A stretch of 64,000 nucleotides of DNA from Desulfomicrobium sp. (GTDB taxonomy: Bacteria > Desulfobacterota > Desulfovibrionia > Desulfovibrionales > Desulfomicrobiaceae), in NCBI GenBank assembly GCA_040768745.1, contig JAXGMI010000002.1:576001-640000 (forward strand), in the 5' to 3' direction. The notes beneath the pieces were generated by a model. That model was given only the letters and a program-made list of their open reading frames with translations, searched no databases and was not told the DNA's origin. Shown in pieces: positions 1 through 64,000 of the stretch. The first letter of the stretch is position 1, and each line of letters opens with the position of its first letter. The translations under genes and the position numbers were made by a program.

Positions 1-121
1 AGGTCAGCACGGAAAAGCCGACAAAGCCCACCAGACCCATGACAAAGGCCACAGGCATGCGCGTGGCAAAGAGCAGGAGCATGACCGCGATGCCGATCAA
101 TCCCGTCATGGTCGCGCTCAT
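1..121 (-). CDS. dctM: TRAP transporter large permease DctM (5' part only; runs off window)
   Basis: ATG at 121 overlaps the dctQ stop; reads MSATMTGLIGIAVMLLLFATRMPVAFVMGLVGF, a typical DctM N-terminus; follows dctP-dctQ. Confidence 0.8.
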   Translation of the reverse strand, partial: MSATMTGLIGIAVMLLLFATRMPVAFVMGLVGFVGFSVLT

Positions 122-603
122 GACCGCCTCCATTCCAGGACGAAGCGGATCAGGTCGTACAGCATGACCAGGGTGGTCACTGCGAAACATCCTGCCAGAA
201 CATACACGAGCACATATTCGGGCAACCCCAGGTTCAGGGATACTTCGCCGGAAAGCTGCTTGTCCCGGGCGTATGCGGTCATCATGGTGGTCACCAGGGC
301 GAAGAAGAAGACGGACATGGTTTCGCGGAACAGCTTCAGCACCCTGCGCACCCGCATGGACAGGAGCTGCACGAAGACCTCCACCCCGATGTGCGAGCGG
401 TGCGCATGGGCATACGGCAGGCCGAGGCCCAGGGCCAGGACTCCCAGAAAGGCGACGATCTCCTCGGACCCGAAAATGGGGCTGCGCTGGACCCGGCCCG
501 TGATGTCGGTCACGGTCACCAGGACCATGGCCAGCACGGCCAGGCATGCGGCCACCCGCATCACTCCGCACACACGCTGCAACATCTTGTCGACACTCTG
601 CAC
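118..603 (-). CDS. dctQ: TRAP transporter small permease DctQ
   Basis: 4-TM protein with DctQ motifs (GSEEIV..., HIGVE); likely GTG start at 603 after a GGGAG RBS. Confidence 0.85.
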   Translation of the reverse strand: MQSVDKMLQRVCGVMRVAACLAVLAMVLVTVTDITGRVQRSPIFGSEEIVAFLGVLALGLGLPYAHAHRSHIGVEVFVQLLSMRVRRVLKLFRETMSVFFFALVTTMMTAYARDKQLSGEVSLNLGLPEYVLVYVLAGCFAVTTLVMLYDLIRFVLEWRRS

Positions 604-694
604 AGAAACACTCCCTGAAAAATGAAACGGGGCAGCGGCAGGACATCCCGCTGTGGCCTGCCGCGCCCCTTCTGTCTGAGAAGCAGCCAAAAGC

Positions 695-1708
695 CTACTT
701 TTTCATCTGGCCGTGCATGAATTCCACCACGGCCTTGCCATCAGCGCCGAGCTTGGCACACTCGGCCTCGTACTCCACAAAAAGCGGGTCCATGGCCTTG
801 GTCCACCGGGCCGCCTCGGCCGCATCCAGGGTGACGATGGCGTTGCCAGGCTGGGCCAGGAAGAACTCGCGGCCTTCCTTGTCGCTGTCATCCCAGGCCT
901 GCCCGTGTTTGGGGATCCATTCCTTGCTGACCTCGGTCATGGCCTGCTGGGCCTCCGCAGGCAGGGCCGCCCAGGCGGCCTTGTTGAGGACCACGAAGAA
1001 GGTCGTGGTGTAGCCAACTGCCGTGGAGTCCGTCAAATAGTCCACCACCTCGGCCATTTTCCAGCCCTTGTTGGTCTCGGTGGGATAGATGCCGCCGTTG
1101 ACCACCCCTTTCTGGATGGACTGGTAGGAATCGGGCATGGACATGGCCACCGGACTCCCGCCCAGGGCCGTGATCACGCTGGCGCTGTTACCCGTGGCCC
1201 TGATCTTCATCCCCTTCAGGTCCTCCATGGACTTGACCGGTTTGCCGGCCGTATGCAGTATGCCAGGCCCATGGGCGTGAAAATAGAGCACGTGCACGTC
1301 GTCGAATTCCTTGGGCGTGAACTTGGCGTACACGGCGTTGGCCAGTCCCGTGGCCTGCACGCCTGACGCGTAGCACATGGGCAGATCCACGCCGGACAGG
1401 ACAGGAAAGCGGCCCTTGGTGTAGCCCAGGGCGGACATGCCGATGTCGGAGATGCGCTGCACCACGCCGTCATAACAGTCCTTGGCCTTGGTCAGGGTGC
1501 CGCCGGGATAGTACTCGATGACCACCTTGCCGCCGGAGCGTTTCTCCACTTCCCGGCACCACTGTTCGGCCAGCTGGGACTGGATGTGGGTGGGCGGGAA
1601 GAAATTGCTGTAGGACAACTTGACCGGATCGGCCCCCACGGCCGGCATCGCCCAACCCAGCACGAGCAGCACGGCGGCTGCGGCCATCCCCCGAAAAGAC
1701 CCCCTCAT
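695..1708 (-). CDS. dctP: TRAP transporter substrate-binding protein DctP
   Basis: Signal peptide, YPGGTL, DLKGMKIR, SPVAMSMPDSYQSIQKGVVNG; RBS GGAGG before ATG 1708. Confidence 0.9.
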   Translation of the reverse strand: MRGSFRGMAAAAVLLVLGWAMPAVGADPVKLSYSNFFPPTHIQSQLAEQWCREVEKRSGGKVVIEYYPGGTLTKAKDCYDGVVQRISDIGMSALGYTKGRFPVLSGVDLPMCYASGVQATGLANAVYAKFTPKEFDDVHVLYFHAHGPGILHTAGKPVKSMEDLKGMKIRATGNSASVITALGGSPVAMSMPDSYQSIQKGVVNGGIYPTETNKGWKMAEVVDYLTDSTAVGYTTTFFVVLNKAAWAALPAEAQQAMTEVSKEWIPKHGQAWDDSDKEGREFFLAQPGNAIVTLDAAEAARWTKAMDPLFVEYEAECAKLGADGKAVVEFMHGQMKK

Positions 1709-1759
1709 TGTCGTATCCTCCATGTAAAAAGTGCGGCCGCACCCCATGCGCAGCCCCGG

Positions 1760-2356
1760 CTATTCCGAAATTTCCGATGCGTTGGCCAGGGCCAGCCGCA
1801 TGGCGGCCCGGCGGAAGTCCGCGCGGTCGATGGTCCCCGTGCCCAGCAGGGAGTGGATGAGAAAGCCCTCGAACAGGGCCGTGTTCAGGGCGCCTATCTT
1901 GCTGGCGGGATATCCCCCCCGCACAAAGGGGCCGACGATATCCTCGAAAATGTCGTTGGAGAGGCGATACAGGGATTGATTGAGCTGGCCGCGCAGCTCC
2001 TCGTTGCGTGAGGCGTGGATGGTGAACTCCAGAAAGACCGTGCACCAGTTGCGGTCGTCGATCATGGTCTCCAGGAAATCCAGGATATGCCCCATGACCT
2101 CCTCCAGGGTGCGTGCATCGCGCACGGCCTGGTCGCGCATGCGCCGGTAGGACTGCATCTTGCGGGCAATGATCTCCAGCATGATTTCGTCCTTGCTCTG
2201 CCAGTGGCGATAGAAATTGCCCTTGGCATAGCCGGCGTCGGCCGTGATCTCCGCCACGGTGGTGGCCACGAAGCCTTTGGCCGAAAACAGCCGTTCCGCC
2301 GAGTCCAGCAGCTCGCGCTGGGTCTGAAGTGATTTTTCCTGCTGCTTGCGGGCCAC
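1760..2356 (-). CDS. TetR/AcrR family transcriptional regulator
   Basis: HTH LLDSAERLFSAKGF..TTVAEITADAGYAKGNFYRHW.SKD; GTG start after GGAGG. Confidence 0.9.
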   Translation of the reverse strand: MARKQQEKSLQTQRELLDSAERLFSAKGFVATTVAEITADAGYAKGNFYRHWQSKDEIMLEIIARKMQSYRRMRDQAVRDARTLEEVMGHILDFLETMIDDRNWCTVFLEFTIHASRNEELRGQLNQSLYRLSNDIFEDIVGPFVRGGYPASKIGALNTALFEGFLIHSLLGTGTIDRADFRRAAMRLALANASEISE

Positions 2357-2374
2357 GACAACGCCTCCAAACAT

Positions 2375-2411
2375 GTGGTCATAAAATGACCAAAAGTCAT
2401 TTTATGACCAC
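2375..2411. promoter_or_regulatory. Putative TetR operator (16-bp perfect inverted repeat)
   Basis: GTGGTCATAAAATGAC-caaaa-GTCATTTTATGACCAC; each arm is itself a GTCAT-WWW-ATGAC palindrome; lies downstream of a minus-strand TTGACA (2432-2437). Confidence 0.75.
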
Positions 2412-3017
2412 GTATTCGGATGACCATGTTCTGTCAAGCGCTTCGTCGGGGATAGCGGGCATGCCGCAGGGTGCGCCAGGGGCTTCTTGGCGGTTTGACC
2501 CCGACTGAACCCTCATAAGCCCGCCTGGAAAATATTCCTTCTGGATGGGAGTCAGAACACGCCACCCTCACGGCAAACCCCATGTGTCTGGATTGAGAAG
2601 GCAGCCTCAGGATCAGAATGAATCCGCGATGGCGTTCCGTAAACCACCATGCAAACGCCCACGGCTCTGCCAACCTGGGTTCGCCAAATTTTCAGGGATG
2701 GCCCCGACAGCCTGGGGCGATGGCGTACATATTCCTGATTTTTTGTCGTGAATCGTGTATGGGGATGTTTCAGAAAATTATCTCACAATTCAAAGCCCTT
2801 GACATATCTGAAACTCTCGGGTTTATCAAACCAGCTGAAAACTTTTGAGCATCGGCATGGCGTACAGATCCGTGAAGGCGACGGAAAATGGCGGAATTTT
2901 ACGGGAAAGCGGGAAAAATGGCGTTTGCCATGGGCATGACAGGTCTTGGAAAGAAGACCTAAGGCTTTCTTTCGCAGCACCACCTTTGTGTAGGAGCTGT
3001 GCTTTGAGGAGAATCTT

Positions 3018-3608
3018 TTGAGTTTCAACGGTGAAATCGTGGCAGGATCCCTGCTCATCCGCGAAAGTAGAAGTGTCGCCGAGCTGCTACTCCTTGGGCT
3101 TGGCCCGAAGGCCGTGCATGAACGCGTGAGCGCGGACAACAGCCTTCAGAAGCGTTCACCCGCCACGGCCAGACGTCAGACGAACCTCATCCTGGCGCGG
3201 TTGCAGGGCTTGGACAAAAGGTTTCTGACCATGATCGTTTCCGGCTCGCAGGAACTCGCCACGCAAGCTCTTTTCGCCGCTGCCATCAAGCATAACCGTT
3301 TCCTGGGGGACTTCGTCGGCAAGGTGGTTTGCGCTCATTGGCGAACTTACAAACCCGCCTTGACCAAGCTCGATTGGAATTCTTTTTTTGAGGAATGCGC
3401 AGCAATCGACCCTGAGATCACCAAGTGGACGGAAACAACCCACGCTAAAATCCGTCAGGTCGTCTTCCGTATTTTAGCCGAAGCGAAAGTGATCGAATCG
3501 ACAAGATCCCTCCGGCTGATCCCTTTTGCGCTCCTGCCGGAACTCAAGCGTCTCCTTCGAGACAAGGACGAATGGTATGTCCTCAGGTGTCTGGAGGCTC
3601 TCTCATGA
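3018..3608 (+). CDS. brxA: BREX protein BrxA (DUF1819)
   Basis: GEIVAGSLLIRESR, NSLQKRSPATARRQ, WTETT.AKIRQVVFRILAEA; TTG start after GAGGAG; first gene of the cluster. Confidence 0.9.
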   Translation: MSFNGEIVAGSLLIRESRSVAELLLLGLGPKAVHERVSADNSLQKRSPATARRQTNLILARLQGLDKRFLTMIVSGSQELATQALFAAAIKHNRFLGDFVGKVVCAHWRTYKPALTKLDWNSFFEECAAIDPEITKWTETTHAKIRQVVFRILAEAKVIESTRSLRLIPFALLPELKRLLRDKDEWYVLRCLEALS

Positions 3609-4192
3609 ACGATGATTTCAACGGTCGCCTGAATAAAGTCCTCGACCGGCTCCTTTCCAAGGAACTGTTGTCGAATACTGGGCTTGGCAACGAGATCGGC
3701 TTCTATATCTTCGACTACCCACCGGAGCAGGAACTCCGACTCAGGGAGTTTCTTGAAACAATCAAAGCGCAACTTATGAAACGCGCACCCGATCTTCGGT
3801 TTGTCCACATCAATCTGTTCAAGCTGCTCATCGACTACCTGGCTGAGCGCAAACTTCTGGACCGCGCCTACCAATTGCAAAAAACCAAGGGCGACGAAGA
3901 ACTGCTCAAAGCCCTCAAAGGTCCGCTCCAGGAAAAACGCGTAGCCGAATATTTCGTCCAAGCCGCACGACCTGAGGTCAACGACCTGGTCCTTGTCTCA
4001 GGCGTCGGCAATGCCTGGCCCATGCTCCGCAGTCATACCCTGCTCAATTGCCTGCACGCATACATGGAGGACACGCCTCTGGTCCTCTTCTATCCGGGAC
4101 AATATTCCGGCCAGAGCTTGCGCCTCTTTGGCAAGCTGCCTGAGAGCAACTACTATCGCGCATTTTCTCTCGTTCCTCATCAAGCTTCCTAG
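3605..4192 (+). CDS. brxB: BREX protein BrxB (DUF1788)
   Basis: GLGNEIGFYIFDYPP, GVGNAWPMLRSHTLLN, LFYPGQYSGQSL.LFG..NYYRAF; ATGA overlap with brxA. Confidence 0.92.
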   Translation: MNDDFNGRLNKVLDRLLSKELLSNTGLGNEIGFYIFDYPPEQELRLREFLETIKAQLMKRAPDLRFVHINLFKLLIDYLAERKLLDRAYQLQKTKGDEELLKALKGPLQEKRVAEYFVQAARPEVNDLVLVSGVGNAWPMLRSHTLLNCLHAYMEDTPLVLFYPGQYSGQSLRLFGKLPESNYYRAFSLVPHQAS

Positions 4193-4208
4193 TCACGGAG
4201 AACCCAGA

Positions 4209-7200
4209 ATGCTGATCAAGGATCTGTTCGCAAAAAATCTGTTCCGCCCCATCAACGGCGTCGTCAAAGCCGAACAGCAGGAAGATGCCGTCGTATGGCA
4301 GGAACTGGAAGAGTATGTTCTCACCAAGGAACTCGACCAGCATTTCCGCAAGTTCTTTGACGCCTATCAGGCCGCTCGACGCAACGCTCATGATCCGAGC
4401 CTTTCCGACAGAATGGGCATCTGGGTCTCCGGCTTCTTCGGGTCGGGCAAGTCGCACTTCATCAAGATCCTGTCCTATCTGCTGAACAACCGGGAAGCCT
4501 GTAACCCCCAAACTTCGGAATGCAGACGGGCCGCAAAGTTCTTCGAGGGTAAAATCAAGGACCCGCTGCTGCTCGCGGATATCAAAAGCGCGACAAACGG
4601 AAATACCGATGTCATCCTTTTCAATATCGACAGCCGCGCCGATGCCCAGGATGGGCGAGGAACCATTCTCTCGGTGTTCTGGCGTGTGTTTAACGAGATG
4701 CAAGGGTTCTGCGGCGAGTATCCGCATTTGGCGGAGATGGAACGCTACCTGACCAGCAAGGGCAAATTCGAGGAGTTCTGCACCACATACTCGGAACTCA
4801 GCGGCGAGGACTGGATCAAGGAGCGTGACGCGTTCCACTTCAAAAAAGACGAGGTGGTTGAAGCGCTCTCCAAAACTTTGGGCCAGAGCCTCACATCGAC
4901 CGAATCATGGTTCGACAAGTCGGAGAACTCTGTCAGCCTGACCATCGACGCCTTCGCAAAACGGGTAAAGGAATACCTCGACAGTCGAGGCAAGGATCAC
5001 CGCATCGTCTTTCTGGTGGACGAAGTCGGCCAGTTCATCGGCAACGACACGCACCTCATGCTCAACCTGCAAACCATCACTGAAGACCTGGGCCGCGTTT
5101 GCCAGGGCCGGGCTTGGGTTGTCGTCACGTCACAGGAAGACATCGACGCCATCCTGGGCGACCTTGTCGCCTCGAAAGCCAATGACTTTTCCAAAATCCA
5201 GGGACGGTTCAGCACGCGTCTGTCTCTCTCCAGTTCCAACACCGACGAAGTCATCCAGGCCCGTCTGCTGGAAAAGAAATCAGCGGCACAAGAAGAGCTG
5301 CAACGGCTCTTTGACGTGAAAGGCGACATCATCAACAGCCAGCTCAGCTTCTCGCACGACAGCGCCCACCTCAAAACCTATCGGGACAGAGTCGATTTCG
5401 CGGGATGCTATCCCTTTGCGCCCTACCATTTCCAGTTGGTGCAGAAGATTTTTGAATCCATCCGCAAGGCCGGAGCCACGGGCATTCATTTGAGTCGTGG
5501 CGAGCGTTCCATGCTGGATGCCTTTCAGTCCGCAGCCATCAATGTGGCGGAAAAGGAAATCGGAGCTTTGATTCCCCTGCATGCCTTTTACCCATCCATC
5601 GAAAGTTTTCTGGATACTGCGGTCAAGCGCACTATCGAGCAGGCGGATGAAAACAGCGGACTGGAAAAACCGTTCGACATTCAGCTTCTGAAAACATTGT
5701 TTCTGATCCGCTATGTGGATGTCATCAAACCCAACGTCGACAACCTGGTGACCCTGTTCATCGATGAGGTCGATGCCGACCGTCTGGCGTTGAAACGTCG
5801 CATCGAAGCTGGCTTGCAGCGTCTGGAAAAAGAAACCCTGATCAACCGCAACGGTGATCTGTACTTCTTCCTGACCAACGAGGAGCGCGACGTCGGACGC
5901 GAAATCAAGAATGTCGATATCACCAGTTCCGAAGAATTGAAGCTTTTGTCCGACATCATCTTTGCCGAAATCTTCAAGGATCAGAACAAACTCAAATATC
6001 GCCCCTACAAGCGCGATTACGCCTTTGGTCGTCTTCTGGACGGGCACCCCTACAGCAGCAAGGTCGATCAGGACATTGCCGTGGAGATCATCTCTCCGCT
6101 CAATGACCAGTATGCCCTCTTCAATTCCATGAAATGCGTCCTTTATTCAGGGGAACATCCTGGACGGATTGTGTACAAGCTGTCGGATGACAAGGCCCTT
6201 GGAAATGAAATCCGGGCCTACCTTCAGACCGACAAATATGTGCGCCTCAAAAGCGATGCTTCGTTGACCCCCAACTTCAAAAAAATTCTCCGTGATCGTC
6301 AGGAAGAGAACCGTGAACGTCGGGAGCGTTTGACCTCCTTGGTGGAAAATCTGCTGTGCTCAGCCAAGGTCTATGCCTTGCAGCAGGAATTGCAGCTCAA
6401 AAATTCCGGAGCCAAGGCGGGCTTGGATGAAGCCCTGGAATATGTCATCCAGAACGTCTTTCTGAAATTTTCCTACCTGGAAGTCGTGTACGATGATCCC
6501 ACCAAGGAACTTCGCGCCGTCCTGCTTTCCAATGATATTGCCAAAAATCAGCTTCAGATGGACCTGCCGCAAATCAACGCCCAGGCCGTCAAGGAAGTGC
6601 GGGAACATGTCGACATCCTAACCGCGAAAAATCACGCCATCCTGCTCTCCGACATGGTCGAGAAGTTCAGTGCCAAGCCGTATGGCTGGCCGGAATGGGA
6701 GGTCGTGCTGCTGGCTGCCCGGTTGTTCATGGCTGGTGAAATCAAGCTGACCGTCAACGACGTCCTGGAGCCACGCGAAGCCCTGGATGTGCTGATGAAA
6801 ACCACGCAGTGGCGCAGCGTGAAAATGGTCAAATGCAAGCTGGCCAGCCCGGAAGAAATCGAAAAGGCCCGCAAGCTCTGTCAGGATCTGTTCGGCAAGA
6901 TCGGTCCGGAATCCGGCGAGGCTCTGGTTGCGCACTTCAAAGAGCAGTTACAGGCTTGGCGCAGGCAATTGGGACAGTTCCGACCCCTGGCGCAAACGGG
7001 CCAGTACCCGGGGGCGTCAATCATCGATCGGGCGCTTGGAGTGATCGAAGGCATCCTGACGATCCGCGACAGCTACGAGTGCATCATCGCGTTCAACAGA
7101 AAGAAAAATGACTTGCTGGATGCTGGTGACGACATCCATGAACTGAGCGGCTTTTACGCAAATCAGAAGCCCACTTGGGACAAGCTGCGCCAAAGCCTGC

Positions 7201-7763
7201 GCATCTTCAACATCAACGCGGCAGCCTTGAATAAAAATGCCGATGCCGCCCAGGCTCTGAAGCGTTTGCAGGAGATTGCCGCGCATGACGCACCCTATGG
7301 CATGATCAAGGATATCGACGCCCTCATTGGCAGGGTGGCAGCCGTCAACGACGTCATGGTTGCGGAAGCCCGGCAGGCCTCGCAAGCGGTCCTCGATGAT
7401 CGCATACAGGCCATGAGTACCGCCTTGGATGGTTTGAACGCATCGTCGGATGACCGCAACCGCATTCTGTATCCACTCGAGACCATCAAACAGACGATCT
7501 CCGCCGAAGAAAGCATTCCGGCCCTGTTCTACCAGCGCGAAGAAAGCGCCAAGGCCGTGGATACTGCCCTGGATAGCATCGAGGCCCTCAAGCCAACATC
7601 GGACACCCCCAAACCTCAGAAACAGACCAAAAGCCTGCGCGTTGCCTCGGTCACGACCAAGACCGTGCTGGAATCTGCCGCCGATGTGGAAGAATTTGTC
7701 GAGGCGCTCAAAAACCGCCTCCTAGCGGAACTCGGGCCGGATGTGCGTATTCGGGTGCAATAA
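4209..7763 (+). CDS. brxC: BREX P-loop ATPase BrxC
   Basis: WVSGFFGSGKSHFIK Walker A, FLVDEVGQF Walker B, VVTSQE, YPFAPY, PYGWPE. Confidence 0.95.
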   Translation: MLIKDLFAKNLFRPINGVVKAEQQEDAVVWQELEEYVLTKELDQHFRKFFDAYQAARRNAHDPSLSDRMGIWVSGFFGSGKSHFIKILSYLLNNREACNPQTSECRRAAKFFEGKIKDPLLLADIKSATNGNTDVILFNIDSRADAQDGRGTILSVFWRVFNEMQGFCGEYPHLAEMERYLTSKGKFEEFCTTYSELSGEDWIKERDAFHFKKDEVVEALSKTLGQSLTSTESWFDKSENSVSLTIDAFAKRVKEYLDSRGKDHRIVFLVDEVGQFIGNDTHLMLNLQTITEDLGRVCQGRAWVVVTSQEDIDAILGDLVASKANDFSKIQGRFSTRLSLSSSNTDEVIQARLLEKKSAAQEELQRLFDVKGDIINSQLSFSHDSAHLKTYRDRVDFAGCYPFAPYHFQLVQKIFESIRKAGATGIHLSRGERSMLDAFQSAAINVAEKEIGALIPLHAFYPSIESFLDTAVKRTIEQADENSGLEKPFDIQLLKTLFLIRYVDVIKPNVDNLVTLFIDEVDADRLALKRRIEAGLQRLEKETLINRNGDLYFFLTNEERDVGREIKNVDITSSEELKLLSDIIFAEIFKDQNKLKYRPYKRDYAFGRLLDGHPYSSKVDQDIAVEIISPLNDQYALFNSMKCVLYSGEHPGRIVYKLSDDKALGNEIRAYLQTDKYVRLKSDASLTPNFKKILRDRQEENRERRERLTSLVENLLCSAKVYALQQELQLKNSGAKAGLDEALEYVIQNVFLKFSYLEVVYDDPTKELRAVLLSNDIAKNQLQMDLPQINAQAVKEVREHVDILTAKNHAILLSDMVEKFSAKPYGWPEWEVVLLAARLFMAGEIKLTVNDVLEPREALDVLMKTTQWRSVKMVKCKLASPEEIEKARKLCQDLFGKIGPESGEALVAHFKEQLQAWRRQLGQFRPLAQTGQYPGASIIDRALGVIEGILTIRDSYECIIAFNRKKNDLLDAGDDIHELSGFYANQKPTWDKLRQSLRIFNINAAALNKNADAAQALKRLQEIAAHDAPYGMIKDIDALIGRVAAVNDVMVAEARQASQAVLDDRIQAMSTALDGLNASSDDRNRILYPLETIKQTISAEESIPALFYQREESAKAVDTALDSIEALKPTSDTPKPQKQTKSLRVASVTTKTVLESAADVEEFVEALKNRLLAELGPDVRIRVQ

Positions 7764-7993
7764 AAAAGCACACTAAGCTGGCGTGTTAAGTGTTTTTCTT
7801 ATCAAGGCCCGATTCATACGCGTTTTTTTAGAATGGTATGCGTTTTTTTTGACCCACCCGGAATGGAGTCTGTCTTTACCAGCGCGGCAAACATTGACAT
7901 GCCGGAACACATGAACTGTTATTTTTATTTGGTGCTCTTTTTGGAAATAACCATGCGGCGTATTTTCACAACTGCAAATAGGGAGCTTGGTTC

Positions 7994-9154
7994 ATGCAAC
8001 GCGGCGTGACCGGAAACTATCATACGACATCCGTTGCCGGCGAGGCCGTGCATGCCTTTGTGCCCGCTCCTCTGCCGCCCGAGCCTCCTCTGGAATGGGT
8101 GCAATCCCGGCAGCGTAGCCTGGAGCGGGCCTTGCTCGCCTGCGGTCGGCTCGATGCCATCACCGCCTTGCTCCCTGATCCGGATCTTTTTCTCTACGCC
8201 TACGTGCGCCGCGAAGCGGTGCTGTCCAGCCAGATTGAAGGCACGCAATCCTCCCTGTCCGACTTGCTGCTGTTTGAACTGGACGCTGCGCCCGGCGTGC
8301 CCTTTGATGATGTAGCCGAGGTTTCCAACTACGTCGCCGCCCTGGAACATGGTTTGACGCGCCTGCGTGAGGGTTTTCCTCTTTCCAACCGACTCATTCG
8401 GGAACTGCACGTGCGTTTGCTGTCCAGTGGGCGTGGAGCGCACAAGCAACCGGGCGAGTTTCGAAGAAGCCAGAACTGGATCGGCGGCACTCGGCCCGGC
8501 AATGCCCAGTTTGTTCCTCCTCCAGTGCAGGAGGTTGAGCCCTGTATGGCGGCACTGGAGCGTTTTCTGCACGATGACGAGGCTCCCGGCGCACTCGTCA
8601 AGGCCGCTCTTGCTCATCTCCAGTTTGAAACCATTCATCCGTTTTTGGATGGCAATGGCCGTGTCGGGAGACTTTTGATCGCGCTCATTCTCCACCATGA
8701 AGGGGTATTGCGCCAGCCGCTGTTGTACCTTTCACTCTATTTCAAGCAGCATCGCACCGAGTACTATCGACTGCTTGATACCGTGCGCCAGACAGGTGAC
8801 TGGGAATCCTGGATCGATTTTTTCCTTGAAGGGGTCGAGGTGACGGCAACCAGCGCCGTGGAGACCGCTCACCGCCTGCTTGGCCTGTTTGAACGCGACG
8901 CCATGCGCGTGCGCGGCCTGGGACGCTCCGCAGCCAACGCCTTGCGTGTCTTTGATATTCTTCGCGCCCGCCCCCTGGCTTCTATCGGACATTTGGCCCA
9001 GCAGGCGGGCATCAGCTTTGCCACGGCCGCCCGGCATGTCGAGGCTTTGGAGAAGCTCGATATCGTCCGCGAACTCAGCGGCCGCAGTCGTGAACGGGTT
9101 TTTGCCTATCAGGACTATATAAATATTATGAATGAAGGCGCGGAGCCCTTGTAG
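7994..9154 (+). CDS. Fic family protein (class II, N-terminal inhibitory helix, C-terminal HTH)
   Basis: Canonical HPFLDGNGRVGR motif; SSQIEG inhibitory motif; preceded by TTGACA (7894) and TGtTATTTT promoter-like elements. Confidence 0.93.
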   Translation: MQRGVTGNYHTTSVAGEAVHAFVPAPLPPEPPLEWVQSRQRSLERALLACGRLDAITALLPDPDLFLYAYVRREAVLSSQIEGTQSSLSDLLLFELDAAPGVPFDDVAEVSNYVAALEHGLTRLREGFPLSNRLIRELHVRLLSSGRGAHKQPGEFRRSQNWIGGTRPGNAQFVPPPVQEVEPCMAALERFLHDDEAPGALVKAALAHLQFETIHPFLDGNGRVGRLLIALILHHEGVLRQPLLYLSLYFKQHRTEYYRLLDTVRQTGDWESWIDFFLEGVEVTATSAVETAHRLLGLFERDAMRVRGLGRSAANALRVFDILRARPLASIGHLAQQAGISFATAARHVEALEKLDIVRELSGRSRERVFAYQDYINIMNEGAEPL

Positions 9155-9243
9155 ATACCGGACAGGAAACAGGGCAGAAAATATGCTCGTACTCAGAAAC
9201 CGCTGAACCTGAACCACATTCATCTTCAACCACTGTATACACC

Positions 9244-12200
9244 ATGAACAAAGCCGCTCTCAAATCATACGCTCCTGCCGCCCGTCTTGAATTCATCCAG
9301 GCCGTGACCGATCGTGCCAAGGCTCTGGGCCTGTCTGCCAAAGCCATAGAACCCGCTGAAGTCAAAGGCGACGTAGCCATTATTGCAGGGCAGGCTTTTC
9401 CAAAGGCCGTGGCCGAACGACGCGCCGAGCTGGAACGCCAGATCAGGATCAAAGGCTTTGAACAGCTCATGGAGGAAGTGGCCTACACGTGGTTCAACCG
9501 CTTTTGCGCCCTGCGCTTCATGGAAGTCCACGACTATCTGGACCATGGCTACCGAGTGCTCAGCAACCCCAGTGATTCGGATATCCCGGAAATTCTGGAA
9601 AAGGCCACCAGCGTGGATTTGCCGGGGTTGGACAAAGGACTGGTGGCGGACTTGCGGTTGGCCGGGAACAAGGATGCGGAGTTATACCGAGTGCTGCTCA
9701 TGGCTCAGTGCAACGCCCTGCATAAAGTCATGCCCATGCTGTTCGAGAAGGTCGGTGACGCAACGGAACTGTTACTGCCGGAGAACCTGCTGCAAACCAA
9801 TTCGCCCGTTCGCAAGCTGGTGGCGGCGATCCCGGAAGAGGACTGGCAGGAGATCGAAATCTTGGGCTGGCTCTATCAGTTCTACATTTCCGAGAAAAAG
9901 GATCAGGTCATCGGCAAGGTGGTCAAAAGCGAGGACATCCCCGCCGCCACCCAGCTTTTCACGCCCAACTGGATCGTCAAATACATGGTTCAGAACACCT
10001 TGGGTCGGACTTGGATGATGACCTACTCCAGCTCCAATCTCAAAAACGACATGGAGTTTTACATCACCCCGGCGGAACAGACGCCTGAGGTGCAAGCGCA
10101 GTTGGAAGCCATCACGCCCAAAGAACTAAACCCGGAAGAGTTGACCCTGCTCGATCCGGCCTGCGGGTCCGGTCATATTCTGGTGGAAGCCTATGACCTG
10201 TTCAAGGCCATCTATCTGGAACGTGGCTACCGGCCTCGGGATATTCCGCGCCTGATACTGGAAAAGAACCTCTTTGGATTGGATATTGATGACCGTGCCG
10301 TACAACTGGCCCGGTTTGCCCTGCTTATGAAGGCCAGAAGTGATGACCGGCGTATACTGGATGCGGACAATCCGGTGCGGCTCAATGTGCTTGCCTTTCA
10401 GAATAGCAAAGGCCTGGATATCGAACAGATCACCACGACCTTGCTCAAGGAACGGACCAAGTCTTTGACTGGCGGACAGCACCAGCTTTCTTTCGTGCCG
10501 CAACCAACCCGGCAACTACCTCTGACCACCACCGAGAAGCCGGAGGTTGCGCCGGAGGAACTGTACGCCCTCCTGTATGTCTTTGAGCACGCCAAAACCT
10601 TTGGCTCACTGCTGCGTATCAACGACAAGCTGAAAGCAGCTTTGCCGCGCCTGGAAAAACTGCTGGAGAGGGCGGGGCGATCTGATGGCATGTCCTCCAT
10701 GTATGCGGGAATGCTCATGCCGTTGCTGCGGCAGGCTCAGTTGCTAGCGAGGATGTATGATTGTGTAGTGGCGAATCCTCCGTACATGGGCAGCAAGGGG
10801 CAGAACCCAGCCCTCAAAACATACGCCAAAGATTATTTTCCAGGCAGTAAGGCGGATTTGTTTGCCATGTTTATGGAACGCGGGCTGGAGTTGCTTACAC
10901 AGCAGGGGTTAGCGGGGCTAATCACAATGCAAAGCTGGATGTTCTTGTCATCTTATGAAGATTTACGAGTAACAATATTAAGCAATAGGACGATTTTGTC
11001 CATGCTACATCTTGGCGCAAGAGGTTTTGACAGCATTGGCGGCGAAGTTGTTCAAACCACATCTTTTATTGTAAGTGCAGCAAATATAAATCCTTATAAA
11101 GGATTGTATTATAGATTAACAGACGGAAAGTCTGAAGCGGAAAAAGTTGTGGAGCTTCACAAAAACAAGACGATACGATACACCGCTTCGGCTGCTGATT
11201 TTTCGAAAATACCAGGAAGCCCGATTGCGTACTGGTTGCCTAGAGCTGCATTTATGGCATTAGAGAAAACCACTCTTCTCGGAGAAATCAGTTCACCCAG
11301 AAAAGGGATGTGCACTAGAGATAATGACTATTTTGTTCGTTTCTGGCATGAAGTTGATTACAATAATATTGGCTTCAATTGCAATTCTAGAAATGAAGCA
11401 CAAGAAACAAAAAAAAGATGGTTTACTTATCAAAAAGGCGGAGAATATAGACAATGGTACGGCAATCATCGACATGTAGTTGATTGGGAGAATGATGGAT
11501 ATAGGCTTCTAAATATGGAGAGGCTTGGCTGGAAAGGAAATTCAACAAACCATAATATGGACTATATATTTAAACCAGCAATCGTCTGGTCGAAAATCAC
11601 ATCTGCCATACCTAATTTTAGATACTCAACAAGTGGATTTCTTTTTGATGACGCATCTGGAATGTGCGCGCTAAATGACGAAGCAAACACTAACGCTGTT
11701 CTTGGCTTCTTATGCAGTAGAGTTGGACAATACTATATGAATATATTAAATCCAACGCTAAACATACAACCAGGAAACATGTGTTCAATGCCGTATATGG
11801 AGCCTTCAGAACTTGCAGACATAGAAAGAATCATTGATATCTCAAGAACAGATTGGAATTTTTTCGAAATTTCGTGGGATTTCCAAAACAACGCTCTAAT
11901 TAACAATGAATCTCGGCGTGACCGTCTTTCCAGTTCATATGATTCATATTCTTACACCTGCAAAGATTTAGTCGAAGAAATGGAGGAACTTGAAAAGCAG
12001 AATAATCAGCTTTTTATTGAATCCTATGGGCTTGGAAGCGAACTATCTAGCAATCCAAGCAGGTCTGAAATATCAATCAATTGCAATCACGCATACCGCT
12101 TTAGTGGAGAACATAACGATCTAGAAAACCTGTTTCGCTCTGAAACAATACAGGAGCTCATCTCCTACGCCATTGGCTGCATGATGGGCCGCTACAGTCT

Positions 12201-12891
12201 TGATGAATCGGGCCTGATCTACGCCCATGCCGGGAACGAAGGCTTTGATCCAAGCCGTTACGCCACCTTCCCGGCTGACGAAGATGGCATCATCCCGGTC
12301 ATGGATGGCGAATGGTTTGACGATGACGCCACGGTTCGTTTTGTGGATTTTGTGCGTACGGTCTGGCCTGCCGAGACCCTGGACGAAAATCTCAAATTCG
12401 TGGCCGACAGCCTGGACCCGAAAAAGAGCGAAACCCCGGTGGAGACCATCCGCCGTTTCATCAGCACAAAATTTTTTAAAGACCACCACCTCAAGGTCTA
12501 CAAAAAACGCCCCATCTACTGGCTCTTTTCCAGCGGCAAACACAAGGCCTTCGAGTGCCTCGTCTACCTGCACCGCTACAACGAAAACACCCTGCCGCGT
12601 ATGCGAGCCATGTACGTTACTCCGCTGCAAGGCAAGTTCAACGCCCGCATCGAATACCTGAAAAAGGAAATCGACGCCGCCCCATCCACTGCCGCCCGCA
12701 AACAATTGCAAAAGGAACTGGATACCATGACCAAAAAGCAGCAGGAACTGCGCACGTTTGATGAACTCCTGCGCCACTACGCCGATCAGCGTATCACCCT
12801 GGACCTGGATGACGGAGTGAAGGTTAACTACGGAAAGTTTGGTGGGCTGTTGGCGGAAGTGAAGGCGATAACGGGTGGGAGTGAGGACTAA
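9244..12891 (+). CDS. pglX: BREX adenine methyltransferase PglX (BrxX)
   Basis: IPAATQLFTPNWIV, DPACGSGHIL (motif I), NPPY (motif IV), C-terminal YKKRPIYWLFSSG..LDLDDGVKVNYGKF. Confidence 0.95.
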   Translation: MNKAALKSYAPAARLEFIQAVTDRAKALGLSAKAIEPAEVKGDVAIIAGQAFPKAVAERRAELERQIRIKGFEQLMEEVAYTWFNRFCALRFMEVHDYLDHGYRVLSNPSDSDIPEILEKATSVDLPGLDKGLVADLRLAGNKDAELYRVLLMAQCNALHKVMPMLFEKVGDATELLLPENLLQTNSPVRKLVAAIPEEDWQEIEILGWLYQFYISEKKDQVIGKVVKSEDIPAATQLFTPNWIVKYMVQNTLGRTWMMTYSSSNLKNDMEFYITPAEQTPEVQAQLEAITPKELNPEELTLLDPACGSGHILVEAYDLFKAIYLERGYRPRDIPRLILEKNLFGLDIDDRAVQLARFALLMKARSDDRRILDADNPVRLNVLAFQNSKGLDIEQITTTLLKERTKSLTGGQHQLSFVPQPTRQLPLTTTEKPEVAPEELYALLYVFEHAKTFGSLLRINDKLKAALPRLEKLLERAGRSDGMSSMYAGMLMPLLRQAQLLARMYDCVVANPPYMGSKGQNPALKTYAKDYFPGSKADLFAMFMERGLELLTQQGLAGLITMQSWMFLSSYEDLRVTILSNRTILSMLHLGARGFDSIGGEVVQTTSFIVSAANINPYKGLYYRLTDGKSEAEKVVELHKNKTIRYTASAADFSKIPGSPIAYWLPRAAFMALEKTTLLGEISSPRKGMCTRDNDYFVRFWHEVDYNNIGFNCNSRNEAQETKKRWFTYQKGGEYRQWYGNHRHVVDWENDGYRLLNMERLGWKGNSTNHNMDYIFKPAIVWSKITSAIPNFRYSTSGFLFDDASGMCALNDEANTNAVLGFLCSRVGQYYMNILNPTLNIQPGNMCSMPYMEPSELADIERIIDISRTDWNFFEISWDFQNNALINNESRRDRLSSSYDSYSYTCKDLVEEMEELEKQNNQLFIESYGLGSELSSNPSRSEISINCNHAYRFSGEHNDLENLFRSETIQELISYAIGCMMGRYSLDESGLIYAHAGNEGFDPSRYATFPADEDGIIPVMDGEWFDDDATVRFVDFVRTVWPAETLDENLKFVADSLDPKKSETPVETIRRFISTKFFKDHHLKVYKKRPIYWLFSSGKHKAFECLVYLHRYNENTLPRMRAMYVTPLQGKFNARIEYLKKEIDAAPSTAARKQLQKELDTMTKKQQELRTFDELLRHYADQRITLDLDDGVKVNYGKFGGLLAEVKAITGGSED

Positions 12892-12899
12892 GAAGTAAT

Positions 12900-13370
12900 A
12901 TGACAGAATATAAGGATTTCTATAAAATTTTTGCAGAAAGGACCAAAGCGAATCTTGAATTCATCGAGCAATCCAAGTCCAGTGGTGAAAGCGTTTTTGA
13001 AACAACGCAACTGATCAATTCTTTGCTTGGTATGATTGTTTTTCTTCGTGAAAGCGATCGAATAAATGGATCAATATTAGACAAAAAATGGAAAATTATT
13101 CAATATAAAGAAATCCAAGATCACCACAATTACTGCAAAAAATTCTCAAATTTTATAAGAAAATTCCGTAACGCATTAGCACATGGACATATTGATCCGC
13201 AAATAGATGAAAATCAGGAAGTATCTAAATTCATTTTATGGGATGAGTGTAGATGCGGAAACCTTGACTGGAAAATCGAAATAGACTTGGAGAATATCAA
13301 AAAACTGGCCTATTTCATTCAAGAAAACATGCATCAATTTCCAAGACCTCGACCAGAGAGACGAAGATAA
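12900..13370 (+). CDS. HEPN-domain putative RNase (resembles pEK499_p136-type HEPN)
   Basis: FAERTKANL...ETTQLINSLLGMIVF and RNALAH (Rx4H) motif; strongly AT-rich; tightly coupled to pglX and pglZ. Confidence 0.75.
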   Translation: MTEYKDFYKIFAERTKANLEFIEQSKSSGESVFETTQLINSLLGMIVFLRESDRINGSILDKKWKIIQYKEIQDHHNYCKKFSNFIRKFRNALAHGHIDPQIDENQEVSKFILWDECRCGNLDWKIEIDLENIKKLAYFIQENMHQFPRPRPERRR

Positions 13371-13376
13371 GCGTTT

Positions 13377-15989
13377 ATGGACACCCAACAGCTTACAACC
13401 AGCCTACACAAAATCTTCCATACCGAAGGCCACCGCATCGTCTTCTGGTACGACCCGAACGCGGAGTTTGCAGAAGAAATCCCATCACTCGCGCTAGACG
13501 GCGTAACCATCATCCAGATTCAGCAGGAAAGCGCTCTAGCCCTAAAGGTGCGCCTGGAGACCGAGGATCTGATCGGGAAATATCTTCTTTATGCACCTTC
13601 CCCGGAACCAGAACCAGAAGCTGACTGGTTGCTCGATATCCGCCTTTACAGCCGCACTTTCCACGCTGACCGTGCCTCCATTGTCATGAACGAGCTTGGC
13701 TTGACCAAGCAAACCATGCGCCAGCACGTCGCCTTGCGGAGCAAATTTTTCAACAGTCAGGACCGAATCAGCCGCCTCAAAAAGCTGATCGACGTAAACG
13801 ACCAGGAAAAAGACCTGGATCTTAAAATGTTGGCTGTCATCAGCCGGGCAGATCAACCGAGCGTTTTTGACATCCTGATGAAGTTGTTTGCCGGGATGTG
13901 TGCTGAGAGCGAAACAGAATATCAGCCCGTTCCTTCGGCATGGGAAGAAATTGAAAAATATGACCTAGCCCCTTTCTTCTGGGAGACGATGGGGCTGACC
14001 TTTGGATACACTGCATCCAACCCGACTCTTCTTGATCTGTTGATCCGCCTACTGGTTTCGGACTTTGCAAATACTCTCAAAACTGAGCCCCCCACCTCCC
14101 TTGAACACTTCCTGCTGCCGAACAAGTCGGTAGCGACCAATGCCTCAGTCTTCGTCTCGCAGTGGCGTAGCCATATGGGGCATTACCGGCAGTACGGGCA
14201 ACTTTCAGGCATCATTGCCGCTCAACTGGGCCTGGACAAGCTGTTGAGCGCTACCAGTTCCTTTGCCCTGACTCGGAGCATGACCTTCGAGGTTGTGGAG
14301 CGCCAGATCATCCGCTCCCTTCGTGACATGATCGTCAGCGAGGGAGCGGGCAACGCCGAGGAGTTGAAATCGCTCATCCTCAAGCGCAAGGATGGGCACT
14401 GGGCAAATATCAAGCTGCCAGGGTTTGAGGAGAACGTTTATGCCATTGCCTATCTGGCCATAGAAGCCGCGCTGGATCTTCTGGCCTTGCGCACCAAGTA
14501 CGACGAAGGCCTGAGCTACCCTTCGATACAGCGATTACACCGCGCTTACACGACGGAACTGTTCCGCTTTGACCAGCTCTATCGGCAGTTTCACGAGTAC
14601 GCAGACAAGGTTGAGCTGGCAGGTTGGGATGTGCTCAAGGAAATTCAAGGCGTCGTAGAGGCATGCTATAGCGGATGGTATCTGACACGGCTTGCCATCT
14701 GCTGGGACTCCTTCATGCTTGGCGCCGATGGCCTGCTAGCGAACTGGTCCGTGGAGAACGTGTTCAAGCAGCAGCATTTTCATTCGAACTTCGTAAAACC
14801 GATTCTTCGCACAAACCCCAAAAGCCGTGTTTTCGTCATTATCAGCGACGCCCTGCGCTACGAAGTTGCCGAGGAACTGACCCGCAGCATCAATTCCACA
14901 ACCCGCTTCAAGGCCAATCTGGACAGCCAGCTTGGCGTACTCCCCAGCTACACCGCCTTGGGCATGGCCGCCCTTCTTCCCCATGATCACTATGGATTCA
15001 AGGACGGGTCGGATCAGCTCGTGGTGGACGGGATGCCATGCGAGTCGTTTGGCCAGCGCAACGCCGTGCTGGCCAAACATGAAGGCATGGCATTGCGGGC
15101 CGGAGAGATCATGGCCATGAGCAAGGACCAGGGCCGCGAAGCCATCCGGCAGTCCCGCCTAGTGTACATTTATCACGATCAGATTGATTCCTGCGGGGAT
15201 CACGCCTCATCCGAAGGCACGACATTTCATGCCGCGCGGAAGGCCATCGAGGAACTGACGGCGCTGGTCAAATTCATCGTCAACAGCCTCAATGGCTCGC
15301 ATATCTTCGTCACCGCCGATCACGGCTTCCTCTATCAGGACCAGCCCCCCACGGTCCTGGAAAAAAGCGAACTTGATGTGAAACCCAAAGGCGCTCTCAA
15401 ATCCAAAAAACGCTACATTGTGGGCCAGGATATGGGCCAGACGGACAAAGCCTGGATTGGGACAACAGCCAATACTGCTGAAACGAACCCCGCTTTGGAC
15501 TTCTGGATACCCAAGGGCATCAACCGATTTCATTTTAGCGGCGGGGCCAGATTCGTGCACGGTGGAGCCATGCCGCAGGAAGTCATTGTGCCTGTCGTGC
15601 AGGTGCGGGAACTTGAAGGAAAGGCCGCCATCAAGGAAGCCGTGAAGCGGGTCGATGTCTCGATTCTCGGGTCAAACCGTAAGATCGTGAACACGCTTCA
15701 GAAGTTTGAATTCATCCAGGTCGAAAAAGTCACCGAACGTGCCCTGCCCCGTGTGCTGGTGTTCTCTCTGCGGGATGGGGACATGCTGATCAGCAACGAA
15801 GTGCTGGTCACTTTCGACTCTACGTCTGATTCCATGGAAGAACGCAAACGGCCCGTGAAACTCATGGTCAAAAAAGGTGCATACGACAAGGCCAGGGAAT
15901 ACGCCCTGGTTCTGCGTGACCCCGAAACCCAGATCGAGTACGACCGCATTCCAGTTACCATAGACTTGGCCTTCATCAACGATTTCTAA
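13377..15989 (+). CDS. pglZ: BREX phosphatase/phosphodiesterase PglZ (BrxZ)
   Basis: RIVFWYD, IISDALRYEVA, LPSYTALGMAALLP, TADHGF, FVHGGAMPQE. Confidence 0.95.
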   Translation: MDTQQLTTSLHKIFHTEGHRIVFWYDPNAEFAEEIPSLALDGVTIIQIQQESALALKVRLETEDLIGKYLLYAPSPEPEPEADWLLDIRLYSRTFHADRASIVMNELGLTKQTMRQHVALRSKFFNSQDRISRLKKLIDVNDQEKDLDLKMLAVISRADQPSVFDILMKLFAGMCAESETEYQPVPSAWEEIEKYDLAPFFWETMGLTFGYTASNPTLLDLLIRLLVSDFANTLKTEPPTSLEHFLLPNKSVATNASVFVSQWRSHMGHYRQYGQLSGIIAAQLGLDKLLSATSSFALTRSMTFEVVERQIIRSLRDMIVSEGAGNAEELKSLILKRKDGHWANIKLPGFEENVYAIAYLAIEAALDLLALRTKYDEGLSYPSIQRLHRAYTTELFRFDQLYRQFHEYADKVELAGWDVLKEIQGVVEACYSGWYLTRLAICWDSFMLGADGLLANWSVENVFKQQHFHSNFVKPILRTNPKSRVFVIISDALRYEVAEELTRSINSTTRFKANLDSQLGVLPSYTALGMAALLPHDHYGFKDGSDQLVVDGMPCESFGQRNAVLAKHEGMALRAGEIMAMSKDQGREAIRQSRLVYIYHDQIDSCGDHASSEGTTFHAARKAIEELTALVKFIVNSLNGSHIFVTADHGFLYQDQPPTVLEKSELDVKPKGALKSKKRYIVGQDMGQTDKAWIGTTANTAETNPALDFWIPKGINRFHFSGGARFVHGGAMPQEVIVPVVQVRELEGKAAIKEAVKRVDVSILGSNRKIVNTLQKFEFIQVEKVTERALPRVLVFSLRDGDMLISNEVLVTFDSTSDSMEERKRPVKLMVKKGAYDKAREYALVLRDPETQIEYDRIPVTIDLAFINDF

Positions 15990-16002
15990 GGATGTTGCTC
16001 GG

Positions 16003-18039
16003 ATGACTCAAGACAATACAGGTATCGACAGCCTTCTGAATACTGCCTTCCAAGGAAAAGTGGTCCGCAAGGATCTGACCAAGCTCTTGAAGGAAGGGGC
16101 CAATGTGCCTGTCTACGTTCTCGAATACCTGCTCGGAATGTACTGCGCCTCGGACGACGAGGAGATCATCCAGGAAGGTATCCAAAGTGTCAAAGACATC
16201 CTCTCCCAGAACTACGTTCGGCCCGATGAGGCGGAGAAGGTCAAGTCGATCATCAGGGAGCGTGGAAGCTTCAAAGTCATCGACAAGGTCACGGTCAAAC
16301 TCAACGAGCGCCGGGATTGCTACGAAGCCTTGCTCTCGAATCTTGGCGTTCAGGGTGTCGAGATTTCCAGCACCTTCGTGAAACAGTTCGAAAAGCTGCT
16401 CGTGGGCGGAATCTGGTGCATCATCTCCATCAATTATTATTTCGAGGAGGGACAAAAAGGGTCGCCGTTTTCCATCTCCGAACTCAAGCCGATCCAGATG
16501 CCTGGCATGGATATGGGAGAGTTCTACGAGGGGCGCAAGGCTTTCACAGAAGAGCAGTGGCTTGATGTCCTCATCCGTTCGACGGGCATGGAACCGACAG
16601 CCCTGGAGAACCGAACCAAATGGCACCTTTTGGTGCGGCTGATTCCGCTGGTCGAAAACAATTACAACGTCTGCGAACTCGGGCCGCGTGGCACCGGGAA
16701 AAGCCACGTGTACAAGGAGATCAGCCCGAACAGTATCCTTGTTTCCGGCGGGCAGACCACGGTTGCCAACCTGTTCTACAACATGAGTTCGCACAAGGTG
16801 GGCCTGGTCGGCGTTTGGGATGTGGTCGCTTTCGACGAGGTGGCCGGGATAAGCTTCAAGGACAAGGACGGCGTTCAGATCATGAAGGATTTCATGGCCT
16901 CTGGTTCATTTTCCAGGGGCCGCGATTCCATCAGTGCCAACGCGTCCATGGTCTTTGTGGGCAACATCAACCAGAGCGTGGATACGCTGGTCAAAACCAG
17001 CCACCTGTTCGCGCCCTTTCCAGAAGCCATGATCGACACGGCTTTTTTTGATCGCTTTCATTGCTATATCCCTGGCTGGGAAATCCCGAAGATGCGCCCG
17101 GAGTTTTTCACAAACCAGTACGGCTTCATCGTAGACTACATGGCTGAATTCTTCCGGGAGATGCGCAAGACGACCTATGCCGACGCCATCGACCGCTTTT
17201 TCTCACTCGGAAACAACCTCAATCAGCGCGACACCATCGGAGTCCGCAAGACGGTCTCAGGCCTGCTGAAGCTGCTCTACCCTCACGGAGACTTCGACAA
17301 GGAAGCCGTTGAACGCTGCCTGCGCTACGCGCTCGAAGGACGGCGCAGGGTCAAGGAGCAGCTCAAGAAATTGGGTGGGATGGAATTTTACGACGTTCAT
17401 TTCAGCTACATCGACAAAGAAAGCCGGGAAGAAAAGTTTGTTGGAGTACTGGAGCAGGGAGGAAGCTCTCTCATCCCTGAAGGTCCACTTAACCCCGGCA
17501 CCCTCCACACGGTAGGCGCGGGCTCCAATGGACACCTTGGGCTGTACCGTCTGGAATTGCAGGTCACCGCCGGAAACGGAAAGCTGTCAATATCAGGCGT
17601 AGGCACCAGCTCCATGGCCAAGGAACCGATCAAGGTCGCCTTCGACTACTTCAAAGCACACGCAGCCCGTGTCAGCGCTTCCGCCAAGCCGTCGGAGCGA
17701 GACTATCACCTGCACATTGTCGAACTGCACAATACCGGACCCACAGACTTGATGACACTCCCCTGCCTGGTGGCTTTCTGCTCAGGCCTCCTCGCGCGGC
17801 CCGTGCAAGGCAGCATGGTCATCCTCGGCAGCATGAGTTTAGGCGGCAGTATCGTCCCGGCAGCAAACCTGGCAGCGAGCCTTCAGGTTGCTTTTGATGC
17901 TGGAGCAAAGCGCATCCTGATACCCATGAGTAGTGTAACGGACATCCCGACGATTCCTGGGGAGTTGTTCGCGAAATTTCAGACGAGTTTTTATGCTGAC
18001 CCTGTAGATGCGGTATTTAAGGCGCTAGGGGTGGAATGA
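16003..18039 (+). CDS. brxL: BREX AAA+/Lon-like protein BrxL
   Basis: GKVVRKDLT, VPVYVLEYLLG.YC, ELGPRGTGKSH, VAFDEVAG, C-terminal Lon-like domain ending AVFKALGVE. Confidence 0.95.
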   Translation: MTQDNTGIDSLLNTAFQGKVVRKDLTKLLKEGANVPVYVLEYLLGMYCASDDEEIIQEGIQSVKDILSQNYVRPDEAEKVKSIIRERGSFKVIDKVTVKLNERRDCYEALLSNLGVQGVEISSTFVKQFEKLLVGGIWCIISINYYFEEGQKGSPFSISELKPIQMPGMDMGEFYEGRKAFTEEQWLDVLIRSTGMEPTALENRTKWHLLVRLIPLVENNYNVCELGPRGTGKSHVYKEISPNSILVSGGQTTVANLFYNMSSHKVGLVGVWDVVAFDEVAGISFKDKDGVQIMKDFMASGSFSRGRDSISANASMVFVGNINQSVDTLVKTSHLFAPFPEAMIDTAFFDRFHCYIPGWEIPKMRPEFFTNQYGFIVDYMAEFFREMRKTTYADAIDRFFSLGNNLNQRDTIGVRKTVSGLLKLLYPHGDFDKEAVERCLRYALEGRRRVKEQLKKLGGMEFYDVHFSYIDKESREEKFVGVLEQGGSSLIPEGPLNPGTLHTVGAGSNGHLGLYRLELQVTAGNGKLSISGVGTSSMAKEPIKVAFDYFKAHAARVSASAKPSERDYHLHIVELHNTGPTDLMTLPCLVAFCSGLLARPVQGSMVILGSMSLGGSIVPAANLAASLQVAFDAGAKRILIPMSSVTDIPTIPGELFAKFQTSFYADPVDAVFKALGVE

Positions 18040-18113
18040 GAAGAGGCATGAGACTTCAACAACAGAAAAGCCAATTCGCAGCGCCTTGAGGCGGCGCAGT
18101 GGGAGTGAACCTT

Positions 18114-18482
18114 ATGCGTATCGCAGTCATCATCCTGGTTGTCTTCCTGGCCCAGGCCGCCTTGGCCGGCTCCTGGGAGGAACAACCCTACAAGAAGAGT
18201 TTCGCCAAGGAGCACCATGGTCGGGTGGACGCCTCTGTGCGCGGCGGACGCAAGGTCGACGTTCTGACCCGCAAACACGCCGTGGAGTTTGAAAAGGCCC
18301 GCAACTGGGACAAGGCCATTGAAAAGAGCCTGGAAAACTCCAACAGGTCCGGTAAGAAGGCGGGCATCGCCATCATCAAGGAAGGAAATTCCCTGGATGA
18401 CTACCGTGTCCGGCAACTCAAGCGGGAGATCAGGCAGCGGGACCTGGACATCGAGGTCTGGGAGATGGAAGAAGAGGACTGA
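18114..18482 (+). CDS. Secreted protein with PD-(D/E)xK-like motif
   Basis: Signal peptide MRIAVIILVVFLAQAALA; RKVDVLT..HAVEFEK..W.KAI...GKKAGIAII. Confidence 0.6.
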   Translation: MRIAVIILVVFLAQAALAGSWEEQPYKKSFAKEHHGRVDASVRGGRKVDVLTRKHAVEFEKARNWDKAIEKSLENSNRSGKKAGIAIIKEGNSLDDYRVRQLKREIRQRDLDIEVWEMEEED

Positions 18483-18603
18483 AGCATCACGCTGCGTTCG
18501 GTTATCAAGTCGAGCGTGGGGTCCTACACAAAATCAAGAGCTACTATGCTGTATTGTTGGGGATAATCGGTTCATTGGGCCAGAAACTTTCGAAACTCCT
18601 GAT

Positions 18604-18640
18604 AAAGACTCCGACTAGTTGGCCAGAGTCCTTTTTTATT
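18604..18640. terminator. Hairpin/terminator between convergent genes; near-copy of the tRNA-Met downstream hairpin
   Basis: GACTCCGACTAGTTGGCCAGAGTCC + T6; 31/33 identical to 63486-63518. Confidence 0.65.
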
Positions 18641-18712
18641 CCAGACAAGCGCCTTTTTGCCCCACGGCACCACCCTTTTATGCAGATGTGGATAGTACAG
18701 ATGGAATCGTGA

Positions 18713-20185
18713 TCAGGCTCCCCAGATGGATTCGAACAAGACCGGATCACTCATCACCCCCGTAAGCGTGATGGGATCTTCGAACACATAGTCGATGACC
18801 GCCTCAGCTTTGGACTGCGTCACCGCATCCCCGGTGACCCGCTCCAGCAGATCGTTGATGCTGGCATCAAACCCTTCCTCCAGCTGCACCGACAGCCTGT
18901 TCACATAGTGCAAAGCCACTTCGTGCTTGTGGGTCAGCAGACTGCGATCCTCATCGCCGCTGGTCGGCGCATAGGCACCCAGGATCAGCTCGCCCACAAA
19001 GGACCCGCGATCGTTCAGATCCGTCGAACCCAAGGCATCCAACCGCTGGGTCCAGTAGTCCCATCCGCCCGTGTCCGGATCGCGGTCAAAGCAGTTCTGG
19101 TAAATGGCCTTGACGAACTCCCGGTTGCTGTCATCCTGCGGAAAAAGGCGCTGGGCCTCCACACTCCACGCGAAGTCCTTGGAGATAGTGGCGAAATCCC
19201 GCCCTCTTTCCAGGAGCTGCTCCTGCCAGAACTCCAGGCCTGAAACATCGGGGGCCCGGCCGAAGAAGGCCAGGTAGAGATCAGTCAGGTGGTCAAGCTG
19301 CTGCTTTGCACTTCCCGAAACCAGATCTCCAACAGGAATAGTGGTCTGGAATGTACTCCCAAACGTCGCCAGTTCCACATCTTCAAGGGTCAGACTGTAA
19401 CCTGCGTAGGTCCCCCTGATTCTCCCCGGAGCTTCCTGGGCCAGGGAATACACGTTGGGAAACATGGGCAGGATGACGGTGTCAATGCCCGCCTCGTCGA
19501 CCACGGTATCAGTTTGAGCAAAGCTGGCGATCAAGATGTCGTTATCCGATGTACCGTTGAGCATTCCACCATCGTCAAGTATCGGGGACTTGACTGTTCG
19601 ATCCGCGAACAACAGAGATTCGACGCTGATCAAGGTATCGCTGACCCCGTTGCCCTCCACCATGATAATGCCATCCTGAGCCATGGATATGGTGTAGAGT
19701 GAAATCTCACCAATGTAGCCGGCCGTGTCGGTGCCGTCCCCTCCATCGATCACATTGATCCCTTCACCGCCAGAAAGGACGTCATCGCCCATCCCACCGT
19801 TGAGGATGTCATCGCCTGTATATGTGTCGAAAAACCAACCTGATGTGCTCAAATCATTGTAGATATCGTTGCCTCCAACAAGATTGTCTATTAACCCGAA
19901 GAAAAAGTCGTATTCGCTCGTTTCGAGCATGGCTGCAAATTCACTTAAACTCAAATAAAAGTCCTCTATTCTTCCTACAGCATTCCCATTGTAGCTAACA
20001 TCTAGTCTGTTGATTACTCCACCATACGAATTAAAATCGAAACCATAAATCTCTACTGTGCACAAACCAAATTTAAAAGAAATATATGTTTGATTTTTTG
20101 ATATTAATTCTGCTTCATTTTCTTCAATTTCCAATAATATTGAATCCAATACTTCCATTGATGCATACGTCGTTATTGTACTCAT
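18713..20185 (-). CDS. DUF4214-domain protein with RTX-like Ca-binding repeats (surface/T1SS-type)
   Basis: GGMGDDVLSGGEGINVIDGGDGTD repeats; YLAFFGRAPDVSGLEFW and YQNCFDRDPDTGGWDYW DUF4214-like units; no signal peptide. Confidence 0.8.
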   Translation of the reverse strand: MSTITTYASMEVLDSILLEIEENEAELISKNQTYISFKFGLCTVEIYGFDFNSYGGVINRLDVSYNGNAVGRIEDFYLSLSEFAAMLETSEYDFFFGLIDNLVGGNDIYNDLSTSGWFFDTYTGDDILNGGMGDDVLSGGEGINVIDGGDGTDTAGYIGEISLYTISMAQDGIIMVEGNGVSDTLISVESLLFADRTVKSPILDDGGMLNGTSDNDILIASFAQTDTVVDEAGIDTVILPMFPNVYSLAQEAPGRIRGTYAGYSLTLEDVELATFGSTFQTTIPVGDLVSGSAKQQLDHLTDLYLAFFGRAPDVSGLEFWQEQLLERGRDFATISKDFAWSVEAQRLFPQDDSNREFVKAIYQNCFDRDPDTGGWDYWTQRLDALGSTDLNDRGSFVGELILGAYAPTSGDEDRSLLTHKHEVALHYVNRLSVQLEEGFDASINDLLERVTGDAVTQSKAEAVIDYVFEDPITLTGVMSDPVLFESIWGA

Positions 20186-20335
20186 GATATTTTTCCTCTA
20201 AACTTTAAAATAAATAAAAACAAATTTTATATTTGAAAAAACTTTTAACCACTTATAAATTCGTTTTATTTATCATATTATATTGGATATAATTTGCGAA
20301 TTGCTTTGCACAAAAGAGCTTTACATAGGTAATTT

Positions 20336-20596
20336 ACTCGACTTTCGGGGTTGTTAGTAAAGTCGCCGAAACAGAAATCTATCGAGAATAATTGAATATT
20401 TTGATTGAGGGGATCCTCCTTCTGTAGTAGTTCTTTTGTTACCACGCAACAGAACACAAAAAAAGGAATCCCCGCATGCAAACTACAAACAATGCCATCG
20501 ATTTGCAACTCATTAAAAACGAGTGTGAGAGCAGAATCGATTCGTTTTTCAGTCAGTTCGGAATTGCGACCATTGCGCGTAATTCAAGCATCAAGA
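20336..20596 (+). mobile_element. Left end of an IS4-like element with transposase N-terminal fragment (ORF 20476-20622)
   Basis: Terminal repeat ACTCGACTTTCGGGGTT at 20336; RBS and ATG 20476 give MQTTNNAIDLQLIKNECESRIDSFFSQFGIATIARNSSIK, cut at the second repeat copy. Confidence 0.6.
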
Positions 20597-21427
20597 ACTC
20601 GACTTTCGGGGTTAGCCATTAGCAGCTAACAGCCTTTGCTCATTGAAAATATAATCGAAATTGCGCCCCAAACTGCGTATTCCGTCTCGGAAAGCCTCAA
20701 GCGGTATGCGTTCGGCCTGGCTCTGAGCTTCGCCAAGTTTCTTCAGGTTTTCCAGGGTGATGCCTAGGATTTGGCACAGTGCCTTGGCGAGAGTGCAGTC
20801 CTCGGCCTCCTCGCAGCAACGATGGAACAGCAGGCCGAGGGTTCTTGGATCTTCCGTTCTGCGTTTCTCGATGCTGAGGAAGATGTATCTGGTCATCACG
20901 ATGGTCGTGTGGGCGATGAGGGCATCGAAGTCCCGGCTTTGGCAGCCTTTCTCCAGTTCCAGATGCTGCTTGGCCGTGCGGAAGAATACTTCGATGTCCC
21001 AACGCTTGCCGTAAATGCGGACCACGTCTTCATCGGCAATGGTGAGGTCAGTGGTAAGCAAGGCCAGCCAGTCTTTCTTGTGCTTGTTTCGCACGAAGAC
21101 GAGTTTGGCCTTGAGGCCATCCTTTAACTCGACTTGGGCGTTGGCCAGGATCTTGGCTCTGCCTCTGCTTTTGCGGATCTGGCTGTAAATCTGCGTCACG
21201 TCCATCTTCTGTCCTTCGAAGATGTAGTGGACCTTGGCCGTGCGTTTGACCATGCAGATGACGGGGATGTGCTTGCACACATCGGAGATCAGGGTGGGCA
21301 TGGCGAACCAACTGTCCATGAGCAGGTACTTGGCCTTGATGCCGGCCTTCAGCGCACGCACAATCATGGGCTCAACCAGTTCTGTCGATTTGGTCACAGC
21401 CTCCTGGCGCCGCCGTGCGCCGCATGA
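20597..21427 (-). pseudogene. 5'-truncated IS4-like DDE transposase plus right terminal repeat
   Basis: LLMDSWF, YGKRWDIEVFFRTAKQHL (YREK-like), CQSRDFDALIAHTTIV; frame begins abruptly near 21427; 17-bp end at 20597-20613. Confidence 0.8.
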
Positions 21428-21509
21428 TTACAGGTGGGATACGGTGCGGGGACGGAATCAGGGCCAGAAAAAAGGAGTCAGGTTTTTATGCCTAACTCCT
21501 TGATTTCTA

Positions 21510-21586
21510 TGGTGCGCAATGCAAGAATCGAACTTGCGGCCTTTAGCTCCGGAGGCTAACGCTCTATCCAACTGAGCTAATTGCGC
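21510..21586 (-). tRNA. tRNA-Arg(CCG)
   Basis: GCGCAATTAGCTCAGTTGGATAGAGCGTTAGCCTCCGGAGCTAAAGGCCGCAAGTTCGATTCTTGCATTGCGCACCA; terminator hairpin at ~21468-21501. Confidence 0.95.
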
Positions 21587-21682
21587 ACGGGGAAAGACTT
21601 CCTATGCAGACTGACCAGGCTTGTCAAGCATGGCCGTCTGGGGTAGCCGTGCCCAACACCATCCCCCTTCCAAGGAGCGTCC

Positions 21683-22249
21683 ATGGCCACCTTTCGCCGC
21701 ATCCTGATCGGCATTTCCGGAGCCAGCGGCATGGCCTACGCCATGGCCCTGGTCCGAAACCTGCGCGCCATTCCCGGCCTCGAACTGCACGGAATCATCT
21801 CCGACGGAGCCCGCCAGGTCTTCCGGCATGAGACCGGAGCGGACATGGCGGATCTGGAGGGTTCGTTCCACCGCCTGCACGACGTGGCCGACATCGCCGC
21901 ACCGCCGGCCAGCGGGTCCTGGGAGCACCACGGCATGGTTGTCTGCCCCTGCTCCATGGCCAGCCTGGCGGCCATTGCCGGCGGCGCGGGCACGAACCTG
22001 CTCCACCGGGCCGCTGACGTGACCCTCAAGGAACGCCGGCCCCTGGTCCTCGTCCCCCGCGAAACGCCGCTGAACGAGATCCACCTCAAAAACATGCTCC
22101 GCGCCCACCGCGCCGGGGCCATGATCATGCCCCCCTGCCCCGGCTTCTACCACCGCCCCGAAACCATCGATGCCCTCGTGGCCGGGTTTGTGGGCCGCAT
22201 GCTGGAGCAGCTTGGCCTGGACCACGACCTCTACACCAGGTGGGGCTAA
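21683..22249 (+). CDS. ubiX: Flavin prenyltransferase UbiX
   Basis: ILIGISGASG, PPASGS, CPCSM, RAADVTLKERRPLVLVPRETP. Confidence 0.93.
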   Translation: MATFRRILIGISGASGMAYAMALVRNLRAIPGLELHGIISDGARQVFRHETGADMADLEGSFHRLHDVADIAAPPASGSWEHHGMVVCPCSMASLAAIAGGAGTNLLHRAADVTLKERRPLVLVPRETPLNEIHLKNMLRAHRAGAMIMPPCPGFYHRPETIDALVAGFVGRMLEQLGLDHDLYTRWG

Positions 22250-22290
22250 AAGAGTTGCCCGCTGGGGCGCTTGATGATAGCCGGGGCTGC

Positions 22291-22941
22291 ATGTTCGATA
22301 TCAGCCAGACCATCCATCATTTTTCCATCATTGCCATCCCGTTTTTTCTCGGGATCACCTGTCACGAAGTGGCCCACGGCTATGTATCCTATCTCTTGGG
22401 CGACCCCACGGCCAAGCAGGCCGGACGGCTGACCCTGAACCCGCTCAAGCACCTCGACCCCATCGGCACCCTGACCCTCATCGTGACCCAGCTCATCGGC
22501 TGGGCAAAGCCCGTGCCCATCAATCCGAGCTACTACAAAGACTACCGGCGGGGCATGCTCTACGTCTCCCTGGCCGGGCCCATGGCCAACTTCATGGTCA
22601 TGCTCTTCTTTGCCGTGGTGCTGAAAATCCTCGTCTCCGTCAGCCAGACCCCCTCTGCAGCCTCGGCCGAGTACATCCTCCGGCCCCTGATCAACATCGC
22701 CGTGGCCGGGATCTTCATCAACGCCGTGCTGGGCGCCTTCAACCTGCTGCCCATCCCCCCCCTGGACGGCAGCAAGATCCTGGCCTGCCTGCTCCCCGGC
22801 CGGTGGGCGGCGCAGTTCATGCAGCTGGAGCGCTACGGGTTCATCCTTCTCCTGCTGCTGGCCTTCACCGGGGGGCTGGGCATGATCCTCTCCCCGGTGG
22901 CCGCCTTTGTGCAAAACATGCTCATCAAACCGCTCCTGTAG
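22291..22941 (+). CDS. Site-2 protease (M50) family protein
   Basis: HEVAH, GRLTLNPLKHLDPIG, FNLLPIPPLDG. Confidence 0.92.
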   Translation: MFDISQTIHHFSIIAIPFFLGITCHEVAHGYVSYLLGDPTAKQAGRLTLNPLKHLDPIGTLTLIVTQLIGWAKPVPINPSYYKDYRRGMLYVSLAGPMANFMVMLFFAVVLKILVSVSQTPSAASAEYILRPLINIAVAGIFINAVLGAFNLLPIPPLDGSKILACLLPGRWAAQFMQLERYGFILLLLLAFTGGLGMILSPVAAFVQNMLIKPLL

Positions 22942-22950
22942 GTTTTCACC

Positions 22951-23964
22951 ATGAAAAAAATGACCGTTCTGACCGGAATCACCACCACCGGCACCCCGCA
23001 CCTCGGCAATTATGTCGGCGCAATCCGTCCGGCCATTGAGGCCAGCCGGGACGAAAACGTCAACTCCTTCTATTTTCTGGCGGATTTCCATTCCCTGATC
23101 AAGTGCCAGGACCCGGCCCGGGTCCATCAGTCCCGCCGGGAGGTGGCCGCCGCCTGGCTGGCCCTGGGCCTGGATACGGACAGGAGCACCTTCTACTGCC
23201 AGTCCGACATCCCGGAGATTCCCGAACTGACCTGGATCCTGACCTGCATGACGGCCAAGGGCCTCATGAACCGGGCCCACGCCTACAAGGCCGCTGTGCA
23301 GGAGAACGAGGAGAACGGCAGCCCGGATCCGGACAAGGGCATCACCATGGGCCTCTACTCCTATCCCATCCTCATGGCCGCCGACATCCTCATGTTCAAC
23401 GCCAATGTCGTGCCCGTGGGCCGGGACCAGATCCAGCACCTGGAAATGGCCCGGGACATCGCCCAGCGCTTCAACCACCATTTCGGTGAGCACTTTGTCC
23501 TGCCCGAGGCCAGGGTGGACGAATCCACGGCTGTGCTGGCCGGTCTGGATGGCCGCAAGATGAGCAAGAGCTACAACAACTACATCCCGCTCTTTGCGCC
23601 CGAAAGCGCCCTGCGCAAGATGATCATGAAGATCGTGACCAACTCCCAGGCCCCGGAAGAGCCCAAGGACACGGAAGGATGCGCCCTTTTCGACATGTAC
23701 CGGGCCTTCGCCACGCCGGAGCAGGTGGGGGAGATGCGCAAGAAGTTCGCCGCCGGCATAGGCTGGGGCCACGTCAAGCAGGAGCTCTTCGAAGTCGTCA
23801 ACGCCCAGCTGGCCGAGCCCCGGAACCGGTATGCCGAGCTGATCACAAACCCCGACTATATAGAGAAGGTGCTCAAGCAGGGCGCGGAAAAAGCCCGGAC
23901 CTCCAGCCGCCCCTTCCTGCACAGAATCCGCCGGGCCGTGGGGATCCGGCCCCTGAGCGACTGA
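22951..23964 (+). CDS. trpS: Tryptophan--tRNA ligase
   Basis: HLGN and KMSKS motifs, [17 protein letters not shown]. Confidence 0.96.
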
Positions 23965-24027
23965 ATCAGGTCTGGCTTTTGCGCGGCTTCTGGTGTAGGT
24001 GCATAAGAATTCATTTCGCGACGGAGG

Positions 24028-24663
24028 ATGACCATGGGCGCAGCCAAAAAAATCGTACAGTTGGATCGCAAGGCCAGGAAGCCTGAACTGGCCGAAGTCG
24101 CCAAGGACCTGGAAAGCCCCCGGACCGAAGTGATCGACCTGGCCGCCCTGGCCAAAAGCCTGACCAGGTCCCAATGCATGACCGACGAGCAGGTCGAGGC
24201 CTGCCTGCGCGCCCCGGACAGGGCGGTCCAGACCGAGGCGGGCGCGGACCAGGCCGTGGAGCAGGAGACCCAGGAAAGGCCATCTCCGGCAGGCACCCGC
24301 CGGGACATGAGCAAAATGGCCCTGTTCGCCTCTGTGGCCGTGGTCATCCTCTTGCTGGGCTTCTATTTTCACCTCAATCAGAACATCAAGACCCTGACCC
24401 AGCAGGTGCAGGACCTGAGTCTCATCAAGACCGCGGTCTCCAGCCTGGACACCAAGATCAGCACGATGGAATCCAAGGTGGCGGACCTGGAAACCCTGCC
24501 GGCCAAAACCAGGGCCGCGCTGATGAGTTCCATTCTGCAGGAGATGAGCCAAAAGACGTCCTACATGTCCACCCAGCTCGAATCCGAAGAGCAGAAGGAC
24601 AAGCTCATGCGGGCCAAGGAACTGATCCAGCAGGTCCAGGCAGAGCTGAACACCCAGAACTGA
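24028..24663 (+). CDS. Hypothetical single-TM coiled-coil protein
   Basis: RBS GGAGG; one hydrophobic helix followed by a heptad-rich C-terminus. Confidence 0.7.
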   Translation: MTMGAAKKIVQLDRKARKPELAEVAKDLESPRTEVIDLAALAKSLTRSQCMTDEQVEACLRAPDRAVQTEAGADQAVEQETQERPSPAGTRRDMSKMALFASVAVVILLLGFYFHLNQNIKTLTQQVQDLSLIKTAVSSLDTKISTMESKVADLETLPAKTRAALMSSILQEMSQKTSYMSTQLESEEQKDKLMRAKELIQQVQAELNTQN

Positions 24664-24805
24664 TCAGGAGGCCCGGTTCCCCGGGCCTCTCTGTTTCCGC
24701 TCCAGACGACGCATGCGCGCAGGCCCGGACCATTCCCGCCTTGTTTGGCCCGTGTGATTCCTGTACGCTGACCGCTGACCCGACCACCCCACGCTGAGGA
24801 CCGCC

Positions 24806-26890
24806 ATGAACCCCCGAAATCCCCTGCTTGACTGGGACGTTTTTCCAGATTTCCCCTCCATCACGGCCGATCACGTGATCCCGGCCATGCAGAGCGTCGT
24901 GACCCGCAGTACGTCCGAGCTGGAAATGCTGGAAAAGGCCAGGCCGCGAACCTGGCATGGCCTGCTCGTGCCCCTGGAACGTCTGTCGGACAGGGTTTTC
25001 CGGACCTGGGGCCTGGCCACCCACCTGCACAACGTCAGGAACAACGCGGCCATGCGACAGGCCTATGCCCAGGCCCAGCCCCTGGTCGTGGAGTTCTCCA
25101 ACCGGATGGGGCAAAGCAGGCCCGTCTACGACGCCCTGCTGGCCCTGCGGGACGGTCCCGGGTTTTCCGGCTTCAGCCACGCCCTGCAACGGACCATCCT
25201 CCTCCTGCTGCGGGACGCGACCCTGCAGGGCGTGGGGCTTTCCGCCGAGGACAGGAAGCGGTTCAATGCCATCAGCCAGGAACTGGCCGAGCTGGCCACC
25301 CGCTTTTCCAACAACGTGCTGGACGTGACCCAGGCCTACGCACTGACCCTGACCAGCCGGGACGAGGTCGACGGGCTTCCCGCGGACTCCCTGGCGCTGG
25401 CGGCGTCCATGTCCAGGGCTCGCGGCCATGCCCAGGCCACGGCCGAGGACGGTCCATGGACCATCACCCTCGACCTGCCGTCCTTTCTGTCCTTCATGCA
25501 GCATGCCACCCGCCGCGACCTGCGTGAAGCGGTGTACCGGGCCTACATCACCAGGGCGTCCAGCGGGGAGAAAGACAACCTGCCCCTCATCGGCCGCATC
25601 CTGTCCCTGCGCAAGGAACTGGCCGCCCTGCTGGGATTCGCGCACTTTGCGGACATGAGCCTGGCCCGCAAGATGGCCCCGGGCGTGGAGCACATCATGG
25701 CCCTGCTGCGCGAGATCCGGCAGGCAGCCACGGACCCGGGTCTGCAGGACCTCATCGAACTGGGCGACCTGGCCCGCGTCCAGGGCCAAAACGAAGAGGT
25801 TCGGCCCTGGGACGTCATGTTCTGGGCCGAGCGGCTGAAGGAGCAGCGCCTCGGTTTGCGCGATGACATCCTGCGGCCCTATTTTCCTCTTCCGGCCATC
25901 CTGCAGGGGCTTTTCGACCTCACGGAGGAACTCTTCGGGGTCCGCATCCAGAAGCGGGATTCAGTCCCGGTGTGGCATCCCGACGCGACCTACTACCGGG
26001 TCATGGACGCAGCGGGCAACGAGATTGCCGGGCTCTTCCTGGACCCCTATGCCAGGCCCCAGGAAAAGCGGAGCGGGGCCTGGATGGACGAACTGACCGG
26101 ACGCAGCACGGCCTGCGCCCCGGCCGGAAGGGAAAGCCGTCTGCCCGTGGCCTACATCAACTGCAACCAGCGCCCGCCCCTGGACACCGCCCCGTCGCTG
26201 ATGAGCTTCCAGGAAGTGGCCACCCTCTTCCACGAGTTCGGCCACGCCCTGCAGCACATGCTGACCACATCCCGGCACGGGTTCGTGGCCGGGATCTCCA
26301 ACATCGAATGGGACGCGGTGGAACTGCCCAGCCAGTTCATGGAGAACTGGTGCTACCAGCGCTCCGTCCTGACCCGCCTGGCCCGCCACCATGAAACCGG
26401 CGCGCCCATGGAACCCGAGCTGGTGGACAAACTTCTGTGCGGCCGCACCTTCCGCTCCGGCTCCAACGCCTTGCGCCAGGTCTCCTTCGCCCTCACGGAC
26501 CTCGCCCTGCACACGGCCGACCCGGACGGACTGGATGTCCTGGACGTGGCCCAGCGCATCGCCAGGGACACCCTGCCTCTTCCTCCCCTGCCCGAAGACC
26601 GGTTCCTGTGTTCGTTCAACCACATTTTTTCCGGGGGGTATGCGGCCGGATACTACAGCTACAAATGGGCGGAAGTCCTCAGCGCCGACGCCTTCGAGGC
26701 CTTTGTCGAGGCCGGGCTTGACGATCTCCAGGCCAGACGGAGCGCTGGGCTGCGCTTCCGGGACACAGTCCTGGCCACTGGCGGAGGTCGGCATCCCATG
26801 GATGTTTTTCGCCTGTTCCGCGGTCGCGTCCCGGATGTCAGGGCCTTGCTCCGCCAGGAAGGGTTCCTCCCCGGCAAGAGGGACAATTGA
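24806..26890 (+). CDS. prlC: Oligopeptidase A (M3)
   Basis: HEFGH, EWDAVELPSQFMENW, GGYAAGYYSYKWAEVLSAD. Confidence 0.92.
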   Translation: MNPRNPLLDWDVFPDFPSITADHVIPAMQSVVTRSTSELEMLEKARPRTWHGLLVPLERLSDRVFRTWGLATHLHNVRNNAAMRQAYAQAQPLVVEFSNRMGQSRPVYDALLALRDGPGFSGFSHALQRTILLLLRDATLQGVGLSAEDRKRFNAISQELAELATRFSNNVLDVTQAYALTLTSRDEVDGLPADSLALAASMSRARGHAQATAEDGPWTITLDLPSFLSFMQHATRRDLREAVYRAYITRASSGEKDNLPLIGRILSLRKELAALLGFAHFADMSLARKMAPGVEHIMALLREIRQAATDPGLQDLIELGDLARVQGQNEEVRPWDVMFWAERLKEQRLGLRDDILRPYFPLPAILQGLFDLTEELFGVRIQKRDSVPVWHPDATYYRVMDAAGNEIAGLFLDPYARPQEKRSGAWMDELTGRSTACAPAGRESRLPVAYINCNQRPPLDTAPSLMSFQEVATLFHEFGHALQHMLTTSRHGFVAGISNIEWDAVELPSQFMENWCYQRSVLTRLARHHETGAPMEPELVDKLLCGRTFRSGSNALRQVSFALTDLALHTADPDGLDVLDVAQRIARDTLPLPPLPEDRFLCSFNHIFSGGYAAGYYSYKWAEVLSADAFEAFVEAGLDDLQARRSAGLRFRDTVLATGGGRHPMDVFRLFRGRVPDVRALLRQEGFLPGKRDN

Positions 26891-27732
26891 TGTCAATCCA
26901 GTGGTTTCCCGGCCACATGCACCGGGCCCGCAAAGAAATTGCCGCCCTCATGGCCAAGGTGGATGTGGTCATTGAGGTGCTGGACGCGCGTCTGCCCACA
27001 TTCAGCGAAAACCCCATGCTGCGCGAATTGCGCGGAACACGGCCCTGCCTCAAGCTCCTGAATAAAAGCGACCTGGCGGACCCACTGGTGACCATGGCCT
27101 GGAAGGAACACTTCCAGCGCGAGGCGGGCACCGTGCCCCTGGAGGTCGTGGCCACGAATGCCAGGGACGCGCGCGCGATCATCGCCCTCCTGCCCAGGAT
27201 GGGGCCGCAGCGGAATCTCGTCATGCAACCCCTGGTCTGCCTCATTCTGGGCATCCCCAACGTGGGCAAATCAACCCTAATGAACACCCTCGTGGGCCGC
27301 AAGGTGGCCCGGGCCGCCAACCAGGCGGCCATCACCACCAAGAAGAAACGCGTGCACCTGAACGACGAGATCACCCTGTATGACACGCCAGGAGTCCTGT
27401 GGCCCAAGATCGAGGACGAGGAGGCATCCTTCATGCTGGCCGGCAGCGGGGCCGTGCGGGAGACGGCCATGGACAACACCGAGGTGGCCGCACGGGTGGG
27501 AAAATATCTGCTCCGGGAATATGCTGACCTGTTGCGGACCCGCTACAAACTGGACGAACTGCCGGAAAACGAAATGGGATTGCTGGTCGAAATCGGAAAA
27601 AAGAGGGGTTGCCTGGTCAAAGGCGGGGAGGTGGACCTGGCAAAGGCGGCCGGCATCCTGCTGAACGAGCTGCGCGCCGGACAGATCGGTCGCATCAGCC
27701 TGCAAAAGCCTCCGGCGTGGCGGGAGGGGTGA
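26890..27732 (+). CDS. rbgA: Ribosome biogenesis GTPase RbgA/YlqF
   Basis: IQWFPGHM, NKSD, GIPNVGKS, DTPG (circularly permuted GTPase). Confidence 0.93.
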   Translation: MSIQWFPGHMHRARKEIAALMAKVDVVIEVLDARLPTFSENPMLRELRGTRPCLKLLNKSDLADPLVTMAWKEHFQREAGTVPLEVVATNARDARAIIALLPRMGPQRNLVMQPLVCLILGIPNVGKSTLMNTLVGRKVARAANQAAITTKKKRVHLNDEITLYDTPGVLWPKIEDEEASFMLAGSGAVRETAMDNTEVAARVGKYLLREYADLLRTRYKLDELPENEMGLLVEIGKKRGCLVKGGEVDLAKAAGILLNELRAGQIGRISLQKPPAWREG

Positions 27733-27755
27733 GCCTTATCGGGGGGAGGAATTTG

Positions 27756-27791
27756 TGGGTCCTACAGGACGTAGAGGACCTACAGGACCCA
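27756..27791. repeat. Short palindromic element with three 9-bp units
   Basis: TGGGTCCT...AGGACCCA ends around CCTACAGGA/CGTAGAGGA/CCTACAGGA, between convergent genes. Confidence 0.55.
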
Positions 27792-27806
27792 TGAAGAGCC
27801 CTTGTG

Positions 27807-29228
27807 TCAACGCCCGTAGGCGTCCTCGAAGCGGACGATATCGTCCTCCCCGAGGTAGCTGCCGACCTGCACCTCGATGAGCTCCAGGGGGATCTTGCCC
27901 GGATTGGCCAGACGGTGCACCGCCCCCAAAGGCAGGTAGACCGACTCGTTCTCGCGCAGGAGGATATCCTCCCCGTCCCGGGTGACCAGGGCCGTACCCT
28001 GAACCACCACCCAATGCTCGGCCCGATGAAAATGTTTCTGCAGGGACAGAACCTGCCCTGGGACAACGCTGATGCGCTTGACTTGATAGCGGGAGCCGTC
28101 CCCAATGGATTCGTAATGTCCCCACGGTCTGAACACCTTCTTGTGGGACACGGCTTCGATGCGGTTCTCGGCTTTCAGCCTGTTCACGATCTCCTTCACT
28201 TCCTGCACCCGGTCCCGGGGTGACACCAGCACGGCGTCGGAAGTCTCCACCACGATGTGGTTCTCCAGGCCCACCGCGGCCAGGAGGCGGGTTTCGGCAT
28301 GGAGGAAGGAGTTGTGCACATCGCACAGCAGCACGTCCCCGATGGCCACGTTCCCGTTCCCGTCCTTTGCCCCGGCCTGCCACAGGGCGTCCCAGGAGCC
28401 CAGGTCATTCCATCCGCACGAAAGGGGCACCACCACTCCCCTGTCCGTCTGCTCCATGACCGCGTAATCGATGGAGTTTTCGGGGCAATCCGCAAAGGCA
28501 TCCCGGTCCAGACGCAGAAAATCCAGGTCCAAGGTGGACCGGGACAGGGCCTGTGCGCAGGCCTGGACGATGTCCGGCGCAAAACGGCCCAGTTCGTCCA
28601 GCACTGTGCGGACATGAAACATGAACATCCCTGAATTCCAGAAATATTCCCCTGAATCCACGTAGGACTGGGCCGTGGCCAGATCAGGCTTCTCCACGAA
28701 CCGGTCAATGGTTCGGGCCGGCAGATCGGCCCCTTCGCTCTCAATGGGCCTCCCCTGGCGGATGTATCCGTACCCGGTTTCCGGAGCGTCGGGCACAATG
28801 CCGAAGGTGACCAGACGGCCCTGAGCCGCGAATCTCCCCCCCTGCCCCACCGCGGCATGGAACTGGGCAGTGTCCTTGATCAGGTGATCCGCAGGCAGCA
28901 CGAGCATGACCGCGTCCGGATCGGCCTGCTCAATCCGCATGGCCGCCACGGCCACGGCCGGGGCCGTATTCCTGCCCACGGGTTCGAGGATGATGGCCGA
29001 AGGGGATACGCCCATGCCCCGCAGCTGCTCGGCAATGATGAAGCGATGCTCCTCGTTGCTGATGACCACGGGATCCCCGACCTCCGCCAGCCCTTTCAAC
29101 CGGCCCATGGTGTTCTGCACCAGGGTATGGTCATCCAGAAGGGGCAGGAGCTGTTTGGGATAGAGCTTGCGGGACAGGGGCCACAGTCTGGTTCCGGATC
29201 CACCGGCCAGGATGACGGGAATGATCAT
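27807..29228 (-). CDS. manC: Mannose-1-phosphate guanylyltransferase/mannose-6-phosphate isomerase
   Basis: PVILAGGSGTRLWPLSR..PKQ, FVEKP, WNSGMF, C-terminal cupin RPWG..HRAEHW. Confidence 0.93.
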   Translation of the reverse strand: MIIPVILAGGSGTRLWPLSRKLYPKQLLPLLDDHTLVQNTMGRLKGLAEVGDPVVISNEEHRFIIAEQLRGMGVSPSAIILEPVGRNTAPAVAVAAMRIEQADPDAVMLVLPADHLIKDTAQFHAAVGQGGRFAAQGRLVTFGIVPDAPETGYGYIRQGRPIESEGADLPARTIDRFVEKPDLATAQSYVDSGEYFWNSGMFMFHVRTVLDELGRFAPDIVQACAQALSRSTLDLDFLRLDRDAFADCPENSIDYAVMEQTDRGVVVPLSCGWNDLGSWDALWQAGAKDGNGNVAIGDVLLCDVHNSFLHAETRLLAAVGLENHIVVETSDAVLVSPRDRVQEVKEIVNRLKAENRIEAVSHKKVFRPWGHYESIGDGSRYQVKRISVVPGQVLSLQKHFHRAEHWVVVQGTALVTRDGEDILLRENESVYLPLGAVHRLANPGKIPLELIEVQVGSYLGEDDIVRFEDAYGR

Positions 29229-29453
29229 GATTCCTCCGAACAGACAAAATAGGACGAAACAGCCCACCCCTTTCAGGGCACAGCAGGCCCGGGGCAGATC
29301 AACCCCGCACATGCCCCTGGCAACGTGCAGCATTCTCTATGGTATTGTCGCGCAAATGGAAAGCTTCGTTTTTTTGGATAAAATTCTCTTTTCATCTTGA
29401 TTTTCTGTGTTTCTTTCGACAAAAGGACTTCATTTTGTGCGTGGAGAGTACGC

Positions 29454-30893
29454 GTGGCACAGATTCTCATCATCGACGACGATCCGGACTCCTCCCATAC
29501 CCTGCGGTGCATCATCGAGCGCATGGGGCACCAATGTTTCCTTGCCCGGGACATCATTGGCGCCTTGACCCGATTGTCCGAGCTGCACTGTGACCTCATT
29601 TTCCTGGACACCAACCTCCCTGACGGCGATGGCTTCTCGCACATCGAGCAGTTTCTGTCCTCACCGACCCAGCCCGAAGTCGTCATCCTCATCGAGGAGG
29701 GGGATGCCGACGGGGCGGCCCTGGCCATTGCCAATGGGGCCTGGGACTACGTCAGCAAACCCATCTCCCTGCACAACGTGCAGCTTCTGTTGCAGCGCAC
29801 CCTGACCTACAGGGCCTCCAAGAAGCAGAACACGCCCCGACGGGCCTTCAAACACTGCTCCATCATCGGGGAAAGCCCCGCCATCCGAACCTGCCTGAAT
29901 GCCATGAACACGGTGGCGGCCAGCAGGTCCAACGTCATCGTTTACGGCGAGACAGGCACGGGCAAGGAACTTTTCGCCCGATGCATCCACAAAAACGGCG
30001 GCAACGGGGGCGTTCTGGTGGTGTTCGACTGTGCCAGCCTTCCCAAACATCTGGCCGAGAGCACCCTTTTCGGCCACACCAAAGGCTCTTTCACCAGTGC
30101 CCACAAATCCAGAGACGGCCTTTTCAAGCTGGCCAACAGGGGAACCGTGTTCCTGGACGAAATCGGCGAACTGGACCTCGACCTGCAGAAGTCACTCTTG
30201 CGCGTCCTGCAGGAATACAAGTTCCGGCCCGTGGGATCGGACAATGAGGTGTACAGCAAGTTCCGGGTCATCGCCGCCACGAACAAGGACCTGCGGTCCA
30301 TGGTGGAGCAGGGACGGTTCCGCAGCGACCTCTACTACCGTCTGAACGGGCACACCCTGCACATCCCTCCGCTGCGCAAACGCGCGGAGGACATCCCGCT
30401 GCTGGCCGAACACTATATGGAGAATATCTGCCGGGAATACGGTGTCCCGTTCAAAAAGATCGCGGACGATTTTCTGGACGTGCTCAAAACCTACTCCTGG
30501 CCAGGCAACGTGCGCGAGTTCATCAACGCCATGGTCGTGGCCATGGACAATGCCAGGGAAGGGGACGCTCTCCTCAGTCAGCATCTGCCCCTGGACATCC
30601 GGGTCAGTGTGGTCAGAGAGACCTTCCGTTCCAGGCAGGACAGCTTGCACCCCGGGCTGCCCGGGCCTGCAGGAATGTCGGCCTTCACCATGACCGCGCC
30701 CTATGCCCGGGACAAAGACCTGCCTTCCTTGCGCGAAGTGCGGGCGTTGGTCACCGGTCAGATGGAAAAGCTGTACATGCATCAGCTGGTGCAGGTATGC
30801 GCCAACGATGTCCGGAGCGCATGCAAACGATCCGGACTTTCCCGGACAAGGTTCTACGAGCTGCTCAAGAAACACGCCATCACACTGAAATGA
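29454..30893 (+). CDS. NtrC-like sigma-54 response regulator
   Basis: Receiver (IIDDD, FLD, SKP), GETGTGKE, FLDEIGEL, WPGNVRE, C-terminal HTH. Confidence 0.9.
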   Translation: MAQILIIDDDPDSSHTLRCIIERMGHQCFLARDIIGALTRLSELHCDLIFLDTNLPDGDGFSHIEQFLSSPTQPEVVILIEEGDADGAALAIANGAWDYVSKPISLHNVQLLLQRTLTYRASKKQNTPRRAFKHCSIIGESPAIRTCLNAMNTVAASRSNVIVYGETGTGKELFARCIHKNGGNGGVLVVFDCASLPKHLAESTLFGHTKGSFTSAHKSRDGLFKLANRGTVFLDEIGELDLDLQKSLLRVLQEYKFRPVGSDNEVYSKFRVIAATNKDLRSMVEQGRFRSDLYYRLNGHTLHIPPLRKRAEDIPLLAEHYMENICREYGVPFKKIADDFLDVLKTYSWPGNVREFINAMVVAMDNAREGDALLSQHLPLDIRVSVVRETFRSRQDSLHPGLPGPAGMSAFTMTAPYARDKDLPSLREVRALVTGQMEKLYMHQLVQVCANDVRSACKRSGLSRTRFYELLKKHAITLK

Positions 30894-30915
30894 AAAGGGC
30901 CGGTACCCCGGCCCT
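30894..30915. terminator. Intrinsic terminator hairpin
   Basis: AAGGGCCGG-tacc-CCGGCCCTT between convergent genes. Confidence 0.6.
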
Positions 30916-31022
30916 TGCACTGCCCATTCACCCCCCAGACCCATTCCCGGTCGAACCCTGATGGGACCTGCGCCCAGGGTCAACAAGGAAAAGACGTATT
31001 TTCCAGGGAAATGGAATGCGTC

Positions 31023-32273
31023 TCATTCCTTTTCACGACGGATCTTGGCCCCCACCCGACCGAGCTTCACCTCCAGGTGCTCGTAGCCCCGGTCCAGGTG
31101 ATAAATGCGGCGCACGTCGGTCCGGCCCTCGGCCGCCAGTCCAGCCAGGACGAGACAGGCGCTGGCCCGCAGGTCCGAGGCCATGACCGTGGCCCCCTTG
31201 AGGGTATCCACGCCCCGGACCATGGCGCTTTGGCCGGACAGGGTGATGTGCGCACCCAGACGGCAAAGTTCCTGCACATGCATGAACCGATTCTCGAAAA
31301 TGCCCTCGGTGATGACCCCCGCCCCCGGGCTGCAGCTCATCAGCGCCATGATCTGGGCCTGCATGTCCGTTGGAAATCCGGGGTATGGCCGGGTGGATAC
31401 GTCCACGCCATGCAGGGGGCCATCCACATAGGCCCGGAGGGATGTCTGATCGCCCTCGATGTGCATGCCCATCTCAGTCAGCTTGAAGATGACCGCGTCC
31501 AGGGCGCCCACCGGGCAATCCACGAGCTCGAGATCCCCTTTGGTGATAGCGGCCGCCACCAGATAGGTCCCGGCTTCGATCCGGTCCGGCATGACCCGGT
31601 AGGAGGCGCCTTGCAGGGATTCCACACCCTCGATACGGACCACGCTCGTTCCATGACCGGAAATGCGCGCCCCGCAGGCATTCAGGAAATTGGCCAGATC
31701 CTGGATCTCGGGCTCCCTGGCCGCGTTTTCCAGTACCGTCACGCCCTCGGCCAGGGTCGCGGCCATGATCAGATGCTCGGTTCCACCAACCGTGGGAAAA
31801 TCGAGCTGGATGTGCGCGCCGTGCAACCTGTCACAATTGCCGATGATGTCGCCACTTTCCAGTTCAAAGACCGCGCCCATCTGCGCCAGGCCCTTGAGGT
31901 GCATGTCCACGGGCCTGGCCCCGATGGCGCATCCGCCCGGCAGGGCCACCCTGGCCTGCCCCAGACGGGCCAGGAGCGGACCGAGACAGAGCACGGACGC
32001 GCGCATGGTCCGCACCAGATCATAGGGAGCCTCGGGCTTCAGATCACAGGCATGCAGCGCGACCTCTCCCCCCGTGTATTCGGCCTGACAGCCCAGCAAA
32101 GCAAGCAGGTTCAAGGTCGTGGCGATGTCCTTCAGATCCGGAACGTTGGACAGACGGACCTGCCCATCCACCAGAATGGACGCCAGCAGGATGGGCAGGG
32201 CTGCGTTCTTGGAACCGCTGATGGGGATCTGCCCGCGCAGCGCGGCACCGCCTTCAATGACAAGTTTATCCAT
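31023..32273 (-). CDS. murA: UDP-N-acetylglucosamine 1-carboxyvinyltransferase
   Basis: [35 protein letters not shown]. Confidence 0.97.
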
Positions 32274-32312
32274 GTTTTTCCTCTATGGCGGGGGATGCCA
32301 TGCACCTGCCGC

Positions 32313-32900
32313 CTATGGCTTTGTTTTGGAAAACGCTGCGCGGACCGCATCGGCCTCGCCCGCATAGACGTCAATGTCCTCCGCAGGGGAGAGCACCTCA
32401 CGCCAGACCGCGGTCCGGGCTTCACTCCCCTCCAAGGCCGCCGGGGTCGGTTGGGAATCGATCATGATGGGATGCGCGCGCACGTCAAACTCGGGCACGG
32501 AGTAACTGAATTCGATGGGGATATTGTTGGGATCAAAGGCGTACAGGGACAGGATGAAGCCGTGATCGATCACCTCCGAGGCCCAGAACCCGTTTTCCTC
32601 CAGCAGGGCCTTCAACCGCCCCAGTTCTTCCCGGGTCTCCACCCCAAAGGAAATGTGGTCAAAGGCAAGAGGACCCCGGACCGGGGCTCCATGGTCCTTC
32701 TCGGCGATGGGCTGGACATGGGGCCATTCAAAAAAGGCGATCATGTCCCGGTCCGTGATCTCGAAAAAATAATGACGGTAGCCCGGATGTCCCATCCCGA
32801 CCACCAGACGCATGCCGAGCAGGTCGCGCCAGAAGCGCACTGTCTTGTCCATGTCTGCCGTGACCATGGCCAAGTGATTGATGCCGGTGAATTTCCCCAT
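32313..32900 (-). CDS. VOC/glyoxalase family protein
   Basis: INHLAMVTADM, DHISF, DPNNIPIEF. Confidence 0.85.
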   Translation of the reverse strand: MGKFTGINHLAMVTADMDKTVRFWRDLLGMRLVVGMGHPGYRHYFFEITDRDMIAFFEWPHVQPIAEKDHGAPVRGPLAFDHISFGVETREELGRLKALLEENGFWASEVIDHGFILSLYAFDPNNIPIEFSYSVPEFDVRAHPIMIDSQPTPAALEGSEARTAVWREVLSPAEDIDVYAGEADAVRAAFSKTKP

Positions 32901-32960
32901 GTTTCTCCGCAAAAGAAAAAAGCAGAACCAGTTCTTATCCGGTTCTGCTTGGGTGTCAAA

Positions 32961-33037
32961 TGGGGTGAGTGACGCGGATTGAACGCGCGACAACCTGGGC
33001 CACAACCAGGTGCTCTGCCAGCTGAGCTACACCCACC
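32961..33037 (-). tRNA. tRNA-His(GTG), downstream copy
   Basis: GGTGGGTGTAGCTCAGCTGGCAGAGCACCTGGTTGTGGCCCAGG...CACCCCA with encoded G-1 and CCA. Confidence 0.95.
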
Positions 33038-33079
33038 ATGGGGAAAAAAAGGGACAGACGAACTGTCCCGGATCGGCAA

Positions 33080-33156
33080 TGGGGTGAGTGACGCGGATTG
33101 AACGCGCGACAACCTGGGCCACAACCAGGTGCTCTGCCAGCTGAGCTACACCCACC
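33080..33156 (-). tRNA. tRNA-His(GTG), upstream copy
   Basis: Identical to 32961-33037. Confidence 0.95.
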
Positions 33157-33290
33157 ACGTAACAGGGGAATCTCTCTATCCAAGGCCCTTGAGCTGGTCA
33201 AGTGAAAAATCGCCACACCCCCGCCATCTTGACAAGACTGATAGGCCATTTATTGGAACTCATACATTTTTTCGGACAAGGAGTACCCGC

Positions 33291-35180
33291 ATGGCCAACC
33301 CAGATCAATTCGAATTCAAAACCGAAATCAAGCAGCTTCTCGATATCATCACCCATTCCCTGTACACCAGCCGGGAAATTTTTCTGCGCGAGCTCGTTTC
33401 CAACGCCTCCGATGCCCTGGACAAGCTGCGCTTCGAGCAGGCCCGGTCCACCCAGATCAAGGACCCTGAGCAGGATCTGCGCATCTCCATCACCTGCGAC
33501 GAAGACAAGAACCAGCTCGTCGTTCAGGATACAGGCATCGGCATGACCCGCGACGAACTGATCGAGAACATCGGCACCATCGCCCACTCCGGCTCGGCCG
33601 AGTTCATCCGCCAGGCCATGGCCGACAAGGAGAACTCGTCCAGCATCATCGGACGCTTCGGGGTGGGCTTCTATTCGGTCTTCATGGTCGCGGACAAGGT
33701 CTCCATCCGCACCCGCTCCTTCCGGCCCGAAGCCAAGGCCGTGGAGTGGATTTCTGACGGGCAGGGGACATACAGCCTCGCCGAGATCGAGGACGACCTG
33801 CCCCGGGGCACGACCATCAGCGTCAGCCTCAAGGAAGACGGCAAGGAATTCGCCGCAAAGCACCGCATCACGGCCATCATCAAGAAACACTCCAATTTCA
33901 TTTCCTTCCCCATCCTGGTCCAGGACGAGAAGGTCAACACGGTGCAGGCCCTGTGGCGGGAAAACAAATTCTCCGTCACCCCGGAGCAGTACGCGGAATT
34001 CTACAGATTCCTGACCTATGATCACGAGGAACCGCTGGACATCCTGCACATGAGCGTGGACGCCCCGGTGCAGTTCTCGGCGCTGGCCTTCGTCCCCGCG
34101 CGCAGTCAGGACACCTTCGGCTTTGACCGCGACAACTACGGACTGGACCTCTACGTGCGCCGGGTGCTGATCCAGAGCAAAAACAAGGACCTCATCCCCG
34201 AATATCTCGGCTTTGTGCGCGGCGTGGTGGACACCGAAGACCTGCCCTTGAACATCTCCCGGGAGACACTGCAGGAGAACATCCTCATCCGCAAAATCTC
34301 CTCCACCCTGACCAAGCAGGTACTGGCGCACCTGAAGAAGCTGAGCCAGGACAAGGACCGTTACGCCAAATTCTGGAAGGAGCACGCCAAGCGCTTCAAG
34401 CTCGGCTACACGGACTTCGCCAACCAGGAAGCCTTTGGCGAGCTGCTGCGCTTCAATTCCTCCCGCCACCCAACCAGGGAGGAGCTCCTGTCCTTGGACG
34501 AGTACATCGAGGCCGCCAAGGCCGGGCAAAAGGAAATCTACTATATTTCCGGCCCCAGCCGCGAGGCCATCGAACAGAATCCGCATCTGGAAATCTTCCG
34601 GGCCAAGGGTCTGGAAGTGCTGTACCTCTACGAGCCCGTGGACGAGTTCGTCATGGAGAGCCTGCGCACCTTCAAGGATTTCAACCTGAAGGCTACGGAA
34701 AACGCGGATATCGGCAGCCTTGAGAAGTTTTCGGACGTCGAGGGCAAGGACAAACCCGAGGGATTGACCACAGAGGAAAGCAAGGACATGGACCGCTTCG
34801 TGAAGCGCGTGCAGGAAATCCTGGGAGACCGCATCACCGAAGCCCGCATCTCCAAACGCCTGAGCCAGAGTCCATCCTGCCTGGTCAGTCCGGATGGATC
34901 CACTTCACAGATGCACAAGATCATGCAGCTGGTGACCAAGGATGCGTCCATCCCCAAAAAAATCTTCGAGATCAACCAGAACCACAAACTGATCCGCAAC
35001 CTTTTGGCCGTTTTTGCCGCCAATGAGCAGGACGACTTCGTGGTCACCGTGGTTGAGCAGCTCTACGAATCCGCCCTGCTCATGGACGGCTACCTGGCCG
35101 ATCCGCACAAGATGGTGAACCGCCTGAACCGCCTGATGGAGGATTCCAGCGTCTGGTACAGAGAACGGGGGGTCAGGTAG
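33291..35180 (+). CDS. htpG: Chaperone HtpG (Hsp90)
   Basis: [42 protein letters not shown]. Confidence 0.97.
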
Positions 35181-35392
35181 ATCCACCGCAGGCGTGGGCA
35201 ACGGGACTGACAACGGTCCAGGCAATTCCCTGACTGTTCGACAGGCTCGCCAGCTCAGGACAATGGGTCGGCCATGTCACGGCGCCATGACGCCACTGGC
35301 CAGGGGCGCAAGCAGGCAATCCACGGGCAGACGACGCTGATCACACATCCTTTGGAAACGGGAGGCCGGGACAACTCGGCCTTTCTCCATTC

Positions 35393-37168
35393 CTAATCTC
35401 CACTCTGCACCCGCCACAAGCCCGCGTAAACCCCGTCCAAAGCAACCAGTTCCTCGTGGGTGCCGCGCTCCACGATGACCCCGTCCACAATGACCACGAT
35501 CTCGTCGCAGTGCCGTACCGTGGACAACCGATGGGCAATGGCCAGGGTGATGCGGTTTTGGCGCAGGGAGCGGAGGTTGTTCTGGATGACCTCTTCGGTG
35601 CGCGTGTCCACACTGGCCGTGGCCTCGTCCAGGATCAGGAATTCTGGATCGCGCAGGATGGCCCTGGCCAGGGAGATGCGCTGGCGCTGGCCTCCCGAGA
35701 GTTTCATGCCCCGGTCCCCCACCATGGTGGCGTAACCCTGGGGCAGCTTGGCGATGAACTCATCCGCCCCGGCCATGCGCGCCGCCTCTTCCACGGCCTC
35801 GTCAGGGGCGCCGGGTGAACCCAGCCGGATGTTCTCGGCCACTGTGCCGTGAAAGAGGTAGGCCTCCTGAGAGACATAGCCGATGCGCCCGCGCCAGGAA
35901 TCAAGGGAAATGGACGACAACGGGAGATTGTTGACCAGAATTTCCCCGGCGGCCGGATCGTAATAGCGCAACATGAGCTTGGCCAGTGAACTCTTGCCCG
36001 CGCCAGTGGGGCCGACAACGCCCAGCATCCGGCCACACTCCAGATGCAGGTTGATGCCGCAGAGCACCCGCTTCCGTTCAGGGTAGGCAAAGCTCAGATC
36101 GCGGACATGGACATGCTCGAGATGCCCATCCAGGGCCATGGCTTGAGCCTGGTCGAAGACCGTGGGAGTGGTGTCGAAAATCTCGTTGATCCGCAGGGCC
36201 GAGGCTTCGGACTGCTGAATCTGGTTGATGAGCATGCCGAAGATCAGCAGCGGAAAGATAAGGCGCATGGCCATGAGCACAAAGGTGGTGTACTCGCCGA
36301 CACTGGGACCGACCCCGGCAACGGTCATCCACCCCCCGATCCCGATCAGCAGGGCGTAGCCGAAGCCCGCCACTCCATAGAGCAAGGGAATGAAATGGGC
36401 CCGCTCCCGGGCAGCTCGCACAGCGGCGTCACGATATTCCTCCGAGCGGAGGCGGATACGGCCGGTCTGGTGTTCCTGGGCGGAATAGGCCTGGATGACG
36501 TGCATGCCCTGCAGATTGTTCTCCAGAATGGCGTTGATCTCCCCCACAGCCCGCCGGGCTTGGCGATATTGCGGCGCGACGCGGGTGGCGAAGAAGCGCA
36601 CTGCCCAAATGGCGATGGGCATGGGGGCGAGAAGGAGCAAGGCCAGGTGATAGTCCATCCACAAAAGGATGCCGTACACGCCAACAAACGTGATGACGAG
36701 GCGGACGATACTCGTGGAGGTGTCGGAAAAAAAGCGTTCCAGGTTGTCCACATCCCCGGCCAGCACGGCCATGATGTCCCCGGTCTGGCGGGATTCGAAG
36801 TAGGACACATCCAGCTTTTGGGCGTGGATGTACAGCGCCACGCGCAGATCATGCCGGATTCTCTGGGCTGCCGCATCCAGGGTGTAGTCGCTCACGCTCT
36901 GAAACACGGCCAAACCGGCAAATGTGCCGAGGACCAGCAATCCGGCCCAGACGAAATCACCAGGCAGGAGGGCCTGTCCCTCCCGCAGGGACAAGGACAC
37001 CTTGTCCACGACCCGGCCGACCACGATCATGGGCAACAGTTCGAAGAACCGGGCTCCGGCATTGGCCAGCAGGCCCGCCACAATCCGTCGGGCATAGGGT
37101 CTGGCAAAGCGGACCAGACGCCACAGGGATCGACCCATTGGGGATATCTCCCCGAAATCTTTTATCAT
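35393..37168 (-). CDS. ABC exporter, fused permease/ATPase (MsbA/MdlB-like)
   Basis: TM domain plus GPTGAGKS, LSGGQRQR, ILDEAT, IAHR. Confidence 0.92.
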   Translation of the reverse strand: MIKDFGEISPMGRSLWRLVRFARPYARRIVAGLLANAGARFFELLPMIVVGRVVDKVSLSLREGQALLPGDFVWAGLLVLGTFAGLAVFQSVSDYTLDAAAQRIRHDLRVALYIHAQKLDVSYFESRQTGDIMAVLAGDVDNLERFFSDTSTSIVRLVITFVGVYGILLWMDYHLALLLLAPMPIAIWAVRFFATRVAPQYRQARRAVGEINAILENNLQGMHVIQAYSAQEHQTGRIRLRSEEYRDAAVRAARERAHFIPLLYGVAGFGYALLIGIGGWMTVAGVGPSVGEYTTFVLMAMRLIFPLLIFGMLINQIQQSEASALRINEIFDTTPTVFDQAQAMALDGHLEHVHVRDLSFAYPERKRVLCGINLHLECGRMLGVVGPTGAGKSSLAKLMLRYYDPAAGEILVNNLPLSSISLDSWRGRIGYVSQEAYLFHGTVAENIRLGSPGAPDEAVEEAARMAGADEFIAKLPQGYATMVGDRGMKLSGGQRQRISLARAILRDPEFLILDEATASVDTRTEEVIQNNLRSLRQNRITLAIAHRLSTVRHCDEIVVIVDGVIVERGTHEELVALDGVYAGLWRVQSGD

Positions 37169-37326
37169 TTGCCCCCTTGAATCAAACCATCACCATGACG
37201 TATGGCGGAATGCACATAGTCAGGCGCAATGATGCTGTCTTCCCGGTACAACGATGTCGGTCTGAACGCACTGAACAAAAAGGCAGCTCCAAGCTGCCTT
37301 GAAATGCCGCGACCAAAGGATCTTGC

Positions 37327-37767
37327 TCAGAAAACGCCGGGGATAAGACGATTGACCCGCTCTCGGTAGGCCACGTATGCTTCGCCAAATCGGTCTTCCA
37401 GTTCCAGTTCCTCGGCACTGATATGCTTGAAGAAGAGGACCAGGGAATAGATGATGCCCAGAATGCCGATATTGGTATTCAGCAACAGGCACAGACCCGG
37501 CATGACCCCCAGGAGATGGGCGGCGGTTGCGGGGTTGCGGCTGAAAGAGAACAGACCGGATTCCACCAGCATGTAACCTTGCCCCTTGTTCAGTTCCCGC
37601 CTGGAGAACACAAGGCAGACCAGCCCGGCGCACAGCCAGACCGCCCCGAAGAGCCCCCCCAGCTTGAACCAGTTGGTGTGCAGAACGAGGTTTTCGAAAA
37701 CACTGCCGGCCACAATGATCCCATAGCCCGGGGCGAGTATTTTGGTCTCAAGACTTTTCGCGTTCAT
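37327..37767 (-). CDS. ICMT/PEMT-like membrane methyltransferase
   Basis: LVESGLFSFSRNP, EELELEDRFGEAY.AY..RV.RLIP. Confidence 0.8.
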   Translation of the reverse strand: MNAKSLETKILAPGYGIIVAGSVFENLVLHTNWFKLGGLFGAVWLCAGLVCLVFSRRELNKGQGYMLVESGLFSFSRNPATAAHLLGVMPGLCLLLNTNIGILGIIYSLVLFFKHISAEELELEDRFGEAYVAYRERVNRLIPGVF

Positions 37768-37892
37768 GGATGTCTCCTCGTCGCTGAAAAAGATTGCGCA
37801 TTGTCATTATCAACAATAACTCTTTTTAATATTTTAATTCCACTTTGAAAAGAACCCCGTCCCGGTGGATCCGAACCGTTTCCCACGCAGGA

Positions 37893-39575
<1,683 letters not shown>

Positions 39576-39653
39576 GAAAAATCCTCATATCGTATGCATG
39601 GTGTTGTTTGATTCAGCCAAGTCAACGGAAATGTCCCTGGAAAAAATTCCGGT

Positions 39654-40325
39654 TCAATGTCCGAAGCCTGGAATCTCAAGTTTTTTCTCAAGTTTGTGCA
39701 GCAGGAAAGAAGCCACGGTGACCAGGGCCAGGTAGTACACGCCCACGACCATGAATACCTCGCTGAAGCGAAAGCTCTCGCTGGCCACGATCTTGGCCTG
39801 GCCCGTCAGCTCGAAGCAGGTCACCACGTAGGCCAGGGACGAGTACTTGATCAGATAGACGATCTCGTTGCCGCAGCCGGGCAGGGCGCGACGGAAGGCC
39901 TGCGGGATGATGATCCAGACCAGGGTCGTGAAGGTCGAGAAGCCCAGGGCCTGGGCCGCCAGGACCTGGCCGCGCCGGATGGAGAGCAACCCCCCGCGGA
40001 TGTACTCGGAGTGGTAGGCCGCGCTGCAAAGGGTAAACCCGAGTACAGCCGCGGTGTAGGGCTTGAAGTAGATGCCGATGCCCGGCAGCCCGAAATAGAG
40101 GATGAAGAGCTGGATGACCAGGGGCGTGCCCCGGAAGAGGGCTGCGTAGCCTTTGGCCAGAGGGGAAAGGAACCGCCCGCCGTAGGCCCGCAGACTCCCG
40201 ACCACCACGCCCAGGGCCAGACCCAGCACGGCCGAGGGGACAATGAGGCGGACGCTCATCAGCACGCCCTCGTTCAGGGCCGGGATGAGCTTCTGCAGCA
40301 AAAAGGACAGTTCCTCGCTGATCAC
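39654..40325 (-). CDS. Polar amino acid ABC permease
   Basis: FRGTPLVIQL, AYHSEYIRGG, GQVLAAQALG; GTG start overlapping the ATPase stop. Confidence 0.9.
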   Translation of the reverse strand: MISEELSFLLQKLIPALNEGVLMSVRLIVPSAVLGLALGVVVGSLRAYGGRFLSPLAKGYAALFRGTPLVIQLFILYFGLPGIGIYFKPYTAAVLGFTLCSAAYHSEYIRGGLLSIRRGQVLAAQALGFSTFTTLVWIIIPQAFRRALPGCGNEIVYLIKYSSLAYVVTCFELTGQAKIVASESFRFSEVFMVVGVYYLALVTVASFLLHKLEKKLEIPGFGH

Positions 40326-41092
40326 GGCGTGCAGACCTCGACGTCGATGATCTGGGAGCAGAAATCGAGGGTGCGCGTGCCCGAGCCCTCGGCCAGCAGA
40401 TCCCTGGGGCTGCCCTGTTCGATGATGCGCCCCTCCTGCATGAACAGGACCTCGTCGGCCAGGGCGCGGGTGAAGCCCATCTGGTGGGTGGCCATGACCA
40501 TGGTCATGCCGTTCTGGGCCAGGCTGCGGATGACGACCAAAACCTCGCTGACCAGTTCGGGATCCAGGGCCGAGGTGGGCTCGTCCAGGAGCATGACCTT
40601 GGGATCCATGGCCAGGGCGCGGGCGATGGACACGCGCTGCTTCTGGCCACCCGACAGCTCCGCCGGATAGAGACGGGCCTTGTCGGAGAGCCCCACTCGC
40701 GCGAGCTCGGCCATGGCCCGGTCCCTGGCCTCGGCCTTGCCCATGCCGCGCACCTTGCGCAGGGCGATGCTGACGTTGTCCACGGCGGTCAGATGGTCGA
40801 ACAGGTTGAAATCCTGAAAGATCATGCCCACCTGCTGACGGAAGCCGCAGAGCTCGCGGGCGTTGTGCGGGTCCACGTGGCGCCCTTCCAGTTCGATCTC
40901 GCCACGGTCGGGCAGGATGAGGTAGTTCATGCACTGCAGGAGGGTGCTCTTGCCGCCGCCTGAGGGACCGATGAGCACCTTCATCTCGCCCTGGTACAGG
41001 TCGAGGCTCACAGACTTCAGGATCTCGCGGCCGCCAAGCCTGACGGAAATGTCCTGCACCCGCATCAGCGGGGTCTTTTGGTTGGTTTTCAT
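40322..41092 (-). CDS. Polar amino acid ABC ATP-binding protein
   Basis: GPSGGGKS, LSGGQKQR, DEPTSALDPEL. Confidence 0.93.
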   Translation of the reverse strand: MKTNQKTPLMRVQDISVRLGGREILKSVSLDLYQGEMKVLIGPSGGGKSTLLQCMNYLILPDRGEIELEGRHVDPHNARELCGFRQQVGMIFQDFNLFDHLTAVDNVSIALRKVRGMGKAEARDRAMAELARVGLSDKARLYPAELSGGQKQRVSIARALAMDPKVMLLDEPTSALDPELVSEVLVVIRSLAQNGMTMVMATHQMGFTRALADEVLFMQEGRIIEQGSPRDLLAEGSGTRTLDFCSQIIDVEVCTP

Positions 41093-41095
41093 GGT

Positions 41096-41764
41096 CTAGT
41101 GCACATACCCTTTTATTCTGACACGTTTCTCCAATACCCGCAGGGCCGCCACTCCGGCCCAGGTCAGGAGGAAATAGAGCACCGCCGCGCTGACGTAGAG
41201 GGGCAGGTGCTGGTAGGTTCGGGAGGCCACGAAGTGTGTCCGGGCCATGATCTCGCTGGCCCCGAGCACGAAGGCCAGGGCCGAATCCTTGAGGATGATG
41301 GAATACTCGTTGGACCAGCCGGGGATGGACAGGCGCAGGGCCTGGGGCAGGATGATGACCCGGATGGCCATGGAGTCGGACATGCCCAGGGCGCGGGCGG
41401 CCTTGAGCTGCCCCTTGGACAGGGACAGGATGGACCCGCGGAAAATCTGGGACTGGTAGGCCCCGCTGGTCATGCCCAGCACGATGGTCGCCGCGGCCAC
41501 GGCCCCCAGGTTCAGGCCGATGAGATTGAACAGGCCGAAATAGAAGAGAAAAAGGAGCACGAGGATGGGCACGCCGCGAAAAAACCAGACATAGGTGTCG
41601 CAGATGAAGCGCACCGCTCTGCCGCCGTAGACCTGACCCACGGCCAGGGGCACGCCGATGAAAAGCCCCAGGAACATGGCGCCGAGCACCGCGGTGACGG
41701 TGACGGCGGCGCCCTCTATCACGAAAGGCAGGGCGTCGAGGAGGACGGTCAGGGTTTCGTTCAT
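41096..41764 (-). CDS. Polar amino acid ABC permease
   Basis: FRGVP, GQLKAARALG, ILKDSAL. Confidence 0.9.
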   Translation of the reverse strand: MNETLTVLLDALPFVIEGAAVTVTAVLGAMFLGLFIGVPLAVGQVYGGRAVRFICDTYVWFFRGVPILVLLFLFYFGLFNLIGLNLGAVAAATIVLGMTSGAYQSQIFRGSILSLSKGQLKAARALGMSDSMAIRVIILPQALRLSIPGWSNEYSIILKDSALAFVLGASEIMARTHFVASRTYQHLPLYVSAAVLYFLLTWAGVAALRVLEKRVRIKGYVH

Positions 41765-41858
41765 GTCCGGGGTGGGTCCTGCAGGGCCGGGCAGCGGCAA
41801 AAAAACGGGAAGGCCGGGACATCGCCGGGCCTTCCCATGGATTCATGCGGTGCCGGGC

Positions 41859-42602
41859 CTACTTGTTGAGGTGCTTGGCGATGAGCTGTTCCCAGTAGGG
41901 ATCGGCCCTGAGCATCTCGAAGCCCTTGTTCAGTTTGTCGAGCAGGTCCTTGTCTTCCTTGCGCACGGCGGCGCCGAATTCCTCGACCTCGCCGAAGGTG
42001 CCAATGATCTTAACGGGCTTCTTCTTTTCGGCGTCGCGGGCCGGTGGGTAGTTCATGCCGGCGACTTCGATGCGGCCGTTGACCAGGTCCTCAATGGCCA
42101 TGGGGGCTGAGTCGTAATACTTGATGGTGAACTTCCAGCCCTGCTTTTCCTTTTCCTCGGCCATCCACTTGGCCTCGGAGGTGCCGGCCTGCATGCCCAC
42201 GGTCACGTTCTTGCCATAGATCTCCTCGGCCTTGAGGGCGGAATCCTTCTTGGTCACGAAGACGTTCTTCACTTCCCAGTAGGGCGCGGTGAAGTTGACT
42301 TTCTCGGCGCGCTCCTTGGTGATGGTCATGCCGGAGCAGATGAAGTCGATCTTCTTGGCCAGCAGGTTGGGGATGATGCCGTCCCAGTCCACGGGCATGT
42401 GTTTGACCTTGAAGCCCATCTTGGCTGCGATCCAGTCCACGGCGTCCACGTCGAATCCGCTGGGCTTGCCGCTCTGGTCCACATAGGCGAACGGGGGATA
42501 GTTGGCGTCTATGCCGTTGATCAGAACTTTTTCCGCAGCCAGGACATTGCCGGCAACCATGCACACCAGACAGGCGATCAAAAAGGCAACGCGTTTCAAC
42601 AT
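41859..42602 (-). CDS. Polar amino acid ABC substrate-binding protein
   Basis: Signal peptide, YPPF, GFDVD, GMTITKERAEKVNF. Confidence 0.92.
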   Translation of the reverse strand: MLKRVAFLIACLVCMVAGNVLAAEKVLINGIDANYPPFAYVDQSGKPSGFDVDAVDWIAAKMGFKVKHMPVDWDGIIPNLLAKKIDFICSGMTITKERAEKVNFTAPYWEVKNVFVTKKDSALKAEEIYGKNVTVGMQAGTSEAKWMAEEKEKQGWKFTIKYYDSAPMAIEDLVNGRIEVAGMNYPPARDAEKKKPVKIIGTFGEVEEFGAAVRKEDKDLLDKLNKGFEMLRADPYWEQLIAKHLNK

Positions 42603-42808
42603 GCTTCCATCCTTTTGAAAACGTTTGACAAAACAGGGCCACTCCAGAACAAGAACATCATCAGTGGGCGGGCCGAGTTACCGGCCGGCTGACAGGAGGC
42701 TTTTGGCCGATGCCGCCCAGGCATCCGACACAGCCTGCGCTGCAACCAGCACAGCTGGTATCTTTATTTCCCGAAAATCGCAATGTTCCCGAACCAAGCC
42801 GAATTGTG

Positions 42809-43705
42809 ATGGAAAATCAAAAAAAAGCATATTGCTATGCGCTGACAGCGGTTTGTCTTTGGTCCACGGTGGCCACGGCCTTCAAGCTCTCCCTGCGCCA
42901 TCTGGGCCCGGAACCCCTGGTTTTCTATGCCAGCCTGACCTCGGCGGTGGTTCTGGGCGGATTCCTCTTGGCCCGAGGCCGGGCGGGCGAACTCAAGGCC
43001 CTGTCCTGGACTGATGCGTACCCCTCCCTTCTGCTCGGCGCATTGAATCCCTGCCTCTATTATCTCATTCTGATCCGGGCCTACGATCTGTTGCGGGCCC
43101 AGGAAGCCCAGGCCATCAACTACACCTGGGCCATCACCATGAGCGTTCTGGCCATACCGATTCTCAAGCAGCGCATCCACGGACTGCAGTTCGCGGCCAT
43201 CGGCCTGAGCTATTGCGGTGCGCTCATCATCTCCACCCATGGCGATCTGCTTGGATTCCATATGGAAAGCCCACGTGGCTTTGCACTGGCCATGGGCAGT
43301 ACGGTCGTGTGGGCCCTGTTCTGGATTTTTGGAATCAGGGACAACCTGGATCCGACATTGCGCCTGTTCATGAACTTCTGCTGCGGCGTGGTCTACACCG
43401 GAATCTGGGCACTCTTGCGGGGGATTCCCTTGACCCCAAATGAGCCGGGCCTGCTGGGCGCGATCTATATCGGCATTTTCGAGATGGGGGTGACCTTCGT
43501 GCTGTGGATGAAGGCCCTGAAGCTTTCCCGCACCGCCGCCCAGGTCAGCAACCTCATCTATCTGGCCCCCTTTCTGTCCCTTCTCATCATCCATTTTTTG
43601 GTCGGGGAGGCCATTCTCCCCTCCACCCTCGCCGGGCTGGCGTTCATCCTGGGCGGTACTGCCACCCAGAAGCTGGCGGACAGGAAGAACCAAAACAGAA
43701 CCTGA
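42809..43705 (+). CDS. EamA/DMT family transporter
   Basis: Multi-TM protein, WSTVATAFK, duplicated EamA architecture. Confidence 0.88.
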   Translation: MENQKKAYCYALTAVCLWSTVATAFKLSLRHLGPEPLVFYASLTSAVVLGGFLLARGRAGELKALSWTDAYPSLLLGALNPCLYYLILIRAYDLLRAQEAQAINYTWAITMSVLAIPILKQRIHGLQFAAIGLSYCGALIISTHGDLLGFHMESPRGFALAMGSTVVWALFWIFGIRDNLDPTLRLFMNFCCGVVYTGIWALLRGIPLTPNEPGLLGAIYIGIFEMGVTFVLWMKALKLSRTAAQVSNLIYLAPFLSLLIIHFLVGEAILPSTLAGLAFILGGTATQKLADRKNQNRT

Positions 43706-43809
43706 ACGAAGAAAGCAGCAATCATGCGCCGAAAAAACCTGCTTTCACATCTGCGGGAATCTCTGTTAAAGATGAAGAACATCTTCAATGCATTGCCGGG
43801 AGCCCGAGC

Positions 43810-45057
43810 ATGACCACCCCACACCCCTCTTCCAATGTGCAGCTGCTGTCCCGCAACCCCATTTTCACTCCTTCCATGAACGTCTGGGGCTACGAGATCC
43901 AGACGGCGGCCCATGTGGCGGCGGATGCACCGCCAGAACCCGACCAGCCCCGCGTCGGCAACGCCGTCATTTCCGGAAGTTTCGTTGGTCTGAACGCGAT
44001 CCTGGCTCGCAGCAAAAAGCTTCTCTTGGCCTACAGCGCGGACCAGCTGCATAGCCAGATCCCGCGGGCCCTCCCCCCCAAATCATCCATCGTGCTGGTC
44101 CCGCCAGAAAGCCAGGGAAGCCCTGGCCTGCGCAGCGCATTGGAACAGCTCGCCGCTGAAGGTCACGGCATCGCACTGGACTGGGACAAGGAGGTCACGC
44201 CACACGCTGCTATCTTGGGGGCAGCATCCTTTATTTGCCTGACCAGCCCAGACCAGGCCAGAACGGCTGAACTGGCCACGATCCTGGCCCTCGGCAAAAC
44301 CTGCATTGCCCGCCATGTGCACAGCAGGGAAGCGCTCCATCGCCTCAAGGGCCACGGGGTGGGCCTGTTCCAGGGCCGTTTTTTCAAGGATGCGGAAATC
44401 ATCCCGGGCAAGAAGCTGTCCTCCCATCAGAACTCCCGTCTCGGCATCATGAATGCTGTCATGCAGGGCGGGGACGACCTGGACAGGCTGGTCCAGCCCG
44501 TTCAATCCGACGTCAGTTTAAGCTACCGTCTTTTGTCCTACCTCAACTCACCGTCCTTCGGATTTGTCCGTAAGATCAGCACAATCCGCCAGGCCATCGC
44601 CATGCTTGGCTGGAGCCATGCCCGCAACTGGCTGTTGGCAGTCCTCCTGGCCGACATGGCCCAGGGAGACCAGCAGAACGAACTCCTGCATCTTTCCCTG
44701 CAGCGCGCAAAATTCCTGGAACAAATGGTGCAGACCTACGATTACTGGGGATTCAAACCGGAGGAGATGTTCCTGTTGGGAACATTCTCCCTCTTGGACG
44801 TCATCCTGGGTGTGTCCATGCAGGATGCGCTGGCCTTTCTGCCCTTGAACGACACCCAGAAAAGAGCCCTGTGCGGCGACAAGACCAGCGAATACGCTCC
44901 TTTTCTGACCCTCATGGCCGCCTTCGAGGACCAGGATCAACGGCAACTGGACAAACTGGCTCTGGATTTGAACATCAATCCCGATGCTGCCCGACACATG
45001 TTCCATGCATCAGGCGCCTGGGCTTCCTCCGTGCTGGAGGCCACGCCCGGCGCCTGA
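43810..45057 (+). CDS. Degenerate EAL + HDOD domain protein
   Basis: RNPIF..VWGYE, LFQGRFF, DVSLSYRLLSYLNS..FG...ISTIRQAIAMLG. Confidence 0.85.
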   Translation: MTTPHPSSNVQLLSRNPIFTPSMNVWGYEIQTAAHVAADAPPEPDQPRVGNAVISGSFVGLNAILARSKKLLLAYSADQLHSQIPRALPPKSSIVLVPPESQGSPGLRSALEQLAAEGHGIALDWDKEVTPHAAILGAASFICLTSPDQARTAELATILALGKTCIARHVHSREALHRLKGHGVGLFQGRFFKDAEIIPGKKLSSHQNSRLGIMNAVMQGGDDLDRLVQPVQSDVSLSYRLLSYLNSPSFGFVRKISTIRQAIAMLGWSHARNWLLAVLLADMAQGDQQNELLHLSLQRAKFLEQMVQTYDYWGFKPEEMFLLGTFSLLDVILGVSMQDALAFLPLNDTQKRALCGDKTSEYAPFLTLMAAFEDQDQRQLDKLALDLNINPDAARHMFHASGAWASSVLEATPGA

Positions 45058-45066
45058 TGCAGCCCG

Positions 45067-47520
45067 CTATGGCAAGGGAGCAACCTTCCAGATGTTCCGG
45101 GCATATTCCATGATCGACCGGTCGCTGGAAAACTTGCCCATGTGCGCCGTGTTCAGGATGGACATCCGCGTCCAGGCGCGGGTGTCCTGGTAGGCCTGTT
45201 CGACCTTGGCCTGTGTGGCCACGTAGTTTTCATAGTCGGCCAGGACCAGGTAATAATCCCCCTGAGCCAGCAGGGAATCAACAATGGGCCTGAACAGGTT
45301 GGGCGCTTCAGGCGAAAAATAACCTGTGGCGATCATGTCCAGGGCGTTTCTCAATTCCAGCGAATTTTCGTAGACCTGCCAGGGATTGTAGCCGCTGGAA
45401 CGCAACTGGACCACTTCGTCCTCGGTGTGCCCGAAGAGAAAGAAGTTTTCTTCACCGACCATTTCCCGGATTTCGATATTCGCCCCGTCCAGCGTGCCGA
45501 TGGTCAGCGCCCCGTTCAGGGCGAATTTCATGTTGCCCGTCCCCGATGCTTCCATCCCGGCCGTGGAAATCTGCTCTGAAAGGTCCGCGGCGGGGATGAT
45601 CCGTTCGGCCTGGGACACGCAGTAATTGGGCAGAAAAACCACCTTCAAGACGTTGCCCACGGCATGGTCCGTGTTGACCATCTGTCCCACCGCATTGATG
45701 AGCTTGATGATGAGCTTGGCCTGAAAATATCCTGGCGCGGCCTTGCCGGCAAAAAAGACCGTGCGGGGAACGTGCTTCTCACCGCTTTCCTTGCGGATGC
45801 GGTTGTAGAGCGTGATGACGTGCAGGATGTTCAAAAGCTGGCGTTTGTACTCGTGAATGCGTTTGACGTGCACGTCAAACAGGGTGCCGGGATTGATACC
45901 CACCCCGAGCTTGCGCAGCACATACCGGGCCAGGAGCTTTTTGTTGCGCGTGCGCACCTCCTGCCAACGCAACTGGAACTGCTCATCGTCGGCGAATTCG
46001 GCCAGCCCTGCCAACTGGTCCAGATCGTAGACCCAGCCCTGGCCAACGGCCGATGAAATCAGTTCCGCAAGGGCCGGATTGGCCTGCAGGAGCCAACGCC
46101 GCGGTGTGATGCCGTTGGTCACGTTGGTGAATTTGCCCGGATAGAGGGCATGGAAGTCCCGGAACAGCCTTGTCTGCAGAATCTGGGAGTGCAGTTCGGC
46201 CACGCCGTTGACCGTATGGCTTCCGATGATGGCCAGGTGGGCCATGCGGACCTGCTTCTCCTGGCCCTCGGCAATGATGGAAAGGGAACGGAGCAGGTCG
46301 GTGTTGCCGGAAAAACGCTGCCCCACATCGTCCAGAAAACGCTGGTTGATCTCAAAAATGATCTGCATGTGCCGAGGCAGAATCCGGCCCACAAGGTCCA
46401 CGGACCATGTTTCCAGGGCCTCGGGCAGGACTGTGTGGTTCGTGTAGGCAAAGGTCTGTCTGCAGATGTGCCACGCCCTTTCCCAGGTCAGGGCCTCCTC
46501 GTCCACCAGCAGGCGCATCAGTTCCGCAATGCTGATGGCCGGGTGGGTGTCGTTGAGTTGAACCGTGACCTGGTCAGGAAAACAGTCGAAGGAGGAGTAG
46601 TTGTTCTTGCGGAATCGTCGCAGGATGTCATGAAAGGTGGCCGCGACGAAGAAATACTGCTGGCTGAGGCGCAGCGCCTTGCCGCGTGGGCTCTGGTCGT
46701 TGGGGTAGAGAACCTTGGAGATGTTTTCGCTCTCAACCTTGGCCTGCATGGCACCGATGTAGTCACCGCGGTTGAAGTATTCAAGGTCGAAATCCCGGCT
46801 GGAAATGGCCTTCCACAAACGCATGTTGGTCACATGGTCGTTGTGATAGCCGGGGATCATGATGTCGCAGGCCATGGCCATGACCGTCTCCGTGTCCACC
46901 CAGCGGAAACGCTGATGCCCTGCACTGTCTTCGTACGCCTCGCTGCGTCCAAAAAAATGCACCGTGAACATGAAATTCCCGCGCCGCACCACCCACGGCG
47001 AGTCCTGGCGCAGCCAGTTATCGCTTCCTTCCTGCTGATAGCCGTTGACGATGGTTTGATAGAAAATCCCATAGTCATAGAGGATCCCATATCCGTAGCC
47101 GGGAATCTTGCAGGTGGCCATGGAATCCATGTAGCAGGATGCCAGACGACCCAGGCCGCCATTGCCCAGACCAGGGTTCCATTCCTCTTCCAGCAGTTCG
47201 TCCAGATCCATGCCGAAATCCCGGACCGCCTCCCGGCATTCGTCCTCGATCCCCAGGGACTGGATGTAATTCATCAGGAATCTGCCAGGGAGAAATTCCA
47301 AGGACATGTAGTACACACGCTTGGTGATGGAATCATAATAGGAACGCTGTGTCTCCAGCCACTTTTCCACAAGCCGATCCCGCACGCTGTAGCACAGGCC
47401 CAGGTAGTAGCGCTCTTTGCGCGGAGGGAAGGGATCACTGCCAAGGGTCAGGGCCACGTGTCGCTGGATGTCGTTCTTGAGGGTCTCGACGATTTGGTTC
47501 TGTTCCGCTGTGGTCATCAT
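45067..47520 (-). CDS. glgP: Glycogen/alpha-glucan phosphorylase
   Basis: GLGNGGLGRLA, QLNDTHP, EASGTGNMKF (PLP lysine). Confidence 0.97.
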   Translation of the reverse strand: MMTTAEQNQIVETLKNDIQRHVALTLGSDPFPPRKERYYLGLCYSVRDRLVEKWLETQRSYYDSITKRVYYMSLEFLPGRFLMNYIQSLGIEDECREAVRDFGMDLDELLEEEWNPGLGNGGLGRLASCYMDSMATCKIPGYGYGILYDYGIFYQTIVNGYQQEGSDNWLRQDSPWVVRRGNFMFTVHFFGRSEAYEDSAGHQRFRWVDTETVMAMACDIMIPGYHNDHVTNMRLWKAISSRDFDLEYFNRGDYIGAMQAKVESENISKVLYPNDQSPRGKALRLSQQYFFVAATFHDILRRFRKNNYSSFDCFPDQVTVQLNDTHPAISIAELMRLLVDEEALTWERAWHICRQTFAYTNHTVLPEALETWSVDLVGRILPRHMQIIFEINQRFLDDVGQRFSGNTDLLRSLSIIAEGQEKQVRMAHLAIIGSHTVNGVAELHSQILQTRLFRDFHALYPGKFTNVTNGITPRRWLLQANPALAELISSAVGQGWVYDLDQLAGLAEFADDEQFQLRWQEVRTRNKKLLARYVLRKLGVGINPGTLFDVHVKRIHEYKRQLLNILHVITLYNRIRKESGEKHVPRTVFFAGKAAPGYFQAKLIIKLINAVGQMVNTDHAVGNVLKVVFLPNYCVSQAERIIPAADLSEQISTAGMEASGTGNMKFALNGALTIGTLDGANIEIREMVGEENFFLFGHTEDEVVQLRSSGYNPWQVYENSLELRNALDMIATGYFSPEAPNLFRPIVDSLLAQGDYYLVLADYENYVATQAKVEQAYQDTRAWTRMSILNTAHMGKFSSDRSIMEYARNIWKVAPLP

Positions 47521-47631
47521 GCCTCCTTCACTGTCTATTAAAAAAATCATAGCACACGAACGCACCAAGGCAAACCCGGACCTTTACAGCCCGAACGGAC
47601 AGATTAGAGAAAGAAAAACAAGGAGAATGCC

Positions 47632-48108
47632 ATGATCTCGAACCGAAGGCTGACAGGCTTGTGGGTACTGATCTTCCTTTCACTGCTCTCCTGTCCACGC
47701 CAAGGAGGCGCCATGGAAAACATGCCCAAGACAGAGCACGAGTGGCGGCAAGCCCTGACCCCGGAACAATTCCATGTCCTGCGTCAGAAGGGGACGGAGC
47801 CGGCCTTCAGCGGAAAATTCCACGATCATCATGCCACCGGAACCTATGTCTGTGCTGGATGCAAAACCCCCCTCTTCCATTCCAGTGCCAAATTCGATTC
47901 CGGGACCGGGTGGCCCAGCTTCTTTCAGCCCGTGAATCAGGACAATATCGACCTGCGCGAAGACACCTCCTGGTTCATGGTCAGGACCGAAGTGCTCTGC
48001 AAGGTCTGCGGCGGACACCTGGGCCATGTCTTTCCGGACGGTCCACCCCCGACAGGGCTGCGCTACTGCATCAACTCCCTTTCCCTGGATTTCCGGCCAG
48101 AACCATGA
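47632..48108 (+). CDS. msrB: Peptide-methionine (R)-S-oxide reductase MsrB
   Basis: [26 protein letters not shown], two CxxC Zn motifs. Confidence 0.95.
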
Positions 48109-48229
48109 CGCAGGCCGGCGACCAGCCACGCCCGAAAACGCGTGCGCACCCCGGATCGTTGATGAACGTCCTGATCTGGTCTGCTCGGCAGTTTGCTGCC
48201 CCGGGCAGAACAGATCAGAGCTGGCGGCT

Positions 48230-48766
48230 TCATGGCATGTTTGATTGGAGCGTGATCGTTTCCCCGGCCACCATGAACTTGCCCCTGCCAAGGTGATGGA
48301 TCGTCTGCGGGTTCCTGACTGCAGGGTCGATCCACGCCGCGATGACTTCGAGAACGAACAGGCAGTATCGTTCCACCATCCCCGTATCCGCCACCCGGCA
48401 CTCGAGGCTGGCGTAGCACTCCGCGATGAGCGGCGCGCTGATCTGTCTCGCGGGTTCGGGTGTGAGATGAAACGCGACGAACTTGTCCAGGTTTGCACCG
48501 GAGGAGTTGCCGCAGGCCACGACCTTGTCCGCCATCTGCACGGTGGGAATGTTGATGGCGCACTCGTTGCTCATCCGCAGCAGCCCGAAGGAGTGATTGC
48601 GATCGCTGATGACACACCCCACCAGCGGCGGCTCGAACTCCATCATGGAGTGCCACGACATGGTCATGACATTGGATCGCCCCTCCCAGAGGGTGGTAAG
48701 CAGGACCACGGGTCCGGGCTCGAGCAGCCTGTAGACCTCGGACAACGGCAGCGCTGTTTTCGACAT
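48230..48766 (-). CDS. Flavin reductase family protein
   Basis: RLLEPGPVVLL, NVMTMSW, GNSSG..DKF, APLIAEC. Confidence 0.85.
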   Translation of the reverse strand: MSKTALPLSEVYRLLEPGPVVLLTTLWEGRSNVMTMSWHSMMEFEPPLVGCVISDRNHSFGLLRMSNECAINIPTVQMADKVVACGNSSGANLDKFVAFHLTPEPARQISAPLIAECYASLECRVADTGMVERYCLFVLEVIAAWIDPAVRNPQTIHHLGRGKFMVAGETITLQSNMP

Positions 48767-49061
48767 ACTGGACTCCCCTGCCAGAAATGATGCACAACCT
48801 GCCTCCCGCGTATCCGGACAAGCTGGCTTTTGGAAGCAGCGATTTTCCACACCGCATCGCCAGCAAGGACTCAGGCACGTTTGCACGCTGGACCTTAATA
48901 AAATTATCAATTTAAATTAAATAGATAAGCGTTAAATGTGCATCATGGACATATTTTTCAATGCCGTTAGTGGATATTTTTCGTACACTGTTTAGCAAAT
49001 GAATCGCATTCCAGATCCCGCCCAGGTGAAATGCCGGATCTGAGGACAGGAGGTTGATGAT

Positions 49062-49904
49062 ATGAAATGGCAGGGAAGGGAAGAAAGCGCCAATGTGGAG
49101 GATCGCCGGGGGCGCATCATCAGGGCCGGAGGGGTCGGAATCAGCGGCCTCGGGCTGGTTGTGGCCGTAATCTACATGCTCATGGGCGGCAATCCGCTGG
49201 ATCTCCTGCAGATGACCCAGCAGCAGCCCGCACGCTATGAAGAGTCCCAAGGCAATTACCAGGAAACCCCGGAAGAGATGCAACTGCGGAAATTTTCCGC
49301 TGTTGTCCTGCGCGAGACAGAACACGTGTGGCACGATGTGTTTGCCAAAACCGGCCGCCGTTACGAAGAGCCTACCCTGACCATCTATTCAGGAAACGTG
49401 CAGTCGGAATGCGGGGTCGCCTCTGCCGGGTTCGGCCCATTCTACTGTCCCCTGGACAAAAGGATCTACCTCGACCTCAATTTCTACAATGAGATGCGCC
49501 ACAAGTTCAACGCTCCCGGTGATTTCGCCATGGCGTACGTCATCGCCCACGAAGTCGGACACCATGTGCAGAACCTGCTGGGCATTCTCGGAGAATTCCA
49601 TTCCCTGCGATCGAGGGTAAGCCAGGAAGAGTTCAACGCATACTCCGTCAAACTGGAACTCCAGGCGGACTACCTTGCCGGGGTGTTCGCCCACTATATC
49701 CAGAACAAGAACCTGCTGGACCAGGGTGATTTCGAAGAGGCCATGACAGCGGCCAGCGCAGTAGGCGACGACACCATTCAGAAACAGACCCAGGGGTATA
49801 TCATCCCGGAAAGCTTCACCCATGGCACGTCCAAGCAGCGCATGGGCTGGTTCAGAAAGGGTTTCGAGGTGGGAGACCTGTCCCAGGGGGATACGTTCCG
49901 GTGA
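49062..49904 (+). CDS. Neutral zinc metallopeptidase (YpfJ-like)
   Basis: S.NVEDRRG, GPFYCP, AHEVGHHVQ, ELQAD, FTHGTS.QR. Confidence 0.9.
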   Translation: MKWQGREESANVEDRRGRIIRAGGVGISGLGLVVAVIYMLMGGNPLDLLQMTQQQPARYEESQGNYQETPEEMQLRKFSAVVLRETEHVWHDVFAKTGRRYEEPTLTIYSGNVQSECGVASAGFGPFYCPLDKRIYLDLNFYNEMRHKFNAPGDFAMAYVIAHEVGHHVQNLLGILGEFHSLRSRVSQEEFNAYSVKLELQADYLAGVFAHYIQNKNLLDQGDFEEAMTAASAVGDDTIQKQTQGYIIPESFTHGTSKQRMGWFRKGFEVGDLSQGDTFR

Positions 49905-50004
49905 AATCAGTGCCCTGATTTTTGGGTGTTCGTCGCAAGAGGTGCGTTCGTCCTCTGCAACATCTGACGGCCTCGAGAAAAAAGATTCCGGTCAAGGGAA
50001 ACGC

Positions 50005-51216
50005 ATGAAGAGATCATTTGTCCTTTCTTTCGTTCTGATTTTTCTCTCGGCCGTCTGCTGTTTTGCCAATCCCCCGGACACGCTGGACATCCATCTCTTC
50101 TATGGAGAGGGCTGCCCCCACTGCAAAAAGGAGGAACTCCATCTCCAGCTTCTGGAAAAGAGGTTCAGCAACCTGAAAGTCCACAGGTATGAAGTCTATT
50201 ACAACGACAGCAACATGGAGCTGTTCCGCAGGATAGCCAAAAGCCTGGAAGCGGATGTGAGCGGGGTTCCTTTTCTGGTGGTCGGGAACGAATACGTTGT
50301 GGGCTTCGATGAAACCACAACGCCGGGGATCATCACCGCAAAAATTGAAAAGTGCCTGGCAGGCCCCTGCCCAGACTCTTTTCAGATCACGCTTGAAGGA
50401 AGGGAAAAAACCGACCTGGCCCTGAATGCCAGCGCAACGCCTGCAGAGTCCTCCTCCGCACAAAAGGAAAAAATCATCCGCATCCCGCTGCTTGGAGAGA
50501 TAGACGTCTACTCCTTCTCGCTTCCGATGCTGACCATTGTGATGGGGTTTCTGGACGGATTCAACCCCTGCGCCATGTGGACGCTCCTCTTTCTGATCAG
50601 TCTGCTGCTGGGCATGAAGGACAAGAGGAAGATGTGGATCCTGGGCACGGCATTCATCGCTGGATCAGCCCTGGTCTATTTCCTGTTCATGGCTGCCTGG
50701 CTCAACCTGATCCTGCTTCTGGGCCTTGTGCTGTGGATTCGGATCACCATCGGTATCCTGGCGCTGGGCAGCGGGATGTACAGCGTCAGGGACTTCTGGG
50801 TGAACAAGGAGGGGACGTGCACCCTGTCCGGCAATGTACGGCGTCAGCAGATCTACGAAAAAATAAAGGCGATCATCAACCAGCACAGCTTTGTCCTGTC
50901 CCTCTGCGGTATCATCCTGCTGGCCTTTATGGTCAATCTGATAGAAATTGTCTGTTCGGCCGGATTTCCGGCCATCTACACCCAGGTACTTTCCCTAAAC
51001 GAGCTTCCGTTGTGGAAGTACTATGCCTATATTGTCCTGTACATCGTCTTCTTCATGATCGACGACTTCTTTGTCTTCGTCACCGCCATGATCACCTTCG
51101 AGATCACCGGCATGACCACAAAATATGTCAGGTACGCCCGGCTCATCGGCGGGCTGACCATGCTGATGATCGGCATCCTGCTCATTTTCCGCCCGCAATG
51201 GCTCATGTTCGGCTAG
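50005..51216 (+). CDS. Thioredoxin-like (CPHC) domain fused to a DsbD/CcdA-like membrane domain
   Basis: Signal peptide, GCPHC, DGFNPCAMW, EIVCSAGFP. Confidence 0.8.
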   Translation: MKRSFVLSFVLIFLSAVCCFANPPDTLDIHLFYGEGCPHCKKEELHLQLLEKRFSNLKVHRYEVYYNDSNMELFRRIAKSLEADVSGVPFLVVGNEYVVGFDETTTPGIITAKIEKCLAGPCPDSFQITLEGREKTDLALNASATPAESSSAQKEKIIRIPLLGEIDVYSFSLPMLTIVMGFLDGFNPCAMWTLLFLISLLLGMKDKRKMWILGTAFIAGSALVYFLFMAAWLNLILLLGLVLWIRITIGILALGSGMYSVRDFWVNKEGTCTLSGNVRRQQIYEKIKAIINQHSFVLSLCGIILLAFMVNLIEIVCSAGFPAIYTQVLSLNELPLWKYYAYIVLYIVFFMIDDFFVFVTAMITFEITGMTTKYVRYARLIGGLTMLMIGILLIFRPQWLMFG

Positions 51217-51252
51217 GCCGGACCAGGAATTGCTGACTGGCTGTGGGCCCTG

Positions 51253-51528
51253 TCAGGACATCTCCGGCCAGGAAAGTCTCCCTGCGATGAGATCGTCTTT
51301 GCGGGCCCTGGACAGGGACTTGATCCAGCGCTCCAGGGCCAGAGCGGAGGATTTCCGTCCGACATGCAGTGAAAATGCAAGCGCCAGCGGCTTCCTGCCG
51401 CGCAGGTATTTCGCGGCCCTGGGTCCGCCCGATGCGTGCTCGGCCAACCGCCTGTCCACGTCGGTGGTGATGCCGGTGTACAGGCTCCCGTCGCCGCAGC
51501 GCACAAGGTACACGAACCAGTCCGACAC
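51253..51528 (-). CDS. GIY-YIG nuclease (YhbQ/UPF0213-like)
   Basis: WFVYLVRCGDGSLYTGITTD..RR..H..G..AKY.RGR. Confidence 0.88.
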   Translation of the reverse strand: MSDWFVYLVRCGDGSLYTGITTDVDRRLAEHASGGPRAAKYLRGRKPLALAFSLHVGRKSSALALERWIKSLSRARKDDLIAGRLSWPEMS

Positions 51529-51531
51529 GGC

Positions 51532-52185
51532 TCATGCCGACAGGGTCTGCAGCACGGAAAAGAAATGCAGGGTGCTCCCTGCAACGACGAAAAGATGCCA
51601 GATGGCATGACTGTACGGCAGGCGCTTCCAGACATAAAAAATGACGCCCAGGGTGTAGGCCATCCCGCCCAACGCCAACAAGGTCAGGCTCGACGTTGAC
51701 AGGGTTGCCGCCATGTCCCGCATGACCAGGACACACAGCCAGCCCATGCCAAGGTAGATGGTCAGCGACAGGCGTTTGAAACGGTACACGCAACAGCATT
51801 TGAGCACCACCCCGACCACGGCCAGACCCCAGATGACCCCGAATATCGTCCACCCCACTGTTTCGCGCAGGCTGACCAGCATGAATGGCGTGTAGGTCCC
51901 GGCGATGAGCAGAAAAATGGCACTGTGATCCAGGGTTTTCAGGATGCGTTTGGCCCGGGGCAGAGGGATGGCATGATACAGGGTGGACGCCAGGTACAGA
52001 AGGATCAGTGTCGAACCGAAAATGGAAAAACTGACCACGTGCCAGGTGTTGCCCTCGGATACGGCTGCGACGATGAGCACCACCAGGGCGGCAATGGCCA
52101 TCCCCATGGCGACGGCGTGGGTGATGCTGTTGGCGATCTCCTCGCCGGGCGTGTACTGCGGAACGAATTTCTCCACCATGTTCAT
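51532..52185 (-). CDS. Hemolysin III/PAQR family membrane protein
   Basis: EEIANSITH, STLYH, DHSAIFLLIAGTYTP, HAIWHLFV. Confidence 0.92.
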   Translation of the reverse strand: MNMVEKFVPQYTPGEEIANSITHAVAMGMAIAALVVLIVAAVSEGNTWHVVSFSIFGSTLILLYLASTLYHAIPLPRAKRILKTLDHSAIFLLIAGTYTPFMLVSLRETVGWTIFGVIWGLAVVGVVLKCCCVYRFKRLSLTIYLGMGWLCVLVMRDMAATLSTSSLTLLALGGMAYTLGVIFYVWKRLPYSHAIWHLFVVAGSTLHFFSVLQTLSA

Positions 52186-52214
52186 GCCTCTGGCCTCCTC
52201 GATCATGATTCAAT

Positions 52215-52844
52215 TCACGACACGGGATTATCCCCGACCGACTCGCGGTAGGAATTGTCCACCTCCGCCGCAAAGTCGTTGATCCAATGGATCCTGTCTG
52301 CGCGACACTGCAGCTCCGAGGACACGCCATCCCGAAAGACCACCAGCTCGATGCTCTTCCCCTGCTCGGAAAGATGCTCGATGGCGTCGAGCAGGTCTGC
52401 ATCCCCTGAAGACAAAAGCAGGCTGTCGTAATTGCGCTGGTGGACGAGGGACAACGTGGCGATGCCCACGTCCACGCCCTTCTGGATCTCGTTGAAGACC
52501 CTGTGCGTCACGTCCCCGTTCTGGTTCTGGCATTTGAGCTGCACCTTCTGCCCGCACTCCTCGCAGTAGGCCTTGTCCGCCCTCTGCTGCCGCAGGCTGT
52601 AAAACTTGGTGATGATCTTGGGGCCGAAGGGGGGACCGCTGCGCAGCCAGCGATGGAAATTGTCCTGGGCATCGCTGGGCGGGTTTGGCGAGGAATTGAG
52701 ATAGTAGGCCCGCCAGATGGAACCGCTCAGTTCCAGATACTGGCGCAGCTTCAGGTAGCTGAACTCATACCCGCTGCGCACACTGTGGCGCGCGTTGAAA
52801 AGATATCCGGCATCGATCAGCCAGAGCCTGCGTTTCTCAGTCAT
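52215..52844 (-). CDS. NYN (LabA/DUF88) domain protein with Cys-rich insert
   Basis: LIDAGY, QKGVDV, LSSGDADL; CEEC..C insert. Confidence 0.85.
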   Translation of the reverse strand: MTEKRRLWLIDAGYLFNARHSVRSGYEFSYLKLRQYLELSGSIWRAYYLNSSPNPPSDAQDNFHRWLRSGPPFGPKIITKFYSLRQQRADKAYCEECGQKVQLKCQNQNGDVTHRVFNEIQKGVDVGIATLSLVHQRNYDSLLLSSGDADLLDAIEHLSEQGKSIELVVFRDGVSSELQCRADRIHWINDFAAEVDNSYRESVGDNPVS

Positions 52845-52881
52845 GCATCCCCGTGACGATTGGAATTGCAACCGCACACAC

Positions 52882-54105
52882 CTAAGCGGTGAATGTCGGA
52901 CCGAACCTCTCCCCAGTCAGGCACATGCCCCCCCCGGGGGTGACCACGAAGGTGTTCTCCGTCCCGACCATGCCCAGACCGTCGATGCCGATCTTGGGCT
53001 CCAGGGCCAACACCATGTTTTCCTGCAATGGCTGTTCAAACGAGGGGGCGATCACCGGCCATTCATCGATGGCCAGGCCAATACCGTGTCCCAGAAAAGC
53101 GACCTTGTTGCTGCCCAACCCCATGAAACCCTCGCCCATATTGTTCTGCAGCACGATCTTGACGCACGCGCGGTACAATTCCGCCGGAACAGCCCCCGGC
53201 ACCAGACGGCTGGCCAGGAATTCCTGGATCTGCAAGCAGAAATCCTGGGCCCGGTCGGCCTTCTCTGGAATGCAGGTTTCGTCCTGCCAATAGATCTGGG
53301 TCTTGTCCGTATGATAGCCCTCCAGGCAGAATCCGCAGTCGATGGCCAGGGGCTCCCCCTTCTGCCAGACCTTCCCGGCGTAGCCCATGAACGGCAGAAC
53401 CGGATGGGTCCCACGCAGGCCCAGGGGGCCGTTGAACACGCTGGGGTAGTTGGCCGAATCCCCGGCCGAGACATGGCCGAGGAAAATCTCCTCTCCCGCA
53501 TTCTGCATGCGCATCATGCCCTGATGTCCGTACTGATAGAACGCATCCCACACGGCCAGGGCGATTTCCCGCTCGGTCATGCCCGGATGGATGAGTCCCG
53601 GCAGGGTATCGTTCAAAGCCTGGTCGTGACGGGCCCCGGCCAGACGCATCTTGTCCAGTTCCCAAGCGGTTTTGACGGCCCTGGTCCAGTTCAATGCCGC
53701 GTCCCCGGACACAAAGTCTGCACCCGGCAGTTTGGAGCGCAGAAGCTCACCCATGGACCAGGACAGTCCCGTCATTTCCACGGCCACCTGTTCACCCAAT
53801 GGCAAACCGGCCTCCTGGAGAAGGCCAGGCAGCTGCGCATACGATTTGTATTCCAGAATGAGGGAGAGAGGGGAGTCCAGCCGGGAGCGCTGCAGGCCTT
53901 TGCGGCACAGCAGGATCGGTTCCCCTGCCATGGGCACCCACAGGACCCCATTGGCCCATGACCCGCTCAAATAGTAGATGCCCAATCGGGAAAAAACCAG
54001 CAAGCCCGAAGCATTGGGACACAGGGACTGCAAATGCCCCCGCAAACGGCCAACACGATTCTGGACCTCCGCCAGAGGCATCTGCTCCAGGGAAAGGAAA
54101 TTCAC
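52882..54105 (-). CDS. M24 (Xaa-Pro) peptidase family protein
   Basis: IDCGF..GYHTDKT, GHGIG, LEPK, GTEN. Confidence 0.88.
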   Translation of the reverse strand: MNFLSLEQMPLAEVQNRVGRLRGHLQSLCPNASGLLVFSRLGIYYLSGSWANGVLWVPMAGEPILLCRKGLQRSRLDSPLSLILEYKSYAQLPGLLQEAGLPLGEQVAVEMTGLSWSMGELLRSKLPGADFVSGDAALNWTRAVKTAWELDKMRLAGARHDQALNDTLPGLIHPGMTEREIALAVWDAFYQYGHQGMMRMQNAGEEIFLGHVSAGDSANYPSVFNGPLGLRGTHPVLPFMGYAGKVWQKGEPLAIDCGFCLEGYHTDKTQIYWQDETCIPEKADRAQDFCLQIQEFLASRLVPGAVPAELYRACVKIVLQNNMGEGFMGLGSNKVAFLGHGIGLAIDEWPVIAPSFEQPLQENMVLALEPKIGIDGLGMVGTENTFVVTPGGGMCLTGERFGPTFTA

Positions 54106-55136
54106 TGCTCCACCTCGCACAGGGTATAGTCCATGGTTCTACGTCTGGGAGTGAAACCGGCCCGTTCCACCAGACTGCGCAGTTCCCGCTCAGGGAGTCG
54201 GAAATGGACGCCTGTGGCCGCGACCACATTCTCCTCCAGCATGGTCGAACCAAAATCATTGGCCCCCCAGAACAAGGCCAACTGGCCGACCTTGGGCCCC
54301 TGAGTGACCCAGGAGGCCTGGATGTTGTCGATGTTGTCGAGATAAAGGCGACAGAGGGCCAGGAATTTCAGATATTCGTGGGAAGAGGTTTCTGGCATCT
54401 CCATGCGCGTATTGCGGGGCTGGAAGGTCCAGGGGATGAAGGCCGTGAATCCTCCGGTGCGATCCTGCAGGTCGCGCAGGCTGTCCAGATGTGCGATGCG
54501 CTGTTCAAACGTCTCCCCCTGGCCGAACATCATGGTCGCCGTTGTCCGCATACCCAGGGAGTGGGCCGTCTCCATGACCGAAAGCCACTGCCCGGACGTG
54601 CATTTGCGCGGCGAAACGCGACGGCGCACTTCGTCCACCAGGATCTCAGCCCCGCCTCCTGGCACGGAGTCGAGCCCGGCCTCCCGCAAATCTGTTAAAA
54701 TGTCCGCCACGGACCGATGTTCGCGCTGGCTCAAAAACCAGATTTCAGAAGGGGAAAATCCGTGCACGGCCACCTGCGGGAAATGACTCTTCAGGGTGGA
54801 CAGCAAGTCCGTGTAGTAGCCCAGGGGCAGGTCGGGGTTCATGCCGCCCTGGAGCAGGATCTGGTATCCCCCCACGTCCACGGTCTCCTGGACCTTGGCC
54901 AGGATCTCCCGGGTGGGCAGGACATAGCCGCCCTCTTCGCCCGGGCTTTTGAAAAACGCGCAGAACGTGCAGCCCGACACGCAAACATTGGTGTAATTGA
55001 TGTTTCGATCCACAATGTATGTCACGATCCCCTGGGGGTGCATGGCCAGACGGCGCTCATGGGCCAACGCGCCCAGGGAGAAGACAGTATGCATGTCCCA
55101 AACATAGCGGGCCTCATTCGCGTGCAGTCGTTTCAT
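54102..55136 (-). CDS. mqnC: Cyclic dehypoxanthine futalosine synthase (radical SAM)
   Basis: VDRNINYTNVCVSGCTFCAF, PGGGAEIL, FIPWTFQP, GANDFGSTMLEENVV. Confidence 0.9.
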   Translation of the reverse strand: MKRLHANEARYVWDMHTVFSLGALAHERRLAMHPQGIVTYIVDRNINYTNVCVSGCTFCAFFKSPGEEGGYVLPTREILAKVQETVDVGGYQILLQGGMNPDLPLGYYTDLLSTLKSHFPQVAVHGFSPSEIWFLSQREHRSVADILTDLREAGLDSVPGGGAEILVDEVRRRVSPRKCTSGQWLSVMETAHSLGMRTTATMMFGQGETFEQRIAHLDSLRDLQDRTGGFTAFIPWTFQPRNTRMEMPETSSHEYLKFLALCRLYLDNIDNIQASWVTQGPKVGQLALFWGANDFGSTMLEENVVAATGVHFRLPERELRSLVERAGFTPRRRTMDYTLCEVEQ

Positions 55137-55251
55137 GGCTCTTCCTTCATGTACAGCGGGATGGGCAAGTGCTAGCTTCTGGCCGGGCAGATGGTCAAGG
55201 CCCTTGCCAAACCTTGACCCTTGTGGTTCAAGACGGCCACACGAGGGAAAT

Positions 55252-55710
55252 ATGAGCATAACCGTATTCGACTGCCAGATGTGCGGACATTGCTGCCACG
55301 GCCAGGGCGGCATCGTGGTTTCTGCGCCCGAACGCCAACGCCTGGCAGAATATCTGGGCCTTTCTGAAGAGGATTTCTGCGCCACCTACACCCAGACCCA
55401 GGACAAGAAGCTGGTGCTGCGCAGCCGCGGGGACGGGTTCTGCATCTTTTTTGACGCTGTCACGGCCTGCACCGTCCATCCCGCCAAACCCGACGTCTGC
55501 CGGGCCTGGCCTTTCTTCAGAGGCAATCTGGTCGACGCGGTGAGCTGGGAAATGGCCCAGGACTATTGCCCGGGCATCCGTCCCGACACGGGTCACGCTG
55601 AATTCGCCCGCCAGGGTAGAGCCTACCTCATCGAAAACAAACTGACCAAAAACGGCCGCGAGGACGAGGCCAACGCCCTGCACCTTCCCGGACTGACGGA
55701 CAAGGACTGA
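55252..55710 (+). CDS. YkgJ family Cys-cluster (CxxCxxCC) protein
   Basis: FDCQMCGHCC, CIFF..CTVHPAKP.VCRAWPF. Confidence 0.88.
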   Translation: MSITVFDCQMCGHCCHGQGGIVVSAPERQRLAEYLGLSEEDFCATYTQTQDKKLVLRSRGDGFCIFFDAVTACTVHPAKPDVCRAWPFFRGNLVDAVSWEMAQDYCPGIRPDTGHAEFARQGRAYLIENKLTKNGREDEANALHLPGLTDKD

Positions 55711-56444
55711 TGCGCCTCTCCGAATGCCGAGCCCTGCTGGAAGTTCCGCCTGACGCCGACCTTGACGAGATCAAGGCCAGCTACCGCAAGCTGGCCTTCA
55801 AATACCACCCCGACCTGCACCCCGGAGACACCCAGGCGGCCCAGCGTTTCAGCCGTCTGAACCAGGCCTACGTCATCCTGAAAAAGAACCTGGATGACAC
55901 CACCGACCCTTCCGGGAAAAAGGTGTATGACGCGGAAACCATCCGCCAGGAGGAGGAGGACAAGGTCAAGGGGGGGAAACCCCGGCGGCCGAGCGCCTTT
56001 TACGCCAGACAGGAGGAAGTGCTCAAAGACATCCTCAACGACCCGTTCGCCAAGCAGGTGTTCGAGGACATCTTCAGCAAGCTCAAGCGCGGGGTCGATC
56101 CCAACGAACCCCGGTCAGGAGAAGGCCAGGGCAAAACCCCCGGTCTCCAATGGGAGCGCCATCCGTTGAGCCTTGATCGGGGACGGAGTTTGGTCAAGGC
56201 CCTCAAAGATTGGGCCATTCGCCAGCTCGACGACCACCAGACTGTGCACATGCCGGCCCGCAATCTGATCCCCGGCACCACCCTGCTTGTGCAGATCAAG
56301 CACCGTTTTGACCCCGATCCCAGAAGCATCGAAGTCACGCTGCCGCCCGATTTTGTCGTTGGCCGCCCCATCCGCCTGACCGGTCAGGGTCGCCGGATCG
56401 GCCAGTGGCGCGGGGATCTCTACCTCCGCCTTCTCGCCAGGTAG
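55710..56444 (+). CDS. DnaJ-domain protein
   Basis: J-domain YRKLAFKYHPD; C-terminal RLTGQG..GDLY. Confidence 0.88.
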   Translation: MRLSECRALLEVPPDADLDEIKASYRKLAFKYHPDLHPGDTQAAQRFSRLNQAYVILKKNLDDTTDPSGKKVYDAETIRQEEEDKVKGGKPRRPSAFYARQEEVLKDILNDPFAKQVFEDIFSKLKRGVDPNEPRSGEGQGKTPGLQWERHPLSLDRGRSLVKALKDWAIRQLDDHQTVHMPARNLIPGTTLLVQIKHRFDPDPRSIEVTLPPDFVVGRPIRLTGQGRRIGQWRGDLYLRLLAR

Positions 56445-56564
56445 CCGGCCAGGCGGCATCGGCTGAATACGTCGGGTGTCCGCTGCAGCCCTCCTTGAGC
56501 ACACTTGTGCGCCTTGTGGCCGGTCCTGATCTCACGCAAAAGGGATGGGCGGACATCAGTCGGA

Positions 56565-58103
56565 CTAGCCCATGGGCTCCTCAAGCAAACTCTTGCCTGT
56601 CATCTCCGCCGGCTGAGGCAATCCCAGGATGTCCAGGATGGTCGGGGCCACATCCGCCAGTCGGCCATCCCGGACATGCACGTTTCTGGACCCTACATAG
56701 ACAAAGGGCACTGGGTTGAGGCTGTGCGCGGTTTTGGCATTGCCCGATTCGTCGAGCATGTCTTCGGCATTGCCGTGGTCTGCAGTAACCAGCAGGGTTC
56801 CCCCGAGGCGGGCCAACGCATCCACGACCAGCCCCAGGCATTCGTCCACCGCCTCGCAGGCCTTCACTGCCGCAGCAATGATCCCAGTGTGTCCGACCAT
56901 GTCCAGGTTGGCGAAATTGCACACCACAAAATCATACTGCCCGGATTCAAGGGCATCCAGCAGGGTCCCGGTGACCTGCCGCACGCTCATCTCCGGCTTC
57001 AAATCATAGGTGGGCACCTCCTTGGGAGAAGGTACGAGTTTTCGCTCCTCGCCTGGAAAGGGCGTCTCCACGCCGCCATTGAAAAAATAGGTCACATGGG
57101 CGTATTTTTCCGTTTCTGCCGTGCGCAGCTGGCGCAGGCCGTTTTCCGAAACGACCTGTCCCAGGATGCGGTCCATGCTTTCTGGCGGGAAAAGGACCGG
57201 AAAATCAAAATTTTTGTCATAGCGGGTCATGGTCACGAAGCTGCTGAAGCGGACCCTTTTTCCGCGTGCGAAACCCGTAAACGCATCCTCGGTCAGGGCC
57301 CGGGTCAACTCTCGGGCACGGTCTGCCCGGAAGTTGTAAAAGAGCACCGCGTCACCGTCATTGATCAGGCCGGAAGGTGCGCCATCCCGCACTACCACCC
57401 GGGGCAGCACGAATTCGTCATTCTCCCCGCTGGCATAGGCGTCCTGAACCGCCTGTGTCGCGCTTTCAACCAGCAGGCCCTGACCCACGGTCAAGGCGTT
57501 GTAGGCCCGTTCAACCCGCTCCCAGCGCTGATCCCGATCCATGGCATAGTAGCGGCCAGTGACCGTGGCTATGCGCCCCACCCCCATGCGGGCCAGGGAG
57601 GCTTCGAGTTCCTCGACATACCCCCATCCGCTCCGGGGCGGGGTGTCCCGTCCGTCAAGAAACGCATGCACGCAGATGTCCGAGATCCCCTGGTTGGCCA
57701 GGGCCTGCACCAACGCCTCCAGATGGTTTAGCATGCTGTGCACGCCGCCATCGGAAACCAGCCCCAGGAAATGAACCCGGCCCGTGGCGGCCTTGGCCTT
57801 TGCAGCCAGGTCGAGGAGCGCAGGATTTGTGGCCAGGCTATGGTCTTCGATGGCCATGTTGATGCGCACGATGTCCTGGTACACGATGCGCCCGGCGCCG
57901 AGATTGAGATGACCCACCTCGGAATTGCCCATGAGCCCGGCGGGAAGGCCGACATCCAGCCCCATGCACTTGAGCTCCCCATGGGGATGCTGGGCAAACA
58001 GGCGGTCCATATGCGGGGTGGCGGCCAGGCTGACGGCGTTGCCCGGTCCTGACGCAGCCTTGCCCCAGCCGTCCAGAATAAGGAGTACGCAAGGTCTGGT
58101 CAT
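56565..58103 (-). CDS. gpmI: 2,3-BPG-independent phosphoglycerate mutase
   Basis: ILDGWG, MGNSEVGH, GRYYAMDRD, AETEKYAHVT, TADHGNAE. Confidence 0.97.
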   Translation of the reverse strand: MTRPCVLLILDGWGKAASGPGNAVSLAATPHMDRLFAQHPHGELKCMGLDVGLPAGLMGNSEVGHLNLGAGRIVYQDIVRINMAIEDHSLATNPALLDLAAKAKAATGRVHFLGLVSDGGVHSMLNHLEALVQALANQGISDICVHAFLDGRDTPPRSGWGYVEELEASLARMGVGRIATVTGRYYAMDRDQRWERVERAYNALTVGQGLLVESATQAVQDAYASGENDEFVLPRVVVRDGAPSGLINDGDAVLFYNFRADRARELTRALTEDAFTGFARGKRVRFSSFVTMTRYDKNFDFPVLFPPESMDRILGQVVSENGLRQLRTAETEKYAHVTYFFNGGVETPFPGEERKLVPSPKEVPTYDLKPEMSVRQVTGTLLDALESGQYDFVVCNFANLDMVGHTGIIAAAVKACEAVDECLGLVVDALARLGGTLLVTADHGNAEDMLDESGNAKTAHSLNPVPFVYVGSRNVHVRDGRLADVAPTILDILGLPQPAEMTGKSLLEEPMG

Positions 58104-58459
58104 GGCTGTGGCTCCGTCTCGTTTTCAGTCAGGGCAAAGGCTGGCGCCTTGGCATAGAGTCCCTCCACGTTATACAGGGAACGCACCTCTTCCTGAAAAA
58201 TGTGGACGATGACGTCGTTGCAGTCGACCAGCACCCATTGACCGTTGCGGAGGCCTTCGACGCCAAGAAGCTTCCAGTTCTTCTCCCCAAGTCGCTGCAT
58301 GAGTTCATCCGCCAGGGCCTGGGCATGCCGGGCCGACCTGGCCGTGACAAAAATCATGGCTTCTGTCAGCGGGGAGAGCCCCCGCACGTCCAGAGCCTGG
58401 ATGGCTGTTCCTTTTTTCTCCGCAAGCCAGGTCACATACTGACTGATTTTATCTTTCAT
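58100..58459 (-). CDS. rsfS: Ribosome silencing factor
   Basis: EKKG..I..LDV, EG...WVLVD..DVIVHIF..R..Y.VE.L. Confidence 0.92.
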   Translation of the reverse strand: MKDKISQYVTWLAEKKGTAIQALDVRGLSPLTEAMIFVTARSARHAQALADELMQRLGEKNWKLLGVEGLRNGQWVLVDCNDVIVHIFQEEVRSLYNVEGLYAKAPAFALTENETEPQP

Positions 58460-58731
58460 AGATTTCCGCTTTTCGCTCCGTGAGGGGTGTCAAAGATGAA
58501 CGCCGCTGGTCTATGTCAATTCCTCCTCTAGGGCAATGAGGCAAACCTTGACGAATGGCGCCGGGCAAGGCATTGCATCCAGCATGCATGCGAGTGCCTT
58601 TTCCCCCATTTTTCCCATAGTTACCGGCCCCTCACGGGGATGGGCCACGGCGTAGCGCGCAGGAGTGAACAATTCTCCATGCCGTGGACAGCCCCATGTT
58701 CGCGGCTTTTCTTTTTCAACGGAGGTTAACC

Positions 58732-60033
58732 ATGCTTTTCGATGTGTCGAACGAAACCATGCCCAGGGAAGAGCTGGATGCCCTGCAGTTGCGTCGACTC
58801 AAATCCATGGTCGATAGGGTGTACTACAACGTGCCCTTCTACCAGAAACGATTCGATGAAATGGGCATAAAGCCGGAACAGGTCCGCTCCCTGAACGATC
58901 TCAAGTACCTGCCCTTTACCGAGAAGCAGGACCTGCGCAACAACTACCCCTTCGGCCTCTTTGCCGTGCCCCGGGACAATGTGGTCCGTGTCCACGCTTC
59001 CTCCGGAACCACGGGCAAGGCCACGGTGGTCGGCTACACGCAGCGCGACGTGAACACCTGGGCCGAGCTGATGGCCAGGTCCCTCATGGCCGCAGGGGCC
59101 ACCCGCCGCGACATCGTCCACAACGCCTACGGCTATGGCCTCTTCACCGGAGGTTTGGGCATGCATTACGGCGTGGAGCGACTGGGCGCGACCATCCTGC
59201 CCATCTCCGGCGGCAGCACGCGGCGCCAGGTCATGCTCATGCGCGACTTCGGCTCCACCATCCTCTGCAGCACGCCCTCCTACGCCCTGTTCCTCTACGA
59301 ATCCATTCTGGAGGCAGGGATCAGCATCGCCGACATGAAGCTGCATACAGGCATCTTCGGGGCTGAGCCCTGGAGCGAGAAGATGCGCGCCGAAATCGAG
59401 GACAAACTGCAGATCAGGGCCCTGGATATCTATGGTCTGTCAGAAATCATGGGGCCAGGCGTGGGCATGGAATGCTCTGACGCCCAGGACGGCCTGCATA
59501 TCTGGGAGGACCATTTCCTCATCGAAATCATCGATCCCGATTCAGGGGAACAACTCCCCATGGGCGAAACCGGAGAACTGGTCATCACCACCATCACCAA
59601 GGAAGCCCAGCCCCTGATCCGCTACCGCACCAGGGATATCACCCGCATCAACCCCATTCCCTGCCGTTGCGGCCGCACCCACCGCCGCATCTCCCGCATC
59701 CAGGGCCGCAGCGACGACATGCTCATCATCCGCGGCGTGAACGTCTTCCCGCAGCAGATCGAAGCCATCCTGCTGGAAACTCAGGGCATCGCCCCGCACT
59801 ACCAGCTCATTCTGAACCGGGAGGGCAGCCTGGACACCCTGGAAGTCAAGGTCGAGGTGGACGAAAAGCTCTTCTCCGACGAAATCAAGCATTTACAGCG
59901 GATAGAGGGCAAGATACAAAAGAACATCAAGGAATTCCTGGGCGTCACCGCCAAGGTGACCCTCTCCGAACCCAGGAGCATCGAGCGCTCCGAAGGCAAG
60001 GCCAAGCGCATCATTGACCTGCGCAACTCCTAA
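58732..60033 (+). CDS. paaK: Phenylacetate--CoA ligase family protein
   Basis: [50 protein letters not shown]. Confidence 0.92.
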
Positions 60034-60087
60034 ACACCGGACAGGCGCGTCAGACTCCGCGCCCCCAACCCTTGAACGGGAGGAATC

Positions 60088-60519
60088 ATGAAAGTCGAGC
60101 AGATTTCCGTTTTTCTGGAGAACAGGGCCGGCCGCCTGGCCGAAGTGACCAAGACCCTGGCCGAGAACAGTATCAATATCCGCGCCCTGTCCCTGGCCGA
60201 CACATCGGACTTCGGCATCCTCCGCCTCATCGTCACGGACAACGAAAAGGCCAAGGAGGCCCTCAAGGCCAAGGGGTTCACGGTGGGCCGGACCAATGTC
60301 GTGGCCGCCGAGGTCAGCGACCAGCCGGGAGGGCTGCATGCCATCCTGGAAATGCTCAACGCCGGCAGAGTGAATGTCGAGTACATGTACGCCTTTGTGA
60401 CCCAGAGCGGCCGCAACGCCATACTCATCTTCCGTTTCGACCGCACGGACCAGGCCATAGAGGTCCTGCACAAAAACAATGTCCGCATCCTCTCCGGAGA
60501 GGAACTCTATTCCCTGTAG
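60088..60519 (+). CDS. Tandem ACT-domain protein
   Basis: [39 protein letters not shown]. Confidence 0.92.
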
Positions 60520-60679
60520 GCGTCCCCGGGCCGGTCCGCCGGCCCTTTTCTTCCCCGCCTTGCTCTGCTCCCTGCGTCCATCCTGCCCCGTGGCCTTCCT
60601 GGAAAGTCCGCAACGCCCCCTGCAGGTCCAGGGATCGTTGATCCCCGCGCTTTCGTGCATCGGGCAGGACATCCATCCG

Positions 60680-60979
60680 TCAGAGCATTTCCTCCATCTG
60701 GGCAAAGAAATCCCCGCGCTCAAAGGTCGGCCCGTATGCCGCCTCCAGACGGTCCAAGCTCCCGAGAAACGCCTCCCATCCTTCGATCTCCTCGATTTTC
60801 CTTTTGTCGCTGAAGATTTTGAAACGCGTCCCCCGTGGACATTTGGTCATGTTGATCTCGAAGCTGTGCCCCGGAGTGTAGACCGTCCAGTAGGCCGACC
60901 AACTGGTGCGGTCCCCTTCGGTCTTCTTGAATTTTTCAAAGTATGCTTCGAACACCTCGACGATTTTTTGTGCATCCAT
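60680..60979 (-). CDS. Hypothetical protein
   Basis: RBS GGAGG before ATG 60979; 99-aa ORF. Confidence 0.65.
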   Translation of the reverse strand: MDAQKIVEVFEAYFEKFKKTEGDRTSWSAYWTVYTPGHSFEINMTKCPRGTRFKIFSDKRKIEEIEGWEAFLGSLDRLEAAYGPTFERGDFFAQMEEML

Positions 60980-61100
60980 GTTTTCCTCCATCTGAAAAAG
61001 GGGCAATGTTTGCATAAGGATCCATCCCTTGTCTGGCCAGACGCCTACTCCCAAGCGCATTTCCTGCTTTCCCAAATTGGCCTTTGACCCAGGTGGCGAT

Positions 61101-61117
61101 AATTGGTAGGACCAATT
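61101..61117. promoter_or_regulatory. FadR-family (LldR/PdhR-type) operator
   Basis: AATTGGTAGGACCAATT palindrome immediately before the regulator RBS. Confidence 0.85.
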
Positions 61118-61132
61118 TTACGAGGAACTCCA

Positions 61133-61837
61133 GTGATCGCCCCACTCCGACAAAAACGCCTGTACGAGGAAATCACGGCGCAGCTGCGAAAGCTGGTGCA
61201 CAACGGCGCGTTTTGTCCCGGCGACCGTCTGCCTCCTGAACGGCAGTTGGCCCACATGTTCAAGGTCTCCCGCAATTCCGTGCGCGAGGCCATCAAAAGC
61301 CTTGAGCAGCAAGGGGTATTGGTCAGCAAACCAGGAGCCGGAACGTTCATCGCACCCACCAGTCAGGCAGATCTCACCACTGCCCTGGGGGAAGCATTCG
61401 CCCGTGAACGGCATCGACTGGCTGATATTTTCGAGCTTCGCCTCCTGCTTGAACCGCAGATCGCCTCCCTTGCGGCCCAGCGGGTCACAGACCAGGACCT
61501 CGCCCTGCTCGGGAACCTCATGGACGCCTATGCCGAGGCCCTGGCTCAAGGCCAGCCCGTTCGCAGGCTGGACCAGGAATTTCACGACGCCATTGCAGCG
61601 GCAACCAAAAATCAATCCATCACCTTGCTCATGGAACGGATGCAGGGCCTTTTGGAGGAAAGCCGGGACGAGGCCCTGCAATCGCCTGACAGGAACCGGG
61701 AGTCTTTGGAAGGGCATCGGCGCATTCTGGACGCCCTGTGCCGCACGGACCCTGACGATGCGAGGACCGCTATGGCTACCCATCTCATCCACACTCGCGG
61801 TCGTGTCTTCAACTCAAACCTGGAGATTGAACAATGA
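61133..61837 (+). CDS. FadR/GntR family regulator (LldR-like)
   Basis: PGDRLPPERQLA..F.VSR.SVREA, FCD domain. Confidence 0.9.
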   Translation: MIAPLRQKRLYEEITAQLRKLVHNGAFCPGDRLPPERQLAHMFKVSRNSVREAIKSLEQQGVLVSKPGAGTFIAPTSQADLTTALGEAFARERHRLADIFELRLLLEPQIASLAAQRVTDQDLALLGNLMDAYAEALAQGQPVRRLDQEFHDAIAAATKNQSITLLMERMQGLLEESRDEALQSPDRNRESLEGHRRILDALCRTDPDDARTAMATHLIHTRGRVFNSNLEIEQ

Positions 61838-62847
61838 AGGATATTCGCAAACACGCTCGGGACCTGATGAGCGGGTATTGCCGGGTCTGCCCCGTCTGCA
61901 ACGGGAAGGCCTGTGCTGGGGAAGTGCCCGGCATGGGTGGACTGGGCACGGGATCGGCGTTCATGGCCAATGTCGCGGCCCTGGCCCGGTACACCTTCAA
62001 CATGCGTCTTGTGCATGAGATCAGCGAGCCTGACACCCGCGTTTCTCTCCTCGGCCTGGATCTCTCCCTGCCTGTGCTGGCCGCGCCCATCGGAGGCGTG
62101 TCCTTCAACATGGGCGGCAAGCGCACCGAAGAGGAATACATCACCGCCATCATTGACGGCTGCAGGCAGTGTGGCACTATCGGCTGCACCGGTGACGGTG
62201 TGCCGCCCTTCATCCACGAGGCCGGATTTGCTGCCATCTCCAGGGCCCAAGGATGGGGCATACCGTTCATCAAACCCTGGGAGGACAAGGAGCTCTATGA
62301 CAAGCTCGCCAAGGCCAGGGATTGCGGGGCAGTGGCCATCGGGATGGACATCGATGCCGCCGGACTGATCACCCTGCGCAAGATGGGCCGGCCAGTCACG
62401 CCCAAGTCCTTGGATGCATTGCGGCAAATCGTCGCCAAAGTGGGCACGAAATTCATTCTCAAAGGCGTCATGACCGTGCAGGACGCCGAAATGGCCCTGG
62501 AGGCCGGGACGGACGCCATCGTCGTGTCCAACCACGGCGGCCGGGTGCTGGACCATACCCCTGGGACAGCCGAAGTGCTGCCCGGGATCGCCGGACGCCT
62601 GAAAGGCAAAATGGACATCCTGGTGGACGGAGGCGTGCGCACAGGGGCAGACGTGCTGAAGATGCTGGCCCTGGGCGCCGATGCAGTCCTCATCGGGCGG
62701 CCTTTCAGCATTTGCGCCATGGGCGGCCTGACCGACGGAGTGGCGGCCTTCATCGAATCCCTGCGCACGGAGCTCATGCAGGCCATGGTCATGACCGGCA
62801 CGCCCAGCGTGGACAAGGTTTCGGACCGCATCCTGTACCGCAGCTGA
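61834..62847 (+). CDS. FMN-dependent alpha-hydroxy-acid dehydrogenase with N-terminal Cys cluster
   Basis: VVSNHGGR, DGGVRTG.D..K.LALGA, N-terminal CRVCPVCNGKAC. Confidence 0.9.
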   Translation: MKDIRKHARDLMSGYCRVCPVCNGKACAGEVPGMGGLGTGSAFMANVAALARYTFNMRLVHEISEPDTRVSLLGLDLSLPVLAAPIGGVSFNMGGKRTEEEYITAIIDGCRQCGTIGCTGDGVPPFIHEAGFAAISRAQGWGIPFIKPWEDKELYDKLAKARDCGAVAIGMDIDAAGLITLRKMGRPVTPKSLDALRQIVAKVGTKFILKGVMTVQDAEMALEAGTDAIVVSNHGGRVLDHTPGTAEVLPGIAGRLKGKMDILVDGGVRTGADVLKMLALGADAVLIGRPFSICAMGGLTDGVAAFIESLRTELMQAMVMTGTPSVDKVSDRILYRS

Positions 62848-62899
62848 CCTGAAGTGAACGCTGAAAAAACGAACGGGCCGCATCCGGCCCGTCCGCGCT

Positions 62900-63202
62900 T
62901 CATTCGACGTATTTGAGCCCTGTTTCGTAAACAGGCAGACCCCGCTCGGGAATCTTTCTGGTCCAGCACACGGCCATCAGGTAGCGCTCGAATTCCCCCA
63001 GGGAATCCCTGTCCGGACTGTATCCTTCCAGGGAGAGTTCCAGCCGGACGCCATCCTCAATGGGGGTGCGGGTCCTCAGACACAGGCCGCCATCGCCGTA
63101 ATTGATCAGCCTGGCGTAGAATGTCTGCTTTTCCCCTGCGTAGGTGTATCGCACCGGGACGAGACAGCCCTTGCGGATGTGGATCCGCTTGTTTTCAGAC
63201 AT
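62900..63202 (-). CDS. PilZ-domain protein
   Basis: RIHIR (RxxxR) and NYGDGG (D/NxSxxG-like) motifs. Confidence 0.7.
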   Translation of the reverse strand: MSENKRIHIRKGCLVPVRYTYAGEKQTFYARLINYGDGGLCLRTRTPIEDGVRLELSLEGYSPDRDSLGEFERYLMAVCWTRKIPERGLPVYETGLKYVE

Positions 63203-63396
63203 GGACAGTTCTCCGCTTTGCCCTGGACCACCAGTTCGGCATTGGTCCCATGTTGATCCTGTGGGTGGCACTTACCTCATTCCGCGCCAAGTCGCAAACT
63301 GGCAAAATGGGCAGCGCCCTGAAATTGTACTTGCCATTTGTCCGGGCCGACTATAATAACCGACTTCGCTTTCGGGCACACCCCATAAGCGCTCAT

Positions 63397-63473
63397 GGCG
63401 AGGTAGCTCAGACGGTTAGAGCATGCGGCTCATATCCGCAGTGTCGGGGGTTCAATTCCCTCCCTCGCTACCA
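63397..63473 (+). tRNA. tRNA-Met(CAT), elongator type
   Basis: GGCGAGGTAGCTCAGACGGTTAGAGCATGCGGCTCATATCCGCAGTGTCGGGGGTTCAATTCCCTCCCTCGCTACCA. Confidence 0.93.
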
Positions 63474-63482
63474 AATAAAGTA

Positions 63483-63516
63483 AAGGACTCCGGCCAGTTG
63501 GCCAGAGTCCTTTTTT
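63483..63516 (+). terminator. tRNA-Met intrinsic terminator
   Basis: AAGGACTCCGGCC-agtt-GGCCAGAGTCCTT + T run. Confidence 0.75.
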
Positions 63517-63644
63517 ATATTCTTTCCATTTGGTCAACCATTGCAGGCGGACGTTAGCGCGAGTGATCTCCTTTATTCCTATCGCTGGTTCTATCGCTGC
63601 CTCAGTCGCTGGCTCTATCCTCCTCCCATCCACCTCCCATCCCC

Positions 63645-64000
63645 TCACAAAAACCCGAACATCCACAGCGGAATCCTGCGCCCCACGCCTATCTCGATAT
63701 TGTCGAGGGCCAGCCAGGCGTTTTCCACCCCTTGTATCTGGCCGCCGTCCTTGCCTTTCCCGCCGATCTCGAAGGTCAGGCGGCCGTCGATCAGGAAATC
63801 ACCCTTGGGGGCAACCCTGACCGTGTGGTCCGCCTGCAGCATGCTCAGGAAGAACGTTTCGCGGACAGCGCCCCTGTCCGCTGCCGAATGGCCGGAAAGG
63901 GCATGGTAGAGATTGGGGTTGTTCAGATAGATCTTCTCGGGCTTCTCCATGGCGCGCAGGCCCTTGTCGCTCTTGGACACGGTCAGCAGAATGCCAGCCT
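63645..64000 (-). CDS. AAA+ ATPase/DUF4143 (COG1373-like) protein, C-terminal part
   Basis: KPEKIYLNNPNL, G.VRETFF, GDF, FEIGGKGK, IPLWMFGFL. Confidence 0.8.
   Translation of the reverse strand, partial: AGILLTVSKSDKGLRAMEKPEKIYLNNPNLYHALSGHSAADRGAVRETFFLSMLQADHTVRVAPKGDFLIDGRLTFEIGGKGKDGGQIQGVENAWLALDNIEIGVGRRIPLWMFGFL

Follow-up and report, generated by a model that had tools for sequence, protein, structure and literature searches.

A type 1 BREX operon of Desulfomicrobium sp. with two unrelated toxin-like passenger genes, fic and hepn

Introduction

In a type 1 BREX operon of Desulfomicrobium sp., a gene encoding a Fic protein and a gene encoding a HEPN protein lie on either side of pglX. 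This arrangement raises the question as to whether the two form a second layer of immunity that guards BREX, as a first-pass annotation of this DNA suggested, or whether each is a passenger in its own right.

In a survey of about 9000 BREX genomes, about 7000 carried genes between the core components, and no known system matched about 5000 of roughly 7000 BREX inserts. In pEFER of E. fergusonii, BrxU sits between brxC and pglX (PMC8565348), and the type 1 BREX of Salmonella D23580 contains an embedded PARIS, which was inactive against all tested phages (PMC11341690). BxaP, a rare HEPN-superfamily gene within BREX and restriction-modification loci, gives independent protection, likely through abortive infection (PMC10799925), and both BrxU and BxaP act independently of the host BREX (PMC8565348; PMC10799925). 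HEPN genes of the pEK499_p136 family inside Pgl operons were reported by Anantharaman et al. in 2013 (PMC3710099), and HEPN proteins were described as "backup suicidal effectors" of BREX in 2026 (PMC12839542). In the accessible portions of these two papers, the HEPN proteins share with the one studied here the Pfam family, the host operon and the proposed role in cell suicide; neither a pglZ-linked sub-branch nor allele swapping is described in those portions, and the supplement of the 2026 paper may list such loci. A literature search found no experiment on the pEK499_p136 family.

Results

An intact BREX core with two inserts

The window, by which we mean the whole stretch of 64,000 nucleotides analysed, holds eight open reading frames of this locus, all on the + strand and without internal stops, in the order brxA-brxB-brxC-fic-pglX-hepn-pglZ-brxL:

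3018-3608, +: brxA (Pfam BrxA, E 4e-50; PADLOC BrxA)
3605-4192, +: brxB (Pfam BrxB, E 1.3e-40)
4209-7763, +: brxC, P-loop ATPase (NCBIfam NF033441, 1231.6 bits, cut-off 400; Walker A and B motifs)
7994-9154, +: fic, predicted class II Fic AMPylase, passenger in slot 1 (Pfam Fic_N, Fic and HTH)
9244-12891, +: pglX, type 1 methyltransferase (NCBIfam NF033452, 1454.1 bits, cut-off 500)
12900-13370, +: hepn, HEPN pEK499_p136 predicted RNase, passenger in slot 2 (PF18736)
13377-15989, +: pglZ, type A (NCBIfam TIGR02687, 923.3 bits, cut-off 270.35)
16003-18039, +: brxL (NCBIfam TIGR02653, 1187.7 bits, cut-off 628.25)

BrxA and BrxB pass their Pfam cut-offs. The motifs GFFGSGKS and LVDE are present in BrxC, DPACGSG and NPPY in PglX, DALR, TADHG and HGG in PglZ, and GPRGTGKS in BrxL. 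With its six core genes in order and its ATPase, methyltransferase and PglZ motifs intact, the locus is an intact six-gene type 1 BREX operon with two unrelated toxin-like passenger genes; reading frames, profile scores and motif search thus bear out the gene order, co-orientation and intact core first proposed for it. The same six genes occur in the same order in pEFER and Salmonella D23580, and slot 1 of the window corresponds to the BrxU slot. The window differs in its cargo, and no WYL/BrxR-sized open reading frame was found upstream of brxA.

The intergenic gaps measure 230 bases between brxC and fic, 89 between fic and pglX, 8 between pglX and hepn, and 6 between hepn and pglZ. The GC content of fic is 59.8% and that of hepn 33.5% (core genes, 49-55%), and the two inserts therefore differ from each other. 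The central region of pglX is also low in GC (about 10800-12150) and has been exchanged relative to close relatives: two relatives that match the ends of PglX at 86-100% identity share 31-46% with it across residues 601-900. This type of PglX occurs in 5 of 401 genomes of the phylum. Neither insert is flanked by conspicuous target-site or terminal repeats, and the 3' end of the tRNA-Arg has no duplicate in the genome.

The Fic passenger

The Fic protein possesses the active site HPFLDGNGRVGR (H215) and the inhibitory motif SSQIEG (E82). It matches both HPFxDGNGRxxR (H215, R223, R226) and (S/T)xxIE(G/N) (E82) and carries a C-terminal winged HTH (residues ~312-360), features of class II Fic proteins that it shares, including the N-terminal position of the inhibitory motif, with SoFic (10.1101/2022.05.11.491447; PMC12249575; 10.64898/2026.07.09.737422) and CccR. 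On its sequence, it is a class II, SoFic/CccR-like predicted AMPylase. PADLOC assigns it to SoFic (E 1.5e-122, 407.5 bits) and its nearest solved chains are SoFic, yet it is a distant relative only: the best of those chains scores 136 bits, and its 154.7 bits against NCBIfam SoFic NF046030 (cut-off 550) place it outside the strict (equivalog) family. The 89-base gap 3' of fic holds only a 24-codon open reading frame on the + strand, overlapping the end of fic; compared by size rather than sequence, no 47-residue AS1-type frame fits there.

This Fic family is huge: of 8000 candidates that were scored, 7957 reached E<=1e-100, and 112 of 401 genomes of the phylum have members. Its neighbours are mostly housekeeping or mobile genes. 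The Fic motif is kept in 55 of 56 homologues. The sub-clade of the window's Fic nevertheless adjoins type I/III restriction-modification or BREX-like genes in 9 of 13 cases, as against 0 of 54 outside it. Fic is therefore not indifferent to its context. The DNA upstream of fic showed no hsdM relic.

The 230-base gap upstream of fic contains the following predicted elements:

7894-7969, +: predicted fic promoter and operator (three-box motif, alignment)
7894-7899, +: TTGACA of the predicted promoter
7917-7925, +: extended -10-like element TGTTATTTT of the predicted promoter
7918-7924 and 7945-7951: inverted boxes of the predicted operator
7960-7969: third half-site of the predicted operator
7980-7985, +: RBS-like element ahead of fic

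The three-box motif recurs ahead of 46 of 66 fic homologues, compared with 0.18 expected from shuffled sequences. CccR binds a similar inverted pair, 26 bases apart, over its own promoter (PMC9755527), and SoFic binds to the 100 bases ahead of its own gene; by analogy with these proteins, we infer that the element is a promoter-operator of fic. A generic promoter/terminator scan performed at chance (13 against 9.9; 18 against 19.3) and missed the predicted fic promoter.

The HEPN passenger

The HEPN protein passes Pfam PF18736 (pEK499_p136) with 83.3 bits against a cut-off of 26.6. Its RNALAH motif (R90, H95) is an intact R-x4-6-H site; R90, N91 and H95 are invariant in 17 aligned homologues, and an R-x4-H-type motif is found in 79 of 82. 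As both inserts keep their catalytic motifs, their initial description as toxin-type defence candidates stands. The HEPN protein is a bare 156-residue domain lacking a sensor ATPase, PF18736 is its sole Pfam domain at E<=0.1, and no antitoxin gene lies beside it. BxaP differs from it in belonging to DUF4145 and to type 3 BREX.

A profile search of solved structures returned no relative of the HEPN protein. Its predicted model has a pLDDT of 72.7, and its fold matches lie within noise (best Z 6.7; among longer matches, Csm6 at Z 6.0 over 91 residues and LAS1L at Z 5.8 over 82). The complex predicted for two HEPN copies with PglZ residues 1-690 scored 0.01 (mark 0.32), which counts neither for nor against an interaction. 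A plasmid search with HEPN gave no match, and none of nine viral loci contained type 1 BREX genes. The suggested PADLOC run recovered BrxA and SoFic matches; PADLOC has no model for HEPN. By these profile comparisons, with the NCBIfam SoFic cut-off missed on the one side and no PADLOC model on the other, neither insert is orthologous to a tested defence protein.

Slot occupancy in related loci

In 15 other BREX loci, which include kin and are not independent of one another, slot 1 (brxC-pglX) is empty in ten and holds other cargo in five: GmrSD/HEC-05; PDC-M25AB; Xre-RES; an HTH protein; and DUF4351 with VapBC. None carries Fic. Locus L028 is 92% identical in DNA to the window from late pglX through HEPN to brxL, and there brxC is joined directly to pglX. 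Together with L033, it makes up the loci that have the same HEPN and a visible brxC-pglX junction, and both lack Fic. In the congener G419, whose PglZ is 94% identical, slot 1 holds a BrxU-like nuclease gene and slot 2 an AbiU2-like gene and an unknown ORF, and its own Fic (61%) lies on another contig. The slots are thus variable, related operons holding other cargo there or nothing.

The HEPN gene occupies slot 2 again in five further BREX loci and one relic, so that the expected recurrence holds for HEPN and fails for Fic; HEPN is absent from all 13 BREX loci that were not chosen through HEPN. Fic and HEPN were found together in no other BREX locus examined. In the sole other genome with both the Fic family and this type of PglX, the two lie more than 1.2 Mb apart. 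For the brxC-fic-pglX junction DNA, no match reached at least 80% query cover among the best 40 listed from 387 plasmid records or the best 30 listed from 398 E. coli genomes; as the brxC DNA was unaligned in both listings, this is a weak negative.

All seven members of the HEPN branch with known context lie directly before the pglZ start, a position seen in 0 of 74 other loci. Three trees recover the branch (SH-aLRT 93; 83/90; 89/83), and its hosts span PglZ identities of 49-95%. In locus L029, PglZ is 93% but HEPN 39% identical to that of the window, and HEPN alleles appear to have been swapped between BREX backbones (AU p 0.02). The relic L038, on a contig of only 1233 bases, retains an open HEPN frame and a 20-codon remnant of pglZ, and its 193 upstream bases show no pglX end. 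Random lodging would give a looser linkage to pglZ than the branch shows, and this linkage is compatible with a functional tie.

Discussion

The empty slot of L028, the different cargo of G419, the slot 1 counts, the breadth of the Fic family beside the rarity of this type of PglX, the predicted separate Fic promoter, the HEPN allele swap, the relic L038 and the precedents of BrxU and BxaP together favour independent passengers. We therefore consider it probable (about 0.62) that fic and hepn were acquired separately into variable junctions and that each is likely a stand-alone abortive-infection backup, with no joint guarding of BREX. The core would act as in studied type 1 BREX, with PglX methylating host sites and the complex blocking replication of unmethylated phage DNA. 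HEPN, presumably co-transcribed with pglX and pglZ given the 8- and 6-base gaps, would cut RNA through its R-x4-H site, probably as a dimer in keeping with HEPN dimer chemistry, and so halt the infected cell. It appears to travel between backbones when these recombine within the conserved flanks, at the 3' end of pglX and the 5' end of pglZ. Fic may be a later arrival with its own promoter; it would repress that promoter through its winged HTH and be held quiet by the N-terminal inhibitory glutamate E82, and once released, it would AMPylate an essential host protein. The targets of distant relatives are EF-Tu and FtsZ.

That Fic and HEPN form one co-evolved layer flanking and guarding PglX is very improbable. 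The two do lie on either side of pglX, on one strand and with their motifs intact, and a distant Fic (35%) lies 4 kb from a HEPN of the pEK499_p136 family in L052/L053, which are loci without BREX. The proposal is nonetheless largely refuted through non-recurrence, given the two Fic-free loci with the same HEPN and the 15 slots devoid of Fic; the GC contents (60% against 34%), the separate predicted Fic promoter-operator and the different contexts of the two sub-clades also speak against it. Nor is there support for regarding the system as undescribed, for which it was first put forward as a candidate: HEPN genes in Pgl operons, HEPN backups and PARIS are already published, as is, in the PARIS case, the idea of a guard triggered by Ocr. 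With each passenger likely acting as a stand-alone backup, the locus follows a pattern known from earlier work and is not a new two-toxin system. It is unlikely, too, that one insert, or both, is a selfish or near-neutral lodger in a tolerant, often-exchanged operon and confers no phage protection, in which case Fic may serve stress-linked translation control. The usual neighbours of the Fic family, its own expression signals, the inactive PARIS in Salmonella BREX and the many unmatched BREX inserts agree with this, but the catalytic motifs are kept in both families, both sub-clades are enriched inside defence operons, and phage protection has been reported for SoFic and for the HEPN proteins BxaP and HEC-08.

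We are slightly more doubtful that HEPN is a dedicated guard resembling PrrC, kept inactive by BREX until a phage block of BREX (an Ocr-type mimic or SAM depletion) frees it to cut host RNA, with Fic as unrelated cargo. The position before pglZ throughout the branch, its recovery in three trees, the missing separate antitoxin, gaps at translational-coupling distance, and the PrrC and PARIS precedents argue for such a role. However, neither insert matches an ATPase family, so that the ABC-ATPase sensor of PARIS/PrrC-type guards is lacking, and HEPN is a bare domain; near-identical PglZ proteins are paired with HEPN alleles only 38-39% alike; the L038 frame stays open despite its pglZ remnant, on that short contig; HEPN is missing from the 13 loci not chosen through it; and branch support falls under the starred level. 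A single insertion followed by homologous exchange would account for the pglZ linkage without any function. Quite doubtful is an extension of this idea to two guard lineages, in which a sensorless HEPN branch found only before pglZ would fire when BREX is blocked and the self-repressing Fic sub-clade would follow those DNA-methylation defences that depend on SAM (restriction-modification of types I and III, BREX of types 1 and 3, and BREX-related systems), guarding methylation-based immunity against anti-restriction proteins and firing on, for example, DNA mimics.

With separate passengers as the preferred reading, the locus adds one more example of a cargo-bearing BREX, together with two modest details: a HEPN branch linked to pglZ, and a Fic sub-clade that is enriched beside DNA-methylation defences and has a conserved operator. 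Should inhibition of the host system turn out to trigger either gene, it would become clear how infection is sensed by a bare HEPN or by a SoFic-type enzyme, a point that the SoFic papers leave open for the latter. Were there indeed two guard lineages, Fic would guard methylation-based immunity in general by AMPylation and would supply the missing trigger for SoFic-type defence.

The BREX operon and its variable slots

The gene order brxA-brxB-brxC-fic-pglX-hepn-pglZ-brxL, which the first-pass annotation had claimed together with intact core motifs, is present at 3018-18039; every gene reads along the + strand and is uninterrupted by stop codons, and catalytic motifs were found in the core genes and in both inserts. 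Scores exceed the NCBIfam cut-offs for BrxC, type 1 PglX, type A PglZ and BrxL and the Pfam cut-offs for BrxA and BrxB, and each gene of the operon is single-copy genome-wide at E 1e-4. The inserts are unlike in composition, with a GC content of 59.8% for fic, as against 33.5% for hepn and 49-55% for the core. Further features were observed in and around the operon:

1760-2374: divergent regulator-like gene, with a 25-base inverted repeat at its start (2366-2420), probably an operator
about 10800-12150: centre of pglX, where GC is low (35-44%) and the encoded protein shares 31-54% identity with two close relatives (pglX ends, 86-100%), likely reflecting specificity-domain exchange
18099-18482: single-copy ORF of 127 residues directly after brxL, hydrophobic at its N-terminus and matched by neither Pfam nor PADLOC models
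18713-21586: DUF4214/RTX-repeat gene, IS4-family transposase (spanning the C-terminal part of the model only; the genome has further copies at 97-99%) and tRNA-Arg, for which a search for an attachment-site duplicate found none

BREX slots are variable in cargo. In the congener genome G419, whose PglZ and BrxL are 94% and 98% identical to those of the window, a GmrSD/HEC-05 (BrxU-like) gene lies between brxC and pglX (slot 1), an unknown ORF and a gene weakly resembling AbiU2 lie between pglX and pglZ (slot 2), and a SNF2 helicase with a sacsin-domain gene precedes brxL. Among 15 other loci showing the brxC-pglX junction (seven from genomes or metagenomes and eight plasmid records taken among the best matches), slot 1 is empty in ten and holds other cargo in five, so that the check for Fic recurrence there gave 0/15. 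A HEPN profile likewise matched 0 of 13 BREX loci chosen without reference to HEPN, one of which (L283) stops short of pglZ. According to Kelly et al., ~7000 of ~9000 BREX genomes have inserted genes (PMC11341690), and BrxU is described as filling slot 1 in pEFER (PMC8565348).

Unclassified BREX cargo was also seen in comparison loci L020 (15463-16677; a weakly AbiU2-like gene of 211 residues and an ORF of 154) and L022/L023 (slot 2; a 252-residue ORF ahead of a Schlafen gene). In L153 (G206:C3:950001-960000), scattered brxB, brxC, pglX, pglZ, brxL and brxA fragments directly after a complete BREX are a decayed second copy.

A HEPN branch at the pglZ junction

The window HEPN belongs to PF18736 (pEK499_p136), which is rare here: 5 of 401 phylum genomes have it, and 32 candidates yielded 22 proteins. 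Of 96 metagenome loci, the best 80 include five, L028, L029, L030, L033 and L034, in which HEPN occupies the pglX-pglZ slot, while in L038 the opening 20 codons of pglZ come after it, ahead of an unrelated gene. The HEPN frame of L038 (194-760) is still open ahead of this stub, and the locus is a BREX relic retaining HEPN. The check for recurrence at slot 2 was therefore borne out by five further BREX loci and the relic. When downstream DNA in the same 80 loci was scored against the PglZ N-terminus, the six linked loci gave 72-153, compared with at most 27 in the other 74, of which 63 offer at least 150 bases of such DNA. No type 1 BREX genes were found near HEPN in four other phylum matches, two genome-collection loci or nine viral loci.

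The seven pglZ-linked copies, the window included, form one branch with moderate support: SH-aLRT was 93 in a quick tree of 80 rows (three short rows dropped), and two careful trees built on selected rows gave 83/90 (33 rows) and 89/83 (20 rows). PglZ identity across this set is 49-95%. Between L029 and the window, PglZ is 93% identical but HEPN only 39%, and the L029 HEPN is nearer those of L033 and L034 (60-62%); a grouping of the window, L028 and L029 HEPNs, chosen after the first tree had been seen, was rejected (p-AU 0.02). Because of the branch, the identity mismatch and the AU test, we consider that, as judged from sequence, this HEPN lineage keeps to the pglZ junction and that its alleles appear to have been exchanged between BREX backbones.

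The locus had been put forward as the best candidate for an undescribed system, yet the HEPN-Pgl/BREX link is already in print. Anantharaman et al. (PMC3710099) report that pEK499_p136 members lie inside Pgl operons, alongside PglZ, PglY, PglX and a Lon-type ATPase, and suggest that they could trigger cell suicide, and a 2026 survey (PMC12839542) counts HEPN among BREX 'backup suicidal effectors'. BxaP, a HEPN-superfamily gene whose protection is reported as independent (PMC10799925), differs in being of DUF4145 and in type 3 BREX, whereas the window HEPN is of PF18736 and in type 1. The function of HEC-08 is reported to depend on the R-x4-6-H histidine (10.1101/2024.01.29.577857).

The Fic sub-clade and its control region

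The window Fic combines Fic_N and Fic domains with a C-terminal HTH and has the class II inhibitory motif. It gives a strong PADLOC SoFic match, yet falls below the NCBIfam SoFic cut-off; among solved chains, those of SoFic proteins come nearest. Members of the family are very widespread, the closest named relatives being from Tepidiphilus (81-82%), and congeners hold 59-61% identical copies elsewhere. Among 29 + 26 genome loci and 80 viral loci, none has type 1 BREX genes beside Fic. The SoFic of E. coli is toxic, with reported defence against T5 (PMC12249575; SoFic discovery preprint).

In a quick tree of 67 rows, of which 14 represent loci with fewer than 800 bases visible on one side, the window Fic falls in a 13-row branch (SH-aLRT 98). 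Using neighbour probes derived from six of the branch's own loci, hsdM, hsdS, hsdR, Mod or BrxC-like genes were found within 1.5 kb in 9/13 members, the window counted (for L115 and L117, the hsdM match is to a short fragment), and in 0/54 outside. Pfam flank scans outside the branch, one covering 82 of 92 frames with 10 from near-duplicate loci left out, found no methylation-defence neighbours. By gene neighbourhood, the sub-clade thus prefers methylation-based defence loci. One of three new Pseudomonadota members fitted this context, and a 59% identical viral copy outside the tree (L208) also has hsdM nearby.

Gene arrangements in the Fic sub-clade
L120, L154: hsdM-fic-hsdS
L270: hsdM-fic-hsdS, with 1.4 kb separating hsdM and fic
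L116: fic-brxF-brxC of type 3 BREX
L119: hsdM-like-fic-DUF499
L118: hsdM fragment-fic-type III Mod

A Fic gene within a type I operon is already a table row in PMC9881135. Our literature search found no paper on Fic within BREX or on Fic as a guard, and the 2026 survey nowhere mentions 'fic' in its main text. A type I restriction-modification operon in L279 (G1118:C1:672000-690000) encloses Fic, a Kiwa B-like gene and an ABC-type ATPase.

Upstream of fic, a three-box motif (TATT, inverted AATA, TATT) overlies a promoter-like site:

7920-7964: three-box motif, preceded by TTGACA at 7894
7894-7969: whole predicted promoter-operator

The motif occurs in 11/13 branch members, the set that supplied the pattern, and in 35/53 Fic upstream regions outside the branch, for which base shuffles expect 0.17; the loose pattern has 21 occurrences across the whole genome. 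As read from these sequences, the window Fic carries its own control region. The operator-like motif (window, L115-L179, L270-L278) is conserved in a very large Fic-HTH family, beyond the sub-clade. CccR, an HTH-bearing class II Fic, is reported to repress its own promoter via inverted boxes 26 bases apart (PMC9755527), and SoFic to bind its own upstream 100 bases and to AMPylate EF-Tu (10.64898/2026.07.09.737422); from these papers we infer, by analogy, that the window Fic autoregulates. If the predicted promoter is real, bound Fic could alter read-through into pglX.

In L115-L120, L154 and L270, the bases just 5' of the operator, read by eye, resemble the last hsdM codons, even where the neighbours are housekeeping genes or type 3 BREX, which suggests hsdM-fic as the ancestral junction.

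Independent inserts or a shared layer

We favour, with a probability of roughly 0.6, the reading that BREX works as usual and that the two inserts were acquired separately, each acting on its own as a backup. The BREX core would operate in its usual way, with the HEPN, a predicted RNase, co-transcribed and acting as one independent backup, and the Fic, a predicted AMPylase, self-repressing, auto-inhibited and acting as another; all three activities are predictions for the window.

That the HEPN serves as a guard in the manner of PrrC would accord with its strict pglZ linkage and its lack of an antitoxin, but alleles apparently swapped on near-identical PglZ and an intact HEPN copy in the L038 relic speak against it, and we consider it improbable. 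The inactivity of embedded PARIS in Salmonella tests would suit inserts that are neutral or selfish lodgers, which we likewise think unlikely. The first-pass annotation had proposed that Fic and HEPN together form a second abortive-infection layer guarding BREX; such a joint two-toxin module fails to recur across the other BREX loci compared, slot 1 lacking Fic in all 15, and is very improbable.

Apart from the backup role favoured here, the locus adds two small comparative points to the known theme of cargo-bearing BREX, namely the pglZ-linked HEPN branch and the Fic sub-clade with its operator.
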